Below the pieces are notes generated by a model. The model did not search any database, was not told where the DNA came from, and saw only the letters and a list, made by a program, of their open reading frames with translations. Source: an uncultured virus (IMG/VR IMGVR_UViG_3300050035_000427) (taxonomy: Duplodnaviria; Heunggongvirae; Uroviricota; Caudoviricetes). Taken from it: a DNA stretch of 64,000 nt. The translations under genes and the position numbers were made by a program. Of the stretch, positions 1 through 64,000 are shown in pieces. The DNA lies in IMG/VR virus record IMGVR_UViG_3300050035_000427. One strand, given 5' to 3'. Every line of letters starts with the position of its first letter. Within the stretch, counting starts at the first letter, position 1.

Positions 1-1
1 T

Positions 2-3000
2 GTGGTGGTCAACTATTCCTTCGATCGCACCGATACACTGATCACCAACGAGAATCTGACCAACCAGATTCCCACCTTCGCTTCCCTGACTCTCCAGACT
101 CTCGCCCTGTCTCTTTCGGTTCCTGGGGCGACAGGCAATGAAGTGACTTTGGCCTTCACCCTGGCTTCTTCAATGAATGGAGTTGCTGACGTTGCAGCGG
201 TCACGGTCAATGGCAATGCAGTGAGTGTGGAACTTCGGAACAACGACATTGGCAACACCATTCGCACCGTGGGCAAAGTGGCTTCTCTGCTCAACAATGT
301 TCTGACTCTGTCGGCAGGGTATATCCTGGTCGCTTCTGCTTCTACCACACCGGCAACTGCTGTCTCAGCCACTCCTTTTGTTGGTGGAACTGGTCAGAGC
401 ACCAACACGACTTTCTCCGTATCTCACCTTCCCATCACCGACGGATCGAACGCTGGAGCCGCAACCACTACTCCTTCCGATGTGACGGTTTTGGTGAACG
501 GCACAGCAGCTTCAGTCACGGCAGTCAATGGAGCAGCAGGACAGTTCACTCTGGCAACAGGCGTCACCACTGGCCAGACTCTGGAAGTCTCCTACTACAC
601 CAACACCTACCAGAGAACCTTCGACGTCATTCCTTCTCCGAATGTCAGTTCGATCATTGAAGTGGGCCTTGGTCCCGACAGATCTGACTATATTCAGGGA
701 ATTGACTACGTCCTCAGTGGCAACACCATCTCCTGGGGAGCAGCGGTCACCACAGAACAGGGAGCAGTGATCGGCACAACCGCTCCTTTCAACGGTCTCT
801 ACATCATCACGACCTTGAAGGACGATCATGCGTATCTTCGTAAGGTAACTGGTGGAATCAGCAACAGCGTCAACCTGAGCTTCACTCTGGCTGACGTGCC
901 GGTTGATGGATCTGGTCTGGGCAATCCGACCAATGACCCTTCTCTGATCAAGGTGTACGTGGGAACGGATCCGATCGCGGCTTTCACTTCAGGAGTTGTG
1001 ACGGTTTCGAGCCTTCGTGGAGATTCGGCGACGGTGGTTCTCAAGAATCCTCCGGCAATCGGATCTTTCGTGTATGCTTCTTACTATCGCTCTGTGCTGA
1101 ACGATCACACCCTTTCACTGACGGCCACGAATCCGGCTGCTAGTGGATACATCATCACTGACGAAAACGGCATCGTTGTTCCGACAGCCCAGATCACTAC
1201 GATCATGACTGGCGGCGGTATAACCCCGGCTTCTGAAAGCACCACGATGGTCTGGCCTTACAGCTTCTCCGATCTCAAGGCAGCGATCGAAGGACCGAAC
1301 GAAGTTGTGACTCTCACCTTCCAGAATGACAGCCTGTACCAGAACACGGTTCCTGGAACTCAGGCTGGCGCCACTATCCAGCACCTGGTCCTGCAGGCCA
1401 CAACAATTGGCGTCAATGTTACCACCAATGTCTCTTTCGTGGCAGGAGCACCAGTGGCGGACAGTCTTGCCGTGACTGTAACTGGAGAAGCGATTTCGGT
1501 GAACATCACCACTTCTATCTCCGGTGTTCGCACCATGGGAGACATTCTCACCATTTTCGACACCTATCCAGTTTCCACTACTCTGGCTGGTGTCGTTCTT
1601 GCTACTCTTTCCAGCACGTACACCGCAACCCCGGCAACGGCAGCTGGTCCGATCAGTTTCAGTGGAGGCACCGCCACCACTGGAACCAATCCATACGCGG
1701 ATCGCTTCATCGTGACTTCTACTCTATCCAGTGGTTCTGCTGGCACTGGCTACGTGGGACAGACCTATGTCGATGCCAGAACAGGACTGAAGTTCACTCT
1801 GGTTCCGATGTTTCCATCCACTGCTGCTCTCAGCTATGGATACACTTCTGCTCCATCTGGATACATCTGGGAGCCTGCTGACACAATTGCCATCACGGTG
1901 TCTAACGCAACAACTCGCCATGCTTCACAGATTCCCACCATCGACGTTCCGGGAGTCTGGACTGAAGTCGAGCAGTTCTTCAATGTGGGCACCGGCAACA
2001 CGGCCATCATCACGACCTTCAATGGATCTGGCAATGGACCTTCGGTGGGTGAGTACTACTACATCACCTACACGGTCGCAAAGCAGGCCAGCGACTACGC
2101 TCTGAAGTTGTACACCAGCGCGGCGGATGCCTATGCGGCATACGGACAGCCTTCTGCTATCAACCGTCTGTCCTTGGGCATCTATCTCGCAACTCTCAAT
2201 GGTGCTCAGACCTTTGGTTGCATCCAGGTCCCACAGCAGCTTAACTCGAACCAGGCCGCCGATTCCGAGTACATCGCGGCTTTGCAGACTTTGACCACAA
2301 CTCTACCAGGAAGCGATTCCAAGGTCAACGTGATCGTGCCTCTCAGCACTTCGCTGACGGTACAGCAGGCACTTTCTCGCCAGCTGATCACCCAGGCTCA
2401 GATTCGCAATCGTGGAGAGGCAATCGGATTCGTGGGCTTCAATCAGTTCACCACTCCGACTCTGGCTCGCCAGTATGCTCGGTCTCTCGCCAATTCCCGC
2501 GTTGTCGCGGTGGCTCCATTCTACGCAGCCGTGCAGCTTCCCACGCAGGATGCCAACGGAGTCTTCGAAGTCATCGGTGTGACGGGCGAATTCATTGCGG
2601 CGGCTCTTGCCGGCCTGAACCTCAACACGGCAAACGACGTTGCAACCTCGCTCACCAACCAGAACCTGGTAGGATTCACTCAGCTTCTGCAACGCTACGA
2701 CGATCCCACCAAGGATCTCATGGCAGGAAGCGGAATCACGGTCTTGGAAGAGAACAACGGAGCACTGTATGTTCGCGACTACCTGACCACTGATCCTTCG
2801 AACCCGATCACCAGCGAGCCGACTTCCACCACTATCGTCGACTACACTCGCCAGCAGTTCCGCCTTGGCCTCAAGCAGTTCATCGCTCGCAAGTTCACGG
2901 CTCAACTCCTGAACGACATCACGATCGTCTCCAACTCGATCTTGACGTCACTGGTTGGCAACGAAATTCTATCGGCTTTCGCAAATCTGTCGGTGGTTGC

Positions 3001-3103
3001 AAGTCCGACCGATCCAACCGTCGCTCTGGTCACTGTGGCCATCAAGCCTATCTTCGCTCTGAAGTACATCCAGGTCACCTTCTCGGTGGCTACACAGCTG
3101 TAA
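2..3103 (+). CDS. Contractile tail sheath protein (5' end outside window)
   Basis: >1000 aa T/S/G-rich ORF with Ig-like inserts; the C-terminus (RDYLTTDP...IVDYTRQQFRLGLKQFIARK...VTVAIKPIFALKYIQVTF) resembles the sheath C-terminal domain; tube-like gene nearby. Confidence 0.85.
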   Translation: MVVNYSFDRTDTLITNENLTNQIPTFASLTLQTLALSLSVPGATGNEVTLAFTLASSMNGVADVAAVTVNGNAVSVELRNNDIGNTIRTVGKVASLLNNVLTLSAGYILVASASTTPATAVSATPFVGGTGQSTNTTFSVSHLPITDGSNAGAATTTPSDVTVLVNGTAASVTAVNGAAGQFTLATGVTTGQTLEVSYYTNTYQRTFDVIPSPNVSSIIEVGLGPDRSDYIQGIDYVLSGNTISWGAAVTTEQGAVIGTTAPFNGLYIITTLKDDHAYLRKVTGGISNSVNLSFTLADVPVDGSGLGNPTNDPSLIKVYVGTDPIAAFTSGVVTVSSLRGDSATVVLKNPPAIGSFVYASYYRSVLNDHTLSLTATNPAASGYIITDENGIVVPTAQITTIMTGGGITPASESTTMVWPYSFSDLKAAIEGPNEVVTLTFQNDSLYQNTVPGTQAGATIQHLVLQATTIGVNVTTNVSFVAGAPVADSLAVTVTGEAISVNITTSISGVRTMGDILTIFDTYPVSTTLAGVVLATLSSTYTATPATAAGPISFSGGTATTGTNPYADRFIVTSTLSSGSAGTGYVGQTYVDARTGLKFTLVPMFPSTAALSYGYTSAPSGYIWEPADTIAITVSNATTRHASQIPTIDVPGVWTEVEQFFNVGTGNTAIITTFNGSGNGPSVGEYYYITYTVAKQASDYALKLYTSAADAYAAYGQPSAINRLSLGIYLATLNGAQTFGCIQVPQQLNSNQAADSEYIAALQTLTTTLPGSDSKVNVIVPLSTSLTVQQALSRQLITQAQIRNRGEAIGFVGFNQFTTPTLARQYARSLANSRVVAVAPFYAAVQLPTQDANGVFEVIGVTGEFIAAALAGLNLNTANDVATSLTNQNLVGFTQLLQRYDDPTKDLMAGSGITVLEENNGALYVRDYLTTDPSNPITSEPTSTTIVDYTRQQFRLGLKQFIARKFTAQLLNDITIVSNSILTSLVGNEILSAFANLSVVASPTDPTVALVTVAIKPIFALKYIQVTFSVATQL

Positions 3104-3108
3104 CCCAC

Positions 3109-3136
3109 GGGGAGGAGCGATCCTCCCCACATTTTC
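3109..3136 (+). terminator. Hairpin after sheath gene
   Basis: ggggagga-GCGA-tcctcccc 8-bp stem with GNRA loop, then acattttc. Confidence 0.55.
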
Positions 3137-3153
3137 TCGTCTGGTGAAGACAA

Positions 3154-3996
3154 ATGAAATCAAAGATGATCGCGCGTCGCAAGCAAGCAGCACCTCCGGT
3201 AACTCCTGCGGCCCCGGCTCCTCCAAAGCCTGTGGCTGCTCCACCTCCGGTTCCTGGTGTTGGTGCACCTCCAGTTCCTACGGCTCCTCAGGAATACCAA
3301 TCCACTGATGAAGCTCTCAAGGCTGTCAGCACTGACGTCCTGGCTTCAATGGTGAAGGCTCTCGTGGGTGGCAAGGAATTTGCGAACGACAAGGCGGCTC
3401 AGTTCTTGATCGAAACCATGACGGCTGAACTCAAGACTCGTCCGGTCCAGGTCGAGGATGGCGAACCTCGTCTCGCCTCCAACAAGAAGAAGGCCGGTTG
3501 GATTTCCGTCAACGACAAGACCATGGATCTCGAAGAAGGTGGCGATCGAGTTCCGGAAATTGCTGAAGCTCACGGAAAGCTGGAAGATCACACTGGCATC
3601 GTGAAGACCAGGGTGGTTCTCCCCGAGAAGCTCGCTGCTGCTGAAATTTCTACGGCTTCTGCAGTAAAGAAGGCTGAAGGATACGTTGCCAGTCTGAAGA
3701 ACACATACCTCGAATCCAAGGTTCTGAGCACTGTCAATGGAACTCGTCCAGTTCGCGAAGCGGTCGAGTCCATCTATGCTGCCTCTCTTCGGATGGCCGA
3801 TGCGACAAAGACACTTGCCAAACAGCAAGAGCAGGAAGAAGAGGAATCCGAAAAGGCCAGGAAGGCTCTTGAAACCAAGAAGTCAAGTTCGAAGTACAAG
3901 CTGGGCGGTTTGATGGTCGCGGCGGCTGAAGACGAGATCAAAGAAGACATTTGCAAGACTTGCAGAAAGCCTCAGTCTGCTTGTACCTGCGAGTAG
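3154..3996 (+). CDS. Hypothetical protein, possibly an internal head protein
   Basis: Pro-rich N-terminus, charged helical body, C-terminal CxxC...CxC; located in the virion module. Confidence 0.6.
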   Translation: MKSKMIARRKQAAPPVTPAAPAPPKPVAAPPPVPGVGAPPVPTAPQEYQSTDEALKAVSTDVLASMVKALVGGKEFANDKAAQFLIETMTAELKTRPVQVEDGEPRLASNKKKAGWISVNDKTMDLEEGGDRVPEIAEAHGKLEDHTGIVKTRVVLPEKLAAAEISTASAVKKAEGYVASLKNTYLESKVLSTVNGTRPVREAVESIYAASLRMADATKTLAKQQEQEEEESEKARKALETKKSSSKYKLGGLMVAAAEDEIKEDICKTCRKPQSACTCE

Positions 3997-4055
3997 TTTC
4001 TTCAAGTTTTCTTACTACCGGGCACCAGAGTTAGAAGCACACAGGAGATTGAATC

Positions 4056-4739
4056 ATGGCAACGGGCGCATATCTTTACCAAGAGGGGGCAACTCCTCAA
4101 ACAAGCACAGTCCTGAGCACCCGCTTCCGCATCTTTTCACATGCGGTGGGCAACGGCAAGTTCACGAAGTTGGGAGTGACGTCTTCTTTCAACATTCAGG
4201 AACAACGCAATGTCGAAGCGGTGCGTGGCTTGGGATTTGGCGATCAGGTTGCTGAGCTTGTGCCCGGAGTGACGGCCCCGATGTCAATCTCTGTGAATCG
4301 CACCGCTCTGTACCTGGCAAATCTTCAGCAGATGATGGGATACAAGGCTGGCGTTTCCGGCCTGGTCCGTTCACTGCGTCACCACAAGTGGCCCTTCGAT
4401 ATCAAGACCGAGATCGCCTTCTCGGAACTGGTGTCCGAGCTTGGCAGTGGTGCAGGCCCCGATTCAACAGTGGCGTCCTACTTCAACAGCGAGGGCGGTC
4501 TCAACAACTATGGCAACACCGGAATCTACGCTGTGGCCACGGTTTACGAGGGATGCTGGATGGAGTCCTACACATCCAACTACCAGGTCGAGCAGGCAGC
4601 GGTAACTGAAGATTGCCAGATTGTGGTGACGGATATCTTTGATTGCAGTGGGAGCGTGTACGGTGAGTTCATCGACGGAGGACTCAATAAAAATGACCCC
4701 ACCGGCAGAAGCCTCTTGTTTTCTTTAGTTGGAAGCTAA
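4056..4739 (+). CDS. Tail tube protein
   Basis: 227 aa after sheath; RNVEAVRGLGFGDQVAELVPG and TVYEGCWMESY resemble myophage tube motifs; aggag RBS. Confidence 0.75.
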   Translation: MATGAYLYQEGATPQTSTVLSTRFRIFSHAVGNGKFTKLGVTSSFNIQEQRNVEAVRGLGFGDQVAELVPGVTAPMSISVNRTALYLANLQQMMGYKAGVSGLVRSLRHHKWPFDIKTEIAFSELVSELGSGAGPDSTVASYFNSEGGLNNYGNTGIYAVATVYEGCWMESYTSNYQVEQAAVTEDCQIVVTDIFDCSGSVYGEFIDGGLNKNDPTGRSLLFSLVGS

Positions 4740-4824
4740 CCCAGTTTACTGACACAAGTCTGAACTTCGCAGTATTAGAGAGGTGAGCAGAACATCGTTC
4801 ACCTTTTCTATTGCGAGGATTCCA

Positions 4825-5751
4825 ATGAACGTCTTCACCGTTTATAAAACCGTCAATCTGATCAATCATCGCTATTATCAAGGAGTCCACGAAACTTCTA
4901 ATCCCAACGACAGCTATCTAGGTTCCGGCATCGTTCTCACAAGAGCCGTAGCCAAGTATGGTGCCAGCAACTTCTCCAAAGAAATCTTATTCGTATACAA
5001 CACAGCAGAAGAAGCCTTCTCCAAAGAGGTCGAACTTTGCGCTATTTCCAAAAATGATCCTCTTTGCTACAATCTACATCCCGGTGGCAAAGGAGGTTTC
5101 AAGTTCATACTAGATCATCACCTGATGACTCCAGTACCCAAAGAATTCCTCACAGGTCGCAAGCCCGGTTCCAAGAATCTCATTGTCCCTGTCACAATAT
5201 TTCCTGAACCAGTTTGTAAGTACGGATGTGGACTAGGAGCCAGGTTTCTTCTTGGAGAGAAAGGCACTCCTTGCTGCTCTGATCATTCTGGTAAGTGTGC
5301 CGGATATAAAGCCTCAAAGAAGTCCACCAAAGTGAAACGAATCTATAAACAAGAGTTGATCTGTTTCTACGGATGTGATAGGTCTGCCAGCTATCTTCTA
5401 GGAGTTAGTGAGAAACCTTGTTGTTCCAAATCCTTTTACGATTGTCCTGGTCACTGGAATAATAGACCGAGCATATCTCTTCCGGAAATGAGAGCAAAAT
5501 CAGAGATTACTATGTTGAAGAGGTACGGAGTAGTTAATCCGTCATCGGATCCTGAACTTCTCGCTAAAAGAACAGCAACTAATGTTAGACTCTATGGAGG
5601 AGCCAGCCCCACCTGTGATTCCACCGTTAATCAAAAGCGCATTCGTACCAACAAGAAACGCTTTGGTGGCAACGCTCCAGCCTGTTCTAAGGAAATCAGG
5701 GACAAGATGAATGCTACTCGGAGGAAATCCAAACTTCTCCCCTCTTCTTAG
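4825..5751 (+). CDS. GIY-YIG (Seg-like) homing endonuclease with Cys-rich repeats
   Basis: VYKTVNLINHRYYQGVH...DSYLGSG; two CxYGC...PCC repeats; YGxxxP repeats. Confidence 0.8.
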   Translation: MNVFTVYKTVNLINHRYYQGVHETSNPNDSYLGSGIVLTRAVAKYGASNFSKEILFVYNTAEEAFSKEVELCAISKNDPLCYNLHPGGKGGFKFILDHHLMTPVPKEFLTGRKPGSKNLIVPVTIFPEPVCKYGCGLGARFLLGEKGTPCCSDHSGKCAGYKASKKSTKVKRIYKQELICFYGCDRSASYLLGVSEKPCCSKSFYDCPGHWNNRPSISLPEMRAKSEITMLKRYGVVNPSSDPELLAKRTATNVRLYGGASPTCDSTVNQKRIRTNKKRFGGNAPACSKEIRDKMNATRRKSKLLPSS

Positions 5752-5758
5752 AGGCAAT

Positions 5759-6175
5759 ATGATGTATAGTCGTCTTCTCCAGCCTAAGACTGCAGTCTTC
5801 TACGCTTCCCCTGAAGGAGAAACTGACGATCCATTCTATGGACCTATTCCCAGAGGGGTGGGCGGTGCAGATCTTGACGGTATTCCGGACTCTCCGATAA
5901 ACAACAAAACTCCTGAATATGCTGAGGAGTCTCGCGGGTACAAGAACCCTCTGGCTGAGAAGGGAACTGAGAACAAGGATGAGGATGCCAACTTGGTGGA
6001 AGGAATTCCTCCCGGTTTGATTGTGGCAGGAGTGGATATCCACGAGTCTCCGACGAAGCTCCCGCCGCGCAATGATCTACGCAGACACCTCGACAAAGAC
6101 GCTCTAGAAGAAGATGAAGAGCCTGAGATGAGGCATCTGATCTCATGTTTAGTAGTTGCTGAGAAGGAAATCTGA
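5759..6175 (+). CDS. Hypothetical acidic protein
   Basis: ORF with gagg RBS in the head module. Confidence 0.55.
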   Translation: MMYSRLLQPKTAVFYASPEGETDDPFYGPIPRGVGGADLDGIPDSPINNKTPEYAEESRGYKNPLAEKGTENKDEDANLVEGIPPGLIVAGVDIHESPTKLPPRNDLRRHLDKDALEEDEEPEMRHLISCLVVAEKEI

Positions 6176-6201
6176 CTAAGAGACTCTCTATAGGAAGCAC
6201 A

Positions 6202-7191
6202 ATGACGAAACTGCCTTTTGGACACAAAATCTCGCAGGCTAATCCAACATGGGATGAAGTGTGCCTTGAGATGATTCTGGAGAAGTACCCGGACTGCGAC
6301 CAGAAAGCAGTGGAAAACTATCTGAAATTTGTAGCGGATGGAAAACAAGTAAATGGAAAATTAGAAGGTCATCATACCTTGATGAGAGCTGATTTTCCTC
6401 AGTATATAGACACACCTGTTAACATCGTTAAGCTGACAGCACGCAATCACTTTGTAGCTCACTACTTGTTAGCAAAGGCGGTTCCATCATCTTCCAGTAT
6501 TCAAATCACTTTTTATCTCATGGCCAACATGAAAAGGGCTATGTATCTAAAATTGCAAGAAGTTTATAAGATGGCAGATGTATACGAAGCCTCTAAACTT
6601 CACATACCTTCGACAAAGGGGTTCACTCCAGTTTATAACCCAGATACTAAAATGGTTGTACTCATGTCTAAAACAGATCCTGTAGTGGTTTCAGGACAGT
6701 TTAGACATCACACAACAGGAACTACTTCAGTGAGAGACAAGCAGAGGAACTGTTTTCGTGTTCCCAAAGACGACTCTAGGATAATTTCCGGAGAATTACA
6801 ACCAATCAACAAAGGAAGAAAAGTTCGTATGAATACAGTAACGGGAGAAACTGCTTCTATGATTGCTGGAGATGTCAGGCTAGAAGATCCCAACTGGGTT
6901 CATCCCTCTACAGGAAAAGTAGCTGTAGTTGATTCAGAAGGAAATACTTTTTCTGTCTCAAAAAATGATTCTCGTTTTCTTTCAGGTGAATTACGTGGTG
7001 TAATGTCAGCTGCCTCTGAGGATACTAGAAAAAGAATCGGAAATGCTCAGTTAGGTAGACATCCTTCTCTGGAATTGAGAAAATTGTGGAGTAAGCGACG
7101 TAAAGGACGGGTTGTTTCACAGAAGACAAGAGACAAAATCAGTGCCTCTCATTTTCTTATGCATCAGAAAAGGAGAGAAAATGTCATTTAA
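6202..7191 (+). CDS. HNH homing endonuclease with repeats and NUMOD3-like tail
   Basis: EGHHTL...NIVKLTARNHFVAHYLL; repeated xKxDxR..SGEL units; basic C-terminus. Confidence 0.8.
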   Translation: MTKLPFGHKISQANPTWDEVCLEMILEKYPDCDQKAVENYLKFVADGKQVNGKLEGHHTLMRADFPQYIDTPVNIVKLTARNHFVAHYLLAKAVPSSSSIQITFYLMANMKRAMYLKLQEVYKMADVYEASKLHIPSTKGFTPVYNPDTKMVVLMSKTDPVVVSGQFRHHTTGTTSVRDKQRNCFRVPKDDSRIISGELQPINKGRKVRMNTVTGETASMIAGDVRLEDPNWVHPSTGKVAVVDSEGNTFSVSKNDSRFLSGELRGVMSAASEDTRKRIGNAQLGRHPSLELRKLWSKRRKGRVVSQKTRDKISASHFLMHQKRRENVI

Positions 7192-8056
7192 GAAGCAGGC
7201 TCAGGCAGTACTAGCCAGCCCACTTGTCAGTCTTAATGATTGGCATAAGATGTATGGAAATAACGCTTTTGGAGTTAAGACTGCCTCATTGAAGAAAGTT
7301 GCGGAGTCATCTCAGTACCTTCTATCTCATTGCACAATTATGGCATCAGTAATGGTAGAGGCAGAACCTTATGACTACCTAATTAAGCCTGAGACGAGCC
7401 ATTTGGCTAATAATAATCAGGACGCCTGGAGTAATGAAGTACTCAAAATGAGTCACAAATCTTTCATTGGTGCATTCAATTTTCTTGAACACTTCCAAAA
7501 TTCTAAGCATGCCAAGGGACATATTCTAGACGCTGTCCTTCGTAAAGTATCGATTGCTTCTCCGGATATTTGGGTCTACTTTTGTGATATTTTGGTAGCA
7601 ACAGATATGAAACATGAATCACTTGTAGGAGATATCCGTTCGGGTAAAACTAAGTATATGTCGATGGGTTGCGTCGCAGATGAAGTTACATGCTCCTTTT
7701 GTGGAACTAGAGTCACTGATGCCAACACCTATTGTCAGCATCTCAATTTTCAGAAAGGCATGTTCATGCCTGATGACGACGGTGTTCCTCGGATCATAGT
7801 GGAATTGTGCGGACGGCCTTCGCTTCCAGGTGGTGGAGTTCATTTTATCGAGGCTTCATGGGTTGAGACCCCTGCCTTTCCTGGAGCGGAACTTCGTGGG
7901 ATTATATCTGACGAGAACGGGAACGATACCTGGACAGGACCTAAGACTAAGTTTACATATAGTACCACCGCTGGAATTAAGAAAGCTGCCTCTAGTCCAA
8001 GAGAAGAGTTGTCCAGAGCTTCCATTGCCGATTTTAGACGGAGGTTTGGTTCATGA
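7181..8056 (+). CDS. Prohead (capsid maturation) protease
   Basis: NFLEH, SMGC..CSFCG..CQHL and FIEASWVETPAFPGA motifs; directly upstream of scaffold and capsid genes. Confidence 0.7.
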   Translation: MSFKKQAQAVLASPLVSLNDWHKMYGNNAFGVKTASLKKVAESSQYLLSHCTIMASVMVEAEPYDYLIKPETSHLANNNQDAWSNEVLKMSHKSFIGAFNFLEHFQNSKHAKGHILDAVLRKVSIASPDIWVYFCDILVATDMKHESLVGDIRSGKTKYMSMGCVADEVTCSFCGTRVTDANTYCQHLNFQKGMFMPDDDGVPRIIVELCGRPSLPGGGVHFIEASWVETPAFPGAELRGIISDENGNDTWTGPKTKFTYSTTAGIKKAASSPREELSRASIADFRRRFGS

Positions 8057-8126
8057 AGATTACCTGTTGGTATAAGAAACGACTTCAAAACACCCTAGTA
8101 GTGAGTGGTTCACTGGAGACTGCGCA

Positions 8127-10160
8127 ATGCGTAAACTTTCTCAACTGAAACAGGCTCTCTTGAAGAAGGAAGCTGATCTTGACATGCTTGACGACCAGAT
8201 CATGTCTCTGCCGACTTCTTCAGTCAAGTTTGACTCCCTTGCCCAGAAGCGTGAGGACATGGAAACCGATATCCGTCAGCTTCGAGAGGGCATCGAGGTT
8301 CTCAATGCTTGGGACACTCTCAAGGGCGGCGATTGGTCAGATGAGATGAAACAGTCTCTCGGCGAAATCGATCCGTTGGTCGTGGAAATGGCGACCGGCG
8401 AGGCTGATGAAGGAATGGGCATGGATGATTTGGGTATGGGTGCTCCTCCCATGACCGACTTCGCACCTGAAGCTCCTCTGCCTCCTCCTGCACCAGCTGT
8501 TGAACCTCCTCCCCTGGAAGAGCCTGTAGCACCTCCGCCTGTTGAAGAAAACACCATGGATGAAATTCCTTCCGGTGATGAACTTGCCGGCGAAGAGCCA
8601 CCGGCGGAAGAGCCACCTGTCGAGGAAGAACCTCCTGCTGAAGAGGCACCGATTACGGCATCAAGCAAGAAATCCAACTTCCCGACTCCAAGTAAGAAAG
8701 GCACTCCGGTGCCTACCGCTCAGAAGAAAGGCAACACAACCATGGCGACTGCGACCGAAACCACGAAGTCTTCTTCTCTTAAGGATAGAATCGCTGCTAT
8801 CAAATCAAAGAGAGCAGAAGCGATCAATAAGGAAGCACAGACTAGAGTCGCTTCCGCTTGGACTGTTGCTAAGACTCTTTTGCCCACAGCCCCTGCAACC
8901 ATTCAACAGAAGCTAGCAGAATCTCTTCTGGCGAATACCACCAAGGCTCTCAAGGCCATCTGCCGGCAGACAGCGAGAAATGCTGCTTTCCAGAAGACCT
9001 GCGAGGCGATCGCGTCGGTCACCAAGACCACGATGAATGACCTCATGGAGAACCCAAGCATTCTTGCCAGTGAAGAGAGTGCTGTGAAGTCTGAATTGAA
9101 GGGTGATCCCAAGAGTGCCACCACGAAGAAGGCTGACGACCGCAAGGACGCTGGCCCGGTGCCTCCTGCTTATCCCGAACCCATCCGCAAGGAACCTGCT
9201 GAGATCGATGCCGGCAAGGCTGGCGATCGTGAAAAGGACACCGTCGACAAGACCATGAGCGACCAGAAGGTCACGCCCAAGGAAGCAGCCAAGACCAAGA
9301 AGGCCTGCTCTGCCTGTGGCAAGGATCACCTGGAAGGCGAATGCTCGATGGCGCCAACAGCGTCCAAGAAGACCAAGAAGGCCGGTCCTGAGGACATGGC
9401 TCCCCCGGCTGCAGGCCCCACGGCTCCTCCAGTTGAAGAAGGCGGCGACATGCCTCTACCTCCTCTGCCGGAAGAGGGTGAAGGCGAAGAGAAGCCTGAA
9501 GGTGAGTCCGAGGAAGTGGTTGGCGACGAAGAGAAGCTCGAAGTTGTTGAGCAGATCGACGAAGTCATCCAGGACATCGAACAGATCAAGGATGACATCG
9601 AGGAGAATTCCGAAGAGCTCAACCTTGAAAGCATCTTCGACAACGACAAGCTCGAGGACAAGGAAGCATCTCTCGCCAACAATGGCAACGTCACTGCCGG
9701 CGAAGACGACAATGACTTCCTACCCAGTTCAGCCCAGAACATGGAAGCCAGCATGGAAGAGTCTCCCATCGGTGACATGTTCGACCTGACTGCCTCCGAT
9801 GCTGACCCGATGGCTCGTCTCTTGGGCAGCACCAAGTATGCCGAAGTGGACGCGTCTCTGTCCAAGGTCGTGAAGCCTGGGGATATCGCTCAGACCTTCA
9901 AGACTGATGCCGTTGGCAAGGATCCTCGTGATAACGAAACCGATCACGAAGATTCTCTGCTGACTGACATCCTCAAGAGTCTCGACCAGGACGACTACGA
10001 CACCACTCGTGACCAGACTTCGCACCAGGAAGAGCCCACCGAGGCCAACACCAAGGTCGGCACCAAGAAGTCCATCACCAAACTGAAGACTGTGGTTGCG
10101 GCGGCTCCTGCTGCGGAATCCAATCTGGCGTCTCTGCTGTTCAGCGACGACGACATGTAA
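8127..10160 (+). CDS. Scaffold-like acidic/Pro-rich head protein
   Basis: 677 aa low-complexity E/D/P-rich protein with coiled coils, between protease and capsid genes. Confidence 0.6.
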   Translation: MRKLSQLKQALLKKEADLDMLDDQIMSLPTSSVKFDSLAQKREDMETDIRQLREGIEVLNAWDTLKGGDWSDEMKQSLGEIDPLVVEMATGEADEGMGMDDLGMGAPPMTDFAPEAPLPPPAPAVEPPPLEEPVAPPPVEENTMDEIPSGDELAGEEPPAEEPPVEEEPPAEEAPITASSKKSNFPTPSKKGTPVPTAQKKGNTTMATATETTKSSSLKDRIAAIKSKRAEAINKEAQTRVASAWTVAKTLLPTAPATIQQKLAESLLANTTKALKAICRQTARNAAFQKTCEAIASVTKTTMNDLMENPSILASEESAVKSELKGDPKSATTKKADDRKDAGPVPPAYPEPIRKEPAEIDAGKAGDREKDTVDKTMSDQKVTPKEAAKTKKACSACGKDHLEGECSMAPTASKKTKKAGPEDMAPPAAGPTAPPVEEGGDMPLPPLPEEGEGEEKPEGESEEVVGDEEKLEVVEQIDEVIQDIEQIKDDIEENSEELNLESIFDNDKLEDKEASLANNGNVTAGEDDNDFLPSSAQNMEASMEESPIGDMFDLTASDADPMARLLGSTKYAEVDASLSKVVKPGDIAQTFKTDAVGKDPRDNETDHEDSLLTDILKSLDQDDYDTTRDQTSHQEEPTEANTKVGTKKSITKLKTVVAAAPAAESNLASLLFSDDDM

Positions 10161-10187
10161 ACCCAGTAAAACCAGTTACATCACAGG

Positions 10188-10215
10188 GTCGGCTCAGATT
10201 AACCTCTGAGCCGAT
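10188..10215. terminator. Hairpin between convergent genes
   Basis: gtcggctcaga/tctgagccgat 11-bp stem. Confidence 0.6.
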
Positions 10216-10216
10216 T

Positions 10217-10843
10217 CTATTTGAAGTGAAGACAGTATCTTCTATGTCCTCCATAAACTCCCTTGGTGACTTGAATGAACTTCGCTCCACATTTAGGACA
10301 GGTGTAATCATGCAATTTAGTATTCTCAGTTAAATTCACTCTTGTAGCAACGGAAGATTGAGACTGTTTTCTGGGGATATTCCAACTGTTAGATATTTTG
10401 TCCTTGTGATCCTTGGTTTTTGGTACTCCAGTAAGTTTATCAGATAATGCCTTGGCTGCTTTTCGATGAATTTCTTTAGTTCCTTCAGGATCGTCAATCC
10501 ACTGCTGTTTCTTGAATTGACTCAGCTTTCTTTTGGTCTCTTCGTTGGCTCGACATCCGTGACCACCGAGAGTGAGATTGTACCCGATCTTGGGATCAGA
10601 TGAACGAAGAAGAATGATCCAGAGAGTTTCAAATTCGTTCAACTTGTCTATACTGGAGGTTTCACAAAGAAGTTCCATAGTGAAACTTGACTCTCCATAT
10701 TTTCTCATTGCTTTGTACAAATAGGAATTATCTCCATATTTAGCATTTTTGACATGCTGATTCCATCGTTCTCTCAGTGAAAGAACAGTTTGGCCAACAT
10801 AGAATTTTCCGTTAACGAGATTGGTGATTAAGTAGACGCACAT
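10217..10843 (-). CDS. GIY-YIG homing endonuclease (NUMOD3)
   Basis: CVYLITNLVNGKFYVGQT...AMRKYG...GYNLTLGG. Confidence 0.85.
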   Translation of the reverse strand: MCVYLITNLVNGKFYVGQTVLSLRERWNQHVKNAKYGDNSYLYKAMRKYGESSFTMELLCETSSIDKLNEFETLWIILLRSSDPKIGYNLTLGGHGCRANEETKRKLSQFKKQQWIDDPEGTKEIHRKAAKALSDKLTGVPKTKDHKDKISNSWNIPRKQSQSSVATRVNLTENTKLHDYTCPKCGAKFIQVTKGVYGGHRRYCLHFK

Positions 10844-11019
10844 GATTACTATGGCCTAAGTAGTCGATTGATACGGGCATTATCGCTAATTGCCTAAAAA
10901 ACTGGATTACAACCCCCATAAGTGTAGGATGGCTGCTGGTCATCTATAGATCTTGTCTTAGCTTGACTGATCTGGATGGCTGACAAATCAAAACCAGACT
11001 ATGTAGCTGAGATTCAACC

Positions 11020-11502
11020 ATGTTGAAACTTGACTATTACGGTCAGAACGATGGAACCACGGTTCCAAACGTCACCCTCACAGGTGACCCCGGTACTGAC
11101 CAGCTCACGTTGACCAATGCAGGTTACTTGGGCGGAAAGATCATGGCGGTCGTAGGCACTTACTCCGACGGCTCTGCTCTTATCGCTCCCTGCGATGGCA
11201 ACACCATGTCGCCCTATGGGACACTCATCAATGGCCCCGGTGAATTTGCCGGCGCTATCGGTCCCTCTGGCTCCAAGAAGGCCCCTGTCGTCCGCTCCAT
11301 GTGGAAGGGTTCGGTCGACAATCAGGCTTATGACACAACCAAGCAGTACGTGGTCGGCACTCCGCTGTACGCGGGTACTGGCGGCGCGGCTGGACTCTAC
11401 ACCAATGCAACACCTGGTGGAGTTGCCAAGATCGTTGGACTTGTCACAGCAGTCCCAACTCAGCAGAACTCTTTCCTGCTGGGCGTCGGATCACTGATCT
11501 AA
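11020..11502 (+). CDS. Head decoration/cement protein
   Basis: 160 aa Gly-rich beta protein directly upstream of the capsid gene; YVVGTPLYA...VGLVTAVP pattern. Confidence 0.65.
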   Translation: MLKLDYYGQNDGTTVPNVTLTGDPGTDQLTLTNAGYLGGKIMAVVGTYSDGSALIAPCDGNTMSPYGTLINGPGEFAGAIGPSGSKKAPVVRSMWKGSVDNQAYDTTKQYVVGTPLYAGTGGAAGLYTNATPGGVAKIVGLVTAVPTQQNSFLLGVGSLI

Positions 11503-11542
11503 CCCAACGCTGCTCTTAAAGAGAGAAATCGGAGAAATTCAA

Positions 11543-12676
11543 ATGGCTACTCTTTCGAGAACTCAGCAGCAGACAGCGCAGTTGGGTCAGTTGCTGAAAA
11601 CCGCAGGCGGACGTCAGAAGCTCGCAGCTTCTCTCGGACCCTCCCTGAGACGCCGCCGTGACTATATGTCGATTGCCCGCAAGGCACTCATGGTGGAAAC
11701 CCTTCCGGATGGCGCACTTCCCATCTACGACAAGGAATTTGACGCGACTGGTAAGTCGTTCGTCGAGGCCTTTGTGGTTGGTGAAGAAGGCGGCGACATT
11801 GTCCGGGTAACCAAGCCCATTCGTGTGACGGTTCCGACGTTCGAAATCGTTGCCAATCCCATGATCCCGATCACCCAGATCAAGGAACGTCGCTTCGACC
11901 TCGTTGCCCGTTCTCTCAATCTGGCCAAGGCAGAAGTGGGCGCGACTGAGGACGGCTATGTGTTTGGCCTGTTCGACGCCGTCGCAACCGCAGCCACAGC
12001 GGCGACCCTCGTTGCCGGCACTGGCTCGACGGACTACGTTTTCAACGAAGACCTCAACATCTTCGTGGCGACGTCCGGCATCACCACTCCTCCCGTTGCT
12101 TGGGTCAGCGGCGGACCCTTTGCTGTTGGTGCTTACACGACGGGTTCCGATGGAAACCTCTATGTTTGCATCAAGGCAGCAACCACACAGAACCCGGTAG
12201 TGGGCGGCGGCGGTTATGCAGCTGGCTACTGGCTGTTTGTCGGCACCGACACCTTCGCTGTCAAGGGAATTGACGTGGACTCGATGGCTGATGCATTTGG
12301 CCAGGTTCAGCGCCATGACCTTTCGGTGGCCTATGTGTTCTTCAACCCGCGCGACTATGTCGACCTGTTGAAGTGGACCGATGCGAACATCGACCGTGAG
12401 ACGCAGCGCAAGCTGTTGAAGACGGGCGTGATGGGATACCTCTGGGGCGCCACTCTGCTCCAGTCTCGTAAGATCAACTATGGTGAAGTGTACGTTCTGG
12501 CCGATGCCGAGTTCTTGGGCGTCATCCCCGAGCGTATTCCGCTCACGGTCATGTCAGCCGACCGTCCGGACCTCCGCCAGATCGGCTTCAGCATCTTCGA
12601 GAATTTGGGCTTCCTTGTTTTCAACCCGAGCGGAGTCCAGCGCATCAACGTAGTACGTGGCACCGGCAACGTTTAA
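11543..12676 (+). CDS. Major capsid protein (HK97 fold) with inserted CBM-like module
   Basis: RRRRDYMSIARKALMVETLPDGALPIYDKE, VPTFEIVANP, RRFDLVAR, QIGFSIFENLG; strong codon bias; ggag RBS. Confidence 0.85.
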   Translation: MATLSRTQQQTAQLGQLLKTAGGRQKLAASLGPSLRRRRDYMSIARKALMVETLPDGALPIYDKEFDATGKSFVEAFVVGEEGGDIVRVTKPIRVTVPTFEIVANPMIPITQIKERRFDLVARSLNLAKAEVGATEDGYVFGLFDAVATAATAATLVAGTGSTDYVFNEDLNIFVATSGITTPPVAWVSGGPFAVGAYTTGSDGNLYVCIKAATTQNPVVGGGGYAAGYWLFVGTDTFAVKGIDVDSMADAFGQVQRHDLSVAYVFFNPRDYVDLLKWTDANIDRETQRKLLKTGVMGYLWGATLLQSRKINYGEVYVLADAEFLGVIPERIPLTVMSADRPDLRQIGFSIFENLGFLVFNPSGVQRINVVRGTGNV

Positions 12677-12691
12677 CCATCACCTAACCAT

Positions 12692-12721
12692 CTAGAGCCT
12701 CTCTTAATCGGGAGGCTCTAG
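12692..12721 (+). terminator. Hairpin after capsid gene
   Basis: ctagagcctctc/gggaggctctag 12-bp stem. Confidence 0.65.
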
Positions 12722-12777
12722 CTGTCTTCAGAACAATAATTTCCCCTAATTGGCAAAACCTATAGTATCATGAATTC

Positions 12778-13911
12778 ATGAACAGCGTTATCAAACAAAG
12801 CCTCACTTCCATTCCTCACGATCCTGTCTGGGTCGACACCTACCTAGAATTCATTACCAACACTCCTACTCCCACAGAATCCTTCGACAAGCACCACATC
12901 CTGATGGAGAGCATCTTCCCTGACTTCCGCAGTCTCACCAAATTCCCCTGGAACATCAAGCGGCTTTCTTATGCTGATCATCTCATCGCTCACTATCTAC
13001 TTCGCAAGGCCATTCCTTGTGGAGCAACCAACGGAGCATTCCGCCTCATGGTGGGCCTCAGATTCGGCGAGCTACGTGCCAGCGGTTACGATCTTGAACT
13101 TCTTTCCGACATCGCAGCAGAATTTGAACTCATCCGTCGCATGAACGATTTTTCCATCAAGGGTTACATCAGAATCTATCGCGAAGACGACGTCACTGTC
13201 TGCAAACCTAGCCAACTCTCTAACTATGAAGCTGAAGGTTGGAGCTTAGTCTACCCCGAACAACAGTGGATTTACAAAGATGACGAAGAACGTCGTGTTC
13301 TGAAAACTGATCTTCCTCCTCTCCTCCTCGATGGTTGGGAATGCGGAAGATGCTATCGTGCTACTGATTCCACTAAACAGAAACTTTCCGATTGGAGTTT
13401 AGCCAAGCATAAACAAAGAACTGCAGAACCTAATGGTTATTCCTTCATACCTAAAGGAGATCAGCACCATCGTAGAGTCCTAGGCATTTCGGAAGAAACC
13501 AAGCAAAAGATCCGTGAAACTCTCATGGGGCGTACTCTAGCACCAGAGCATGCCGATAAGGTTCGTGTTGCTACAATTGGCAAATCCTGGACCTGGTCCT
13601 TGGAATCCAGAGCAGCCAAGTCCCAATCCATGACAGGAGAGGGCAACAATCGCTTTGGCAAGCCTGGTTACTGGAAAGACAAGACCAGACCTCAGTCAAC
13701 TCGTGACAAAATGTCCGCTTCTCAATCCGCTCGCACTGATAATGCCTTCTGGAAAGGTAAGGTCGGTCCACACAAAGACCATCTTCAATCTCAGAAATCT
13801 CGTGACCAGATAGCTCTCAAACTCACAGGTAGAATAGCTTCTGAAGAAACTCGTCGTAAGATGCGTGAGGCCCACGCTCTAAGAAAGAAACTATCAAATC
13901 CAGTAAAGTGA
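12778..13911 (+). CDS. HNH homing endonuclease with NUMOD3 repeats
   Basis: DKHHILM...NIKRLSYADHLIAHYLL; SEETKQKI and GEGNNRFGK repeats. Confidence 0.8.
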   Translation: MNSVIKQSLTSIPHDPVWVDTYLEFITNTPTPTESFDKHHILMESIFPDFRSLTKFPWNIKRLSYADHLIAHYLLRKAIPCGATNGAFRLMVGLRFGELRASGYDLELLSDIAAEFELIRRMNDFSIKGYIRIYREDDVTVCKPSQLSNYEAEGWSLVYPEQQWIYKDDEERRVLKTDLPPLLLDGWECGRCYRATDSTKQKLSDWSLAKHKQRTAEPNGYSFIPKGDQHHRRVLGISEETKQKIRETLMGRTLAPEHADKVRVATIGKSWTWSLESRAAKSQSMTGEGNNRFGKPGYWKDKTRPQSTRDKMSASQSARTDNAFWKGKVGPHKDHLQSQKSRDQIALKLTGRIASEETRRKMREAHALRKKLSNPVK

Positions 13912-13943
13912 GCAGTATTACTATCTCGAGGAGCACAAAATCA

Positions 13944-14486
13944 ATGGCTCAGAAATCCTACTTGGCAAAGAGACAGATCTACTTTTCAATTGGAGCAACT
14001 TATGTTCGCCCTGGTGACATCCTAACCTACGAAGAGAGTGTGTCAAGAATGACCATCTTCCGTGGTGGAGTCCTGGTCGGCTCAGTTCGTCAGACAGCGA
14101 CCGGAATCAAGAGTCTCCTAGCACAGAAAGTTCCTCTGATCGAAGAGATCAAGCCAACTCCGGTTGCTCCGGTTGTGGTGAAGGAAGAGCCCAAGGTTGA
14201 TCCCGCTGTGCCAGAAAGATACATTGGCCACGAGGCAGAGTACTTGGCGGACACACAACGGGCACAGACCATGGACCCAGTGGTTGTTCCTGTTCCTGTA
14301 GAGAAGCCGATTGTCCTGGCTGATCTGACCAAGGCCAAGATTGCGGCTCATGCCAAGACCTTTGGTCTGGAAATTGATCCGGAGGCTTACACTAAGATTG
14401 ATCTGATTGCTCGTGTGGAAAAGCACAAGGAGTCACTCAACAATCTGCCGACTATCGCCGATGATACGAGCCAAACCGACTCTTGA
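13944..14486 (+). CDS. Hypothetical virion-module protein
   Basis: gagga RBS; C-terminal LTKAKIAAHAKTFGLEID...TKIDLIARV resembles a short helical SAP/Rho-N-like motif. Confidence 0.55.
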   Translation: MAQKSYLAKRQIYFSIGATYVRPGDILTYEESVSRMTIFRGGVLVGSVRQTATGIKSLLAQKVPLIEEIKPTPVAPVVVKEEPKVDPAVPERYIGHEAEYLADTQRAQTMDPVVVPVPVEKPIVLADLTKAKIAAHAKTFGLEIDPEAYTKIDLIARVEKHKESLNNLPTIADDTSQTDS

Positions 14487-14512
14487 GTTCTTAAGAGAGG
14501 GCATTGTGCTCG

Positions 14513-17371
14513 ATGGCAACTGTTGACACCAACCTTGATTCCGCCATATTCACTGGCAACTCTCAGTTTGTTTTCAGTGGATCCAATCTGTATGTGGTAG
14601 GAAACACCACAACGACTGGAAGTCTGGATGTATTCCTTTCAACAGATTACGGATACACCTTTACAAACGTCGGTTCTGTGACCGTTGCTGGAGATACAAC
14701 CAAGGGATTTGATCCTGCTGTGTGCCTTGACTCCGGCGGGATTCTTCGCATCGTTGGAACTATCTATGGCTCAGGTGGTTCCACCTCCCTAGGGATCTAC
14801 TTCTTCAACATCAGCACACACACGTTTGCCAGCAACTCTCCATTCATAATTGTAGCGGGATCTCAGATTGGCCGCGACTACGATGTCGCGATGCTGCCTG
14901 ACTTGACGGTGATGGTCGTGTCCTCCTTGCTGAATCAGGGAGGTTTCTACGGAGAGACTGTGATGGCCTATTTCCTAAGTGCCAGCACTTCTTCTCCTGC
15001 AGTTTTGAGTTCGCATGAACTCACTTCAAGTCCATTCAGATCTGGAAACACTTTCGGAACTGTCTCGACTTTGGCAAATGCAACTGGAGTGGAAGTCTAT
15101 CTAGGATCTCACAACAAGGTTTTCACCTTCACTCCGTTCCCAGCATCCATCACTCTTTACAAATACACCCAGAGCACCACAACCTGGGCAACCAGCACCT
15201 TGACTACCATAATGTGTCAGTACATCGATGATAGAATGACCATCATTGGCGATGGCACAAAGCGGTATCTGAGTCAGTGTTTCTTCACTCAGACCAGGTA
15301 CAGTCTTGTTGGAAATGCCCTGCTGGGATACAGCGCGGATTCAGGAGCCACTTGGTCATGGGAATCCTATCTTGGAACAGGACTGCAATCAATCACTGAT
15401 CCTGTGATCAGTGTCGCGCCTGAAGGATTGCGTTTTTCTTATGTGGAGAAGAACTTCACTTCCACCAACACTGGCAATGTGATGAACGGAACGCTCCGTG
15501 TCAAGCTCCTGGGTGTCGCTCCTTGGTCCATCACGATTGATCCGACTTTCTACAATGTCATCACCACTTCACGTCTGAGAGGAACCAAGGACAAACTTCT
15601 TGCAGGAATGCTCTATGCCCTGATGGGAGAAACCACCTCTGGAGATGGTCAATTCTACACAGGATACAGCGTTCCACCAGTAGCTGCCATCGCTACTTCT
15701 ACGATTTCTCTTCCAAGAGGAAGCACTCTAGTTTTGGACGCATCTGCAAGCTACGATCTAAACGGAAGCCCTCTACGTTTCACCTGGTCCACCGACAACG
15801 CGGTTGTACATGTAACCCCGATTCCTGACATTACTGGAGCAGCGAATACAGCCGCCATCTTCACTCCAACGAATACAGCTGCTCCTCTTCAAACAGCCCA
15901 TGTGAGCGTGGTTGTAGAAGATCTCGATTTGAATGGCAATCCTATCCATCCCTGGGATCCAGTTCATCACACACCTGCAAGTGAATTGGCAACATGTACG
16001 GTCACGATTCCTCTTCTTCTGGCCCCGGTTATCGGATATCTGTCACCGTTCAATGTCTCTAGAGGAACAATTGTAAGGATCGCTCCAACAATCACTGACG
16101 ATGCTGTTGGAGTGACTCTCAGCTATGCTTGGACTCAGGTGTCTGGCACCACGATTGCTCTGAGTGACACAGATTTTCCATTCCTGAATGTTCTAACTCA
16201 GGCGGCTCTGCTAACAGGTGAAAGCCTGGTGTTCTCTCTATCTGTAAGTGATGGAATCAATCTTCCAGTTTTCAGAAATTTCACCATCAATGTCGCTGCT
16301 CATGCTTTTGCTGAGCCGGATACTTTCATCAGTAGAGGAGTCTGGAGCGGCAACATCGCCCAGCGTAACACAGCTGGTTCCTACCTCTCTGATGAGAGTT
16401 GCCTTGCATCTTCTCTGAACAATTACAAGAAGTACACCATGATTGATGGCACTGAAAGAACTCTGGTTGTCACGCCAACAGACATCATGGTGTTTAACTA
16501 CAGCGGTGCCACTGATACCACTCCACAGCAGGTGATTCTTCGCAGATTCTTTCCTCCTGGATTTCTGACAGTAGTTGACGGTGTTCAAACTGAAGACGAC
16601 TACACGATCATGTTGGCAAGTGACGGGAATCTCTACAAGTACACCACAGCCCCGGCCATCAACACTGACAACTATGATTCCATAATCTACTTGCCTTCTT
16701 TGACCTCCATGACCTTTAACAAGTTGCTGTGCACCTACAATTTCAACAACACTCGAGTTCTGGCACTCAGTGGACCTCAAGGATGCTACCTGCTCCAGAT
16801 CGACAATGCCTACTTTACCACGACCATTGGCATGGCAATTTCTCCTTCATCCAAGCTCCTGTTTGGAGGATCGAATGTAGTCTGGATTCGCACCAACAAC
16901 GTAGAGTCAACCATTCAGGGGAAGGTTCTGCTTGGAACTGTCCAAAATGGCAACACCTACGAAACTCTGATCGATTTGAGCAAGAGAATTATCCTTGGAA
17001 CATGGGAATCGGCCAATTTGAGCAACGCGATCGTAGACTCAGGGGAAATTCTTTTCAATGCAGAGTCGAGCTACATGGGATTCCCATCTCCTCCAGTTCT
17101 GGTTTCTGCGTTGGTTGGAACCATTTCGCATTTTATCGCTCCTGTGTGGATCACCTGGACACAGAATCGCCCAGACCTGATTTCACTGTACAACCTCTTT
17201 ACCTCGAATGATGGAGGAACTTCTTGGAGTGAAGCTCTCACAGTGACCAACGGCAACCAGTTGTCTGCTATTCTCCCAATGACTCAGGGTTACACCTACC
17301 AGCTTCGAATGCGAGCAATTAACACTGATGGAGTGAGTGGATGGTCAAATGTACTGTCCGTGTCCATCTAG
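14513..17371 (+). CDS. Large virion structural protein with PKD/Ig and FN3-like domains
   Basis: LDASASYDLNGSPLRFTWS and LSYAWTQVSG (PKD-like); YTYQLRMRAINTDGVSGWSN (FN3-like); SxDxGxTW repeats. Confidence 0.7.
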   Translation: MATVDTNLDSAIFTGNSQFVFSGSNLYVVGNTTTTGSLDVFLSTDYGYTFTNVGSVTVAGDTTKGFDPAVCLDSGGILRIVGTIYGSGGSTSLGIYFFNISTHTFASNSPFIIVAGSQIGRDYDVAMLPDLTVMVVSSLLNQGGFYGETVMAYFLSASTSSPAVLSSHELTSSPFRSGNTFGTVSTLANATGVEVYLGSHNKVFTFTPFPASITLYKYTQSTTTWATSTLTTIMCQYIDDRMTIIGDGTKRYLSQCFFTQTRYSLVGNALLGYSADSGATWSWESYLGTGLQSITDPVISVAPEGLRFSYVEKNFTSTNTGNVMNGTLRVKLLGVAPWSITIDPTFYNVITTSRLRGTKDKLLAGMLYALMGETTSGDGQFYTGYSVPPVAAIATSTISLPRGSTLVLDASASYDLNGSPLRFTWSTDNAVVHVTPIPDITGAANTAAIFTPTNTAAPLQTAHVSVVVEDLDLNGNPIHPWDPVHHTPASELATCTVTIPLLLAPVIGYLSPFNVSRGTIVRIAPTITDDAVGVTLSYAWTQVSGTTIALSDTDFPFLNVLTQAALLTGESLVFSLSVSDGINLPVFRNFTINVAAHAFAEPDTFISRGVWSGNIAQRNTAGSYLSDESCLASSLNNYKKYTMIDGTERTLVVTPTDIMVFNYSGATDTTPQQVILRRFFPPGFLTVVDGVQTEDDYTIMLASDGNLYKYTTAPAINTDNYDSIIYLPSLTSMTFNKLLCTYNFNNTRVLALSGPQGCYLLQIDNAYFTTTIGMAISPSSKLLFGGSNVVWIRTNNVESTIQGKVLLGTVQNGNTYETLIDLSKRIILGTWESANLSNAIVDSGEILFNAESSYMGFPSPPVLVSALVGTISHFIAPVWITWTQNRPDLISLYNLFTSNDGGTSWSEALTVTNGNQLSAILPMTQGYTYQLRMRAINTDGVSGWSNVLSVSI

Positions 17372-17385
17372 AGTATTAGAGGCCC

Positions 17386-18384
17386 ATGGGATTGCTAAAC
17401 AAGAGCGAGCTTCTCAAAACCCTGCGCGCAATTATGGGTTTCGATGTGAATGCTTCGCCCTTCGCGGCCTTGGAACTGAAATCCGATGAACCCTGTTTCT
17501 ATCGCAGTAGCCACACCGGCTTCATTCAATCCAAGAACTACGGATCTGGAAATCACACCCACATACTTCTTTCTCACCTGAGAGACTCTCTGCAGGTTCT
17601 CAAGGATGAAGCTGTTGAGCTTTCCTTGGACGGATCTGGGGTGTTGAAACTCTCGAGCACAGACAACGTCTACGAATCCGAGATTCGAGTTCACACAGTT
17701 CGTCCTGAACAGGCTGGACTGAAGACTCACAACATTGGCGACATCGTTCATCGGCTTCCTGCTCACGTATTCCAGGACTTTGATGCCAGACCGTTCATCT
17801 GTGCTGCCCAGCCAACTCTGATTGACGGAAGAATCATGATGCCTACTCAGTCAGGAATTGTCGTATGGCAGGGTCCACAAGATCTCATTCCTCTCTCGCT
17901 GTATCCAAGAGAGACCATGCTCAAGTTCATTTCGAGCTCTCAGAATTTGGAGAAGGTTGTGGTCTCTTCCAAAGGATACTGGGGTGCGGTGGCTGGAGGT
18001 CTGATCTCGTTTATTTCTGGACACACTACCGGAGACACCCTCTACAAGAGTTACAACGTCTCTGGAAAGCCTTTGGACACGTTGCCGGCTGAACGTCTAA
18101 TTGTGTCACTCGAAGCGGCGGCTGGTATGTGTGGAGACAACAAGATCGAGATCGACCCGTTGCTGGGTGTTGTAACCCGAGACACCACTGGGAACCAAAG
18201 CAGATTTGCCTTCGGTAGCCATCAGGGTTGGAGCAAGTTCGCGATCACTGGAAGAACGGCCAAGGTCATTGCTGACGCCTTGCGTCAGTCATCGGACACA
18301 GACACTGCTCTGGTCTATGTTCCCACCAATCAGTCTATGCGACTGGTTCGAGGTAATTGGCAAGTGAACTTCCGAACCTTCTGA
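17386..18384 (+). CDS. Putative sliding clamp (DnaN-like)
   Basis: 332 aa with alternating alpha/beta pattern starting xNKSELLKTL; DnaX-like loader in the same region; weak, fold-level inference. Confidence 0.4.
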   Translation: MGLLNKSELLKTLRAIMGFDVNASPFAALELKSDEPCFYRSSHTGFIQSKNYGSGNHTHILLSHLRDSLQVLKDEAVELSLDGSGVLKLSSTDNVYESEIRVHTVRPEQAGLKTHNIGDIVHRLPAHVFQDFDARPFICAAQPTLIDGRIMMPTQSGIVVWQGPQDLIPLSLYPRETMLKFISSSQNLEKVVVSSKGYWGAVAGGLISFISGHTTGDTLYKSYNVSGKPLDTLPAERLIVSLEAAAGMCGDNKIEIDPLLGVVTRDTTGNQSRFAFGSHQGWSKFAITGRTAKVIADALRQSSDTDTALVYVPTNQSMRLVRGNWQVNFRTF

Positions 18385-18404
18385 ATGACAGTATTATCAA
18401 TAAC

Positions 18405-19139
18405 ATGGACACTGTCTTGCTTACTCGTCTGGCCACTATAAGAGGTCGGCACAGTCATCTTGGAACTCAGATTCTCTTCGAGGACAGGAACATTGCTCGA
18501 CTCCATGGGAAGATTGAGCAACTTGAGAAGGACAAGATCGAACTGGTCAAGGTTCAGACTCTCATTGACCGAGCCATAACGACAATCAGCGCAAATGGGA
18601 TCGGGAAGATCGAGCAGGTTGTGACTGCTGGACTTCATCAAGTCTTCGGAAACAGAGGGAATCTGCGTTTCGTAGTTGAGAAGAAAGAGGGCAAACGCGG
18701 CAACATCTACAAGCTCAAGGTACAGAAGACTCGCAAAGATGGTCTCGTGATCCAAGGAGATGTCCTCAAGTCCTTCGGCGGCGGCCTGGCAAACGTCATC
18801 AGCTTTCTTCTCCGAGTCATGATGATCAAGAAGTTCCGCTTAACCCCATTTATAGTTCTGGATGAAAGTTTCTCAAACGTCAGTGCAAACTACTTGCCAC
18901 AGGTGAGTGCTATGCTAAAATCTCTCACGTCAAAACATGGATTTACAGTACTGCTTGTTACTCATCAGGCAAGAGTAGCTGAAGAGGCAGATGCTATTTA
19001 CCAAGCAGTTCCCAGTGATGACGAGAATGGTTCACCTCAACTTGTGAAGACAGAATTTTCGGAGGATCTTTTTGCTAATTTACCTTCTTCAGAATCTAGC
19101 CAACAAGAAATGTTACGTGGGTCAATGGAGGGGGAATAA
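18405..19139 (+). CDS. Rad50/SbcC-type ABC ATPase, C-terminal half only
   Basis: Coiled coil, signature-like SFGGG, Walker B FIVLDESF, H-loop LVTHQ; no Walker A. Confidence 0.75.
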   Translation: MDTVLLTRLATIRGRHSHLGTQILFEDRNIARLHGKIEQLEKDKIELVKVQTLIDRAITTISANGIGKIEQVVTAGLHQVFGNRGNLRFVVEKKEGKRGNIYKLKVQKTRKDGLVIQGDVLKSFGGGLANVISFLLRVMMIKKFRLTPFIVLDESFSNVSANYLPQVSAMLKSLTSKHGFTVLLVTHQARVAEEADAIYQAVPSDDENGSPQLVKTEFSEDLFANLPSSESSQQEMLRGSMEGE

Positions 19140-19698
19140 TCTTCGTCACAGATGGAGTATGCATCTGCGAGATGCCTTCAAGTACAAAATAGATACACGG
19201 TTGGCTCGTGCAATCAGAAAATACGGTGAAGAATCCTTCACTCTCGAGATTCTCTCTTCTGCTTCATCTCCAGAAGAACTCAATAAGTTAGAAACCTTGT
19301 GGATTGTGGTTCTGAATAGCATCAATCCAGAATTTGGGTATAACATGACTTTTGGAGGAGATTCGAGAACTCCTGATGAAGAAACTCGAAGGAAAATTGG
19401 TGATAGCAATCGAGGACAAAAACGAGGTCCGGAAGCTCTGGCTAATCTATCCAGATGCAAGCAAGGTTCAAAACACCCTATGTTTGGAAAACATCATTCC
19501 CTGATTACTAGGAATCAGATGGCAAAATCTCACTCTGGAGTGCCTAAAGGAACTCCCAGTGAAGAGACAAAAGCAAGTATCAGTAGATCGTGCCAGGGAA
19601 GAATTCCTTGGAATAAGGGGAAGAGCGATGCTCGATACAACGCTACTCCGAAGGCTGAAGCCGAAGCCATTGGAAGAGATAATTTCGAGGCTGAATGA
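19072..19698 (+). CDS. GIY-YIG homing endonuclease (NUMOD3)
   Basis: IYLLQNLANKKCYVGQ...AIRKYG...GYNMTFGG; HPMFGKHHS. Confidence 0.8.
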   Translation: MLIYLLQNLANKKCYVGQWRGNNLRHRWSMHLRDAFKYKIDTRLARAIRKYGEESFTLEILSSASSPEELNKLETLWIVVLNSINPEFGYNMTFGGDSRTPDEETRRKIGDSNRGQKRGPEALANLSRCKQGSKHPMFGKHHSLITRNQMAKSHSGVPKGTPSEETKASISRSCQGRIPWNKGKSDARYNATPKAEAEAIGRDNFEAE

Positions 19699-20002
19699 GT
19701 TAGTTCATCGCCATTGCAGGAAATACCTCAAGAGAAATCTCAAACCTTGCCCTTACAACTGCAAATTGGCCAAGTGGAACGGACCCCGGCTTATTTGCTG
19801 TGAGGGTCGTAACAGCCTAGACCCAGAGAAATGCTTCAGACCAGAGAAGTTCGTGCCGATATTCACCAAGGCCGAACTGTATGAGCAATTCAAGAGTGAT
19901 CTTCGAGATCCGGAGACCTTGGTTCGCGAATACCGAGATCTGGCGATTCTTTTTTGGTGCGTGGGCGCTGACGGAGACATCATAGAGGAAACGAAGAAAT
20001 GA
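19628..20002 (+). CDS. Hypothetical Cys-containing protein
   Basis: Coupled ORF in operon orientation. Confidence 0.5.
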   Translation: MLDTTLLRRLKPKPLEEIISRLNELVHRHCRKYLKRNLKPCPYNCKLAKWNGPRLICCEGRNSLDPEKCFRPEKFVPIFTKAELYEQFKSDLRDPETLVREYRDLAILFWCVGADGDIIEETKK

Positions 20003-20169
20003 CAGAACCTGCTCAGTTTACCGATATCGACGGATTGGAGCACCGGCGTTCTTCAGCGGCCCATCATCACCTTTAGGCGGCACAGGCCAATATTTAGGAC
20101 AAGCAGAGTTATCTCTACATGGATAACCCCACAATGGACATCCTTTACAGTGCTCTGGACAGAGTTTAG
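19999..20169 (+). pseudogene. Small gene with two in-frame TAGs; repaired by inverting 20041-20098
   Basis: Inversion gives the open frame MTEPAQFTDIDGLEPKYWPVPPKGDDGPLKNAGDKQSYLYMDNPTMDILYSALDRV*. Confidence 0.45.
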
Positions 20170-20435
20170 TGAGGTAGATGGAAATATCCAAGGATCAAAG
20201 CTCCAACCACGGTTCCCACCACTCCAATAACCATCACCAGAGTAGCTCCGGAAATCCAGATTAGAGCCGTGACTGGTGTTTCTAGTTTGGTGACCCTAGA
20301 CACAAGAGATTCTCCATTTCCTTCGTACACAACCCGACGTAGAGTTTTCACATCCTCAGCGATATCTTGCACAAACTGGCAAGGTACCATGCACTTCTCA
20401 GCTATGTTAATGTTCCCGATGCCAAGTTCACTCAT
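20166..20435 (-). CDS. Small membrane protein (holin/XhlA-like)
   Basis: Coiled coil plus GNGESLVSRVTKLE, then a C-terminal transmembrane helix. Confidence 0.5.
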   Translation of the reverse strand: MSELGIGNINIAEKCMVPCQFVQDIAEDVKTLRRVVYEGNGESLVSRVTKLETPVTALIWISGATLVMVIGVVGTVVGALILGYFHLPH

Positions 20436-20578
20436 TGTGTACGATTCTCTCTGATTGAGCCGTTGAACTGAATATCTGGCCCTATCTATAGTCTATAGAG
20501 GAGGGCAAAGTTGAAGAATACCCGATTATTAAATTCATAGAGTAGAGAGTCCAAGACTACTGATCCCGAGGCAAAGAC

Positions 20579-20965
20579 GTGAAAGCAACAAGGGATGATT
20601 ACCGCGCATTTTTCGATTATCTTGATTGTCCAGAATCTAAGACAACGGAGACAGGCTGCTCTCATGAAGATGCAGTAGTCCTATCTCAGTTTTCTGATTT
20701 CTCTGTGCCTTCTAGGATCTCAACTATTCGTAGACGAAGCATTAGTCCACAGGCTGGAAAGGCACTATCTATCCTTGGTCATGCCATCGAGTACTTATCA
20801 GACGAATTCATACATGACTACGATGGAGTCACACAAGTAGGTATGAGTGCACAGATCAGAGCAATTCAGATACTGATGGCCGCTAACCGTCAGGTCTATT
20901 TTGAATGCCCAGAAATGCCAACAGTGATGGAAAGGATACGGAGAGTACTTCATGGGATCAGGTAA
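20579..20965 (+). CDS. Conserved hypothetical protein of Acidobacteria type
   Basis: RRxISPQAGxALxILGHAIEYLxDE...AIQILMAANRQVYFECP resembles a family I recall from Acidobacteriaceae (not searched). Confidence 0.6.
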   Translation: MKATRDDYRAFFDYLDCPESKTTETGCSHEDAVVLSQFSDFSVPSRISTIRRRSISPQAGKALSILGHAIEYLSDEFIHDYDGVTQVGMSAQIRAIQILMAANRQVYFECPEMPTVMERIRRVLHGIR

Positions 20966-21407
20966 GATGATTCAACCCACGAAAGAAGTATACAAACTCG
21001 CTTTGGAACTTGCTTGCAAGGATACATGCAAGAATTTTCAGTACAGTCGTGATCCTGGTTACTTCATCCAATGTGCCGAACGGATCATCACTGAGAAAAA
21101 CCTCACTGTGATCGTAGTTCTACACTCGCAAAGCAGTAGGGAACACTTGCCGACAACCCTTTCTACAGCGGATCAGCAGTCCAAACTCCAGCTGAAGTAC
21201 ACGCATAAAGTGTCGTTGTAAGAGTTTATGCGTGATGGAGACGATCCTATTATCAAAGAGCATCGGATGGATTGTCCACGATGCCGAGCCTAGAGTGTAC
21301 TTGCTTTCGCAATCAATCACGACCAGACAGTCACTTTCTACCGATGATAAACATAGACTAGAGTACGAGTTGTTGACTTTTTCATTACCTCATATAGAGG
21401 TAATGAA

Positions 21408-22232
21408 ATGAAAGGGTACTACGTGTACATGTATCTTCGATCTAAGTCTTCTCCTAACGGAGAAATTGGAACTCCGTACTATGTTGGAAAAGGGAATGGA
21501 AGTAGAATTCAGGAGTTTCATGGAAGGCACATCGCAGTCCCAAAATCTTCAGAAAATAGACGGACGGTTTCTGAAGGGCTTAACGAAGCTGATGCTTTTC
21601 AACTCGAGATGCTCCTCATTCATCAGTATGGTAGGATAGATCTTGGAACTGGATGCCTTCACAACCTTACCGATGGAGGAGAAGGTGCGAGAAGGTCACT
21701 TAGGAAACCTCAATCAGAGGCGTTAAAGGCTCGTAAGAGTGTGATCATGAAGGAGTGGTACTTAAAGCATGGTGTTTCAAAGGAAAGACGAGATAAGATT
21801 CGTACAACTTTAACCAGGTACTACCAGCATAATACCAATCCTCGTGCTGGATCAGTAACGTCTGAAGAACAGAAGACGAAAGTAAGTCAGGCTATGAAAC
21901 AGGTATGGTCCGTTCAAGAACATCCAATGAAGGGGAAACCTAGGAGTGAATCTACTAAACAAGCCATGAGTGTGGGTATGAAAGAGTACTATAAAAATGG
22001 AGGAATACCTCCAGGATTAGGAGTTAGTCCAAGTGTACTTACACGCGAGAAAATAAGTCAAAAGTTAACAGGAGTTAAGCATTCTGAAGAAAGACGTAGA
22101 CGTCGAAGTGAACAAATGAAATCTATGTGGGCCAAAAGAAAGGCAGAAAAGAATGACGGGAATCGAATGGTACCAGTCTTGGTGGCAGGACGTTCCGTTG
22201 CTTATCTCCGAGACCAATGTCATCTATCGTAA
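21408..22232 (+). CDS. GIY-YIG homing endonuclease with NUMOD3 repeats
   Basis: YYVYMYLR...PYYVGKG...YGRIDLGTGCLHNLTDGGEG. Confidence 0.8.
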   Translation: MKGYYVYMYLRSKSSPNGEIGTPYYVGKGNGSRIQEFHGRHIAVPKSSENRRTVSEGLNEADAFQLEMLLIHQYGRIDLGTGCLHNLTDGGEGARRSLRKPQSEALKARKSVIMKEWYLKHGVSKERRDKIRTTLTRYYQHNTNPRAGSVTSEEQKTKVSQAMKQVWSVQEHPMKGKPRSESTKQAMSVGMKEYYKNGGIPPGLGVSPSVLTREKISQKLTGVKHSEERRRRRSEQMKSMWAKRKAEKNDGNRMVPVLVAGRSVAYLRDQCHLS

Positions 22233-22956
22233 GCAGATTGCTAAGGGTCTGTCAGACAAGGTTACAGCAACCAAGAAGAAGATCATCTCCGAGCGTGGAT
22301 GGGAGCCTTGCGCTCATCTGATTGAGAAGAATTTTAGTCAAACTCTTGAGGAACTGCATTTCTTCTATGTACCCAGGGGATGGTTGCCTGGGCCATGTTT
22401 TATCTTTCCTCAACGAGATCTGACGGGTGCCTTCACCCGAGCGCAGACAAGGCCCTTGTACAAAGTGGTCTACAACACAGAAGAGGGTGAGAGCACAGCC
22501 AAATACTGCGTTGCCGGTTGCAAGAAGGATGACTTCAACGGACCAATCTGGCTGGGCAATGATCCACGAACTTTACAGATGATCGTGGAATTGGGATGGG
22601 TTATCATTGTAGAAGGACCCTTCGATCTCTTGGCCTGTCGTCTTCTGTGTCCAGATACTCCTTTCCTTTGTTCCATGACCAAAAACATCGGCGAGAGACA
22701 TGAAGACTACCTTCGCATGATGGGCGTCACCAAGATATTTCTGATGTATGACAACGAAGCTCCCAAAGCAGGCAAGGATGTGGGAGCCGGAAACCTATCG
22801 ATGTGGAGGATTCAGAATCACATCAAGTGGTGCCAGGTAGACGTTATCCTCTCCCCAGCGGAAGATGCTTCGGCTTGCCTTAAGAACCCTGTTAAGGCTA
22901 GACTTCTCAAATCTCGAATTCTTTCAGCAGTTCCGGTATCAGTCACTCATGAATGA
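22153..22956 (+). CDS. DNA primase-like TOPRIM protein
   Basis: IIVEGPFDLLA, IFLMYDNE...GAG, PAEDAS; no Zn-binding domain. Confidence 0.7.
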   Translation: MTGIEWYQSWWQDVPLLISETNVIYRKQIAKGLSDKVTATKKKIISERGWEPCAHLIEKNFSQTLEELHFFYVPRGWLPGPCFIFPQRDLTGAFTRAQTRPLYKVVYNTEEGESTAKYCVAGCKKDDFNGPIWLGNDPRTLQMIVELGWVIIVEGPFDLLACRLLCPDTPFLCSMTKNIGERHEDYLRMMGVTKIFLMYDNEAPKAGKDVGAGNLSMWRIQNHIKWCQVDVILSPAEDASACLKNPVKARLLKSRILSAVPVSVTHE

Positions 22957-23176
22957 GTGGCAATTCTTTGAGGAAATGGACAGGGAAGACATGTTGTTAG
23001 CTGTTCCAGGCATCATACCGGGTCGTCCTCGATTCGGATATCCCAGTACGGAACCATGCTGGGTTTGTGGCAGGCACAATAACAACCAGGCCGAACCTCG
23101 ATTCCTCTATGTGGTCTGTGAAGATCACCAGAATGTTCCACCAACAGAGATAAACCGGAGATTCAGACCAGAGTGA
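22949..23176 (+). CDS. Small Zn-finger-like protein
   Basis: CWVCG...CEDH; overlaps both neighbouring genes. Confidence 0.5.
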   Translation: MNEWQFFEEMDREDMLLAVPGIIPGRPRFGYPSTEPCWVCGRHNNNQAEPRFLYVVCEDHQNVPPTEINRRFRPE

Positions 23177-23442
23177 GTGTCTACGTCGATCCGCTCTTCG
23201 AGTACGGAGGCAATGCGAAGCACAGTTGTCACATGTATGCCGACACCCTTGAAGAACTTCACGCCATGGCGAAGAAGATCGGGATGAGACGTGAGTGGTT
23301 TCAGAACAAAGAGAATGGCGACCTGCCCCACTACGATTTGGTCGAGAGCAGACGAGTGAAAGCAATAATGTTTGGAGCCGTGGAACATACCAGACATCAG
23401 ATGGTTGAGTATCGAAGAGCAAGGAGAGAATCGAATGTATAA
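23173..23442 (+). CDS. DUF4031 family protein
   Basis: VYVD...CHMYADTLEELHAMAKKIGMRREWFQ...PHYDL. Confidence 0.8.
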   Translation: MSVYVDPLFEYGGNAKHSCHMYADTLEELHAMAKKIGMRREWFQNKENGDLPHYDLVESRRVKAIMFGAVEHTRHQMVEYRRARRESNV

Positions 23443-24829
23443 GCGTGGAAATTGGTCTGTGCTGGGAGTGAAGAAAAACGACAAGCTGCTGGAAGCCATC
23501 GGTCAGCCAAGGATGATGCTGGAACTATCGGCTCTGGTTGCCCTGGTGAGTTGCAAGATGAAGGAAATCACGACGTCAGGCATCAATCCATTTGCTCAGC
23601 CTCGTCTGGATGAAACCATCTATGCAGTGACCAGTGATTCCACGGACGAGCCTTCAGACTTCCTGGAAAACTTGTACCACTATGCCAAGGACACCCCGGC
23701 TGACCGGGCGATCGCGGACATCGATCCCTACCTCCCATTCGTCGGACTCAGTGAATCCGACTACAGTCTGGGCGACGAGAAGTTTGCCTTCTGGTATGTC
23801 ATCAATCAGTGGAAGGACTCGAACGACGCGGCGAGCTTCAAGGAGAAGCTCTGCTACGAGAGGTTCGAACGTCCATATGCGTTCATCAGTGGAGACGACA
23901 AGAAGCGCATCGATGCAGAAGCCTCCTCACAGACGGCCATCCTCCGCCGGCAGTTTCCGGTCTTCATTGATTTCCGGGCGGGACTGATCTTCGCCGAGAC
24001 CACTGCAGGCCCCGAGATTGAGATCCTACTCGACACCTTCAAGACCATTGGGTTGGAAATCGAAGGTCGTCACTGGGAGTTTGACAACGATCCTCTCTGG
24101 ATGTTCAAGTTCCTGAACTTCGCGGCAGAGAACACCAAGTACAAGGAAGAATTCGCCAAGCGTGCCGAAGAACTGACCATGTTCTCCAAGGGCAACATTG
24201 CGAAGCTCGAGAACAAGGCCATGGAGGCAATTGTCTCGAACTACTATTCCTTGGCCGAACTTCCCAACTCTCTGTGGGCTGGCTTGAAGGCACCGGCTCA
24301 GTTCCGTCTGCATCCAGCGAGCGACACCCCTATTGGCGCCACGACACCGAGCAATGCGTGGACCGTGCTCAATTTCACGGATGATGCTCAAGTGTTCGCT
24401 TCGGGCGTGGTCATCCAGGAACTTTACACCAGGATCAACAAGGCTGACCAGAGCGAGAAGATCATCCGCAAGGATCTCTTCACCCTCACCATCGACCCAT
24501 CCATCAACAACTTGGACTTGGGCGTGGCCTTCCTCAAGGGATTCGATCTTCCCAAGATCAAGACGGAGATCAACCGTGAAGTGAAGAAGACCAAGACCAA
24601 CCTGGCAATCTCTCAGTACTGGATGCGCTGGCTCCAGGAAATGGAAGAGGCCGTCCTCACCTTCATCAGTTGTGTTCGCGACACCCTCGAACTTTCCGGC
24701 AGCGCCAAGGCTGGTATCCTCCCCATGGATCTCGACGATGACAAGAGCGGAACCTTTGTGATGGGCACGGACGTGAGTTCCGTCAGCGATTCGCCAGCTG
24801 TGGTGTTCATCGACAAGAAAACGGCATGA
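23435..24829 (+). CDS. Hypothetical protein, 464 aa
   Basis: Long codon-biased ORF with aggag RBS. Confidence 0.7.
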   Translation: MYKRGNWSVLGVKKNDKLLEAIGQPRMMLELSALVALVSCKMKEITTSGINPFAQPRLDETIYAVTSDSTDEPSDFLENLYHYAKDTPADRAIADIDPYLPFVGLSESDYSLGDEKFAFWYVINQWKDSNDAASFKEKLCYERFERPYAFISGDDKKRIDAEASSQTAILRRQFPVFIDFRAGLIFAETTAGPEIEILLDTFKTIGLEIEGRHWEFDNDPLWMFKFLNFAAENTKYKEEFAKRAEELTMFSKGNIAKLENKAMEAIVSNYYSLAELPNSLWAGLKAPAQFRLHPASDTPIGATTPSNAWTVLNFTDDAQVFASGVVIQELYTRINKADQSEKIIRKDLFTLTIDPSINNLDLGVAFLKGFDLPKIKTEINREVKKTKTNLAISQYWMRWLQEMEEAVLTFISCVRDTLELSGSAKAGILPMDLDDDKSGTFVMGTDVSSVSDSPAVVFIDKKTA

Positions 24830-24835
24830 GGACTT

Positions 24836-25141
24836 ATGACCGCCAAAGAAGAAGTGATTGAAATCCTCAACAGGATGAGATTCAACAGTGAGGACTTTAC
24901 TCCCGAGACCATTGCTGATGCTTTGGAAGCAGAAAATCTCATCTCAATGAACGCTCATCTCGAGGCTCTCCGTCGCATCAGTGAGGCCCTGGGCCATCCG
25001 TATAGAGGCGACACCACCAAGTCCTGTCTCGACCTGGCAGACCTTGCTGTCATCAAGATTGGAATTGGTCTTGGGAAAGAAGAGGATCTAAAGAACAATC
25101 CGTTCAGGCAGCACTGGATTGAAATGGGAATGAAGCCGTGA
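24836..25141 (+). CDS. Hypothetical protein
   Basis: gagga RBS; in operon. Confidence 0.55.
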   Translation: MTAKEEVIEILNRMRFNSEDFTPETIADALEAENLISMNAHLEALRRISEALGHPYRGDTTKSCLDLADLAVIKIGIGLGKEEDLKNNPFRQHWIEMGMKP

Positions 25142-25857
25142 GAGTTACCTGCATATCCGACACTCATGGATTCCAAGGCCACATGAGGTTGCCAGATGGA
25201 GATCTACTCATTCATGCTGGCGATTTTTCTATGAATGGAAATCCCATCCAGGTCCTCAATTTCCTAGCCTGGTTTGAAGAGGTGTGTTCGAAGTTTACCT
25301 ATGGCGGTATTCTGATTGCGGGTAACCACGACCTCACACTCGATCCAAATCGTTGCTCAAAGGAAAACTTTGTTCTCATCAGTCATCTGGTTCGACAGGG
25401 CAAACACTTCAAATACCTCGAAAACTCTCATGTGATCCTACCCAATGGCATCACAGTGTGGGGAAGCCCTTACACACCCTGGTTTCTGGGACACATCTGG
25501 GCTTTCAGTCAGACTGAGGACAAGCTCCAGTTGAACTGGTGGGGAATTCCTCAGGAGGTTGACATCCTCGTGACTCATGGCCCGGTGTGGGGCATTCTAG
25601 ACCAGATCATCCCCGGGAGCGGTGAACATCTGGGCAGTCCTTCACTCAGAAATCTCATCGACAGAGTCTTTCATGACATGAAACTTCATGTTGGAGGGCA
25701 CATCCACGGAGGGTACGGGATTCACCAGGATCCTCGAGATTCAAGTGGTCGAATTTTTGTAAATCCGTCTTTCGTAGACGAGCGGTATCATCCAGTGAAC
25801 GATCCTATTTCTGTGGAGATCAAGGAGAGAACAAATGGCTTCATCCAGAGGATATGA
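25138..25857 (+). CDS. Calcineurin-like metallophosphoesterase
   Basis: SDTH, HAGDF, AGNHD, THGP, GGHIH motifs. Confidence 0.9.
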   Translation: MRVTCISDTHGFQGHMRLPDGDLLIHAGDFSMNGNPIQVLNFLAWFEEVCSKFTYGGILIAGNHDLTLDPNRCSKENFVLISHLVRQGKHFKYLENSHVILPNGITVWGSPYTPWFLGHIWAFSQTEDKLQLNWWGIPQEVDILVTHGPVWGILDQIIPGSGEHLGSPSLRNLIDRVFHDMKLHVGGHIHGGYGIHQDPRDSSGRIFVNPSFVDERYHPVNDPISVEIKERTNGFIQRI

Positions 25858-26179
25858 ATCACGTGTTTTGAAGGAACCAGCCCCAAATCGTATACGAGAA
25901 CGCGATATGGACGAGTGTTGCAACGAGGCACCCAGTCCTTCTACGGACGACAGTTTGCTGAGAACAGCAGCCAGGAATCACGAACTTTCCTGTGACATTG
26001 CCACCCTGATCTGCAATGTTGAAGACCTCCTGTTCGAACCCCGCAAGGATGCCAGCGAGGGTAAGACGGTTGAATCTCCCAGGACGGTCGAGACCTTCTT
26101 GAACCAGACCGGCTCAAGTCTCCATTTCACCAAGAGACGTCTTGAGGTTCTGCTGGGCAGACTGGGAAGCAAGGGATAG
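25835..26179 (+). CDS. Hypothetical protein
   Basis: aggag RBS. Confidence 0.5.
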   Translation: MASSRGYESRVLKEPAPNRIRERDMDECCNEAPSPSTDDSLLRTAARNHELSCDIATLICNVEDLLFEPRKDASEGKTVESPRTVETFLNQTGSSLHFTKRRLEVLLGRLGSKG

Positions 26180-26180
26180 T

Positions 26181-27143
26181 TTGAACACAAACGTCCTCAT
26201 CATTGACGGAAGCAACGCGGCCCATCGCTTCAAGGCTGTGTTGCCTCCACTGAATGGCCCTCATGGAGAGCGGGTAGAGATCATGCTGGGACTTCTCCGC
26301 ATGATCTCCTCCACAGTTCGCAACAATACTGCCCAGGAGATCTACGTCTGCTGGGACGGTGATGGATCCCGGAAGATTCGAACAGACATCGATCCTGAAT
26401 ACAAGGCCAATCGAGGCGACAAGAACGACTTTGAGAAGAGCATGGACAGTCTCATGCACCGTCAGGTGGAATGGTTCTGGGAGCTCTTTGGTCAATATCT
26501 GCCGCTCACTTGGATCGTCTCGAACAAATACGAAGCTGACGATCTCATCGCGATGTTCTCTCATGCCTGCAGCAAGCGCGGCGAGAAGGCCCTGATCGTC
26601 TCCAACGACAAAGACATGCTCCAGCTGGTCACCAAGGAAGTCAGCATCTACAGTCCTTCCACCGAGAAGTACTGCACGCTGGCAAACTTTGCCGAGTACA
26701 GCAAGGGATTTCCCAGCCCAGAAGTCCACTTGATGGCCAAGATCCTCATGGGTGATGGTTCGGACAACGTCAAGGGAGTGGGTGGAGTCGGAGAGAAGAC
26801 CGCCATCAAGTTGCTGGAAGAGTATGGGACCCTAGACCGTCTCGTGAGTTACCAGACCCCGGCGCTCGAGAAGTTGAAGGTCGGAAGGAACATCAAGGCT
26901 GGCGTAGATCGCATCAAGATGAATCGGGAATTGATGTCGCTTTCACTTCCCTTTCACTTCCGACCGGACATGAAGTCGGTAGAAGTGAAGGAGGGAGTCT
27001 TGAATCCCGAGGCGTTTCGCAAGAGCTTGATCAAAATGGAGTTCATGTCCATCTTGGCTTCGTACACTCAGTTCATGCGCGCCTTCGAGTACAATCCAGT
27101 GTCAGAAGAACAAGAACTCTTTGATAACGAAGAGACGTTCTAG
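26181..27143 (+). CDS. 5'-3' exonuclease / flap endonuclease (PolA N-terminal or T4 RNase H family)
   Basis: IIDGSN, YKANR, YEADDLI, SNDKDMLQL, GDGSDNVKGVGGVGEKTA. Confidence 0.92.
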   Translation: MNTNVLIIDGSNAAHRFKAVLPPLNGPHGERVEIMLGLLRMISSTVRNNTAQEIYVCWDGDGSRKIRTDIDPEYKANRGDKNDFEKSMDSLMHRQVEWFWELFGQYLPLTWIVSNKYEADDLIAMFSHACSKRGEKALIVSNDKDMLQLVTKEVSIYSPSTEKYCTLANFAEYSKGFPSPEVHLMAKILMGDGSDNVKGVGGVGEKTAIKLLEEYGTLDRLVSYQTPALEKLKVGRNIKAGVDRIKMNRELMSLSLPFHFRPDMKSVEVKEGVLNPEAFRKSLIKMEFMSILASYTQFMRAFEYNPVSEEQELFDNEETF

Positions 27144-27178
27144 TAACCCATTGAAGACTGGAACGAGTAGAGGGTCAG

Positions 27179-27634
27179 ATGGAAATCGAAGTGATCACAG
27201 GCGATTGTGTCACTGGACACATCGTCGAACCTGAAGATGGCAGCAACCCCATTGGGTTCTCTGCTCGCAGTAACGATCACACCGGCTGGGTTCGTCTGAC
27301 CGTTGGTCAGGATGCAAACTCAGTATCCTTCGAAGGCAAGAAGGAAGAGCTTCAGAAGTTGGTTGCCGATATGCAAGAGGTCCTGAACGACATGACCGAA
27401 CCCTGGCCAGAGATATCTACCACGATGAATAACTTGCACTGGGATGGCAACCTGACTTGTGTTGAGATTGACAAAACGCACAGACACGTAACACTTGACG
27501 ATGCCGGTAGACCAGCTATAGATGGATACTGCGTGCCAGATACTGTGATTGGTCGTGCACAGCTTCAAATGGCACTACAAGCTGACGACATTGCAGGCTT
27601 TGCTCCGCTCGCTTTGGAACACGATGATGCCTGA
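27179..27634 (+). CDS. Hypothetical protein
   Basis: 151 aa ORF. Confidence 0.55.
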   Translation: MEIEVITGDCVTGHIVEPEDGSNPIGFSARSNDHTGWVRLTVGQDANSVSFEGKKEELQKLVADMQEVLNDMTEPWPEISTTMNNLHWDGNLTCVEIDKTHRHVTLDDAGRPAIDGYCVPDTVIGRAQLQMALQADDIAGFAPLALEHDDA

Positions 27635-27816
27635 CATGAGCATGGGATCTAAGAGACCAAAGCAAATGAATTGCCGATATGAACCGGCATATCCTGATCA
27701 TGCTACGGTGTGCTTTGCTGAACATGGAGGATCATCAATGGTGGTTCATTCTATTTCACAACGATGTTCAGTAGAATACCCACACGAATTCACAAATTGT
27801 GGCGAATTTGATCCTC

Positions 27817-28746
27817 CTAGAGTCTTAGCTGCCATTTTGGGAGTAGTTTCACCTCTTCTGTTCTGACCAATTCTTTCAATCTGTCATTGCTGACTTTTTG
27901 TGGGTTATCCTCTTCTGTTAGAACCTTGAATTTGTCTCCTAAAACAGCTTGGGCGGCTGCAAATTTGGCTTTGTTTCCGGCAGTATAGGTCAAGGCTTCG
28001 GGTTTTATCTCAATGAACTCTCCTGTGATTGGAAGGAAGAAATCGGCAAAGAAGGTCTTTGTACCAGTTGAGGTCTGATATGAGATTCCGTAGCATTTCT
28101 TCTCAGCAGTCTCCCAGACCACTCCTTCCTTATCAAATTTCAACATGTAGGAAAGCTCAAGGAGACTTCGAAAGTAGTGACCCTTATACCAACCACTCCA
28201 CCCACAACCAGAGCCAATAGGAGAAGGCTTTCCGAACATAGGGTTGTTGGAACCGGAAGAATCCAAACTTTGCTTTTCTTTGAATTTTGACAAACGAAGA
28301 TCAGCTTCTTCTTTACCAAATTTGGAGAGCCACACAGAGTAAAACGAACGACCACTCATTGGGTTATCACTGGTCATGAGATCACTGTGAGCCTTCTTGC
28401 GAGTTGGATTCCAAGGACGTCCTATCTTTGAGTTGACGTCTACTCTGAGACGACCAGCTTCATCTTCTCCGTACTTCTCTCTCCAAAGAGAATCCACTGA
28501 TTTACCAAACATGAGGTTCTTATTCCCAGTACACGAACGATGAAATTGAGCAGCTTTTTCTAAAGCAGTATTGGAAAGACGATGACCTTTTCTTTTGTCG
28601 CTTACGATCTTTCGAGCCTCCGTAGTCCATCGACGACTAGAGGCACATTTGCGACATATTCTGGATTCATTCATCGCCATTTGTTGTTCTCGCTGATTTT
28701 TGTGAATGACTTCACGACCACATTGAGGACAAATTCTTGGATACAT
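27817..28746 (-). CDS. Homing endonuclease, TnsA-like PD-(D/E)XK with NUMOD3 repeats
   Basis: FRSLLEL...ADFFL...IEIKP; NPMFGK repeats. Confidence 0.75.
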   Translation of the reverse strand: MYPRICPQCGREVIHKNQREQQMAMNESRICRKCASSRRWTTEARKIVSDKRKGHRLSNTALEKAAQFHRSCTGNKNLMFGKSVDSLWREKYGEDEAGRLRVDVNSKIGRPWNPTRKKAHSDLMTSDNPMSGRSFYSVWLSKFGKEEADLRLSKFKEKQSLDSSGSNNPMFGKPSPIGSGCGWSGWYKGHYFRSLLELSYMLKFDKEGVVWETAEKKCYGISYQTSTGTKTFFADFFLPITGEFIEIKPEALTYTAGNKAKFAAAQAVLGDKFKVLTEEDNPQKVSNDRLKELVRTEEVKLLPKWQLRL

Positions 28747-28802
28747 ACTAGAGAATTCGGTAGTCTCTTCCTTGAGGCAACTATCGGGATAGGACTTATC
28801 CC

Positions 28803-29942
28803 TTGTCTCTGATAACTCACAGACCCAAGAATTTCAACGATGTTGTGGGTCAGACTCGAGCAATTCGTGTGCTCACAGCAATTATGACCAAAGCTATCTT
28901 TATTCCAAGAGGTTTCCTACTCGAAGGGCAAGTAGGAACCGGCAAAACCTCTGTTGGCTACCTTCTTGCGAAGGCCCTGATGTGTCACAACGATCCTCTG
29001 GGCTGCAACAGTTGCCCTTCCTGCATTCTCATAGCCGAACAAGGAATTGAGCAGCACCCAGACTTCCTAGAAGTGGACGCGGCGAGCAATCGAGGGGTGG
29101 AGAACGCTCGCAACATCCTACTCCAAGCGGAGTCCTTGTCAGTTATAGGGAAGCGGCGGGTGGTGTTGATTGACGAGGCTCATGACCTGACAACGCTGGC
29201 CTGGGATGTCTTTCTGAAGCCTTTGGAAGTGAAGGACAACAACAGCGTGTTTATCTTCGCTTCGAGCGAGGGTGATTCCATTCCCAAGACCATCCGATCA
29301 CGTTGCGCCAAGGCTCGTTTCAACATCATTCCTGAGGATCTTCTGCTTGGTTTGCTCTGTAACACAGCCAATGCACACAACATCAAGTACGACATGGATG
29401 CGATGAAACTGATTGCCAGGGTGTCCAAGGGAATCGTGCGCGATGCCTACACCACTTTGGACTCGGTTGCTTCGATGGGATTGGTCACCAAGGAACTCGT
29501 ACAGGCTGTCGTAGATACAAGCCTAGACGATTCATGCGTGAAGATCTTTCTCCATATCCTTCGCAAAGAGCAAATCGAGGCTTGCAAGATCTGCGACGAA
29601 GCCTGTGGTGCCAACTCTCCGGTCAAGGTCATCCAGACGATGTTTGAAGTTTATGGCAGGGCGATCTTCAAGCCAGAGGGACCGGCTCATGAAGCCATTC
29701 GAGCCGGATTGGGTAACGTATCATTGGTTACTTCAGTTTTCATAAAGTGGAGCCTGCTTTCGAGCCTATCATTGGATGCGATGCCTTTGTTCATCATCGA
29801 CATGATGAACATGCTTGAACCTGAAAATAGACAGACAAACAGGCAAACGTATGTTATCTCCGGTCCTTCTAAATCAGATATGGCAGAGGAAGTACTCAAT
29901 ATTCGGGAGCTACTGCAGCAAACTGGTGGTCATGTCGATTAA
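28803..29942 (+). CDS. dnaX: DNA polymerase III gamma/tau-like clamp loader
   Basis: HRPKNFNDVVGQ, GQVGTGKTS, CNSCPSC, EVDAASNRGVE, IDEAH, TIRSRC, GIVRDA. Confidence 0.9.
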   Translation: MSLITHRPKNFNDVVGQTRAIRVLTAIMTKAIFIPRGFLLEGQVGTGKTSVGYLLAKALMCHNDPLGCNSCPSCILIAEQGIEQHPDFLEVDAASNRGVENARNILLQAESLSVIGKRRVVLIDEAHDLTTLAWDVFLKPLEVKDNNSVFIFASSEGDSIPKTIRSRCAKARFNIIPEDLLLGLLCNTANAHNIKYDMDAMKLIARVSKGIVRDAYTTLDSVASMGLVTKELVQAVVDTSLDDSCVKIFLHILRKEQIEACKICDEACGANSPVKVIQTMFEVYGRAIFKPEGPAHEAIRAGLGNVSLVTSVFIKWSLLSSLSLDAMPLFIIDMMNMLEPENRQTNRQTYVISGPSKSDMAEEVLNIRELLQQTGGHVD

Positions 29943-30053
29943 TCGAATATTTTCTTCAAATTGCTCGTTATGTGAAATTCACAGTATAGATTAGTAGCCA
30001 TCGGTGTCGGTTGTTCTCTGTTAACCTTGCCTTCACCGACAACTGAGGTTACT

Positions 30054-30629
30054 ATGTCCTGCATCTACTTGCTGACTAACGTAGTGAACAAAAAAGTCTA
30101 TGTTGGCAAGACAAAAGGAGATCCTCTCTTCCGTTGGAGGGAACACGTACACGATGCGAATAACGGAAGTATTCTTCCATTTCACTGTGCATTGCGTAAG
30201 TACGGAGTAGAGAATTTTCAGTTGTCAACTTTGGTGCTTGGAGATTACTCTAGAGAAGATCTGAATAATTTAGAAAAACAGTTCATCTCTGATTACCAAT
30301 CCTACCCTCCAAATCTTGGATTTGGATACAATTCCAGCCCAGGAGGAGATGGTGGTGCAGAGATTGCACTTGGACCAAAAAGTCAAGCAACTCGTGACAA
30401 GATATCAAAATCCAGACTGGGTTATGTGGTTCCTAGAGAGCAAGTAGAAAGACAGCGAGCTAAACTACTAGGAAGAAAGCAGTCTCCTGAGCACATTAAG
30501 AAGAGATTGGCTCATCTTGGGGATAGAAACCATAAAAACCTAGGAAGAACTTTGTCACCAGAGTGGAGAGCTCACATTTCTCTTGGTCTTCTAAAATGGA
30601 ACAGAAAGAAGACGGAGGTGGAGGCTTGA
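30054..30629 (+). CDS. GIY-YIG homing endonuclease
   Basis: CIYLLTNVVNKKVYVGKT...ALRKYG...GYNSSPGGDG. Confidence 0.85.
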   Translation: MSCIYLLTNVVNKKVYVGKTKGDPLFRWREHVHDANNGSILPFHCALRKYGVENFQLSTLVLGDYSREDLNNLEKQFISDYQSYPPNLGFGYNSSPGGDGGAEIALGPKSQATRDKISKSRLGYVVPREQVERQRAKLLGRKQSPEHIKKRLAHLGDRNHKNLGRTLSPEWRAHISLGLLKWNRKKTEVEA

Positions 30630-31810
30630 TCCTTTTTTATGGGGACAGAAAGGTTCTAGAAGGCCGGGTGTGGTACCTTCTCGAGCTGTCTAGTGATAAG
30701 ACTGTTCAGTCTATCATGAAACGGGTCGGAAAGGCCATACCGAGCATATTTCGGGACCAATCTATAGAAATTTTCCTCCCAGTATTTGAGCGCGATCTCG
30801 ATGAGTTCGACATGCGAACTGGCAACTATATCTTTGCCAGATCCACTGGACTTACACAGTTACTTAGACTCAAGACCATAACTGGAATAGTGGGAATTGT
30901 AACTGAGGGCGAGTGTAATCGACCTTCAAAAGCCATCTTGGTTGAAGACGACTATGTTCAGCAAGTCATGTGCGATGCCAAGAAGGCATTCGATGACAGG
31001 ATCTTGGGGATCAAGGTCGGCAGTTTCGTGAGGATTCTCGATGGGGAGACCCGCGACTATTGTGGCAAGGTGACTGTGATTCACGACGGCAAGGCGGCGG
31101 TCCAGGTCGAGCTCAAGACGAAGCTGGTTATCATAGAAACACCCCTTCGAAATCTCATCAATCTTCCTCATGTCCCTCCGGAACAGCAGGTCTTCTACTA
31201 TGGACCTCTGGTGAAGGAGATGATGGACGAGCAGCAGGACAACGGTCGACTTCTGGTCGAGGAAGATCTTGAGTACGAAGATGAGATCCCGGTCGAGGTG
31301 GACATTCCTCTCATCACAGATGACATCAATCACCATTCCAGACAGAAGACCATCACGGCGCTCGCCAAGCGTTTGGTCTTTGAAGGAATCACTGAGCCGG
31401 TGCCCTTGGCTGCCAGAGTGATCACTGCCATCAAGGCTCACGAGGTCAAGGCCCCGAAGAATCTCTTCATCGTTTACTGCGTGCTGAAATCCTCTCTGAT
31501 GGACAATCACTTCACCAAGATCGATCCCACGATCAAGAACTATCGCGATGTCATACACAAGTTTGGCAAGTCATACAAGTTTTCTGCCAACGACATCGCG
31601 GAGATCGATCCAGAGCTTGGCATTCCGATCACAACCATTGGTGTTTGCAATGACGGACGATCTCGTGAGGCTCGTCTCAAGAAGCTGATGATGGCTTCAA
31701 GTAGTGAACCTGAGACAGTCCTTTGCATAGTGGAACCAGAGAAAACGATCATTCGTAGTATCGAGAATGAGCCTCACGAAATGCGGTTGCTGACTGCCGG
31801 AGTGAATTGA
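30626..31810 (+). CDS. NusG-family transcription factor with long C-terminal extension
   Basis: NGN-like WYLLEL...IFLPV...NYIFAR...GIVGIV; KOW-like IKVGSFVRILDGETRDYCGKV. Confidence 0.75.
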   Translation: MILFYGDRKVLEGRVWYLLELSSDKTVQSIMKRVGKAIPSIFRDQSIEIFLPVFERDLDEFDMRTGNYIFARSTGLTQLLRLKTITGIVGIVTEGECNRPSKAILVEDDYVQQVMCDAKKAFDDRILGIKVGSFVRILDGETRDYCGKVTVIHDGKAAVQVELKTKLVIIETPLRNLINLPHVPPEQQVFYYGPLVKEMMDEQQDNGRLLVEEDLEYEDEIPVEVDIPLITDDINHHSRQKTITALAKRLVFEGITEPVPLAARVITAIKAHEVKAPKNLFIVYCVLKSSLMDNHFTKIDPTIKNYRDVIHKFGKSYKFSANDIAEIDPELGIPITTIGVCNDGRSREARLKKLMMASSSEPETVLCIVEPEKTIIRSIENEPHEMRLLTAGVN

Positions 31811-32415
31811 TGGAAGTCAAGAGAGAAATTGTCCACAGGCTCACGTTTGTCAATGACTGCGGTTGCCAGTCCATACGAGAGTACAAGGATCAGATGTGCA
31901 AGGAGCCTATGGGTGGCAGCAAGTTCACAGCTTGTGATGTCCACAAGGCCAAATCTCAGGACGTCCAGGAAATCCTGGAAATGATGACCAATCAGGCTCT
32001 GGATAGAGAGGCTAGTAGCACCCCGGCTCCTCCTGTTCAGCATGTCTCCGGACCGGATGCTCGGTTTCCGTTATTGGGGAATGTCGTGGTCACAGAAGGC
32101 TCGAGCACTGTGGTCGCTACGGGCGGCGGAAAAGCAACGACCATGCATATGCCAAACATGCCCAAGAGGAATCCTGAAGACATTCTCAATCCTCGGACAG
32201 TTAGCCGCACAGTTGTAACCACATCCAGAAAATCCTCCAAGACAGCGGCTCCGGCTGCTCTCGATATGCATGATGAGGACGCTGCACTCTTTGCCGGCGC
32301 AGGATCGGATGCTCAGATGGATGAGGTAGAAGAGCACGAAGGTCTTACGGCTCTTCTGGACAATGGTGGCTTGGGTTCACTTGAAGATGATCCCGATCGC
32401 TCTACTTCTTCTTAG
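31807..32415 (+). CDS. Hypothetical protein
   Basis: Coupled to the NusG-like gene; Cys/His-rich N-terminus. Confidence 0.6.
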   Translation: MMEVKREIVHRLTFVNDCGCQSIREYKDQMCKEPMGGSKFTACDVHKAKSQDVQEILEMMTNQALDREASSTPAPPVQHVSGPDARFPLLGNVVVTEGSSTVVATGGGKATTMHMPNMPKRNPEDILNPRTVSRTVVTTSRKSSKTAAPAALDMHDEDAALFAGAGSDAQMDEVEEHEGLTALLDNGGLGSLEDDPDRSTSS

Positions 32416-32719
32416 CAGCTTCTCGTCTTAGAGAATTCCAAATCCAGGTTCTCCAAGCGGATTCGGTATCTAGAATCTGACTTTTCGAAGTCGGTTGAGG
32501 AGCATCGTCACACCAGGCGAACTCCATTCCCTTTGTTGTGTGAGACACCATCACGAGGGTTCCCCTGGGAGGATCTTTCACAGGTAGACCACCATGCTTT
32601 AGATCTTGAAAGAGGAGGCGAGCTACATCCATCCAAGTGGGATCTTCTCCTAACCTGTTATGCCTGATTTTAATGGGAATGATGGAGATTTCGTCTTGAA
32701 TTGGAGAACAAGTAGCCAT
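32402..32719 (-). CDS. Hypothetical protein
   Basis: gaggg RBS. Confidence 0.5.
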   Translation of the reverse strand: MATCSPIQDEISIIPIKIRHNRLGEDPTWMDVARLLFQDLKHGGLPVKDPPRGTLVMVSHTTKGMEFAWCDDAPQPTSKSQILDTESAWRTWIWNSLRREAAKKK

Positions 32720-32763
32720 ATTTATCCCTCAGAACTGGATACTCAGATTCAGCTTCCTTTCTA

Positions 32764-33718
32764 CTATCGTCTCGCGATGAAAATCTTGTGACCCGCAGGT
32801 TTCAGCGGCTTGTTTTCCGGCCCCTTGATGTATGCTTCGATGAAGATCTTCTTGAAAGATCCATCCTTGTACGGCTGATTCCGCCAGTGTCCACTGACTT
32901 CCCATTGCCATTGCCAGTCTACCGGGTGCAGTTCGTCACTCTTGGGACGATCCTCTTCCAATCGGCGAAGGCTGATCACTCTGACATCAGGAGAGATCTT
33001 CTCGTTGGCACGCTCGTGACGGCGGCGGGTGGGACGGTCGACGGGAACGGAAGTGTGATGAGAGAGTCGCTGGGCCATGAGATACTGAGCAGCATACACC
33101 CAGCGCATCTCATGCTTCATGTCAGATTCGCGACCCTTCAAGTATGCTCCCATTCCAAAGGATTTGGACTCGAAGTCGTGGATCCTGTCGATCAGTTTGT
33201 CGCCTTGGGAGAGAGTGAAGTGTGACCAGCAGCCGAACCCGGTCTTTCCGGGCATATAGCTCTCGAAATCTTGGTAGCAGAGGAAGTACATCTTGGTCTC
33301 AGAGACTTTGAACCATCCCAAGGCAGAGACCCTGAGACCAGTCCCTCCAATTTCGCTCTTATAACGGGATCCTCCAGTCCAGGATTTTGCAACTCCGGAT
33401 TGGGAACTTCGAAGGGAACTTCAATCCACATCCATCCTTGGGGAGAATGGACCCAGGACATCTCGAACTCGATGTCGTCTGGGATGGTGGATCGTGCGTT
33501 CTCTACCAGAGAGCAGAAGTTCTTGTTCATGAAGAAGGTGTCGCCGGTTTCCAATGCGTGTTGGTATGCGGGAAGAGCCTCTAGATATGAGGATGCAGCT
33601 TTTGGCCATCCCGATTGGCAATCCTGGTGATGTGATTCCAGGCCGGTCCTCCCTCTATTCTGGCCCATTTGAGCCAACGGAAGCGGACTTCGATCGCATT
33701 GATGTACTCGCTCTTCAT
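32764..33718 (-). pseudogene. Phage protein split by two frameshifts
   Basis: Adding 1 nt near 33584 and 1 nt near 33352 joins three frames into 318 aa containing WEVSGHWRNQPY...YIKGP. Confidence 0.7.
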
Positions 33719-34057
33719 CTTACTCTCACAATTTCTCCAGTTGGTCTCTTCTCAAGGAACTTGACACAGACGTCCCAAAATAGAGCATCGGGGTGATTCA
33801 GGTAGGCACCTGCCAGCAAGCCAAACAACAGAGCCAAAGTGGTCTGCTCGTTGGTTATCACCGCAGCGGCGATGTAGCGGCAGTCGCTAGAATCTCGCAC
33901 TACCAATTTCCTCCGGCAGTATCAGCTTCTCCAAACGTGCAGGGACCGCACATTCCGGTGGCAGGAACAACTGGAGTCTCGCCACAGACTTCGCACTTTC
34001 TGGTCCAGTCTGGCGTTGTGTCAGTTTCGCGCGGCTTCTTCGTGGGTTTCTTCTTGC

Positions 34058-34390
34058 TCATTTGTTATCCAAAATTCCGGAATCGTCGATCAGGGTTTCC
34101 ATCTGGTCAACTTCCTGCTTCATCTTGCGAAAGCTGGGAGAGAAGATGCAATGGATCCAATCTGGCGAATTCTGAACCAGCCAGGTCCAGGTCTTGATGT
34201 GAAGTGGTGCAGGCTTGATGCCTCGAGTGAGCAGCAACGCTGCATCACCGACTACATTGAGGGGTGCTTTGAGCTCGTACAATCTCTGAAGCCGGTCAAG
34301 TCTTGATCGAAAGACGTGGTCTGGCACCCTGAGTTCGTTCATAAACCTTTGCATAAATAGACCTCTCCATGTCTCCCCTCCATTCCTCAT
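34058..34390 (-). CDS. Hypothetical protein
   Basis: ORF in minus-strand small-gene block. Confidence 0.5.
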   Translation of the reverse strand: MRNGGETWRGLFMQRFMNELRVPDHVFRSRLDRLQRLYELKAPLNVVGDAALLLTRGIKPAPLHIKTWTWLVQNSPDWIHCIFSPSFRKMKQEVDQMETLIDDSGILDNK

Positions 34391-34483
34391 CTACGCGAGG
34401 TCTGATCAAAATCGGGTAATCAGATGCTATCCCAAAACCGCCAGAAGATGATAGCCATTCGTTGGCGAAGTCTGTGAATTTTG

Positions 34484-34882
34484 CTAAACCTCATTTGATC
34501 CTTCTTTCTTCAACCATGAGAAGCCTTGGGTTTCTTCGTTCCAGTGACAACTGGAATCCGTTTCAGCTAACTCTCTGAGGTGATTGGCCAAGTGAGGATT
34601 GTTCACGCTCTCCACATAGACCCCTTGATATGTCTTGCCACAGCTCTTCTTGAAGAGTTCGAAAGTCTGTTTGAAGAGGCCGCGCCCACGCATTTCCTTG
34701 ATCACTGTGATATTGGCAAGGTCGATGAAGAGGTACAGGTGGCGATTCACCATGTGATGACCCTTGCGAACATAGACAGAAAGCTGTCCAGTCGTCAGCC
34801 ACTCATTCTTCGCATGAGGAGAGGCAAGGAACTTCTCCAACAGAGTTCGGAGCGAACGATCCAGCTTGATGGGCTCAACCAT
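34484..34882 (-). CDS. GNAT-fold-like protein
   Basis: DLANITV..EMRGRGLF...VYVESVNNPHL. Confidence 0.6.
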   Translation of the reverse strand: MVEPIKLDRSLRTLLEKFLASPHAKNEWLTTGQLSVYVRKGHHMVNRHLYLFIDLANITVIKEMRGRGLFKQTFELFKKSCGKTYQGVYVESVNNPHLANHLRELAETDSSCHWNEETQGFSWLKKEGSNEV

Positions 34883-34956
34883 ACGATCACTCTACGCATC
34901 AGATGATGTAAACCGTTAGTGTGAAATGACTATCACAACCCAGATAGAAGGAATTT

Positions 34957-35679
34957 ATGCTCACAAAACTCCTGAACAAGTCATCTGCAGTGAGGCCCCG
35001 GTCAGTGCTTCGTAGCACAGATCGGAATTACATGCGCCTCTTGAACGACGGTGCTCACTTCACGCGTGAGACCAGGAAGTCCAATGGGAGCCAGCAACTT
35101 CGCTGTGTACTTTCTGATGGAGATACTAGAGTTCTCACTTCAGCAGTCTTTTATGACATGCTGGAGCGCGGCCTGATCGAGATTGGCAACACTGAAATGG
35201 GAGATAATCAAGCCACAGACTTCTTCACCATCAGTGGAAAAGGCAAGAAGATCCTTGAGGGTGAGGATCCATACGCTCCTGTGCTTCCTGAAGATGAGCC
35301 TGAGCAGACGTCAGAGATGCCTGATGAGATAGTGCCTCCGGCCCCGGAATCTCCTCTGATTCCAGCAACTGCAGGTCTGAAAGTCAATCTCTGGAAGAAA
35401 ATTGCCGAGAACAGACCCAAGCTCAAAGATCTGAAAGTCATCTCTCAGGATGGTCGCTACATCGATCCTTCGGTTCCTAACAGCAACCTTGAGGTCTACA
35501 CAGCATTCGTGAAGTGGAGCGATGATGGAGATGACAAGATGGCTGATGAAGAGATTGACGTCCTGGCAAAGAGCGAACTTCACGCTGAAGAGATCGCTGC
35601 TGCAGCCATGAGACAGGATTACGAGCCTGGTGGCAGGATCATCGGTATCAGACAGAGGATTCGCGGAACTTATTATTGA
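34957..35679 (+). CDS. Hypothetical protein
   Basis: aagga RBS; 240 aa. Confidence 0.6.
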   Translation: MLTKLLNKSSAVRPRSVLRSTDRNYMRLLNDGAHFTRETRKSNGSQQLRCVLSDGDTRVLTSAVFYDMLERGLIEIGNTEMGDNQATDFFTISGKGKKILEGEDPYAPVLPEDEPEQTSEMPDEIVPPAPESPLIPATAGLKVNLWKKIAENRPKLKDLKVISQDGRYIDPSVPNSNLEVYTAFVKWSDDGDDKMADEEIDVLAKSELHAEEIAAAAMRQDYEPGGRIIGIRQRIRGTYY

Positions 35680-35735
35680 CATCAGTGATCTAGTAAAGCG
35701 ATTTAACGATTGATGAACATCGGAAGGAGGCTGTT

Positions 35736-36110
35736 ATGGCCCCTATCATCACTCTAAAGAACTGGTTCCGGAAGGATTTGCGTTATGCAAACTGGGACCG
35801 CGACGTGGAGATTCTAAAGGACACTGAAACTGAGTGCTCCATTAGAGTTTACACGGATACACACAGCTATCGCATCGGAGCCATGGTTCGTGAAGACGGA
35901 ACTGGCTATCTCGGATGTGAGGCTTCTACTCGGAAGCCCAGGGCTGGAGAAGACCACACTCGTGGCAACGATCTTCCCGATGGTCTGTTCACTCGTGCCA
36001 ATTGGCAAAGTATTCTTGGTTCGATTGTGGGATATGAGCTCGTGAAGATTCATCGTGAAGTACCCAAATCACCCGGTCTAGTGTCCGAGGAATCTGTCCA
36101 GAAAGTCTGA
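35736..36110 (+). CDS. Hypothetical protein
   Basis: aggagg RBS. Confidence 0.65.
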   Translation: MAPIITLKNWFRKDLRYANWDRDVEILKDTETECSIRVYTDTHSYRIGAMVREDGTGYLGCEASTRKPRAGEDHTRGNDLPDGLFTRANWQSILGSIVGYELVKIHREVPKSPGLVSEESVQKV

Positions 36111-36331
36111 CGCATCATAGAGTCCCAGCCGATTGGCGGCGACCTTGAGGATCACAAGCTGCTCCTTGGTGGAGTATTGCGCTTGCGGCTGCTTGGGGAT
36201 CGACTCGGCAGCAACCATGCGAGGATCGCGATTCGGTAAAGGGAAAGAACAAAGGCTTGCAGGATAAGGCGTGGAAGTATCGTTACTCTTATCACTCATG
36301 CTTTTCTCTACTGATGTGAGTTGCCAAACAG

Positions 36332-37084
36332 CTAACCACCAGTACAAAAAGGACAGATGGGACTTGTAAGGTTGCGATTAACGTGCCATCGAAGATGTGC
36401 CAACTTCTGTATCTGACCTGTTGCTGACGCTAGTTTTCCAGATTTGGAAGCGGCATATCGCTGATGTTCCGTCGTTCTTAGTGAGGAGAGTTGTCCATTT
36501 TGCACTGCTTTTTGACCGGATTTCTTTCCGTTTTTACGAGCTCTACCACTACGAACGTGATCTTTTCCAGCGGCTATTCCTGCCTTAACCTGATGCTCGT
36601 GAGTTCTTAGCCTTGCCAGGAGTCCAGATTCCACAGCGGCCTTCCCCAGCAATCTAGCATGTTCGATCTGACGTTTTCTTCCATGCTCATACATTAGAGA
36701 GTAGTTTTCCAGTTCTTGCTCAGTTAGGTGGGAAACCCAAACTTTGCGACTAAAATTACTCATCATAAATAGAACTCTTTGAAAAGGAACATATTTTGGA
36801 GCACAGCTTGATAGAAAGTAATGAGCCTTGAAATGATTGGCCGGTGCCAGGCATATCCTGTTGTTTGGGTCATTTCTGTACTGAGGAAATTCATTCTTAG
36901 GCAGAATGTGATGAAACTCTCCAGTGTCGGCTGTACAGAGGGATTCTAAAAAAGTGAAATACGATGAAAAATCACTCTCTGATAACCGATTAGACAAAGA
37001 CTTTCGTAGATAATCAAGTATTATCACAATAGGTAATACTGTTGTGAGGAGAATATCTTGCAAATTGGGTTCACCGGCACGCAT
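36332..37084 (-). CDS. HNH homing endonuclease (start uncertain)
   Basis: EFHHILPK...NRICLAPANHFKAHYFL; G/K-rich repeats. Confidence 0.75.
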   Translation of the reverse strand: MRAGEPNLQDILLTTVLPIVIILDYLRKSLSNRLSESDFSSYFTFLESLCTADTGEFHHILPKNEFPQYRNDPNNRICLAPANHFKAHYFLSSCAPKYVPFQRVLFMMSNFSRKVWVSHLTEQELENYSLMYEHGRKRQIEHARLLGKAAVESGLLARLRTHEHQVKAGIAAGKDHVRSGRARKNGKKSGQKAVQNGQLSSLRTTEHQRYAASKSGKLASATGQIQKLAHLRWHVNRNLTSPICPFCTGG

Positions 37085-37507
37085 CGCGGAATGACAGATT
37101 CACAGAAGACAGCAATAAAAAGTCTTCTCACGAAGCTGTATGCGGCGAGCTACGTCATTGATCGCGAGCACAATTTCCGCCACGGTCAATGCGTTGGTGC
37201 CGATGTTCAGTCAGCCGCTATGGCGAAGGAAATCGGATTCCGTGTAATTGCATTTCCCGGATATCCTCCCGATAACCCGACCAACATGTCCAATCGGGGA
37301 GGGTTCGATGGCAACGATGAGGTCATGCCAGAAGGTGCTTTCCTAGAACGCGATCATCTCATCGTAGACGCTTCCACCACCATGATTGCCACCCCGGCTC
37401 AACAGCATGAAGTCCTGAGATCTGGAACTTGGGCCACTGTTCGCTATGCTCGTAAGAAGGGCAAAATTGTGATCATCGTTGCTCCGGATGGAGAGATGTC
37501 TGTATGA
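37058..37507 (+). CDS. SLOG superfamily (YspA/DprA-like) nucleotide-binding protein
   Basis: IGFTGTH, HGQCVGAD, ERDHLIVD, SGTWATVRYA. Confidence 0.75.
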   Translation: MQIGFTGTHRGMTDSQKTAIKSLLTKLYAASYVIDREHNFRHGQCVGADVQSAAMAKEIGFRVIAFPGYPPDNPTNMSNRGGFDGNDEVMPEGAFLERDHLIVDASTTMIATPAQQHEVLRSGTWATVRYARKKGKIVIIVAPDGEMSV

Positions 37508-37848
37508 GGCGTCGTGCAGTGCACAACAAACCCTTTCTCTACTTTCGCAGTGGATACTGGTATGTTCAGATCGGAAAGAGAAACTGGACAGCGTGGAGAT
37601 TTGACTGGGCTCTCCATCTGGTGAAGGAGTACTGGCGTCGTAAGAACCTGGAACAGTTGATGAGAGAACGAGGTCATGTTGACGTATGAAGTACCCAGTC
37701 TGCGCGGCCTGCAAGGGAAAGGGAGAAGTTCCTTGGAGCAGTCGATATGCCGCTGACGCCAACGGGGAATTCTCCATGTCTGGCGAGATCAGAGAAGAGA
37801 AGACCTCTGTGTGTAAAGTGTGCCATGGAACAGGAAATGGGAAACTGA

Positions 37849-38394
37849 ATGAGAATCACTGAGAAGTACACTTTCTTCTATGGCACCAACGACATCTACT
37901 CCAACTTCCACCCGGCTCCCTTTGTTACCGATGTGATCGAGCTTGGTCTGATCAAGCAGTCATTCCCCGATTCCGAGCATTACTTCATGCTCTGCAAGGC
38001 TCTCTACTTTCATGATCTTCGGACTGCCAAGCGAATCATCACTGCTGAGACTCCAGCCATCGCCAAGGCCCTGGGTCGTGTGGTGACCAACTTCAACAAA
38101 GAAGTTTGGGATGCTGCTTCCCGGGAGTGGATGGACCTGGCTTGCTATTTCAAGTTCAGTCAGAATCCGGAACTCCTCAAGCAGCTACTGTCCACCAAAG
38201 GGACCATCTTGGTAGAAGCCTCACCCACGGACACTCTTTGGGGAGTGGGCATGAATTACTACGATGATCGGATCCTTGACCCGGCGAATTGGCGCGGCAA
38301 GAACTGGTTGGGAGAGGTCCTTACGGCTCTTCGTGATCGCTATCTATCTGGATTATTGAACACAAAATACCCGATCCCCTCTAGTTCGACGTAG
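37849..38394 (+). CDS. NADAR (YbiA-like) family protein
   Basis: SNFH, SEHYFM, KALGR, KFSQNPEL, VEASPTDTLWGVG, WRGKNWLG. Confidence 0.92.
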   Translation: MRITEKYTFFYGTNDIYSNFHPAPFVTDVIELGLIKQSFPDSEHYFMLCKALYFHDLRTAKRIITAETPAIAKALGRVVTNFNKEVWDAASREWMDLACYFKFSQNPELLKQLLSTKGTILVEASPTDTLWGVGMNYYDDRILDPANWRGKNWLGEVLTALRDRYLSGLLNTKYPIPSSST

Positions 38395-38407
38395 AGGGAT
38401 CTTAGAT

Positions 38408-38968
38408 ATGAGTTCTAGATTTCAAAACGTGTACATATTCCATGGTCAGGGAGAGACTCCTGAGGGAAATCCCCTGACATTGGAAGAAATGCTCCGGGCG
38501 AGATTCCCAGGTGTGAACTACATTCGACCACTGTTGCGTCATCGAAATCCATCGGTCACCGCCAAGGATTCATTTAGGGCAGCATCCCGCAAGACTTTCA
38601 TGATTGAGCCCAAATCTTTGATCATCGGATTTGGTATGGGTGGCTTGATCGCCGCCGCGCTCCAGGAAAGATTTCCTCTTCACGAACTATCCGTCTTCGC
38701 AATTTCATCTCCCACCAACATGCCAACTCTGACCCTCAACAAGAGGATCGAGGATTGCCGTGTCGCATTATACTCTCACTTGGACAAAGCAACAGAGAGT
38801 GCGACTGCCGGCTGGCCTGATCTCACAAACCAAGCCTACGACGTGTCTTGGATGATGTCAGCAACACATCAGAAGTACAGCGTTGCCACTGTCGTCTCAG
38901 CTTTCATGATCGATGAGTACATCGCCATAGCAGTGAAGAACGTGTTTGGAGATGACGATGCCGATTGA
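38408..38968 (+). CDS. Alpha/beta-hydrolase-like protein (YqiA-like), nucleophile Ser absent
   Basis: YIFHG; GFGMGG where GxSxGG is expected. Confidence 0.55.
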   Translation: MSSRFQNVYIFHGQGETPEGNPLTLEEMLRARFPGVNYIRPLLRHRNPSVTAKDSFRAASRKTFMIEPKSLIIGFGMGGLIAAALQERFPLHELSVFAISSPTNMPTLTLNKRIEDCRVALYSHLDKATESATAGWPDLTNQAYDVSWMMSATHQKYSVATVVSAFMIDEYIAIAVKNVFGDDDAD

Positions 38969-39515
38969 ACTTAAGACAGCAATCATTGTTGACCCGATTG
39001 GCAGTTCACTTGGAGATAGAACTCCAGAGGATGAGATCAAGCAACACATCAAGGATTTCTCCGAACTGCTTTCTCCAGCCAAGTTGAAGGTCTATTCTCC
39101 TTGGTCGTGTTATCCAGAGGATCTGCAGCCGGGAACGGACCTGGTGCTTTTCGACTACGGCGGGATGATGCTCGGGAACTCAATGGCAGAAAAGAACTCG
39201 TGGCATCTGGTCACCTATGCTGCAGATAATCCCAGTGCTCTCGTAGTCGTTGTCAGTTCGTTCACATGGACCAACGTGATGGCCTCCGAACTGGAAGCGC
39301 GGAAAATGCTCGAGGTGCACAACATCGTGCCACGTTACTGGGAGCCCAAACGTCGCTATGGAGATGTCTTTGGTGGCGAAAAGGAACCAGATGACTGGGA
39401 TTGCATCCCACAGTGGTTCCGTGACATGCACAGCCTTCCAAGAATTGACCCTTATGCGGCAACTGTAACAAAGCTAGTCACACCCAGTAAGATCAGGAGA
39501 ACGAGGAAGAAATGA
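38958..39515 (+). CDS. Hypothetical protein, possibly receiver-like
   Basis: AIIVD...DLVLFDY...VVVVSS pattern. Confidence 0.5.
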   Translation: MPIELKTAIIVDPIGSSLGDRTPEDEIKQHIKDFSELLSPAKLKVYSPWSCYPEDLQPGTDLVLFDYGGMMLGNSMAEKNSWHLVTYAADNPSALVVVVSSFTWTNVMASELEARKMLEVHNIVPRYWEPKRRYGDVFGGEKEPDDWDCIPQWFRDMHSLPRIDPYAATVTKLVTPSKIRRTRKK

Positions 39516-39754
39516 CTCTCAAGATCCCGAGAACGGGAGACGTTGTGTTCCGCATGCTCGCCGGGGAGATTGAACTGCCCCTGGTTGTCCACGTTGTTCG
39601 TGATGGCAAAGTGATCTGCGGTTCCTGGGAATTTGATCTCGCCACTGGTGCTGAGATCGATGACATGTTGGACTGGGGTCCTCCGCCCATGCAGACCGGG
39701 AGTTTCCTCCGGTTGAAAAACGGAGAAATCGAAGTTAGGTAGAAGGAGAACCAA

Positions 39755-40240
39755 ATGGCAAAAGACAAGGAAAACAAGGATTCAAATACTCGGCGGTGTT
39801 GTGCAACTGTCGCTGCGGCTCACTATCTGCACGGTCGGTTGGAACAGCAGATCGAGAGCTTTGCTTCACAGTACGATCTTCCCTCTGATGAACTCGTTTC
39901 CAGAGTGGGACTGTTGCTGGCCGGTGATTTCTTGGCAGAGCACACGGTTGCCCTCCATCGGGTGGATCTGGAAGAGGAACTTCAACAGAAGGCGGCAGAG
40001 GCTTTCCAGGAATTCTTCCAGTCGCAGCATGCTGCGAAGAAGGTAGCCAAGAAGGCGGCCAAGAAGGAAGAGAAGGCAGCCAAGAAGCCTCATCTCGTCG
40101 CCAAGACCAAGGCAAGCTCCAGCGCTGGCAACAAGGACTACTGGGCCAAGTTGTCTCCCTTGCAGCGCAAGCGCGAAGTGGCTCGCCGCAAGAAGGTCTC
40201 GGTGGCCAAGAAGGCAGCGGCGGTCAAGGCAGCAGCCTAG
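39755..40240 (+). CDS. Protein with histone H1-like K/A-rich tail
   Basis: AAKKVAKKAAKK repeats; aggag RBS. Confidence 0.65.
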   Translation: MAKDKENKDSNTRRCCATVAAAHYLHGRLEQQIESFASQYDLPSDELVSRVGLLLAGDFLAEHTVALHRVDLEEELQQKAAEAFQEFFQSQHAAKKVAKKAAKKEEKAAKKPHLVAKTKASSSAGNKDYWAKLSPLQRKREVARRKKVSVAKKAAAVKAAA

Positions 40241-40528
40241 TTCCTGTTCGTTCGATAGGCTGAGTGCGAAGTGTGCTCAGCCGTCGACACCAGAAAGGAT
40301 CCTGTGATTACAGTAACTCCAAGTCAAAGTTCAACTCCACCCGATGAACAATGGGCTCAGGAAGTCTGTCTTATGGGTCGAGGATCCAGCTGTTGCAGTT
40401 TTCTTGGCAACAATGGTCACTGGGCATGCATGAAGAAGACAGAACTCGCCTTTTCCATAAATGAACGTCGTAGACTCCATACGATTGGCGCCATGGGCGA
40501 CAACTGTGAAGGAAGATCCTTAGAGTAA

Positions 40529-41998
40529 TCAGTTCGGCTTCTTCTCCTGCTTGAACTCATGTTCAAACATCTCTTTGGAGATATCAGCGTCGAGCTGATT
40601 GGCTCCTCTCTGAATTGTGGGAAGTAGTGCTTTGAACTCTGGGTCAGTGATCACAGCCTGATTCTTTTCCTCGACCGTCTCTTCAATCGAAGACAGATGG
40701 TCTTCGGGGATATACTGCTCACACTCCTGCAGAATCTTCGTGAAGTCATCCATGTCCATGGGATAGTCCGGCTCGGCAAAGATAGGCTTCAACCTATCCA
40801 CAATCGGCTGCCACCCTTCCCGCTCAGCATCGGTGTAGAGCAAGTAGAGCGATTGCTTGAGAGGGTTGTGGAGGATCTCATTGATGAGCACCTGCTCCGC
40901 TGTCAGCTCGATCTCTACCTCTGGGTCAGTGTATCTCGTGATGGGTTGAACCCTGCCGGCCTTAAGATCCTTGCAGTGATTCGATGATTCCAACTCCAAC
41001 TTACGCAGTTGTTGACCCTGTCTTATTTCAAAATTCTCAGAGGCACAGTTGATCAGGTATCCGTTGATCTTCAGACAGAGATCCATCACGTCATCTGGCC
41101 AGCTGCTGGAGTAGATGAGTTGTAAGAGACCGTCCATCTCAAGATCAGTCAGCTTGACGTTCTTGCCCAGATTGATGTTGGCGAATCTGAGAGATTCGCG
41201 AATTGCAGGAGTGTCAAGAATCTTGGCCGCCGTGCAGCGCAGCGTGGCTCTCTGACTGAGAGCCTTCTCGAGTAGATCAATTTCCAACCAGACCTGCTTG
41301 GTCTCAGGGTCCTGACGCTGGGCATCTTCCACCACATCCCCGGTATCCAGCAGCACCCACTCCTGAACATTGGCCACAGTTGAGTAGTCATAGACCAGGC
41401 CCACAAGATCGGCTTTCATTGCCTTGAACAGAATGTTTGCCAGGAGATTGGGAGAGAACGGACCCTCCTTGGGCTTATTCATGTTCTCCGGAATCCAGTA
41501 GTTGGGACACTCCTGCCTGATGAGGTCCCAGATATACTCGTCCGACTGCTTGTACAGATCCCGGGGATGAACAAACTTGTCCTGGGTGTTGCTGGTGGCC
41601 TTCTGAAGAACCTCTCCGAAGTGACGTCCCTCTGCGATCATCTCGCTGTACTGCTCAAGATCCGCAATGGTTGACTCAGCCACCCCGGTGTCGCTGATGT
41701 ACTGCTTGCCCAGACGAGTGTCTCCGCCGAACAAAGCCCTGCGATGGGAGACAAAAGCAAGTTCGACTTGTAGGAATCTGGGATCATGAACCATATTCCA
41801 AGACGGTCCCAGGGTCTCACAATATCCCTTCTCCCCGAAGACGATGCCGTGAATGATCTTGGCATATTCGAACTCTTCCTTGGCGACTACCTCATCCTCA
41901 TGGAAAAGATATACACGTTTTCCATCATCCAAGAGACCCAGCAAGTTCCGAACTAATCTGTCCACAAAAGATACCGTCCTAACTTTGTTTGACTTCAA
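40529..41998 (-). CDS. Hypothetical protein, about 480 aa
   Basis: Long codon-biased acidic ORF; start uncertain. Confidence 0.7.
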   Translation of the reverse strand: MKSNKVRTVSFVDRLVRNLLGLLDDGKRVYLFHEDEVVAKEEFEYAKIIHGIVFGEKGYCETLGPSWNMVHDPRFLQVELAFVSHRRALFGGDTRLGKQYISDTGVAESTIADLEQYSEMIAEGRHFGEVLQKATSNTQDKFVHPRDLYKQSDEYIWDLIRQECPNYWIPENMNKPKEGPFSPNLLANILFKAMKADLVGLVYDYSTVANVQEWVLLDTGDVVEDAQRQDPETKQVWLEIDLLEKALSQRATLRCTAAKILDTPAIRESLRFANINLGKNVKLTDLEMDGLLQLIYSSSWPDDVMDLCLKINGYLINCASENFEIRQGQQLRKLELESSNHCKDLKAGRVQPITRYTDPEVEIELTAEQVLINEILHNPLKQSLYLLYTDAEREGWQPIVDRLKPIFAEPDYPMDMDDFTKILQECEQYIPEDHLSSIEETVEEKNQAVITDPEFKALLPTIQRGANQLDADISKEMFEHEFKQEKKPN

Positions 41999-42072
41999 GA
42001 TCCTAGGCAGAACCTGCCTTCGGTTCTATTTCATGATACTCGCAAAATCCGCTTTCCAAAAGGAGATTGCCT

Positions 42073-42585
42073 ATGAATCTGGTTCACGTCAACACCTCAA
42101 CCTTCATCTCACCCAGTTTGTTCGAGGATAAGAATGCATTCTATGGCAATAACTGGTACAAAGCCACCACCGTAAGCAATAGCAACTATTTTCTCCAGGG
42201 AACTACGGTGGCCAATACCACTAAGGTTTACTTTGGCTTGAGGAATCGTGTCAACAATGTTCCAACAATTGTATCAGGAGGCAATCCTTGGAATTGCGTA
42301 TTTGTAAACAGTAACTATGATGGCTGTGCTGTAGACTCAGCAGGAGTGCTTGATGTTACCGCTACAGTCTCTATTCCACGAGGAGCTACTTCGTTGGCGG
42401 TAGTGTTTCCGCGCACAATGGCAGCAGTACCAAATAACATAAATATCTCCAATCCTAATGCAACTTGGCAACCTTCCTTTTCGTACGGGAATGTAACAAT
42501 CACTGGAATGACTATATATTTCAGTGTTGCTGCACCGTCTGCCCTTCATGTACTGTACGAGGCTGAAGTTTCACAGAACTCATAA
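42073..42585 (+). CDS. Putative virion/fibre accessory protein
   Basis: N/T/V-rich beta protein; aggag RBS. Confidence 0.55.
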   Translation: MNLVHVNTSTFISPSLFEDKNAFYGNNWYKATTVSNSNYFLQGTTVANTTKVYFGLRNRVNNVPTIVSGGNPWNCVFVNSNYDGCAVDSAGVLDVTATVSIPRGATSLAVVFPRTMAAVPNNINISNPNATWQPSFSYGNVTITGMTIYFSVAAPSALHVLYEAEVSQNS

Positions 42586-42833
42586 TGACCCAAGACCAGC
42601 TTGCTCTCATCACGGCAAACACATTCCAGTGGCAGCAAGCTGTTGACTTCGTCCCGGATGGGTTGGCTCGGCAAATCGCCAGCGGTTACAGAAACATTCC
42701 AACTTGGGACTGTGAAAGAGTTCTGGACAGCCTGGTCGCTTTGGGAGTGCTTGAACAACAGGCCTGTGATCCTGGTACACCCTACTGGATGAGATACTTT
42801 CGCTTGACTCAGAACTTTGCGTTCCCACTGTAG
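42585..42833 (+). CDS. Hypothetical protein
   Basis: Coupled ORF. Confidence 0.5.
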   Translation: MTQDQLALITANTFQWQQAVDFVPDGLARQIASGYRNIPTWDCERVLDSLVALGVLEQQACDPGTPYWMRYFRLTQNFAFPL

Positions 42834-42845
42834 GGGAAGCCACCT

Positions 42846-43358
42846 ATGAAGGTCTGTGTTTTCAACACCACGAACAACCTCATTCAGCCGGTCGATATTG
42901 CGTCGAGTGGTCTCACTCTGGCCAATGTGGATGTAACTTCCTCTGTTGGAAATTTCACAGTGGCTCATGGTCTCATTCAAACCCCGTCAGCAGTTGTGCT
43001 TCAGATGACTTCTAGCGGAGATATTTGGTTTCAAGATACTCCATTCGATGCCACTTATCTCTATCTGGACGCTGCGGTTGCTGGTCTAACAGCGATCGCT
43101 GCTTGTTTCCTTGGTGGAGGATTACTAACAACCTCCGTTCTTCCATTCACTCAACTTCCAGCAGTAATCGCAGTTCCAGACGGGGGAACTTCCTACCTGC
43201 TACCCACCATTCCAGGCTATCCTGCTGCTTCGTTCTACTTCGTCAACGGCATCAAGAGGCAATATGGTGTTTACTACACCATCACTGAGGGTTTGCTCAC
43301 GATATTGGCCCCATACCCACCAGAAGCGGGAGACTCACATGAAATCTACTACACCTAG
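42846..43358 (+). CDS. Putative virion protein
   Basis: TVAHGL and FVNGIKRQYGVYYTI phage structural-type motifs. Confidence 0.6.
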   Translation: MKVCVFNTTNNLIQPVDIASSGLTLANVDVTSSVGNFTVAHGLIQTPSAVVLQMTSSGDIWFQDTPFDATYLYLDAAVAGLTAIAACFLGGGLLTTSVLPFTQLPAVIAVPDGGTSYLLPTIPGYPAASFYFVNGIKRQYGVYYTITEGLLTILAPYPPEAGDSHEIYYT

Positions 43359-46014
43359 GATTTTCTTCATCTTTGCGTGCTTCCTGGCTTTGCTTGGGGT
43401 CAATGCCTCGGCGCAGACTGTCAATCCAAAGACAGATATTCGTTGGCCAGCATCATGCACTGGTACTGCGATCTACTACAACATCGTCACAGGACTTTGC
43501 ACAATTCCTCCTTCTGGTATCACCTCTATCTCAATTGCCACATCCAATGGCTTTCAGGGTTCATCGAGCGGTGGACTGAATCCAACTCTGACCCTGAGTG
43601 TTGATTCAACTCACGTGTTGCCAGTGAATACAGGTCTAGCAACGACCTATCTTAATGGGGCAGGCACTTACACAACGCCACCAGGAGGTGGAGGCACAGT
43701 AAATTCGATCTCAGTCGCCACATCCAACGGTTTTCAGGGATCGTCAAGTGGAGGACCAACTCCAATACTGACCTTGAGTTTGGATTCTACCCACGTCCTA
43801 CCAGTGAATACAAACCTGGCAACGACCTTCCTCAATGGTGCAGGTTTCTATACAACACCTCCAGGCACTCCGTTACCTGCTACCGTGATGCAGACGAATC
43901 AGAATGAAACCTTCGGCACCTATCAATTCAATCTCGCCAATTCAACCTTGTTGACCCTACCACCAACTGTTACAGTGGCCGGCAAGGTCATCAATCAGCC
44001 AACCAGTTCAGGAACTTATGCACTGACAAGTCAACTGACAACACCACCGATCGTGATCAATGGTATTGATGACTCTCTTTCAGGATGGAAGGGAGTTTGC
44101 GCTTACACAGCGACTGCCATCGGTACTTGGACCGGAATCACGAACACGATCACTGTCAGCAGCGTGGCTGGAACCATCGTAGGAGGTGGGTCTCAGGCGG
44201 TATGGGATGGCGGACACAGTGCTGTCAGTGCTGCAGTAGTCAGCATCGTCGGTAGCACTGTTGTTCTGACCACCAACACCCTCTCTTCGCAGCCTGGAGG
44301 AATTCAGTTGTATTTTGGCTGCAATCCTGGTGGTGACAATGTTCCAGGAGCTACTGCTCAGACTGTTGGTAACCCGACACCGTCTATAGATGGTGCCTCC
44401 ATGCTGGTCTCGTTGACCACACTTCCTGTATCCACCCAGACCAACGCTCTGTGGGTATACGAAGCTGGAGCTTGCGACTCTTGCACCAATGTAACCTCAG
44501 ATTTTGAGATCTACATCAACAATGGAGCGGCTGCTGACAACATGGAGTTTGATTCGTTCATCTTTGACCATACGGATCTGCTTGACTTCATGTGGGGCAC
44601 ACAGTGTAACCAGACGCTCGGAGTTTGGCAATATGCCAACAACAGCAGTCCCTGGCAGTCCACGACCGCTGCTTGCAACCTGACCTCTGGAACATGGCAT
44701 CACATTATTGAAACCTTCCACCGCGTTCCAGGAGACACAAGTTGCGGAGGAATGCCCTGCGAGTATTGGGATGACATTACGGTTGATGGAGTTGTGAACC
44801 ACATCAATGCAACCTACACAGCAACAAATCTTTACACCAACTGGGCATCAGGATCTGGATTGCAGTTCCAGATCGATATCCCAGCATCAACAGGAACTGC
44901 AATCACTGTTTCTGAGAATCTTGATCAAATCCTCTTTCAGGAATCTCCCACTGCAGGCTACTGTCAGATCGCTGGCTGCACGATGTCTGGACCGTTCCTT
45001 GTTCCGACCATCAATGGCCTGAGCGTGACCAACATTGGTATCGGAGCCGGATCTGTGAACCTTGGTGGTTCTCTGACCGCCTTCTCATCTGGCACTGGCA
45101 ACTTGGCAGTCGGACCTGGAGTTCTCAATTCAAACACCACCGGCAGCAACAACGTGGGTGTTGGCCAGGGTGCTCTGTATGTCAACACGTCTGGAACAAA
45201 CAACGTGGCAGTTGGTCTTAACTCCTTGAATTCCAACACCACTGGTGGCGGAAACACTGCTGTGGGACAGGGAGTCCTGGTTGCTAACACCACTGGAGGA
45301 GCCAACACTGGCATCGGCAAGAATTCTCTCACCCAGAACACCCTGGGCGGTGGCAATACTGCTATCGGTTACCAGGCTGGATTTAACCTGTCTACACCGT
45401 TGACGAACAACAACGCCTCAACTTTCATTGGTGAAAATGCCAACACCAGCGTCGATGCTCTGTCAAATGTCACCGTCATTGGTTACAACGCACAGGCCAC
45501 CACAAGCAACACAATCATGATCGGCAACTCTGCTGTGACCGCGATGTGCTGGGCAGGTGGTCGTGCTTGCTGGTATAGCTCTTCGGGACTTCCATCCTCT
45601 GCTCTCTGCACGGTTAGCAACATCGGATCAATCTACTCCAACACAGACGGTAGCAGCCCGACCACGACGTTGTACATGTGTACTTCGGCTGGTACCTGGA
45701 CCGCCAGCGCCACTGGAGGCGGCACTACAAGCACCATCTGCAGCGGGTCATTCGCTCTGAGCACAGCCCTTATCGCGGCGGGTGGTGACTATCTCAACAC
45801 TCAAGCCTGCACAGGATTGCTGTCCACAGATACCATCACTCTTGATTTCAACCTTGATCCAACCTCGACTGTGGGATTCATTCCTGGTTCTGGAGCGATT
45901 CTTTCTCTCTACAAATTCCCCACAGCCGGAACCATTAACGTGTATCAGGTGAACAACACGGCATCGAGTATCACGCCAGGAGCGGTGACGGTCAATTACC
46001 GTGTCTATCGCTAG
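43339..46014 (+). CDS. Tail fibre/adhesin-like protein with signal-peptide-like N-terminus
   Basis: NTTGxxNxAVG beta-roll repeats; ConA-like segment (WHHIIETF...ITVDGV); hydrophobic N-terminus ending ASA-Q. Confidence 0.7.
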   Translation: MKSTTPRIFFIFACFLALLGVNASAQTVNPKTDIRWPASCTGTAIYYNIVTGLCTIPPSGITSISIATSNGFQGSSSGGLNPTLTLSVDSTHVLPVNTGLATTYLNGAGTYTTPPGGGGTVNSISVATSNGFQGSSSGGPTPILTLSLDSTHVLPVNTNLATTFLNGAGFYTTPPGTPLPATVMQTNQNETFGTYQFNLANSTLLTLPPTVTVAGKVINQPTSSGTYALTSQLTTPPIVINGIDDSLSGWKGVCAYTATAIGTWTGITNTITVSSVAGTIVGGGSQAVWDGGHSAVSAAVVSIVGSTVVLTTNTLSSQPGGIQLYFGCNPGGDNVPGATAQTVGNPTPSIDGASMLVSLTTLPVSTQTNALWVYEAGACDSCTNVTSDFEIYINNGAAADNMEFDSFIFDHTDLLDFMWGTQCNQTLGVWQYANNSSPWQSTTAACNLTSGTWHHIIETFHRVPGDTSCGGMPCEYWDDITVDGVVNHINATYTATNLYTNWASGSGLQFQIDIPASTGTAITVSENLDQILFQESPTAGYCQIAGCTMSGPFLVPTINGLSVTNIGIGAGSVNLGGSLTAFSSGTGNLAVGPGVLNSNTTGSNNVGVGQGALYVNTSGTNNVAVGLNSLNSNTTGGGNTAVGQGVLVANTTGGANTGIGKNSLTQNTLGGGNTAIGYQAGFNLSTPLTNNNASTFIGENANTSVDALSNVTVIGYNAQATTSNTIMIGNSAVTAMCWAGGRACWYSSSGLPSSALCTVSNIGSIYSNTDGSSPTTTLYMCTSAGTWTASATGGGTTSTICSGSFALSTALIAAGGDYLNTQACTGLLSTDTITLDFNLDPTSTVGFIPGSGAILSLYKFPTAGTINVYQVNNTASSITPGAVTVNYRVYR
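43519..43866 (+). repeat. Two diverged ~56-codon repeats in the fibre gene
   Basis: SIxxATSNGFQGSSSGG..P.LTLS.DSTHVLPVNT.LATT.LNGAG.YTTPPG occurs twice. Confidence 0.85.
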
Positions 46015-46027
46015 GGAGATTGCTGAA

Positions 46028-48079
46028 ATGAAACAGTACCTCACACTTGCAGTTCTAGCTTTCTCTCTTCCGATGTGGGCTCAGAGCACGGTTGCAACCG
46101 GAGACTCTAGAACAGTCACTGAGCCCATCTTTCCGTCAATCTGTGCAAGAGTGAATGCAACAAAGTACATCAAGCAGACGACTGCTGTGAACATTGATCC
46201 CTGGAATTCAACATGTGGATCTACTGGAGGAACCTTTGGGATTCTCTGGTGCACTGGAGGCACGGATTATCAGCCCTCGTCTTCGTCGAGCAGCTATGTC
46301 TCGGCGGAAACTCTGGACAACACGGCTGTACAGAATGCACTGAACTCTTGTCCCAGTGGTCAGGGAGTTGAATTGATCCCGGGCACAAGTGGTCAAAATG
46401 CTTTCGTCCTCGCGCCGTTCAGCATCGTAAACAGTTCTGGAGCAGGAGTAAATCTCATTGTTGATGCAGGCATTCACGTGTTTGCCTCGCGCAATCTGTC
46501 TGACTACGGTGGCACCAACTGTGGACTGACAACTAACTCTACCAGTGATTGCAATCACTGGATCACTTCGCCCAGCACGACTGGCGCTGGCATCTATGGC
46601 TATGGAGTGCTTGATGGACGTGGATGGTCTGCTTACATCGGGCAAACAACTCATGGATTCTATGCCAATCGCATTCTAGCCTACTGTGATGCTCATGGTG
46701 GAGCCATAGCTGGATCTCCCGGTTGCCCGAACACAACTTCTGGTGTGAACTCTTACGGGCCAAACGGGATCAATCTGATTGGCACAACCAATTTCACCAT
46801 GTACAAGATCTCATTGTGGAACAGTGGAAACTTCCTTATTAACTGGCAGAGTGGCAATGGGTTCACTGCCTGGGATGTGAAGCTGATCGCTCCGTTCGAA
46901 GTTTCGAATACGGATGGTTGGGATCCTCTCAACTCGACTAATGGTACGTTCACTCACAGCTTCATAAGTGTTGGTGATAACCATATGGCTGTGAAAGCAA
47001 CATCAGGAGCTTCCTCCAACATCACGTTCTCAAATTCGCAAACCGGCGCTGGAATTGGAGTGGCAATTGGCACGAATGCTACAAACGGGATATCCAACGT
47101 CCTGGTAGATACTTTGGTGCAAAATGGAAATCTCTACAGCACTCAGAGCGCAGGAATAATGATTGGATCGAGCACCGCAGACGGTGGCCTTGTCAACAAA
47201 GTGACCTATCGGAACGTCTGCATGGTGAACGAGTACAACTCGATTCGTTTATACACCAACTATGGCGGTAACACTGGGTCAAATATTCCTGTCTATCAAA
47301 ACATCCTGCTGCGTAACATCACTGTGTTGCCCAGTACTGCTCCCTACACCACAGGCAACTCAGGCAGATATACCTTCCAGGGATTAAGTGGACATCCAAT
47401 AATTGCCCAAATCGACAACTTGCACATCCTGGGTACAAATCAAGGTGTCGCTGCTCAGTCAGGAGTAACGACTGATCAGTACTCGGCCATATACCTTGGT
47501 CCTGGGACGGTCGATTCCACGCTTCTAACCCAGTTTTCTGGTGGTACAGGAGTCACTACCTCTGGATCCACCACTTCCACTACGCAGTACGCTTGCACCA
47601 GCACAACCTGGCAGCCACTGATTGGCGAATTGAACATCAAGACTTCGGTTTCCAACAACAATCAAACAGCGACTGTGATAGCCTTGGCTCCGTTCACCCT
47701 ACAGGCCGTCCTACAGCCATCGACAGCAATCAGCACAAAGGAATCTCCGGCTCTCACAGCCTCAGTGAATTTCTATGACAATTGTTTCACAACTCCGACA
47801 AGTTGTTCACCAATCGGAACTGTTGCGCTTTCAGGAGATGGGACATATGCTGCCTATACTCTATCCAGCGGAACTTCACTGGGAACTCACAACTACATAG
47901 CTTATTATCCAGGAGATTCGAATTATCCAGCATACACATTTGGATCAGTCACGGTCACTGCAGTAACAGCGCCACCTGCTGCAAAGTCGTATGCACCCAT
48001 TGTGATTGGTGAATTGGTGACCCCGGCAGGTTTCGAACCTGCGACCCTCTGCTTAGAAGGCAGATGCTCTATCCACTGA
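46028..48079 (+). CDS. GH28 polygalacturonase-like beta-helix protein with C-terminal Ig domain
   Basis: Signal peptide; GYGVLDGRG, NTDGWDP, ISVGDN; AYYPGDSNY (Big-like). Confidence 0.8.
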   Translation: MKQYLTLAVLAFSLPMWAQSTVATGDSRTVTEPIFPSICARVNATKYIKQTTAVNIDPWNSTCGSTGGTFGILWCTGGTDYQPSSSSSSYVSAETLDNTAVQNALNSCPSGQGVELIPGTSGQNAFVLAPFSIVNSSGAGVNLIVDAGIHVFASRNLSDYGGTNCGLTTNSTSDCNHWITSPSTTGAGIYGYGVLDGRGWSAYIGQTTHGFYANRILAYCDAHGGAIAGSPGCPNTTSGVNSYGPNGINLIGTTNFTMYKISLWNSGNFLINWQSGNGFTAWDVKLIAPFEVSNTDGWDPLNSTNGTFTHSFISVGDNHMAVKATSGASSNITFSNSQTGAGIGVAIGTNATNGISNVLVDTLVQNGNLYSTQSAGIMIGSSTADGGLVNKVTYRNVCMVNEYNSIRLYTNYGGNTGSNIPVYQNILLRNITVLPSTAPYTTGNSGRYTFQGLSGHPIIAQIDNLHILGTNQGVAAQSGVTTDQYSAIYLGPGTVDSTLLTQFSGGTGVTTSGSTTSTTQYACTSTTWQPLIGELNIKTSVSNNNQTATVIALAPFTLQAVLQPSTAISTKESPALTASVNFYDNCFTTPTSCSPIGTVALSGDGTYAAYTLSSGTSLGTHNYIAYYPGDSNYPAYTFGSVTVTAVTAPPAAKSYAPIVIGELVTPAGFEPATLCLEGRCSIH

Positions 48080-48090
48080 GCTACGAGGCC
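48015..48090 (-). tRNA. tRNA-Arg(UCU)
   Basis: Cloverleaf, loop ctTCTaa, encoded CCA. Confidence 0.93.
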
Positions 48091-48320
48091 ACGACTTCTT
48101 CAGGTAATGGATCGCGGCAATACTGCCTTAGATTCCGATCACAAGACCCGATGCTCTTGTAATTTATCCTACCCTCTCGCAGTGTCATGTGATTGCAATC
48201 ACTGGGAGTGTCCTCATTCTCGAGACATTCATCTTCCCAGTAGCACACTGGACAGATTTCATACACATGACGCACGTCTTCGAGAGTGTGATTACCGCAA
48301 CAAGGACAAGGAAATAGCAT
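48081..48320 (-). CDS. Cys-rich CPCC domain protein
   Basis: FPCPCCG...YEICPVCYWEDE...CNHMTLREGRINY. Confidence 0.8.
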   Translation of the reverse strand: MLFPCPCCGNHTLEDVRHVYEICPVCYWEDECLENEDTPSDCNHMTLREGRINYKSIGSCDRNLRQYCRDPLPEEVVAS

Positions 48321-48333
48321 GTCTCACCAAACT

Positions 48334-48410
48334 TGGTGACCGTGGAGGGGATTGAACCCCCGACCTGCGGTTTAGGAAACCACCGCTCTATCCAACTGAG
48401 CTACACGGTC
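48334..48410 (-). tRNA. tRNA-Arg(CCU)
   Basis: Cloverleaf, loop ttCCTaa, CCA. Confidence 0.92.
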
Positions 48411-48579
48411 ATGCCTAACTTCTCTTTCAGGTACTCTCTCATCTGATACACTTCGTTCGGCTTGCACCAGATGTACACCGGACCCGTTGGTGCGGGTATA
48501 AGGCTCTCAGCAAATGCTCTTTGGAGCATCTCCAACGTGATATCTCCCGCATTGGATTGTTTCAGTTCCATGGATGTTA

Positions 48580-48655
48580 TGGTGCGCCCGAAGGGACTCG
48601 AACCCCCAACCAACTGGTTAAAAGCCAGATGCTCTGACCATTGAGCTACGAGCGC
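48580..48655 (-). tRNA. tRNA-Lys(UUU)
   Basis: Cloverleaf, loop ctTTTaa, CCA. Confidence 0.93.
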
Positions 48656-48710
48656 ACAGTGCGTTTGCCAGGCTCGTCTGAAGGTTTTCGCATTGTGACA
48701 CTCCTCTCTC

Positions 48711-48885
48711 AAAACTGATCTTAGAACCGGATCAGGGATTCCGGCAGGTTGTTAGCTGATCCGGTTCCTCGATTGATCAGGAGCGTTGAACTAGGTTTAC
48801 CGAACTAGACGATCCGGATTACATGAGCACGGAGTGCTCGATGCGCGAATAGCCTCATCCTCTGTCTGAACCTCTACCTGAACAA
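48711..48885 (-). promoter_or_regulatory. Putative Arg-codon leader with terminator-like hairpin
   Basis: AGG/AGA-rich mini-ORF, then a 12-bp stem (48724-48735/48756-48767) plus a 6-bp outer stem and T4. Confidence 0.4.
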
Positions 48886-48905
48886 CTCTCCTGAACCTCT
48901 AAACT

Positions 48906-48954
48906 TGGGGCCGAATCGCCTCGTGCACAGACGATATCTACCTCCGACTCGGCC
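48906..48954 (-). ncRNA. Mini tRNA-His-like hairpin
   Basis: 10-bp terminal stem followed directly by CCA (G-1:C73-like); inner hairpin loop CUGUGC. Confidence 0.45.
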
Positions 48955-48967
48955 AACATCGGTCATC

Positions 48968-49498
48968 TCAATAGAACAGGTACTTCTTCCACTTTTCCAT
49001 GCCGGCACCCATAGAACGAATCAGGTTCCGGTTGGTGTGAATGGTCAATGGACGAGGGTAGCGAATCAGTTTCATGTCCTTGATATCGCTCAGATCCCTG
49101 TCGCCCTTCTTCTGGTTGCAAGCCTGACAAGCCGTGACCAGGTTCTCCCAGCAGTTCCTTCCACCCTTGGACTTCGGTACAACGTGGTCCCAGGTGAGAT
49201 TCTTTGCTGAGAACTGAACACCGCAGTACTGGCAGGTGTAACCGTCGCGAAGGTAGATGTTCCGTCTGCTCAACTCCTGCTGACGGTGTGGCACCTTCCG
49301 GTACTTCACCAGCCTGACTACGCAAGGAAGAAAGAATCCTGGACGAACCAAGAGGTCATACTCTTCCTCAGACTTGGCAACTCCCTTGATTACCATGCAC
49401 AGTGCCCGCTGAGCACTCGCATAGCGCAGCGGCTCGTAACTGGCATTCAGTACGAGAACCGGAGTCGACTTGATGAGAGTGTTGGTTGCGGACAACAT
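48968..49498 (-). CDS. HNH endonuclease (McrA-like)
   Basis: VLVLNASYEPL...RDGYTCQYCG...DHVVPKSKGG..WENLVTACQACN. Confidence 0.9.
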   Translation of the reverse strand: MLSATNTLIKSTPVLVLNASYEPLRYASAQRALCMVIKGVAKSEEEYDLLVRPGFFLPCVVRLVKYRKVPHRQQELSRRNIYLRDGYTCQYCGVQFSAKNLTWDHVVPKSKGGRNCWENLVTACQACNQKKGDRDLSDIKDMKLIRYPRPLTIHTNRNLIRSMGAGMEKWKKYLFY

Positions 49499-49520
49499 GG
49501 TGGTTTCCTTTCTTGAAAAA

Positions 49521-49554
49521 TGGTGGAGGATCGGTCCGGAATGACTTCACCCCC
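49521..49554 (-). ncRNA. tmRNA-end-like / Ala microhelix
   Basis: GGGGGUGAA...CCUCCACCA with G3:U70 and A73; only 34 nt. Confidence 0.4.
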
Positions 49555-49558
49555 AAGT

Positions 49559-50185
49559 TCAGGCTGCCGACTTGATAGAGTCTAAAATTCTCACACATCT
49601 GGTCAAGTACCTGCTTCCTGAAGAATCACTCAATCCGACTTTTCTTAATGCTTGAGAAACAGTTTCAGACGTTCTTAGAGCTTCAAGCAACTGTTCATCT
49701 GAAATTCTTCCTTCGCTACTTCTACCCACTTTGTTTCCGCAATAGGTGGGCAACTGACTGTCACAATTGGGACAAATACCTCTGAAGTTACTGCGAGAAT
49801 TGTTGGATCGCACACCATCTATGTGATCTAGCCGAAGAGATATGGGTTTTCCATTCCACTCGTCAATCCCACAGATTAAGCACTTTCCTCCTTGTTCCCT
49901 TACAACCCTTTCCTTCTTACTGCCATACCCTAGATCTTCAAAGGGAGTAGCAGCTGATCTGGCGAGTATCTTGGCAGCCCGTTTCTTTATCGCCTCTGCT
50001 GACTGAGAATTTTCTCGAAAGGTGACGTACTTTTCATGATGTTCGGAGTACGCCTTCCTGCTCTTCTCACTCCTGCTCCGATTTACCTCCGGAGTCCAGG
50101 TCCTTGAATGACTACATTTGGAAGAGCAGAAATTTCCTTCTCCGTATGAGCCATCATGTTCCTTACCACACTTCTTGCAGATCAT
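49559..50185 (-). CDS. HNH homing endonuclease
   Basis: CKKCG..HDGSYG..FCS; CLICG...LDHIDG..NNSRSNFRGICPNCD. Confidence 0.85.
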   Translation of the reverse strand: MICKKCGKEHDGSYGEGNFCSSKCSHSRTWTPEVNRSRSEKSRKAYSEHHEKYVTFRENSQSAEAIKKRAAKILARSAATPFEDLGYGSKKERVVREQGGKCLICGIDEWNGKPISLRLDHIDGVRSNNSRSNFRGICPNCDSQLPTYCGNKVGRSSEGRISDEQLLEALRTSETVSQALRKVGLSDSSGSRYLTRCVRILDSIKSAA

Positions 50186-50226
50186 TCTAAGGGACTCCTT
50201 ATACTAAAGAATCCCCTAGTTCAAAT

Positions 50227-50304
50227 TGGTCGCAGTGAAGGGATTTGAACCCCCGACATCTTTCTTATGAGGAAAGCGTTCTCACCAGGCTGAACTACAC
50301 TGCG
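50227..50304 (-). tRNA. tRNA-Met(CAU), elongator type likely
   Basis: Cloverleaf, loop ctCATaa, paired 1:72, CCA. Confidence 0.88.
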
Positions 50305-50339
50305 ATTTATTCTTCGAACTACACTGCGATTTATTCTTC
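50292..50339. repeat. Perfect 24-bp tandem duplication over the tRNA 5' end
   Basis: gaactacactgcgatttattcttc occurs twice. Confidence 0.9.
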
Positions 50340-50674
50340 GTCATTTCCGTTCATCAAGTTTCTCCTGGTGGCATTCCAAACACTTCTGCTTGAGAGGCCA
50401 CTCGTTGTTACACGTCGTGACCTCTGTTGAGTTGCATGAAGGACAGTGAATCGAGGCCTTATCCAGCCATGCGAGCAGTTCCTGAAACTTCCTGTCGTCC
50501 TGCATATTCGGCCTTGATGTACTCAACTTCCTTGCTGTTGCAACTCTCGAGCTTCCGCCCGACCTTCCAATCCTTCTTGCGCTGCTCGATGACAAACTGA
50601 GTCCAAGTGTAAGAAGACGAGTAACTCGACTTCTCCTCGTAGCAGCGGAACCAAAGACCGTTGAAGTTCAAATA

Positions 50675-50950
50675 CTATCCGTCATACCACGAACGAGGGA
50701 CCTCCCCACCTGGGAGACTTACCTGCAGTTCTTGACAGATGAACCTTGCAACATCTTCCGGATGGACTTCTCCGTCGCTCGTCTTCTTCCAGCGACCCCG
50801 GTCGATGTTGTCTTGTGACAAACCCATCAACTCACTCAAATCCTTGTGATGCATCCGACCATCCGGAAATCTCACGAACAAGTCGGCCTTGCCAATCTTG
50901 AAGAGGAACGTCACTCCTCGAACTACGATCCTACGCATGCGGGACTTCAT
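50675..50950 (-). CDS. Hypothetical protein
   Basis: 91 aa ORF inside the tRNA array. Confidence 0.55.
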   Translation of the reverse strand: MKSRMRRIVVRGVTFLFKIGKADLFVRFPDGRMHHKDLSELMGLSQDNIDRGRWKKTSDGEVHPEDVARFICQELQVSLPGGEVPRSWYDG

Positions 50951-51180
50951 GAGGACCTTTCAGTGTCTTTTCCATCCTGGAGAAGCACCCTTCGAGTTGA
51001 ATCAACGCCACGACACCAACTACAGCCAGACTGACAAACATCCCCACTAAACATCCGAACAGAAAGGCAAGATGCACCAGAGCGGAAATCTCATCAGGGT
51101 TCATGCCATTCTGATACTGCGTTTCGCTTCTCCAGCGAACTTTTACCTGCTGCGAGAGAGAGACGGACGGTTGTCGATAC

Positions 51181-51207
51181 GTTTCAACCCACGCTCAAAA
51201 GAGCGAC
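51181..51207 (-). repeat. Solitary type I-C-like CRISPR repeat unit
   Basis: GTCGCTC-TTTT-GAGCGTGGGTTGAAAC; single clean copy, no cas genes in window. Confidence 0.55.
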
Positions 51208-51321
51208 ATTTGATCGAGGCCAGGTGCCGGTTGACAATCCACCACGTGCCTCTTCCCAGGATAGACGCGCCTCTCCGATCAGGACTGTTCCGACCACCGG
51301 AGACTACCCTAGACTAAACTT

Positions 51322-51729
51322 TCACCACTCGAAGTCCTTTGCAAGATGAACATTCTTCACCTGCATATTCTTCGTCGGAGTAAATCTAAGTGTCACAGTT
51401 CCGCCTCCTTGAAATTGTTGGATCGGTAACCAGTAGCACTTTTCTGTAGCGGGCAAGTAAGCAACTACCACATCAATCTCTTCAGACGTGTACTTCTTCT
51501 TGTATCCGCTATTTCGGCATTCAGCCGATAGACCCACTTCAACAGAATCCTTCGTCAAGCTACAGCTGCAATACTTCACTTGAACCCTGAGAAGTTCCTT
51601 TCCGTTGTCGACCACCAAGTCGTACCTGGCGTCTACAGAAGGAACGCTCACAATCCATCCCAACTCGGTGGCTCGGAGCATGACTTTCAGCTTTCCGATC
51701 TCACCCTTTTGATGAGTGCTTGCTAGCAT
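51322..51729 (-). CDS. PD-(D/E)XK endonuclease (intron-associated type)
   Basis: KGEIG...RYDLVVD...RVQVKY...KYTSEEIDV. Confidence 0.85.
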   Translation of the reverse strand: MLASTHQKGEIGKLKVMLRATELGWIVSVPSVDARYDLVVDNGKELLRVQVKYCSCSLTKDSVEVGLSAECRNSGYKKKYTSEEIDVVVAYLPATEKCYWLPIQQFQGGGTVTLRFTPTKNMQVKNVHLAKDFEW

Positions 51730-51751
51730 ATCTCATCAATACTCAAAACTT

Positions 51752-51827
51752 TGGTGCGAGCGGAGGGGATCGAACCCCCGACGTCCCGGTTAAGAGCCGG
51801 TTACTCTACCAACTGAGTTACGCTCGC
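51752..51827 (-). tRNA. tRNA-Lys(CUU)
   Basis: Cloverleaf, loop ctCTTaa, CCA. Confidence 0.93.
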
Positions 51828-51839
51828 ACATCTACAAAA

Positions 51840-51921
51840 AGGCTCTCCGGGGAGGTGGGCCATCCCTCCATACACTCCTCGCGAAAGAGAGTGTGTCTTG
51901 CCACTATGAAACGACCGGAAA
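51840..51921 (-). ncRNA. Non-canonical tRNA-like RNA (Glu-like)
   Basis: 7-bp acceptor, D-arm with AGUGG, enlarged anticodon loop containing CUUUCGC, abnormal 9-nt T-loop, no CCA. Confidence 0.5.
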
Positions 51922-51929
51922 CTTACAAA

Positions 51930-52120
51930 TTCAACGCCGGTGCTCTATCCAGGCTGAGCTACCACCAAGCGAATGGACCGTTCCGCCGACCTTGATTCCC
52001 CTCTAGAAAAGGAATCCTGGGACTCTTAGGGCATGGTCACTTGCTCTGTCTAAACGGGTGGGTTGGATTCGGACCAACGACCACCGGCTGCTTGTTGGGC
52101 GGAATGATCACACCCGAATC
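51930..52120 (-). ncRNA. Circularly permuted tRNA / YrlA-like RNA
   Basis: 3' half (52055-52089) lies upstream of the 5' half (51930-51968); opened at the anticodon loop. Confidence 0.65.
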
Positions 52121-52122
52121 TT

Positions 52123-52197
52123 TGGCTCCTGAGGAGGGATTCGAACCCACAACCATTCGGTTAACAGCCGAACGCTCTGCCGTTGAGCTACCCAGGA
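52123..52197 (-). tRNA. tRNA-Asn(GUU)
   Basis: Cloverleaf, loop ctGTTaa, CCA. Confidence 0.93.
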
Positions 52198-52445
52198 ACA
52201 CTTGTTATACTGCAACTTCCTCAATCTCGATCTGAACCTTCTTGCTGCTCATCACTTCGTCAGCAACACCGAAGGCAACCTCATAATCCTCAAATCTGGT
52301 TGCCTCGTAGCGATATCCAAACCTCAAAGTGCGGGTGATCGCAGCATCGTCTGAGATGACATAGTTCGATGTATTCGGTACTCTCAAGATGTGCTGCATG
52401 ACCTTACCCTCTACTCCGATTTATGAGATCGGGTACTGCTGAATT

Positions 52446-52521
52446 TGGGGAGTCTAGAGGGATTCGAACCCTCGACTACTGGTGCCACAGACCAGCGTTC
52501 TACCGCTGAACTACAGACTCC
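52446..52521 (-). tRNA. tRNA-His(GUG)
   Basis: Cloverleaf, loop ctGTGgc, encoded G-1 and C73, CCA. Confidence 0.93.
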
Positions 52522-52532
52522 ATGAAATTGTT

Positions 52533-52606
52533 TGGCTGCCTCTGTAGGATTCGAACCTACATATCCTGGTCCAGAGCCAAGTGTCCTGCCATTGAACGAA
52601 AAGGCA
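52533..52606 (-). tRNA. tRNA-Gln(CUG)
   Basis: Cloverleaf, loop ctCTGga, CCA. Confidence 0.9.
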
Positions 52607-52626
52607 ACATGTGAAACCGAACTTGT

Positions 52627-52706
52627 TGGGCAGGAACGGTGGGAATCCATTGACCTCCTGGTTGGAGCCAGAAGGCGTGGAAACCCATTCTTCCGCTGAA
52701 CTGCCC
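52627..52706 (-). ncRNA. Non-canonical tRNA-like RNA (Trp-like)
   Basis: gggcag/ctgccc stem, D-like arm, extra arm, 8-bp stem with CUCCAA loop, T-like arm. Confidence 0.45.
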
Positions 52707-52708
52707 GA

Positions 52709-52876
52709 CCGGGCAATGACTTCTAAGCTACATTCGCCGAAGCGAATGCTGGTCAACCTTCTCACCAGATCCCCGCCGTTGAAGGCGGTGCTTTGTTCGG
52801 ACTCGCCACGGAGGTTCCAGCCTCATGGGTCTGTCCTGGTCTAGTCGCACTGGCCCCTGGAAGGTCCATTGCCCGG
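52709..52876 (-). ncRNA. Unknown structured RNA
   Basis: 10-bp perfect closing helix ccgggcaatg/cattgcccgg; cUUCGg hairpin; several inner helices. Confidence 0.55.
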
Positions 52877-53109
52877 AAACTTTATTGCACGAACGAAAAG
52901 TAGACTAAGAGGCGGTGCAAACTACTTGATGAACAATCCGTCAATCACGCTCTTGGCTTTGTCTTCCGTTCTGACATAGTTCCGGACCACGTAGGTCTCG
53001 GCTATGATGCGAAAGCCGCCATCTCGTAAAGGATGAATCGTATACCCGCGATATATTGTGTCTTCCATACGAATCTCTACTGGAAAACCCAGCATATCGG
53101 TTAATCTTT

Positions 53110-53184
53110 TGGCGGGAAATAGAGGAATCGAACCCCTGAGTTCTGATTTGGAGGCAGACAGTTTACCAACTAGCTTAATTTCCC
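53110..53184 (-). tRNA. tRNA-Trp(CCA)
   Basis: Cloverleaf, loop ctCCAaa, G73, CCA. Confidence 0.88.
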
Positions 53185-53224
53185 GTTGAATCCAGACTTT
53201 CGGAACCATTACTGGAGGTTCCAA

Positions 53225-53755
53225 TTGAAATCTTGCGAAAATTGCACTACTCTTCACGATGGTACTTATGGTTCTGGTCGTTTCTGTTCAATTGGCTGTG
53301 CTAGAGGCTTTGCCACCAAAGCATCTAGGTTAAAAATCAACCAAGAAGTGAGTGCTAAACTGAAGGGTAAACCTGTTCGTAATCGTAGTCCTCATAGTAA
53401 AGAAGTGAAGGAAAAGATACGCAGAAGCATCAATCAAGGATTTCAAATCAAATTCCAAAAGTGGATAGATGACTGGCTTTCCGGAAAGATACATCCCACA
53501 AGAGCCAACTATAGAGTAGTGCACAAAGCATTAGCCATTTTAAGAGGAGATAAGTGTGAACAATGCGGTTGGAAAGAGGTTCATCCGAAAACTGGACTTA
53601 TCCCAGTGCAACTTCATCATATTGACGGTGATGGAGATAACAATTCACCAGATAATGTGAAACTGTTGTGTCCAAGCTGTCATTCACTCACTCTCAATTT
53701 CATGGCTTTGAACTACTACAACAAATTGTCAAAGATCACGCCGTTGTTCGCCTGA
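53225..53755 (+). CDS. HNH homing endonuclease, antisense within the tRNA array
   Basis: CENC..HDGTYGSGRFCS; CEQCGW...LHHIDGDGDNN..NVKLLCPSCH. Confidence 0.85.
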   Translation: MKSCENCTTLHDGTYGSGRFCSIGCARGFATKASRLKINQEVSAKLKGKPVRNRSPHSKEVKEKIRRSINQGFQIKFQKWIDDWLSGKIHPTRANYRVVHKALAILRGDKCEQCGWKEVHPKTGLIPVQLHHIDGDGDNNSPDNVKLLCPSCHSLTLNFMALNYYNKLSKITPLFA

Positions 53756-53772
53756 GCGAATCAATTCAAACT

Positions 53773-53849
53773 TGGTCGGGCCACTAGGGTTCGAACCTAG
53801 GACCTTGGGATTATGAGTCCCTTGCTCTAACCAACTGAGCTATGGCCCG
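53773..53849 (-). tRNA. tRNA-CAU, probably Ile2 (lysidine, reads AUA)
   Basis: Cloverleaf; anticodon arm GGGACUCAUAAUCCC resembles Ile2; Met cannot be excluded. Confidence 0.85.
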
Positions 53850-53877
53850 AACTCGAACTCGGCTCGTGCAAAAACTT

Positions 53878-53954
53878 TGGTGATCCCGGAGGGAGTTGAA
53901 CCCCCAACCTTATGGTTCGTAGCCATACGCGCTATCCAGTTGCGCCACGGGACC
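53878..53954 (-). tRNA. tRNA-Arg(ACG)
   Basis: Cloverleaf, loop ctACGaa, CCA. Confidence 0.93.
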
Positions 53955-53973
53955 ACTCTCAAAATCCATCCCT

Positions 53974-54009
53974 AAAAACCAAATCCCGCCAGCTTGTGGG
54001 CTTGGCGGG
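53974..54009 (-). terminator. Attenuator terminator upstream of the tRNA array
   Basis: CCCGCC-A-AGC/GCU-GGCGGG stem followed by AUUUGGUUUUU. Confidence 0.75.
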
Positions 54010-54036
54010 TGGAAACTCTGAAAATACCAGGTAGGA

Positions 54037-54132
54037 TTACGCACTACCTCCAGAATCCAGACCGCCGATGGCATGCTGATTTCGCTGCCACTGCTTATGC
54101 TGTCTCATCGAATTGGTCTGTATCTGTTTCAC
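54037..54132 (-). CDS. 31-aa leader peptide MKQIQTNSMRQHKQWQRNQHAIGGLDSGGSA
   Basis: GTG start with AAGGGAG RBS; TAGTATTAT -10-like box near 54155-54163; overlaps the antiterminator. Confidence 0.7.
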   Translation of the reverse strand: MKQIQTNSMRQHKQWQRNQHAIGGLDSGGSA

Positions 54133-54610
54133 AGTACTCCCTTGACAAATTTCATAATACTACGGTTTCCTCTGATCGGGGAAACTATTTTTGCCAGTGA
54201 TTACGGAATCCTTTGTAACAAAACACTCAACCATGAAGGATTCGAACCTTCGCTATGAATGCACCCAATCATGACACTGTTCAGCACCAGGGGTCTACAA
54301 AGGATTCCGTAATCACTGTACATTACACTCTACCGAACAACTTCTCAAAACGGTTAATGATGCCTTTAGACAGATTCAGGGAGGTACTCGCGTCTTTTAT
54401 CTCCCAGCCCGGTGGCCACCAGACAATTAGAAGATTGGCCTGACGCTTTCGCTCCCTGTCACTGCTCGAGTCTATCCTGTGTACTTTAGGAAGCAAGGCT
54501 CTGTTGGCTCCACCGCGCAATGGGTGATGAAGACCTGCCCCTCACTCACTTGTCAACTCAATGGATTCCTCTACGGTGGTCTGTGGAGGAACGGTTAGGC
54601 GGTCACTGGC

Positions 54611-55684
54611 TCATCGGTCAGTTGGGCATCGGCCATCGTTCAGACGAAGAGTGAACTGAGCGATATGAACTGGCTCATTCTCTTTGATGGCCTTCTGCCA
54701 GTAGAACTGATACTGACTGGCGTAACCTGCCAGCTGGGCATCCTCCAGTGTGAACTTCACAAAGGGGATGAGATTTTTGCCTCCCTCGATGCCGAACAAA
54801 CGGGGACCAAGAGCCTTCCTGATTCTGGCATAGGTGTAGCTGATGTAGATGCCAGGACTGGTGACGTTGCACCAGTTCTCAATGTCGAGGATGGTGTTCT
54901 TCCCGACTGCAGCTGAGTTGAACTGCCAGGCCAGGACGTTCCATGCCAACTGAGGAGAGACTACAGCGTTCTCGCTGGGCTTGATCACCTTGCTAACTTC
55001 TTCGAACAGTTCCTCAGCCGCCACAAGGTTCGCTTCTGCTCCCTCCTTCTCCCGGGAGCGCATCTTCTTGTAGTCCTTGCCCAGAACCAGACCCATCGGC
55101 TTGTGCTGATCTCCCAATCCCAGGCTCTTGAAATGTTCGTGTTGCTCATACCCTGTCAGATATAAGTCCGGAGCACAGAATTCTACGAAGCTCAGATCGT
55201 GTGCTGCATAGGTTGGACGACCGTCAGAGCGGTATATCACGACACCGTTGAACATCTTACAGCCTTCGTACTCTCCGGTGCCGGGAGTCAGTGTGTATCC
55301 TGTGGGCGGCTTCATGTCCCTATCAAATAAGATGAATGGCTGATATCCGGAGATGTGACACCAGTTGTTGAATGCCGTGTACGCTCCCTCTTTCTCGCCA
55401 ATGGTGACTCCCAGCATTGCGACTGGCTTGGCTTTGGTGATATTTGCCAGCGCGGCGGCGATTGCCAGGTTCTTGATGTGCCCGACATGAAGGTCTTTGT
55501 TGAGGTTAGGTGAGAATCCATCCAGAGTTATCTCGGATGGTTTGGCTTTCTCAGGCCATTCCCAGACGGTTGGCGTTACATGGTAGTTGTGGTAAATACC
55601 CACAGATTCATAACGAAATCCCTTGAGATCGAGTGGAGTGAGTGAAGTGACACCAACTCCCACTTGTTCAGGTATAGGATGCAT
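54611..55684 (-). CDS. argS: Arginyl-tRNA synthetase-like protein, compact and C-terminally truncated
   Basis: SPNLNKDLHVGH, YRSDGRPTYAAHDL, TGYEQHEHF, KKMRSR, YISYTYARI. Confidence 0.8.
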   Translation of the reverse strand: MHPIPEQVGVGVTSLTPLDLKGFRYESVGIYHNYHVTPTVWEWPEKAKPSEITLDGFSPNLNKDLHVGHIKNLAIAAALANITKAKPVAMLGVTIGEKEGAYTAFNNWCHISGYQPFILFDRDMKPPTGYTLTPGTGEYEGCKMFNGVVIYRSDGRPTYAAHDLSFVEFCAPDLYLTGYEQHEHFKSLGLGDQHKPMGLVLGKDYKKMRSREKEGAEANLVAAEELFEEVSKVIKPSENAVVSPQLAWNVLAWQFNSAAVGKNTILDIENWCNVTSPGIYISYTYARIRKALGPRLFGIEGGKNLIPFVKFTLEDAQLAGYASQYQFYWQKAIKENEPVHIAQFTLRLNDGRCPTDR

Positions 55685-55773
55685 GAGATCTTCCTCTCCA
55701 ACCACATTCTACCAGAAGATGCCGGAATAAGGCTAGTTTACCCGATCTCTGGTACCGCAACGTAGAGTGAAGT

Positions 55774-56481
55774 ATGAAAAAGACAATCCGTCTCACCGTG
55801 GGCAATGTCGAAACCTCTGGCGCGGAAGCTATTGTCAACGCAGCGAACAGGCATCTCAAGACTGGTCGCGGTGTATGCGGTGCGATCTATGCCGCCGCTG
55901 GCGTGACAGAGCTTGAAACCTATGTAGCAGATCACTTTGAAGGCTGCCGCACCGGCAGAGCCGTGGTGACTCCAGCGTTTGGCATCAGCGGATCCAAGTA
56001 TGTCCTCCACGCTGTTGGTCCGATCTACTCCGAATACACTCCCCTAGAGGCGGCTCGCCTCCTCCGCAAAGCCTATCACTCGATCTTTGAACTCTGCTAC
56101 TCGCTGGGAGTCAAGAATGTCGGCGTCGTGGCGATCTCGTCTGGTATCTACGGGTATCCGGTTGAAGACGTTGCGAACATCGCGGCTGACGAGGCCATGC
56201 GCACCCCTTACAAGGGCGACATCACCTTCTACGTCTGGCAGGACAATCTGGCCGTCTTCGAGAAAGCCTTCGCTTCGATCCTCACTCCAGCAGTTCCTGT
56301 GATCGTCGATAAGTGCGCTGTATGCGATTTGCCGGCTGACCACATCGACCATATCGGCCTTCTTGGAATGGGAATTGACCATCCTTTCAAAAGTTCACTG
56401 CAGCCAGTTACACCAGTATCTGATCCTGTGGACGCGAGCACGCGCAAGGTCTTCACGATGGATGACCCAGCAGTAGTCTGA
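55774..56481 (+). CDS. Macrodomain (ADP-ribose hydrolase) protein
   Basis: AIVNAAN..L..GRGVCGAIY, HAVGP, AISSGIYGYP. Confidence 0.92.
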   Translation: MKKTIRLTVGNVETSGAEAIVNAANRHLKTGRGVCGAIYAAAGVTELETYVADHFEGCRTGRAVVTPAFGISGSKYVLHAVGPIYSEYTPLEAARLLRKAYHSIFELCYSLGVKNVGVVAISSGIYGYPVEDVANIAADEAMRTPYKGDITFYVWQDNLAVFEKAFASILTPAVPVIVDKCAVCDLPADHIDHIGLLGMGIDHPFKSSLQPVTPVSDPVDASTRKVFTMDDPAVV

Positions 56482-56485
56482 CACT

Positions 56486-56740
56486 ATGGCGCCAACGAAG
56501 TGGAAGAAAATTCGCTGGTTCTTCAAGATCGGCACTGACTACTTTGCCCGGTCTGAGATCAAGTCTGTTCGGCAGTTGAAGACTCCGTCTCCTGATCGAG
56601 ACGGAGGACCTGATCGTACCTGGATTGTGACGGTCACCCCTGAGTCAGTCGGTGGTGACCCTCGCTACAGCAAGATCTGGGTCACTGAAGAACAGGTTGC
56701 GCCTATCCTGGTTGCTCTCGAGGAAGAGGTCAACGGATGA
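56486..56740 (+). CDS. Hypothetical protein
   Basis: Coupled ORF. Confidence 0.55.
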   Translation: MAPTKWKKIRWFFKIGTDYFARSEIKSVRQLKTPSPDRDGGPDRTWIVTVTPESVGGDPRYSKIWVTEEQVAPILVALEEEVNG

Positions 56741-57060
56741 TTGAATTAAAAGAACATCAGATTAAGGTTTCTGGTCTGAGGAAGCTCAGTGCCAAGGTCC
56801 TTAGAACCAAACTACGACTTGCTCCTGGGTCTACCGCAAACATGCGAACGTCATGCAGTCTCGTAGCGAGATTCTGGAGTTTCTTGAGATCTTCTTGTAT
56901 CTGCAGGTATGTATTGTAATTCACCATGACCGCCAGCTTCTCGCCCTTTGTACTTATGACGAGAACCTCTTCGGCCTCAATGGACAAGGCGATTCGTACT
57001 GCAAAGCCGGTAACTGAGGCGGCCAAGGTCAAGGTCGACAACGACAACGCACTCATATAG
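56737..57060 (+). pseudogene. Phd/YefM-like antitoxin gene disrupted by a 171-bp inversion
   Basis: Re-inverting 56810-56980 restores a continuous 107-aa ORF. Confidence 0.8.
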
Positions 57061-57536
57061 GGATTCAAGATGGGGAAGTGGGACAATGATGTATCCGTGC
57101 TTAGGCTGGGTCGATATCTACGAAAGAATGCCACAGCCAGGGGATCACGTTGAACTTAGAATGTCCGACGAACCTCATGGAAACTCGGGAAGCATATGTG
57201 GAATCACGAAAGTGAACAAGACTCCGAAGTTAGGAGAACACTGGCCAATCCCGGATCCCAGGTCAAAGGGTAGGATGGTCTGGGTTAGGTACTGGAGAAG
57301 AGTTCAGTGAATTTGTCTCGTTCAGTTCAGCGTCGTGTTGCAGCCCAGAAAGGTGAGCCTGCTCCAACTTTTGAGAACAAGGCCATAGAGGAGTCTGCAA
57401 CTGGGGGAAGAATACATGAAGCAGTTGAGGCTATTCGCCAACTCAGAGAGAAGAGAAAGCTCGCTGCTCCAGTCATCCTACCCGATCCTTCAACCGACTC
57501 AGTAGAAGATGTGTAACTATTCAGGAGAACCCGCAC

Positions 57537-58217
57537 ATGAGTAAACTCACCGAAGCATTGCATCATATTCCTGGTGCAAACCTCGTCGTGGACTTTGACG
57601 ATGATAAACCAGAACCCAGTCATCACCCCGATCGCGCTGCTGCTCCACCAGCTGCCTCTCAGGGATATCAGCCTCAGCAGCCTCAACCGGCCTCCTATCA
57701 ACCCAATGCCTACACTCCAGCTGTTGGTGTAGTGGGAGTTTCCACTGTCGATCCTAACAACGATGCCTACCAGCGTCTGCTTGCCAAGACTGACTTCAAG
57801 ACCTCCAAGGCTTCGGTGGTCATCGAGGGATGTCTCGCTCTTCTTGCCAATGTACCAATGGATGATCGTCTCAAGTTCAAGGCGGCGGTCGCTCAGGCCG
57901 GAGCACAGGGCATCACAGCGGACGTTATTCTGTCCACCTTTGACCAACTCAAGCAGGCACTGCAGGATGAAGGCGAGAAGTTCGCCAAGTTCATTCAGAG
58001 TCAGCTGGACAAAGAGGTCACAGGCCGGCAGAACCAGATCCAGCAGCTTACTGCTCAGGCTCAGCAGATTCAGGCTCAAATCAATCAACTGAACGAAGAT
58101 TCGTTCGCTGCTCAACAGAAGATTCAAGGCGCACAGCACACGTTCGACACCGCGTTCACTGCTCGTTCGGCTGAATTGGACAACGAAAAAGCAACCAAGG
58201 CAAATCTACTCAATTAA
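57537..58217 (+). CDS. Coiled-coil protein of the ABC-associated operon
   Basis: Q-rich coiled coil; aggag RBS. Confidence 0.7.
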   Translation: MSKLTEALHHIPGANLVVDFDDDKPEPSHHPDRAAAPPAASQGYQPQQPQPASYQPNAYTPAVGVVGVSTVDPNNDAYQRLLAKTDFKTSKASVVIEGCLALLANVPMDDRLKFKAAVAQAGAQGITADVILSTFDQLKQALQDEGEKFAKFIQSQLDKEVTGRQNQIQQLTAQAQQIQAQINQLNEDSFAAQQKIQGAQHTFDTAFTARSAELDNEKATKANLLN

Positions 58218-58251
58218 CAAGTTCGCTGGGAAGGCGAAACGGAGAAACACC

Positions 58252-59304
58252 ATGGCTATGGAACTGCCCACCGTTGATACTGCAAAATCCTTCTGGTCTC
58301 GACCGGAAGGAAAAGTCGGTGCCCTTATCCTTTTGTTGATCGCGGGTCTGGGCATCTATGAATACTCACTAATCCTGCCCTGGTTTGTCACGATGCTCGA
58401 GGATACCGTTCACATGGTGTTTCTCGGATGCGTTTTGGTAGCCATGGGTTGGCTGCTGTTCAGCAAGACTTCGCACATGATGTTCCGGGTTCTCATGCGC
58501 GTCTTCACTGGCTTGTTTGTCAGCGTCTATCCGATTGAGATCATCGAAGACAAACTCACGGAGATGAAGAAACGGCGCGACAAGATGAACGCACAGATCT
58601 CGGAGGTCTCCGGTCAGATTGTCACTCTACAACGGGTCATGACCAAGAATCATCAGGATGCTGTGCAGGGTTTCAACATGGCACATGCTGCCCAAGATCA
58701 GGCCGCTCGAGCCAGTGACGATGCTGAGAGACTCCGCAAGCAGCTACAGATACAAGCCAATGCGCGCAAGGCCCAGAGACGTGAGAACGCCAATGTCGGC
58801 TATGCCACACTGCTCCAGAAACTGCAGGGCATCTACAGCTTCCTGTCCAAGTACGCTGCCCACATCGACTTCTTCATCGATGACACCACAGACGAAGTTG
58901 AGCAGAAGAAGATCGAGTACAAGACGACCAACACTGCCTTTGGCGCCATGACCATGGCTATGAAGGTGATGAAGGGCAACGCGACTGAAGAAGACATCTA
59001 CGGCCAAGCGATGGATTACATCGAGTCCGATGTCAGCCGCAAACTGGGAATCATGGATGATCTACAACGGGTCAGCCAGAACTTCATGGATGGTCTTGAC
59101 GTTCAGGAAGGTGCTGTTGACACCCAGGCTCTCCAGGCTCTCAACGATTATGAGCACAAGCTGCTCACTTCCGGCGACACTGAACTCGCAGTGATGCTAC
59201 CGGGATCAACCCCGCAGAAAGTACCAGTGGCTCGTGGGTCAGTGACAACGATGCCTTCGTTCAGCAACTCAGGCGGCGACGACTATTCCAGTCTCCTCAA
59301 GTAA
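58252..59304 (+). CDS. Membrane protein with PspA-like coiled coil
   Basis: KSFWSRPEGK, two transmembrane helices, long coiled coil. Confidence 0.7.
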   Translation: MAMELPTVDTAKSFWSRPEGKVGALILLLIAGLGIYEYSLILPWFVTMLEDTVHMVFLGCVLVAMGWLLFSKTSHMMFRVLMRVFTGLFVSVYPIEIIEDKLTEMKKRRDKMNAQISEVSGQIVTLQRVMTKNHQDAVQGFNMAHAAQDQAARASDDAERLRKQLQIQANARKAQRRENANVGYATLLQKLQGIYSFLSKYAAHIDFFIDDTTDEVEQKKIEYKTTNTAFGAMTMAMKVMKGNATEEDIYGQAMDYIESDVSRKLGIMDDLQRVSQNFMDGLDVQEGAVDTQALQALNDYEHKLLTSGDTELAVMLPGSTPQKVPVARGSVTTMPSFSNSGGDDYSSLLK

Positions 59305-59348
59305 CCACCGCTCAGGCGGAATTCAGCAACAGAAAGAAGAGAGAACAC

Positions 59349-59651
59349 ATGAAAATCAAGAAGGGTCCCGGAATCATATTGGGCATCCTGGTGGTGGGTC
59401 TTGGACTGTACTTCGGTCGTCCGTTCTTACTGGCCCACCTTCCCTCCAACTTCCTCAAGAGCATCGGTGTCAGCAAAGTTGTCATGCCTGACATCAAGGA
59501 TGCAACAATCAAGAACGTCACTCCGGTTGCGTTCCCCAGCACTTCTGCAGCCGAAACCTCTGCGACTTTATTTCGCGGCGGCATCTGGGAGTGGAATGCT
59601 CAGAGGTTGTTCATACTTAGGGTCTTGAAGTCAAAAGACCTTATAGATTGA
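59349..59651 (+). pseudogene. Truncated probable ABC substrate-binding protein
   Basis: N-terminal anchor; codon style breaks abruptly after WEWNAQ (59603); permease and ATPase lie downstream. Confidence 0.55.
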
Positions 59652-59683
59652 ACAAAAGAGTATCATTGAGAAAGGTGAAAATC

Positions 59684-59941
59684 ATGACAACTGGAGTATT
59701 GGAAATCGAAGGCAATGGCCTACTGATCATGCTCGACAAAACTGGCGATTCGAGGATGCAGTGGGATCGCGATAACCCTGAAGAAGTCACCAAGGCCGAA
59801 GCTCGATTCAAGGAGTTGAAGGGCAAGGGTTATCTGGCTTACAGCGTGGGCAAGAAGGGTGACCGTGAAGGCGAGGTCATCAACAAATTTGATCCCAGTC
59901 TTGAGCGCATCATCATGCACTCTCCGATGCAAGGAGGCTAG
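59684..59941 (+). CDS. Hypothetical protein
   Basis: aaggtg RBS; ends PMQGG. Confidence 0.65.
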
Positions 59942-59943
59942 TC

Positions 59944-60168
59944 ATGTCGGAAGCACCTAAATACAAAGGTAAGGTCAAGTGGTTCAATAACGCCAAAGGA
60001 TATGGATTCATTGGGCGTGAAGATGGGCCAGATGTATTCGTTCACTACTCGGCAATCCAGTTGAACGGATACAAAACTCTCAAAGAAGGTGATGATGTCG
60101 AGTTCGGCATTGTCGAAGGACAGAAAGGTCCCCAGGCGGATTCAGTTATTCGTTTGCAGGATGTGTAA
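59944..60168 (+). CDS. Cold-shock protein (CspA family)
   Basis: [30 protein letters not shown]. Confidence 0.95.
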
Positions 60169-60182
60169 GGAGGAGATCGAAC

Positions 60183-60692
60183 ATGTGTCTTGATGCGGTC
60201 ACCGAAACCTATGACCATCCTTCCACGCTGATTGTAGATGGCTGGAAGGAATTCGGAGGGTCAACCAAGCAGCCAACCTTCCAAAACTACACATACAAAG
60301 GATCCAATGTTGTCCCTCTCGACACCTGGATTCCGGCTTCCAACGAGCATTCAGCGCAAATCAAAGCCAACGACGGCAAGAAGTATGAGCCAGGGTTTCA
60401 CACCTACTTTGATGAGACCGAATTCAAGGGCATGGGCAGGTCTAATTCAAATTCATATCGCCGCGTGTTCCTCCGCAAGGTCTCTTGTCTTGGCCGGCAG
60501 TCCAGTCTGAAGACGGTTATCGCTCTGGAGATGTATGTTCCATCTGACCAGAACGGATGGCCTCCAAAGAAATCCAGGGATGACGACGATCCCATCACTC
60601 CTATCACTCCCAGCGATCCTTCAGCGAAGAAGAGGACGCCCAGGAAGAGCATCATGGAACGCTTCAGAGGAATCACTCCGGGGAATGCCTAA
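60183..60692 (+). CDS. Hypothetical protein
   Basis: aggagg RBS. Confidence 0.65.
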   Translation: MCLDAVTETYDHPSTLIVDGWKEFGGSTKQPTFQNYTYKGSNVVPLDTWIPASNEHSAQIKANDGKKYEPGFHTYFDETEFKGMGRSNSNSYRRVFLRKVSCLGRQSSLKTVIALEMYVPSDQNGWPPKKSRDDDDPITPITPSDPSAKKRTPRKSIMERFRGITPGNA

Positions 60693-61648
60693 TGCCTAAC
60701 GCCGAAGCAGTCACTCACGGATACAATCCCACTCCCTTTCCGCTCATGCTCACGGATGGAACTGCCACCACCGCACCCAATCGAGCTACCCTCGCTCCTC
60801 TCACTGTTCCTCTGGACATGTGTGTAGCTTCGAGTTGGGAACTTCCTCCAGGAGGTCCGTATGCAGGGCCTGATGCTGACCCCAACTGGGCTGGTCTGGA
60901 TCTCGTTGCGACTAACAATTCTCATCCCTACTATACCGGATGGGATTATGGAGTCGGATCAGGTCAATCGGTGGTAACCATGAACTACAAGATCGATTAC
61001 CCGACCATAACGACCACCAATGCCAGCAACTATGTGTACTATTACAACCTGGGCAACTATGAGTACACTCCGGCAGAAGCATCGGTCGTCAACGTCAAGT
61101 ACAACTATCAGAACTACATGCAACAGTACCAGAACATGATGGTCCAGAACTACCAGAATTATGTGGGGAACGTGATCGTCACCAACGATTATGTTTGCAC
61201 TCCGGATCAGGTCAACTGGCAGTATGTCAATGTTTCTCCTGCCTATCACGAGTCGGAGGAACAGAAGGCTACAAGGCTGGCTGCCCAGCAGTTGCGTGAA
61301 GAGGAAGAGAAGGCTGCAGAGACTCGTGCAGAGGATCTGTTGATCGCTCTTCTTACGGACGCACAGATCCTTCAGTACCAGATGCACGGATACTTCGAAA
61401 CCGAAGTCAATGACAAGATCTACCGCATCAAGAAGGGGCGGTCAGGGAATGTCGAATTGATCGAGGAAGGGAAGCCCAAGTTCCGGTATTGCGCTCATCC
61501 ATCCGAATGGACTCCTAATCAGGACGTCATGATCTCCCAGCTGCTGATGCTCAAGACTGACGAAGCTCGGTTCCTGAAGACTGCCAATCGGACTGTGCTC
61601 TATCAACCGGCTGTGGCTCAGGCCATGGCAGCACTGGACAGGTTGTAG
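60692..61648 (+). CDS. Hypothetical protein with Y/N/Q-rich middle region
   Basis: Coupled ORF; globular-looking C-terminus YCAHP...DVMISQLLML. Confidence 0.65.
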   Translation: MPNAEAVTHGYNPTPFPLMLTDGTATTAPNRATLAPLTVPLDMCVASSWELPPGGPYAGPDADPNWAGLDLVATNNSHPYYTGWDYGVGSGQSVVTMNYKIDYPTITTTNASNYVYYYNLGNYEYTPAEASVVNVKYNYQNYMQQYQNMMVQNYQNYVGNVIVTNDYVCTPDQVNWQYVNVSPAYHESEEQKATRLAAQQLREEEEKAAETRAEDLLIALLTDAQILQYQMHGYFETEVNDKIYRIKKGRSGNVELIEEGKPKFRYCAHPSEWTPNQDVMISQLLMLKTDEARFLKTANRTVLYQPAVAQAMAALDRL

Positions 61649-61649
61649 C

Positions 61650-61943
61650 ATGAAACTTCACTTGAATGAATCCTCCAGGGAGATTGTAACTGGTATGGCT
61701 GGGCTCCTTGGAGGACGCGTCATCGCGGTCTATTCCAGCAAGAGCGCGGCGGAAGAGATTGTCCGTCTCGTGAATGGAAGTGAAGCCCAGCTGGCTGCGC
61801 TCACAGGAGTGAAAGCCTGGTTTCAGAAGTTGGAAGATGACACTGATGACATGGATCCTCTCAAGGCCATGCGTCAACTCTATCATGCTCCGGTTCATGC
61901 CATGCTGGACAAAGGGATCGCTGCCACCAAAAAGAGTCGTTAA
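61650..61943 (+). CDS. Hypothetical protein
   Basis: Coupled ORF. Confidence 0.55.
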   Translation: MKLHLNESSREIVTGMAGLLGGRVIAVYSSKSAAEEIVRLVNGSEAQLAALTGVKAWFQKLEDDTDDMDPLKAMRQLYHAPVHAMLDKGIAATKKSR

Positions 61944-61970
61944 CCGATCTCATTGCTGAGTCGGTAGATC

Positions 61971-62067
61971 GAGTCTACAACAGAAAGCATTCTCAAAGAG
62001 TACCGTGCGAGCTTAGGCTCAAAACTCATGAGGCGGAGGGTATGAGGGTGCTTTCTGTTGTAGATTC
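61971..62067 (+). ncRNA. Long-stem branched RNA element upstream of the permease
   Basis: 25-bp stem (61971-61995/62043-62067) whose three non-Watson-Crick pairs are all G-U on the + strand. Confidence 0.6.
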
Positions 62068-62082
62068 GTCAATGGAGAAACA

Positions 62083-62871
62083 ATGCACGTCGTCAAAAGA
62101 ATGATCACCCCTAACGGGAAACTCGACAAGAGAACTGTTTCGGCTATGATAGTGGTCGAGATTGCGATCTTTGCAGCAGTGTGGGTGACTTCACCCTTCG
62201 TGTTCCTTCCAAAGCCTCAGGATGTCCTCAGCGCCATGGGTGACCTATGGCAGCAGGGTTTGGCCCTGGAACTCATAACGAGCCTCACGCTCAACTTCCA
62301 GGCTCTCCTGGTGGCCTCGCTCCTCTCTCTGGTCATGGCTTATCTCGGCACCGTGCCCCTCTTCCGACCTGCCATTCAGATGATAGGCAAGCTGAGATTT
62401 CTGAGCATGGTCGGGTTGACATTCTTCTTCACCCTGATGACGAACTCAGGTCACCAACTCAAGTTGTCTCTCCTGGTATTCTCAGTCTCGGTCTTCTTCG
62501 TGACTGGCATGGTGGATGTGATCAATTCCGTTCCCAAGGAGAAGTACGATCTATGTCGAGTCCTTCACATGGGACCCTGGCGGACTCTCTATGAGGCGGT
62601 CATCCTCGGTCAGTTCGACAAAGCCTTCGATGTACTCAGGCAGAACGCGGCCATCGGCTGGATGATGCTCTCCATGATTGAGGGCATGAGCCGTTCGGAG
62701 GGTGGAATTGGCGCGATGCTGATGACCCAAAACAAGTATTTCCATCTATCCGAAATCATGGCCATTCAGATAATCATCCTGGTCCTTGGCTTGCTCCAAG
62801 ACTTCGTTCTCGGCTGGCTGAAGAGTCTGGTATGCCCATATGCCAATCTTGTACTGGAGAATAACAAATGA
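62083..62871 (+). CDS. ABC transporter permease (NitT/TauT type)
   Basis: Multiple transmembrane helices; LPKPQDVL; EGMSRSEGGIG. Confidence 0.85.
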   Translation: MHVVKRMITPNGKLDKRTVSAMIVVEIAIFAAVWVTSPFVFLPKPQDVLSAMGDLWQQGLALELITSLTLNFQALLVASLLSLVMAYLGTVPLFRPAIQMIGKLRFLSMVGLTFFFTLMTNSGHQLKLSLLVFSVSVFFVTGMVDVINSVPKEKYDLCRVLHMGPWRTLYEAVILGQFDKAFDVLRQNAAIGWMMLSMIEGMSRSEGGIGAMLMTQNKYFHLSEIMAIQIIILVLGLLQDFVLGWLKSLVCPYANLVLENNK

Positions 62872-63146
62872 ACCCTCTCATGCAGCAGTTTCTTCACCTG
62901 GATTTTGGCTCTGGTGCATTTTGGATCATCATGACCGCTGTTGGCGGCCTGGTCTCCATGGGACACACGCTCATCAACAAGAAGTATCCCGGGCACCGGC
63001 ACACCTTTGACCCCAACAAGTGGGAGATGACCAACGAGATTGAGTATGTCGACGATAGCATCGACAAGTTCTACATCAACACCTGCTTGGGCTGTGGAAT
63101 GCTCATAGAGAAGACAATCGAGATTGAATCCAAGTCAGAGGAGTAG
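62868..63146 (+). CDS. Small membrane protein
   Basis: One transmembrane helix, CxxC. Confidence 0.5.
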   Translation: MNPLMQQFLHLDFGSGAFWIIMTAVGGLVSMGHTLINKKYPGHRHTFDPNKWEMTNEIEYVDDSIDKFYINTCLGCGMLIEKTIEIESKSEE

Positions 63147-63148
63147 GA

Positions 63149-64000
63149 ATGTTCGTTCAGTATGAGTACAAAGAGACACTCTTGAAATTGGATAATTTGT
63201 GTCTGAATTTTGGGCCGAAGCCAATTCTCAAGGGAGTATGTGCTGAGATCAAGGATATCTACATTCCTGGCAGAACGACAGGTCAAATTGTCGGATTCCT
63301 TGGCCCATCCGGAGTTGGTAAGACTCAGTTGCTTCGTCTTCTGGCTGGCCTGCATGACCCCACCAGCGGACAGGTTCTTCTTGCTAATGGAGCAGAGACT
63401 GGCAAATACGACGGAACCTTTCATCCCGTGTCTGCTGGAGAAGTCGGAGTTGTGGCTCAGAACTACCCTCTGTTCGAGCATCGTTCGGTATTTGGCAACC
63501 TGATGTTGCCGGCGCTCGCTCATGAACAGAATCGTGCAACAGCCAAGGATACGGTCCTCACTCACCTGGACAAGTTCGGGTTGCTTGACAAGAAAGATCT
63601 CTATCCCTGTCAGCTTTCTGGCGGTCAGCGCCAGCGGGTTGCCATTCTCCAAATGATCATCTGCAAAGAGAGATTCATTCTCATGGATGAACCTTTTTCT
63701 GGACTTGATCTGATTGCCATTGAAACCATCATGGAGACTATTCAGGAGGCAGCAAACTTGCGTGAGGACAACACTGTTATCATTGTCACTCACGACGTCA
63801 CAGCGGCTGTCTCGATTGCCGACCACATCTGGCTGCTGGGTAGGGACCATGATGCTGAGGGCAAGGTAATTCCTGGTGCACGCATTGTCGAAACTTACGA
63901 TCTGCTCGCTCGTGGTCTTTGTTACGAGCCGGGAATTATCACTGCCAATCACGGGTTCACAGACACAGTGCGTGAAATCAAAACCAGATTCAGAACTCTA
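63149..64000 (+). CDS. ABC transporter ATP-binding protein (runs off window; absent from the ORF track)
   Basis: GPSGVGKT, LSGGQRQRV, LMDEPFSGLD, IVTHD read by hand from ATG 63149. Confidence 0.9.
   Translation, partial: MFVQYEYKETLLKLDNLCLNFGPKPILKGVCAEIKDIYIPGRTTGQIVGFLGPSGVGKTQLLRLLAGLHDPTSGQVLLANGAETGKYDGTFHPVSAGEVGVVAQNYPLFEHRSVFGNLMLPALAHEQNRATAKDTVLTHLDKFGLLDKKDLYPCQLSGGQRQRVAILQMIICKERFILMDEPFSGLDLIAIETIMETIQEAANLREDNTVIIVTHDVTAAVSIADHIWLLGRDHDAEGKVIPGARIVETYDLLARGLCYEPGIITANHGFTDTVREIKTRFRTL

Follow-up and report, generated by a model that had tools for sequence, protein, structure and literature searches.

A compact, solitary type I-C CRISPR repeat in a peat jumbo phage takes the place of a TTC PAM found in sibling alleles

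A 27-nt unit, GTCGCTCTTTTGAGCGTGGGTTGAAAC, is found between two genes of a jumbo phage from peat and, judged from its sequence, is a real CRISPR repeat unit of type I-C, solitary and compact. The main new fact is that this repeat replaces the TTC protospacer adjacent motif (PAM) and the flanking DNA that are present in sibling alleles of the same locus. Solitary repeat units and RNA anti-CRISPRs are already known. As to how such units arise, near-identical alleles with and without the unit occur here in a natural population, which lets the insertion be read base by base. The stretch analyzed, referred to as the window, is 64,000 nucleotides long; the unit lies on its minus strand, inside 51146-51275 (Table 1), and is present in a single copy in the virus record of 187,058 bases. 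A literature search turned up no earlier description of solitary repeats located at PAM junctions, including in the available main texts of PMC10651486 and PMC11656645 and in the available parts of preprints.

The first-pass annotation had described a solitary type I-C-like repeat with a GTCGC 5' end, a hairpin, a 3' handle and a shortened stem, and this description was confirmed. The first 7 and last 16 bases of the phage repeat (23 of 23 flanking bases) are those of repeats in true type I-C arrays, a class whose 3' ends are given as GCGUGGGUUGAAAC or GTGGGTTGAAAC. The comparison with known repeats that had been proposed was run on bacterial genomes, where the pattern GTCGCTC-N(2-16)-GAGCGTGGGTTGAAAC was found in 83 stretches, mostly true arrays with repeats of 31-37 nt. 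Arrays of this class adjoin Cas1c in 8 of the 10 loci tested, and as a search control Cas5d was present in all five genomes tested among those with matching arrays. Cellular arrays of this kind (Myxococcus, Corallococcus, Gemmatimonadota, Planctomycetota, Eggerthellaceae, Clostridia, Synergistales, and others) share with the phage unit the same ends and the 2-nt 5' and 11-nt 3' overhangs. Their repeats, however, are tandem and no shorter than 31 nt among the 83 stretches, whereas the phage unit is 27 nt long, single and viral, without tandem copies, spacers of ~32-38 nt or adjoining cas genes.

The likelihood that an ordinary hairpin or a tRNA-derived fragment resembles a repeat by chance is negligible. 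It is true that tRNA-like fragments are present in the surrounding tRNA cluster, and that a search of Rfam gave neither CRISPR-DR nor any other family at the repeat site, even at E<=10. Against this, about 3e-8 chance matches to the 7+16-base pattern are expected by our own arithmetic, none was found across 100 shuffles of the window, and a covariance model of real repeats scored the phage repeat at 34.6 bits (E 1.4e-7), with the next-best match in the window at 11.2 bits. Because of these statistics the chance reading can already be considered refuted. Searches of viral_contigs with the exact 27-mer, the start of the downstream 57-aa ORF and the post-repeat sequence returned 0 matches.

Table 1. 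Features at and around the solitary repeat (window coordinates).
Feature	Position	Strand	Basis or remark
Solitary type I-C-like mini-repeat (SRU), 27 nt	51181..51207	minus	Sequence search, fold, covariance model
Repeat, GU overhang	51207-51206	minus	
Repeat, stem 5' arm CGCUC	51205-51201	minus	
Repeat, loop UUUU	51200-51197	minus	
Repeat, stem 3' arm GAGCG	51196-51192	minus	
Repeat, 11-nt handle UGGGUUGAAAC	51191-51181	minus	
Predicted Cas5c cut site; the product RNA would have the 11-nt handle at its 5' end	51191..51192	minus	Inferred from Cas5c biochemistry (available text of PMC8524198)
AT dinucleotide 5' of the repeat; allele-specific with the repeat; sibling homology ends at 51210	51208..51209	minus	X11 record 3 breaks at 51210
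34 nt after the repeat, GTATCGAC...GCAGCAG; native phage DNA, protospacer equivalent	51147..51180	minus	TTC precedes it in the repeat-less allele
Hairpin GTTCGCTGGAGAAGCGAAAC, phage 5'-UTR-type motif	51121..51140	minus	Absent from L118
GTGGATTGTCAAC, shared ancestral intergenic sequence	51230..51242	minus	Unchanged in repeat-less L118; repeat model: no detection
17-nt stretch TCTATCCTGGGAAGAGG; also in the allele with the endonuclease gene and no repeat, absent from L118	51249..51265	minus	X11 record 3 covers it without gaps
57-aa ORF, hydrophobic core, first downstream gene, starts 76 nt after the repeat	50931..51104	minus	No family match
PD-(D/E)XK_5 endonuclease ORF, 135 aa, free-standing, homing-endonuclease-like	51322..51729	minus	Pfam PF11645, E 3.7e-28
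tRNA-Lys(CTT), on the upstream side the closest of 11 clustered tRNA genes (cluster at 48015-53954, all minus)	51752..51827	minus	

The predicted RNA fold of the repeat consists of a 2-nt overhang, a 5-bp stem (CGCUC/GAGCG), a UUUU loop and an 11-nt tail (-7.5 kcal/mol). Only the top of the stem and the loop are shortened, to 5 bp and 4 nt from 7 bp and 5 nt in real repeats, so that the unit is smaller than the canonical repeat (7-bp stem, ~5-nt loop, ~32 nt). The GTCGC start, whose five positions (G1 T2 C3 G4 C5) are invariant in 23 real repeats, is kept together with the 2-nt 5' overhang. The tail UGGGUUGAAAC, with U-G-G right after the stem and ending in ...UUGAAAC, is the tail of the arrays found beside Cas1c. 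According to the available text of PMC8524198, cutting by Cas5c needs the base of the stem, U-G-G after the cut site and a 3' overhang, and takes place after the last stem base, leaving an 11-nt handle. All of these published determinants (stem base, U-G-G, and 11-nt tail) are intact in the phage repeat. Since they are kept, host Cas5c should bind and cut the transcript, and the repeat RNA should still be a Cas5c substrate and a crRNA mimic, with recognition of a 5-bp stem by Cas5c being assumed.

The phage, a jumbo myovirus, has a relative in Tunturiibacter phage Tunturi_5. Its capsid protein is 75.7% identical to that of Tunturi_5, which fits the earlier guess of an acidobacterial host. In Tunturi_5 itself there is no homologue of the 91-aa or 364-aa neighbor proteins, no repeat handle above a reversed-pattern control and no such unit, and the term 'CRISPR' is absent from the Tunturi paper (PMC11924767). 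Searching viral_contigs for relatives by way of the neighbor proteins gave only 9-residue matches or distant endonucleases. Moreover, a literature search for Acidobacteria with type I-C systems yielded nothing usable, and when 1627 spacers from arrays of the GTCGCTC...GAGCGTGGGTTGAAAC class were compared with the phage, the longest exact match was 17 nt, a length at chance level. The statement that cas genes are lacking was borne out: none of the 66 window ORFs scanned carries a Cas annotation, and the Cas5d and Csd2 families were not found in the 187-kb record (~60% complete).

The repeat is intergenic and lies on the same strand as the 11 tRNA genes and the flanking ORFs, 115 nt downstream of the endonuclease gene. 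The shared strand agrees with its assignment to the tRNA transcript; the contigs from RNA libraries of two studies that span the repeat are no proof of transcription, as such contigs can contain DNA. These contigs carry a variant of the repeat with a UUUUU loop and an unchanged stem and handle. One RNA-library contig ends at 51178, and X15 is without cover at 50807-51177, though contigs cannot show RNA ends or the absence of RNA. With only 30 bases on one side, a joint in X11 across the interval 51121-51837 was disregarded. No sigma-70-like promoter was found at the right distance upstream of the repeat, where the promoter rules of the host may differ, and no terminator for the unit was found. 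Nor was a recognizable anti-CRISPR (acr) gene found in the neighborhood; the small downstream ORFs gave no family or structure matches and may encode proteins of a new kind.

Other motifs near the repeat were considered as partners. The degenerate motif GTGGATTGTCAAC does lie 22 nt upstream (51242-51230) as reported, but it is not a partner repeat: the covariance model does not detect it, and it is ancestral sequence kept in the repeat-less allele. The proposal of a relic mini-array formed with this motif is thus not supported. The GTTCGCTGGAGAAGCGAAAC hairpin was likewise rejected as a second CRISPR repeat, as the repeat model is silent there and a second copy, at window 58221-58240 on the plus strand, stands 11 nt before another ORF starting at 58252. 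The hairpin sits in a 30-nt stretch that is absent from the sibling (about 51117-51150, the junction being ambiguous by 4 nt). A further site, GTGGATTGAAAC at G000 177679-177692, has neither GTCGC nor a hairpin and was also rejected. No second repeat arm was detected in the window by the repeat covariance model at E<=10.

In peat metagenomes, some strains of this phage carry the repeat and other, near-identical ones do not. The allele L118/L119 has no repeat and carries in its place ~135 other bases that end in TTC, so that ...GAATGTTC|GTATCGAAC... in this allele corresponds to ...TTGAAAC|GTATCGAC... in the repeat-bearing phage. Homology with the repeat-less allele resumes at 51181, the last base of the repeat, right after the TT of the sibling. 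The junction was taken from a local alignment of the post-repeat block (score 46, reached in 0 of 2000 shuffles), as global alignment with MAFFT misplaced the shared block. At this locus TTC has a frequency of 2.4% and TTN of 6%; because the C is shared with the repeat, only TT counts strictly as PAM (~6%), and this is a single junction. According to the available text of PMC8916207, type I-C systems can use 5'-TTN-3', TTC among them, as a PAM, and degradation by Cas3 runs towards the PAM, the side on which the sibling DNA is deleted.

The direction of the change can be read from the endonuclease gene. This ORF is absent from L118/L119, while record 3 of X11 contains it and has no repeat, so its presence is independent of the repeat. 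Since the repeat-less state occurs on backgrounds both with and without the endonuclease gene, the repeat is the derived state. The repeat allele persists across the runs of several studies made in different years, and it has undergone diversification of its own. In the 34-nt post-repeat block the length of the CT run varies between strains, and other runs have indels at 51154, 51157, and 51160. Compared with the sibling, the post-repeat sequence has a 1-nt indel at position 8, GTATCGA(A)CAACCGTCCGTC, plus a 2-nt CT indel.

The explanation we favor, tentatively and at a little less than an even chance, is that a type I-C repeat was captured at a targeted protospacer, with loss of the PAM, and that its RNA acts as a crRNA mimic. 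The repeat would have entered one peat jumbo phage lineage recently, at a site open to targeting by a host type I-C system, where it took the place of the TTC PAM and of ~135 bp of DNA on the PAM side. An array repeat may have been captured through repair or recombination against a host spacer, or through an integrase-type event. The first effect would be to abolish the PAM and so allow escape from that spacer. The transcript, retaining the Cas5c determinants, would then be bound by host Cas5c and cut after G51192, and the RNA downstream would begin with a canonical 5' handle followed by phage sequence. Such a mimic could tie up Cas5c, Cas7, and Cas8c in the manner of a Racr, and could also direct Cascade to sibling phages that retain TTC at the site.

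The same junction and deletion would be expected if the repeat were an inert scar, a by-product of CRISPR escape in which the lost PAM and flank were patched with array DNA and the RNA has no function. The missing expression signals, the polymorphism in the population and the non-coding flank, an indel hot spot, also agree with this account. However, an array repeat that had simply been copied would be expected to measure 31-37 nt, and here the top of the stem has been trimmed to a perfect 5-bp hairpin with all 23 flanking bases intact. The persistence and diversification of the allele speak against it as well, and we regard an inert scar as unlikely.

About equally unlikely is that the unit is a dedicated RNA anti-CRISPR, selected only to titrate Cas5c and the Cascade subunits, with the TTC junction being coincidental. 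A precedent exists in RacrIC1, an experimentally validated type I-C Racr (available text of PMC10651486). As is required of a solitary repeat unit or Racr, the phage unit matches a known repeat, is intergenic and has no other repeat, whole or partial, nearby. It resembles RacrIC1 and other viral solitary units, as far as these are described in the available text of PMC10651486, in being a single type I-C unit between genes, in sense orientation and with no cas genes nearby. The intact Cas5c determinants, a gene cluster that is likely well expressed, and a stem and handle that are unchanged in the U5-loop variant would suit a decoy, and viral solitary units typically have shortened stems. RacrIC1, however, shares with AcrIC5 a transcript that starts at a mapped promoter, inhibits type I-C and has a 7-bp stem (available text of PMC10651486), whereas the phage unit has a 5-bp stem, no recognizable acr neighbor and no promoter of its own, is polymorphic and lies at the PAM of a sibling; it is a candidate only.

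A promoter directly upstream, as often reported for Racrs, is missing from the phage unit, in contrast to viral units L104, L105, L109, L112, L114, and L117, which have promoters or terminators of their own. Other viral units have -10 boxes ~6 nt before GTCGC. In the L105 family, where a viral unit of this class is conserved, the unit, promoter and terminator are present in 10 of 10 relatives, and because the unit is in all ten contigs this family gave no repeat-less allele; no relatives were found for viral unit L108. An RNA anti-CRISPR role in general is plausible for the phage repeat, with RacrIC1 as the precedent, and is weakened because the unit has no promoter or terminator of its own, has no recognizable acr neighbor and varies between strains instead of being conserved.

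Two further kinds of viral CRISPR-like elements can be compared with the phage unit. Phage Cracrs, of which type I-C examples exist, likewise consist of a repeat-like unit followed by a possible pseudo-spacer, but they have two repeat-like arms and a pseudo-spacer that matches a host cas or creT promoter, as given in the available text of the preprint (Liu et al., bioRxiv 10.1101/2024.10.29.618823). The phage unit has no second arm, and the DNA after it is native and common to the siblings. In virus-borne mini-CRISPR arrays the sequence adjacent to the repeat matches a close virus, which is also the case here; these arrays, however, have two or more repeats, and their spacer was acquired and is found elsewhere in the genome (available text of PMC11656645). 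The phage unit has one repeat, and its 'spacer' is its own DNA in the native place, with indels relative to the sibling.

Dispersed units of the same kind, 16 in total, were observed in an Isosphaeraceae MAG that contains cas5d. For units L121, L128, and L125 of this MAG the alignment did not reach the junction, and they are left out of the junction count; 4 of the 5 evaluable units stand at TTC in at least one congener, with a chance bound of ~5e-5. The recurrence of this pattern argues against the coincidence on which a pure decoy would depend. Together, the phage junction and the four MAG units suggest that the birth of such units is linked to CRISPR targeting or adaptation, and the units may act as escape patches, decoys or guides.

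A broader proposal can be built on these junctions, and we consider it rather doubtful. Solitary type I-C repeats would be seeded in a PAM-dependent manner at the junction of TTC and adjacent DNA, in phage and in bacterial chromosomes. The insert would shield its own site and make the neighboring DNA a guide for host Cascade-Cas3 against insert-free copies, giving a protein-free exclusion or homing element of which the 27-nt hairpin would be the adapted state. Free-standing homing endonuclease genes behave in a related way: the insert destroys its own target site, and uninterrupted alleles stay cleavable. The repeat differs from them in that it encodes no protein, and cleavage would depend on the Cas proteins of the host.

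More doubtful still is that the phage unit by itself works as a one-repeat guide of this type. The handle and adjacent native sequence would load Cascade and attack siblings with TTC, the carrier would be immune because its own 'PAM' is the repeat, and repair from the carrier would copy the repeat. The geometry is array-like, with neighboring DNA in the position of a spacer, and recurs at the chromosomal units of the Isosphaeraceae MAG; viral mini-arrays are described as targeting related viruses in the available text of PMC11656645. Nevertheless, there is no second repeat to define the 3' end, and loading of single-repeat RNAs by type I-C Cascade is an assumption. The only sibling allele compared has an indel in the seed, and the guide region is variable in length; because of the indels and the strain variation, a post-repeat guide would not direct cleavage of that sibling.

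A role outside of defense was also considered, in which the repeat, as a 5'-UTR element, makes the processing or stabilization of the downstream mRNA depend on Cas5c, a nuclease borrowed from the host, and has no anti-CRISPR function. The unit does stand 76 nt before the next ORF, and Isosphaeraceae MAG units L120, L121, L122, L127, and L128 are located between promoter-like boxes and the start codons of ordinary genes. This is nonetheless very improbable: no precedent was found in the literature examined, and repeat-less alleles express the same downstream gene without the unit.

Returning to the favored reading of a captured repeat whose RNA is a crRNA mimic, the unit sets a minimal form for the type I-C hairpin: 27 nt, with a stem of 5 bp, a tetraloop and a handle of 11 nt. 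This form is found again in viruses and in one bacterium. Provided that it is processed, it could serve type I-C tools as a compact handle, and it would mark links between phages and their hosts among the Acidobacteriota of peat, a poorly known group. In viral contigs, 5 of 13 single-copy solitary loci are 24-30 nt long and have short stems, and one unit of the Isosphaeraceae MAG is also 27 nt long and has the same architecture as the phage repeat.

The unit is the sole copy of its sequence in the whole 187,058-base virus record. Its RNA folds into a 5-bp stem (CGCUC/GAGCG) with a UUUU loop, a 2-nt 5' overhang and an 11-nt tail (-7.5 kcal/mol), and the same hairpin was recovered when the entire 217-nt intergenic region was folded. 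According to the accessible text of PMC8524198, the stem of a type I-C repeat is 7 bp long and its loop 5 nt, with overhangs of 2 nt and 11 nt, and Cas5c cleaves after the last stem base. The Bacillus halodurans enzyme, in the same text, depends for recognition on the stem base, the 3' overhang and the U-G-G that follows the cut, whereas neither the loop nor the 5' overhang plays a part. Compared with real type I-C repeats, the unit deviates in the middle only: the published repeat is longer there by two base pairs in the stem and one base in the loop, and every part reported in that text to matter for recognition is retained. The solitary type I-C-like repeat with a shortened stem described in the first-pass annotation was therefore borne out.

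Positions of the repeat unit and of other features in the window
Feature	Position	Strand	Basis or remark
Solitary type I-C-like repeat unit, GTCGCTCTTTTGAGCGTGGGTTGAAAC	51207..51181	-	27 nt
PD-(D/E)XK_5 endonuclease ORF	51322-51729	-	Pfam E 3.7e-28; flanks unit
57-aa ORF	50931-51104	-	Other flank of unit
11 tRNA genes	48015-53954	-	Same strand as unit
Homing-endonuclease-like ORFs	4783-5751, 6202-7191, 10217-10843, 12778-13911, 21408-22232, 36332-37084, 48968-50185, 51322-51729, 53186-53755		
Hairpin motif GTTCGCTGGrrArGCGAAAC	51121-51140; 58221-58240	-; +	
Major head protein gene	11543-12676		
tRNA-Met	50227-50304		
Perfect 24-nt tandem duplication, GAACTACACTGCGATTTATTCTTC x2	50292-50339		
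tRNA T-arm-like fragment	52065-52087		Not called as tRNA
364-aa ORF	54611-55705		
Macro-domain protein	55774-56481		

The resemblance to type I-C repeats is more than chance. The pattern GTCGCTC-N(2-16)-GAGCGTGGGTTGAAAC matched 83 stretches of bacterial genomes, mostly arrays with tens of copies, in which the repeats were 31-37 nt long; no match was shorter than 29 nt, though the pattern permitted 25 to 39 nt. Cas1c (TIGR03640) was found above the curated cut-off beside the arrays in 8 of 10 loci with scanned flanks (none in those of L079 and L038) and Cas5d in all five genomes tested, therefore placing this repeat class in type I-C. The pattern occurs once in the window and never in 100 shuffles of it, against a chance expectation calculated at ~3e-8 matches. 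With a covariance model trained on 23 real repeats (31-33 nt), the site scored 34.6 bits (E 1.4e-7), compared with 11.2 bits for the runner-up in 64 kb; this model is partly circular because its training sequences were retrieved with the candidate's own ends, which does not apply to the pattern statistics. No Rfam family reports the site.

The unit is also solitary and lies in sense orientation. A degenerate hairpin 22 nt upstream, ending in GTGGATTGTCAAC, had been proposed as a mini-array partner, a proposal that did not hold, as the motif is unchanged in the repeat-less sibling allele. A hairpin 40 nt downstream (GTTCGCTGGAGAAGCGAAAC) resembled a degenerate terminal repeat, a reading that was rejected: the record contains exactly two copies of it, the other one 11 nt 5' of a different gene. 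The repeat covariance model detected neither. The two copies of this hairpin stand 11-16 nt 5' of the start codons of two unrelated ORFs, one being missing from the sibling allele, and the motif is possibly a 5'-UTR control element of the phage. Outside the window, an exact 12-mer GTGGATTGAAAC (G000:C1:177679-177692) has no GTCGC or hairpin 5' of it and was judged a chance match.

The region occurs in 20 of the 23 public peat and permafrost runs listed, six of them RNA libraries. Over positions 50300-52300, the window was compared with contigs drawn from two DNA runs and two RNA libraries. The repeat is spanned by contigs of RNA libraries X15 (51178-51444) and X16 (51059-51319), which may include DNA and in which RNA ends are not visible. 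Both carry one extra A behind 51196, which lengthens the loop to UUUUU and leaves the stem and the handle as they are. A contig from run X11 equals the window sequence over 51210-51867, endonuclease gene included, and diverges completely left of 51210, 3 nt before the repeat, which it lacks. Two sibling contigs, L118 and L119, came from a scan of metagenomes that used the 57-aa ORF as its anchor; they are 97% identical upstream, have neither the endonuclease gene nor the repeat, and agree at the break with the loose end of X11 base for base. Since the repeat-less state occurs with and without that gene, the repeat is a derived state independent of it. The phage unit is recent and polymorphic.

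Homology between the alleles restarts at the final C of the repeat (position 51181; local alignment score 46, reached by 0 of 2000 shuffles). With slashes at the breaks, the window reads ...TCAA/AT-(repeat)...GAAA/C GTATCGA-CAACCGTCCGTCTC... and the sibling ...TCAA/(about 135 nt)...GAATGTT/C GTATCGAACAACCGTCCGTCTC..., so that the repeat and AT stand in place of ~135 sibling nucleotides ending in TTC. The accessible text of PMC8916207 gives 5'-TTN-3', TTC included, as a functional type I-C PAM upstream of the protospacer, and therefore the sibling locus has the form of a PAM and protospacer. The window form, a repeat followed by the same DNA, is what an array would look like after acquiring this site as a spacer. 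Moreover, Cas3 degradation proceeds towards the PAM side (PMC8916207, same text), the side on which the absent ~135 nt fall. The unit sits at a PAM junction, where TTC has a local frequency of 2.4%; as the repeat has this C too, strictly only TT counts (~6%), and statistical support at this single junction is modest.

Further support came from a bacterial MAG. The closest genomic look-alike is a single 29-nt unit (L081) in the Isosphaeraceae MAG G004. A comparison of 121 Isosphaeraceae genomes showed units no longer than 29 nt only in G004 (seven) and one other genome (one), and only G004, which has cas5d, carries units in number: 16 solitary type I-C-like units of 27-32 nt on 16 contigs (L120-L129, L153-L158). 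Their stems vary yet stay paired, GTCGC and GCGTGG(A/G)TTGAAAC are invariant, and one 27-nt unit folds with the same 5-bp stem and tetraloop as the phage unit. Eight loci were compared with 13 congeners, five being alignable up to the junction. The bases before the shared DNA were TTC in two relatives, TTT in two and TCC in one at L122; TTC in three and TTG in one at L129, a clean insertion of 61-62 nt; TTC in the one alignable relative at L120; TTC in one and GAA in two at L127; and ACT, which is no PAM, at L124. TTC was therefore present in at least one relative at four of five evaluable loci (local frequency 1.46%; conservative bound P ~5e-5), each locus counting as one observation because the relatives are kin. 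A subfamily shares ~25-30 conserved bases upstream of the repeat; its units behave like copies of a small module and not like random array fragments.

Several G004 units have promoter-like boxes on one side and, on the other, the start codon of an ordinary gene, for example one for an ABC transporter and a dehydratase-like one. The 31-nt unit L123 (G004:C56:8917-8947), ~660 nt before cas5d, has a TTGACG...TAGAAT promoter and, 3' of the unit, a 23-nt sequence and a terminator-like hairpin; part of the 23-nt sequence reappears ~60 nt beyond. L123 resembles a crRNA-like RNA of the CreR type, which would regulate cas genes of the host.

On the favoured reading, the phage unit would be an array repeat captured where a protospacer was being targeted, either through repair against a host spacer after Cas3 damage or through an integrase-type event, and the immediate gain would be loss of the PAM. 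Its transcript is a predicted Cas5c substrate, and cleavage after G51192 would release an 11-nt handle joined to phage sequence. Such a crRNA mimic could occupy Cascade subunits, as Racrs do (PMC10651486, accessible text), or direct them to siblings. Two features speak against a working guide: at position 8 a 1-nt indel sets it apart from the sole sibling allele, and the length of the CT run differs among strains. An inert scar fits poorly with 23 of 23 intact recognition bases and a cleanly trimmed stem, with the persistence of the repeat allele across studies, or with the recurrence of shortened stems in viral solitary units (24-30 nt in 5 of 13 single-match loci). A dedicated Racr gene is made less likely by searches of the unit and surrounding ORFs, which found no promoter, terminator or acr-like neighbour. 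In contrast, viral unit L105 has its own promoter and terminator, both kept in 10 of 10 related contigs (L179-L188) from three data sets, and in L104, L117, L109, L112 and L114 the repeat is preceded at ~6 nt by a -10 box or followed by a terminator.

Among the 13 viral loci, L107, L110 and L111 were read as having no convincing hairpin, and L106 sits within an array. In L105-type units, GTCAC replaces GTCGC in 9 of 10 related contigs. This type and IMG/VR contigs L104 and L117, each with its own promoter and intrinsic terminator, are viral small-RNA genes made up of short-stem type I-C units (24-30 nt); L104 carries two units 32 nt apart.

Taken by itself, the phage unit is a new member of the viral solitary-repeat or Racr-candidate class, for which the accessible text of PMC10651486 reports 2,103 viral units. 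By the tests of their classes it is neither a Cracr nor a mini-array. It goes beyond the known class in its compact 27-nt architecture, in a gain visible base by base in a natural population, and in its placement at a PAM junction, independently supported in G004. Literature searches, together with term look-ups in PMC10651486, PMC11656645 and two preprints, turned up no published description of solitary repeats placed at PAM junctions. The supplement tables of the Racr, Cracr and standalone-repeat papers may already include this IMG/VR unit or other type I-C units with short stems.

A large myovirus, the phage encodes a tail sheath, a clamp loader, a major head protein and numerous homing endonucleases. 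The head protein shares 75.7% identity with its counterpart in Tunturiibacter phage Tunturi_5, a jumbo phage (309 kb) that infects Acidobacteriota (PMC11924767, accessible text), and an Acidobacteriota host is inferred from this identity. When 1627 spacers taken from arrays of this repeat class were compared with the phage, none matched. As first annotated, the window holds no cas genes, and none were found in the examined part of the record, which is ~60% complete.

Homing-endonuclease-like ORFs of HNH, GIY-YIG-like and PD-(D/E)XK types are unusually dense, and three HNH ORFs lie on the strand of the unit. The endonuclease gene at the studied locus is present or absent depending on the strain. 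Another such ORF follows the head-protein gene, whose product aligns to its Tunturi_5 counterpart as two separate pieces that together span 73% of the query; an inserted segment may lie in or beside this capsid gene. The tandem duplication begins inside the 5' end of tRNA-Met, and the T-arm-like fragment beside tRNA-Asn is probably a tRNA remnant. Adjoining the tRNA cluster are the Macro-domain protein and the 364-aa ORF, which matches the catalytic domain of arginyl-tRNA synthetase over a short stretch.

Follow-up and report, generated by a model that had tools for sequence, protein, structure and literature searches.

The array of 11 tRNA genes in this phage genome is preceded by an element that is probably a leader-peptide attenuator, one in which ribosome-mediated control of transcription gates the array and is tuned to the array's own products. 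The element lies on the minus strand of the window, by which is meant the whole stretch of 64,000 nucleotides that was analysed, and which corresponds to bases 60492-124491, read in reverse complement, of a virus record of 187 kb with an estimated completeness of about 60%. A short open reading frame (ORF) in front of the array has codons that match the tRNAs encoded downstream, it is followed by a predicted intrinsic terminator, and its 3' part can pair with the 5' arm of that terminator. The same arrangement recurs in front of other tRNA arrays, in this genome and in distant giant phages, with a leader whose codon content changes with that of the array.

In the proposed mechanism transcription would begin upstream of the leader and a ribosome would translate the 31-codon leader, the first 20 codons of which would sample ten of the 11 downstream tRNAs. 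With all of the aminoacyl-tRNAs plentiful the ribosome would reach the stop codon and cover the tail of the ORF, the terminator would form and RNA polymerase would halt 20 nt before tRNA-Arg. If any one of the tRNAs were scarce the ribosome would stall upstream, and the free tail would pair with the 5' arm of the terminator, giving read-through into the array. The outcome would be negative feedback in which each array is switched by the supply of its own tRNAs, the shortage arising from codon demand, from decay of host tRNAs or from nuclease attack. We infer that the leader is translated, that the hairpin terminates transcription and that the switch acts in the direction just given; the element may likewise respond to the loss of host tRNAs, anticodon nucleases included. 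Since the leader matches its own array, the element is read first as product feedback on tRNA supply. The parts of the element and the four tRNA arrays of the record are listed in Table 1.

Table 1. Parts of the element at the head of array B (positions in the window) and the tRNA arrays of the whole record (positions marked 'genome').
Feature	Position	Strand	Basis
Candidate promoter motif: 11-nt box, 22 nt with a small hairpin, -10-like box	54153..54195	-	
Shine-Dalgarno-like purine run, 4 nt 5' of the GTG start	54137..54143	-	direct sequence reading
Leader ORF (leader B), GTG start, 31 codons plus stop	54037..54132	-	sequence and ORF list
Regulatory stretch, codons 2-20 (Lys, Gln, Ile2, Asn, Met, Arg, His, Trp)	54073..54129	-	
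ORF tail, codons 23-30, 5' strand of the proposed antiterminator	54044..54066	-	folds
3' strand of the proposed antiterminator; final 5 nt belong to the terminator 5' arm	54004..54034	-	
Predicted intrinsic terminator: hairpin 54009-53985 (-15.1 kcal/mol) and U-rich run 53984-53974	53974..54009	-	
tRNA-Arg (ACG), first gene of the array, U-run 20 nt upstream	53878..53954	-	ARAGORN, Rfam
Ten further array tRNAs (CAU/Ile2-like, Trp, Gln CUG, His, Asn, Lys CUU, CAU, Lys UUU, Arg CCU, Arg UCU)	48015..53849	-	
Array A: Tyr, five Leu, Ser GCU	genome 55447-57190		
Array B: the studied array, 11 tRNAs	genome 70538-76477		
Array C: Val, two Gly, Asp, three Ala, two Glu	genome 153994-156223		
Array D: three Pro, Phe	genome 181579-182182		

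ARAGORN and Rfam each placed 11 tRNAs at 48015-53954, all on the minus strand, and in the direction of transcription the array reads Arg ACG, CAU, Trp, Gln CUG, His, Asn, Lys CUU, CAU, Lys UUU, Arg CCU and Arg UCU. Endonuclease genes, including one in the opposite orientation, break up its 6 kb; a single transcript across all 11 tRNAs is assumed here. The endonuclease-like ORFs among the tRNAs are of the HNH or PD-(D/E)XK kind and lie at 48968-49498, 49559-50185 and 51322-51729 on the minus strand and at 53186-53755 on the plus strand. At the far end of the array a glycoside-hydrolase-28 (pectate-lyase-like) ORF at 46001-48079 on the plus strand extends into sequence antisense to the last tRNA. 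The first CAU tRNA shares 82.6% identity with genes that E. coli records label as tRNA-Ile, which supports its assignment, already made in the preliminary description, to the Ile2 type. The second CAU tRNA found no match in E. coli and is perhaps the elongator tRNA-Met. In contigs from related strains (L004 among them) leader and terminator are kept and the sequence just downstream differs. This divergence suggests that array content may be reshuffled behind a constant head.

The preliminary description had claimed a 31-codon ORF on the minus strand with a GTG start and a ribosome binding site, of which 17 of codons 2-20, and none of codons 21-31, are read by tRNAs of the array, so that ten of the 11 tRNAs are represented. 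The ORF with its purine-rich site was found as described (Table 1) and the codon tally was reproduced. Under ordinary wobble rules 17 of the 19 codons from 2 to 20 belong to the codon set of the array, the misses being ACC and TCG; this count presumes that the first CAU tRNA is of the Ile2 type and that the ACG anticodon carries inosine at position 34 and so reads CGA. Not one of codons 21-31 is read by an array tRNA, and the only array tRNA that leader B fails to represent is Arg CCU. In the long ORFs of the phage 24.1% of codons belong to the array B set, and at this background (0.241) a match of 17 in 19 has a binomial p of 3.2e-9. Among the 2442 short ORFs of the 187-kb record (18-60 codons, six frames) leader B ranks first, three orders of magnitude ahead of the next best (p = 2.5e-6). 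When the frame of leader B is shifted by one base, 8 of 30 codons fall in the set. The codon match of leader B is not chance. A 14-codon ORF upstream of tRNA-Trp within array B also scored (p = 2.3e-5); it is antisense to an HNH gene and has no terminator, and was set aside as a chance match. One strain difference is seen in leader B, at codon 6, which the array does not read, a single event that proves nothing.

Across the whole record ARAGORN found 31 tRNAs in four arrays, in agreement with Rfam. Array C was reached through a weak DNA match of the motif upstream of leader B. The heads of arrays A and C are built like that of B, with a short ORF followed by a hairpin and T-run 8-21 nt before the first tRNA. 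Leader A consists mostly of Leu, Ser and Tyr codons, with at least one codon for each of the five Leu tRNAs, and leader C mostly of Val, Gly, Asp, Ala and Glu codons. When every leader was tabulated against every array the diagonal of the four-by-four table, from A to D, read 11/29, 17/30, 15/33 and 5/18. The diagonal is the row maximum for arrays A, B and C, whereas in row D the array B set is higher at 6/18. Leader C ranks second, leader A fourth and leader D 61st among the 2442 short ORFs. Altogether, codons for 30 of the genome's 31 tRNAs occur in the leader of the respective array; when random gene windows took the place of the leaders the number was 15.8 +/- 2.9, and the highest of 20,000 draws was 26. 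The head of array D has a matched ORF (5/18) but no terminator that could be recognised by the scan for a hairpin and T-run or by folds. A second ORF just upstream of array D, rich in Phe and Pro codons (genome 181311-181403), ranks third of the 2442 and overlaps both the end of the preceding gene and the candidate motif.

The tRNAs of this genome are grouped by type, into those with a long arm (Leu, Ser, Tyr), all of the amino acids with GNN codons, Pro with Phe, and the remainder, and similar groupings recur in distant giant phages. Directly after tRNA-Val in array C there is a weak tRNA-like match at genome 154083-154147 (23.5 bits, below the cut-off) that is probably a decayed tRNA.

Relatives of the region were sought in several ways. 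No close relative was found by DNA in a phage genome collection, in which the arginyl-tRNA-synthetase (ArgRS)-like protein encoded next to the array gave only two matches, at 30-34% identity, and searches of viral contigs with a single protein or with an exact 60-nt pattern returned none. Scans with the promoter motif recovered near-identical strains only and no diverged copy of leader B; one further locus from such a scan (L071) matched by chance. With an alignment of the ArgRS-like protein 45 giant-phage loci at 28-58% identity were reached, and a first scan of the ORFs upstream of tRNAs in ArgRS-linked loci gave the same leader pattern.

The cross-phage set was made up of the tRNA regions of three distant giant phages and of two close relatives. 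Heads were selected blind to codons, as a hairpin and T-run no more than 50 nt upstream of a tRNA. In five phage records 120 tRNAs have an upstream gap of at least 100 nt, and 17 of these have a hairpin and T-run. After weak hairpins and two near-identical copies of the array C head were dropped, 12 distinct strong heads from four phages were retained. At all 12 an upstream ORF shows enrichment for the amino acids that its array serves, and the stop codon of this matched ORF lies 19-32 nt from the hairpin in every case. All 12 leaders were next compared with all 12 codon sets. For nine leaders the own array scored highest and for the other three it came second, the arrays that outranked it having overlapping amino acids. 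The summed own-array score was 71.5 against 21.8 +/- 6.1 for permuted pairings, a value reached by none of 200,000 permutations of leaders and arrays. The match is also specific to frame, with 133 of the 331 codons of the 12 leaders in the set when read in frame and 43 and 47 of 331 in the other two frames. Leader codons therefore co-vary strongly with array content both within the genome and across distant giant phages, as the preliminary description had envisaged when it proposed such a comparison and a permutation of the codon-to-tRNA match.

In the four phages 69 tRNAs have a gap of 250 nt or more; only 12 or 13 of these carry the terminator, and most of the 69 have neither a terminator nor a matched ORF, so the element is not universal. 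Two more matched ORFs were found farther upstream of tRNAs in this group, with no terminator detected. Three loci (L055, L061 and L062) from two phages (G002 and G003) contain tRNAs with a CUA anticodon, labelled as Pyl by ARAGORN, which are possible amber suppressors.

What the leaders match can be narrowed by holding the peptide fixed and redrawing its codons according to phage usage. Coverage of the tRNAs then falls from the 30 observed to 26.2 +/- 1.8 (P = 0.024), and the number of in-set codons lies above the redraw for leader B only (17 vs 14.0, P = 0.018). Because the actual choice of synonymous codons adds so little, the match is mainly at the level of the amino acid, and it is on amino-acid composition that the correspondence between leader and array mainly rests. 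Codon choice weakly supports sensing by isoacceptor, amino-acid identity carrying most of the signal. The claim that stalling at a depleted isoacceptor leads to read-through is supported in the sense that the co-variation and the geometry recur, but the discrimination that it implies is mainly one between amino acids.

This result bears on the alternative that the same attenuator, which reads aminoacyl-tRNA, senses amino-acid starvation and not tRNA supply. That 26.2 of the 30 covered tRNAs survive the redraw is what would be expected of such a sensor. So are the codons that none of the arrays of this genome reads, namely seven TCN serine codons in leader A and five GTY valine codons in leader C. 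The TCN codons are read by no tRNA in the roughly 60%-complete record, and Ser tRNAs that match them sit in the Leu/Ser array of another phage. The GTY codons, on the other hand, can be accounted for by the presence of tRNA-Val GAC, which reads them, in the C array of a close relative. Furthermore, all six Gln codons of leader B are CAG and the only Gln tRNA of array B is CUG, and the excess of in-set codons in leader B over the synonymous redraw also argues for sensitivity to the tRNA. Finally, under amino-acid starvation extra tRNA would give no relief, and the matching of leader to array would be left without a purpose. Starvation sensing therefore appears unlikely, and feedback by tRNA supply is retained as the preferred reading.

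The terminator claimed about 20 nt before the first tRNA was borne out as a prediction, in that a hairpin and, just downstream, a U-rich run are present, the run stopping 20 nt short of tRNA-Arg (Table 1). The hairpin of array B was not called by a simple consensus terminator scanner because its loop or bulge exceeds the limits of that tool. The switch was folded in a transcript cut just before the 3' arm of the terminator, with or without a ribosome mask. In this truncated transcript the pairing of the leader B tail is the minimum-energy fold (-26.3 kcal/mol) and sequesters 5 of 7 nt of the terminator arm; with the ribosome masked at the stop codon the tail pairing is gone and the arm is free (0 of 7 nt paired). 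The same holds for arrays A, B and C, in each of which the tail pairs with the 5' arm of the terminator in the truncated transcript unless a ribosome is at the stop, and the antiterminators of the three (-26 to -32 kcal/mol) are stronger than the terminators (-13 to -17 kcal/mol).

Comparison with shuffled sequences gave a less even picture. Of 500 shuffles for array B 40 were equally stable (-26.3 vs -21.3 +/- 3.3 kcal/mol), compared with 1/500 for array A and 0/500 for array C, and the duplex of tail and arm in array B had p = 0.19, or 0.076 in another version of the test. The pairing of tail and terminator put forward in the preliminary description is therefore the minimum-energy fold and is abolished by a ribosome mask, but it does no better than shuffles, and array B's own antiterminator is the weakest link of the case. 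With all 12 heads considered (Fisher combined p = 2.5e-13), nine have a tail/arm duplex that is stronger than those of shuffled tails at p <= 0.05, and three fail the test. The duplex test was used in place of a count of paired arm bases in whole-leader folds, which proved insensitive because GC-rich arms pair in shuffles too.

In full-length equilibrium folds the terminator stays in arrays A and B under every ribosome mask. Of the two states for which RNA folding had been proposed, the truncated transcript gives the predicted antiterminator or, under the mask, a free arm, and the full-length one keeps its terminator; any switch would thus have to act kinetically, like that of classical attenuators. 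No upstream hairpin of the 1:2 protector or pause type was found in arrays A, B or C, and the antiterminator forms without a ribosome mask; an untranslated leader should therefore read through. A ribosome stalled at codons 18-20 of leader B would cover the base of the antiterminator.

The geometry of the heads is relevant to a switch of the reverse polarity, in which efficient translation of the leader promotes read-through by a ribosome that melts the terminator, as in pyrBI, and the array is made when translation is healthy. The leader ORF is close to the terminator, as this would require, and the direction of the switch is itself a prediction. The 19-32 nt between stop codon and hairpin at the 12 heads is nonetheless beyond the assumed reach of the ribosome (about 12 nt), and the complementarity between tail and arm in nine of the 12 heads would be given no role, so that this polarity is very unlikely. 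It is likewise very unlikely that the ORF is an ordinary small gene or a chance occurrence next to a leaky terminator, the tRNAs being expressed by constitutive read-through or from an unseen promoter. Such an explanation could draw on the non-significant antiterminator of array B taken alone, on the fact that promoter, transcript end and peptide are all predicted only, and on the many tRNA clusters in these phages that are without the element. It would leave unexplained both the frame specificity (133/331 vs 43/331 and 47/331) and a leader composition that tracks the array at 12 of 12 heads chosen by their terminators (0/200,000 permutations), and the 20 nt from the U-run to the first tRNA leaves no room for a promoter. 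The idea that the leader RNA binds tRNAs directly by codon-anticodon pairing without translation, like a T-box with several specifiers, is scarcely credible, for although T-box leaders also choose between terminator and antiterminator according to tRNA, only tRNA families match in Rfam at E <= 1 across 46000-58000 of the window, and the triplets that match lie in a single open frame, complete with start, ribosome binding site and stop, the match being lost in the other frames. Attenuation by a translated leader that senses the supply of the array's tRNAs is thus the reading adopted in what follows.

Upstream of leader B a motif of two boxes is a candidate promoter. It is also present at the head of array C, where it was detected as a 77% match elsewhere in the genome, and at no more than two mismatches per box it occurs in the 187 kb only at these two array heads, with identical spacing. 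The motif did not match the sigma-70 consensus. The small hairpin in the shared motif forms a terminator-like site on the plus strand at 54164-54186, downstream of the plus-strand HNH gene. On the minus strand an 8-codon mini-ORF at 54137-54156 has its ATG within the -10-like box and a stop that overlaps the GTG of leader B; the counterpart ATG in array C is in frame with the leader, and that in array A is followed at once by a stop. The mini-ORF may reflect translational coupling or coincidence. Farther upstream a perfect 23-bp inverted repeat (54195-54318, minus strand) surrounds about 77 nt with a tRNA-like T-arm, in which ARAGORN at relaxed settings finds a degenerate tRNA (Ile GAU-like, or Pro with the intron option). 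The head of array C also has a long inverted repeat of similar kind upstream. For the repeat at 54195-54318 a decayed tRNA, an insulator or a processing site is conceivable.

The gene just upstream of the array, which starts with tRNA-Arg, encodes the short ArgRS-like protein (54611-55705, minus strand). The match is to the catalytic domain only, and the identical database protein is 394 aa long. The family has 257 relatives, many of them on contigs of hundreds of kb, and in relatives the gene often adjoins Arg tRNAs. A Macro-domain protein (55774-56481, plus strand) is encoded next to it.

Metatranscriptome libraries from peat contain the stretch, with contigs that cover leader B and the tRNAs. 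One RNA-library contig spans the terminator (window 53517-54282, X1 record 5). The four RNA-library runs are contigs, which carry no information on ends, strand or level and may include DNA carried over. The contigs reach upstream of the candidate motif; in two runs they end at 54282 with no loose end, loose ends being seen elsewhere, downstream of the head, and the stretch upstream of 54282, the ArgRS-like gene included, has almost no cover in the RNA runs (contigs only). Neither the ends at 54282 nor the low cover is taken as evidence.

The control of phage tRNA gene expression is largely unknown, and the usual accounts of these genes, as compensation for codon usage or as replacements for degraded or cleaved host tRNAs, are silent on dosage. 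On balance we lean towards a broader view, in which giant phages would split their tRNAs into regulons, each behind its own multivalent attenuator. Each attenuator would then act as an autogenous homeostat for its array and as an alarm against tRNA-cleaving defences, widespread across unrelated lineages. Attenuation would here, for the first time, sense the very tRNAs whose genes it regulates. If true, this would explain why the tRNA genes of giant phages are sorted into arrays by amino acid and how the phage avoids over-production of tRNA, and it would provide an answer to the depletion of a single isoacceptor within seconds and without a protein regulator. A textbook mechanism would be extended to a new class of target. 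It would also offer compact programmable parts, in which the codon content of the leader sets the tRNAs that are sensed, and an annotation rule for functional tRNA regulons in metagenomic phages.

Phage tRNA arrays, such as those of T4, T5 and the giant phages, are seen as cargo for codon usage or counter-defence. Like these, the present array is a cluster of tRNAs interspersed with homing-endonuclease genes; in the parts of the literature that were covered, the array descriptions found mention no attenuator ahead of the array and no leader with matching codons. A full-text search that reached few subscription journals and little of the older work on T4 and T5 gave no paper, for phages or for bacteria, in which tRNA genes are under leader-peptide attenuation, in keeping with the earlier remark that no description of this for a phage tRNA array was known. 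The papers covered include PMC4810235, with its reference lists on phage tRNA arrays, and PMC3082878. Rfam holds no family for the element, and no T-box match at E <= 1 was obtained at 46000-58000 of the window.

Among the known systems closest to the element are also attenuators and T-box riboswitches. T-box riboswitches bind uncharged tRNA directly and need no translation. As in the T-box, the choice between terminator and antiterminator would here be set by the state of a specific tRNA; the element differs in having an ORF with predicted translation and in its lack of a T-box match in Rfam. The pheST attenuator, with its pheM leader, controls phenylalanyl-tRNA synthetase. The two have in common leader-peptide attenuation of a gene of the translation apparatus, read through the cognate charged tRNA, whereas in pheST the target is a synthetase, a single amino acid is sensed and the system is bacterial. 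The tRNA-Phe genes of E. coli, pheV and pheU, have no such leader, with pheV preceded by a plain promoter and pheU by no more than about 106 nt.

In enterobacteria the amino-acid operons trp, his, leu and pheA are governed by leader-peptide transcription attenuators. The element shares with these a short ORF (translation being predicted here), a cluster of regulatory codons and, between leader and target genes, a predicted intrinsic terminator. A proposed alternative hairpin, statistically marginal at array B, would likewise use the 3' part of the ORF and be blocked by a ribosome at the stop. It lacks the 1:2 protector or pause hairpin, which is typical of trp but not required. The thrL leader (Thr, Ile) and the ilvL leader of ilvGMEDA (Leu, Val, Ile) are multivalent attenuators. 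Here too one leader carries the codons of several amino acids, and shortage of any of them would relieve termination, although thrL and ilvL sense two or three amino acids of one pathway, whereas the mix in the present leaders is the content of the adjacent array and varies from array to array. In contrast to trp, his, leu and pheA, one leader here samples up to eight amino acids and ten tRNAs, and the regulated genes are those of tRNAs and not of biosynthetic enzymes, so that the sensed molecule would be the product itself. The machinery is that of classical attenuation; the novelty lies in tRNA arrays as its target, in a logic that refers to itself and in how broad a multivalent leader is used.
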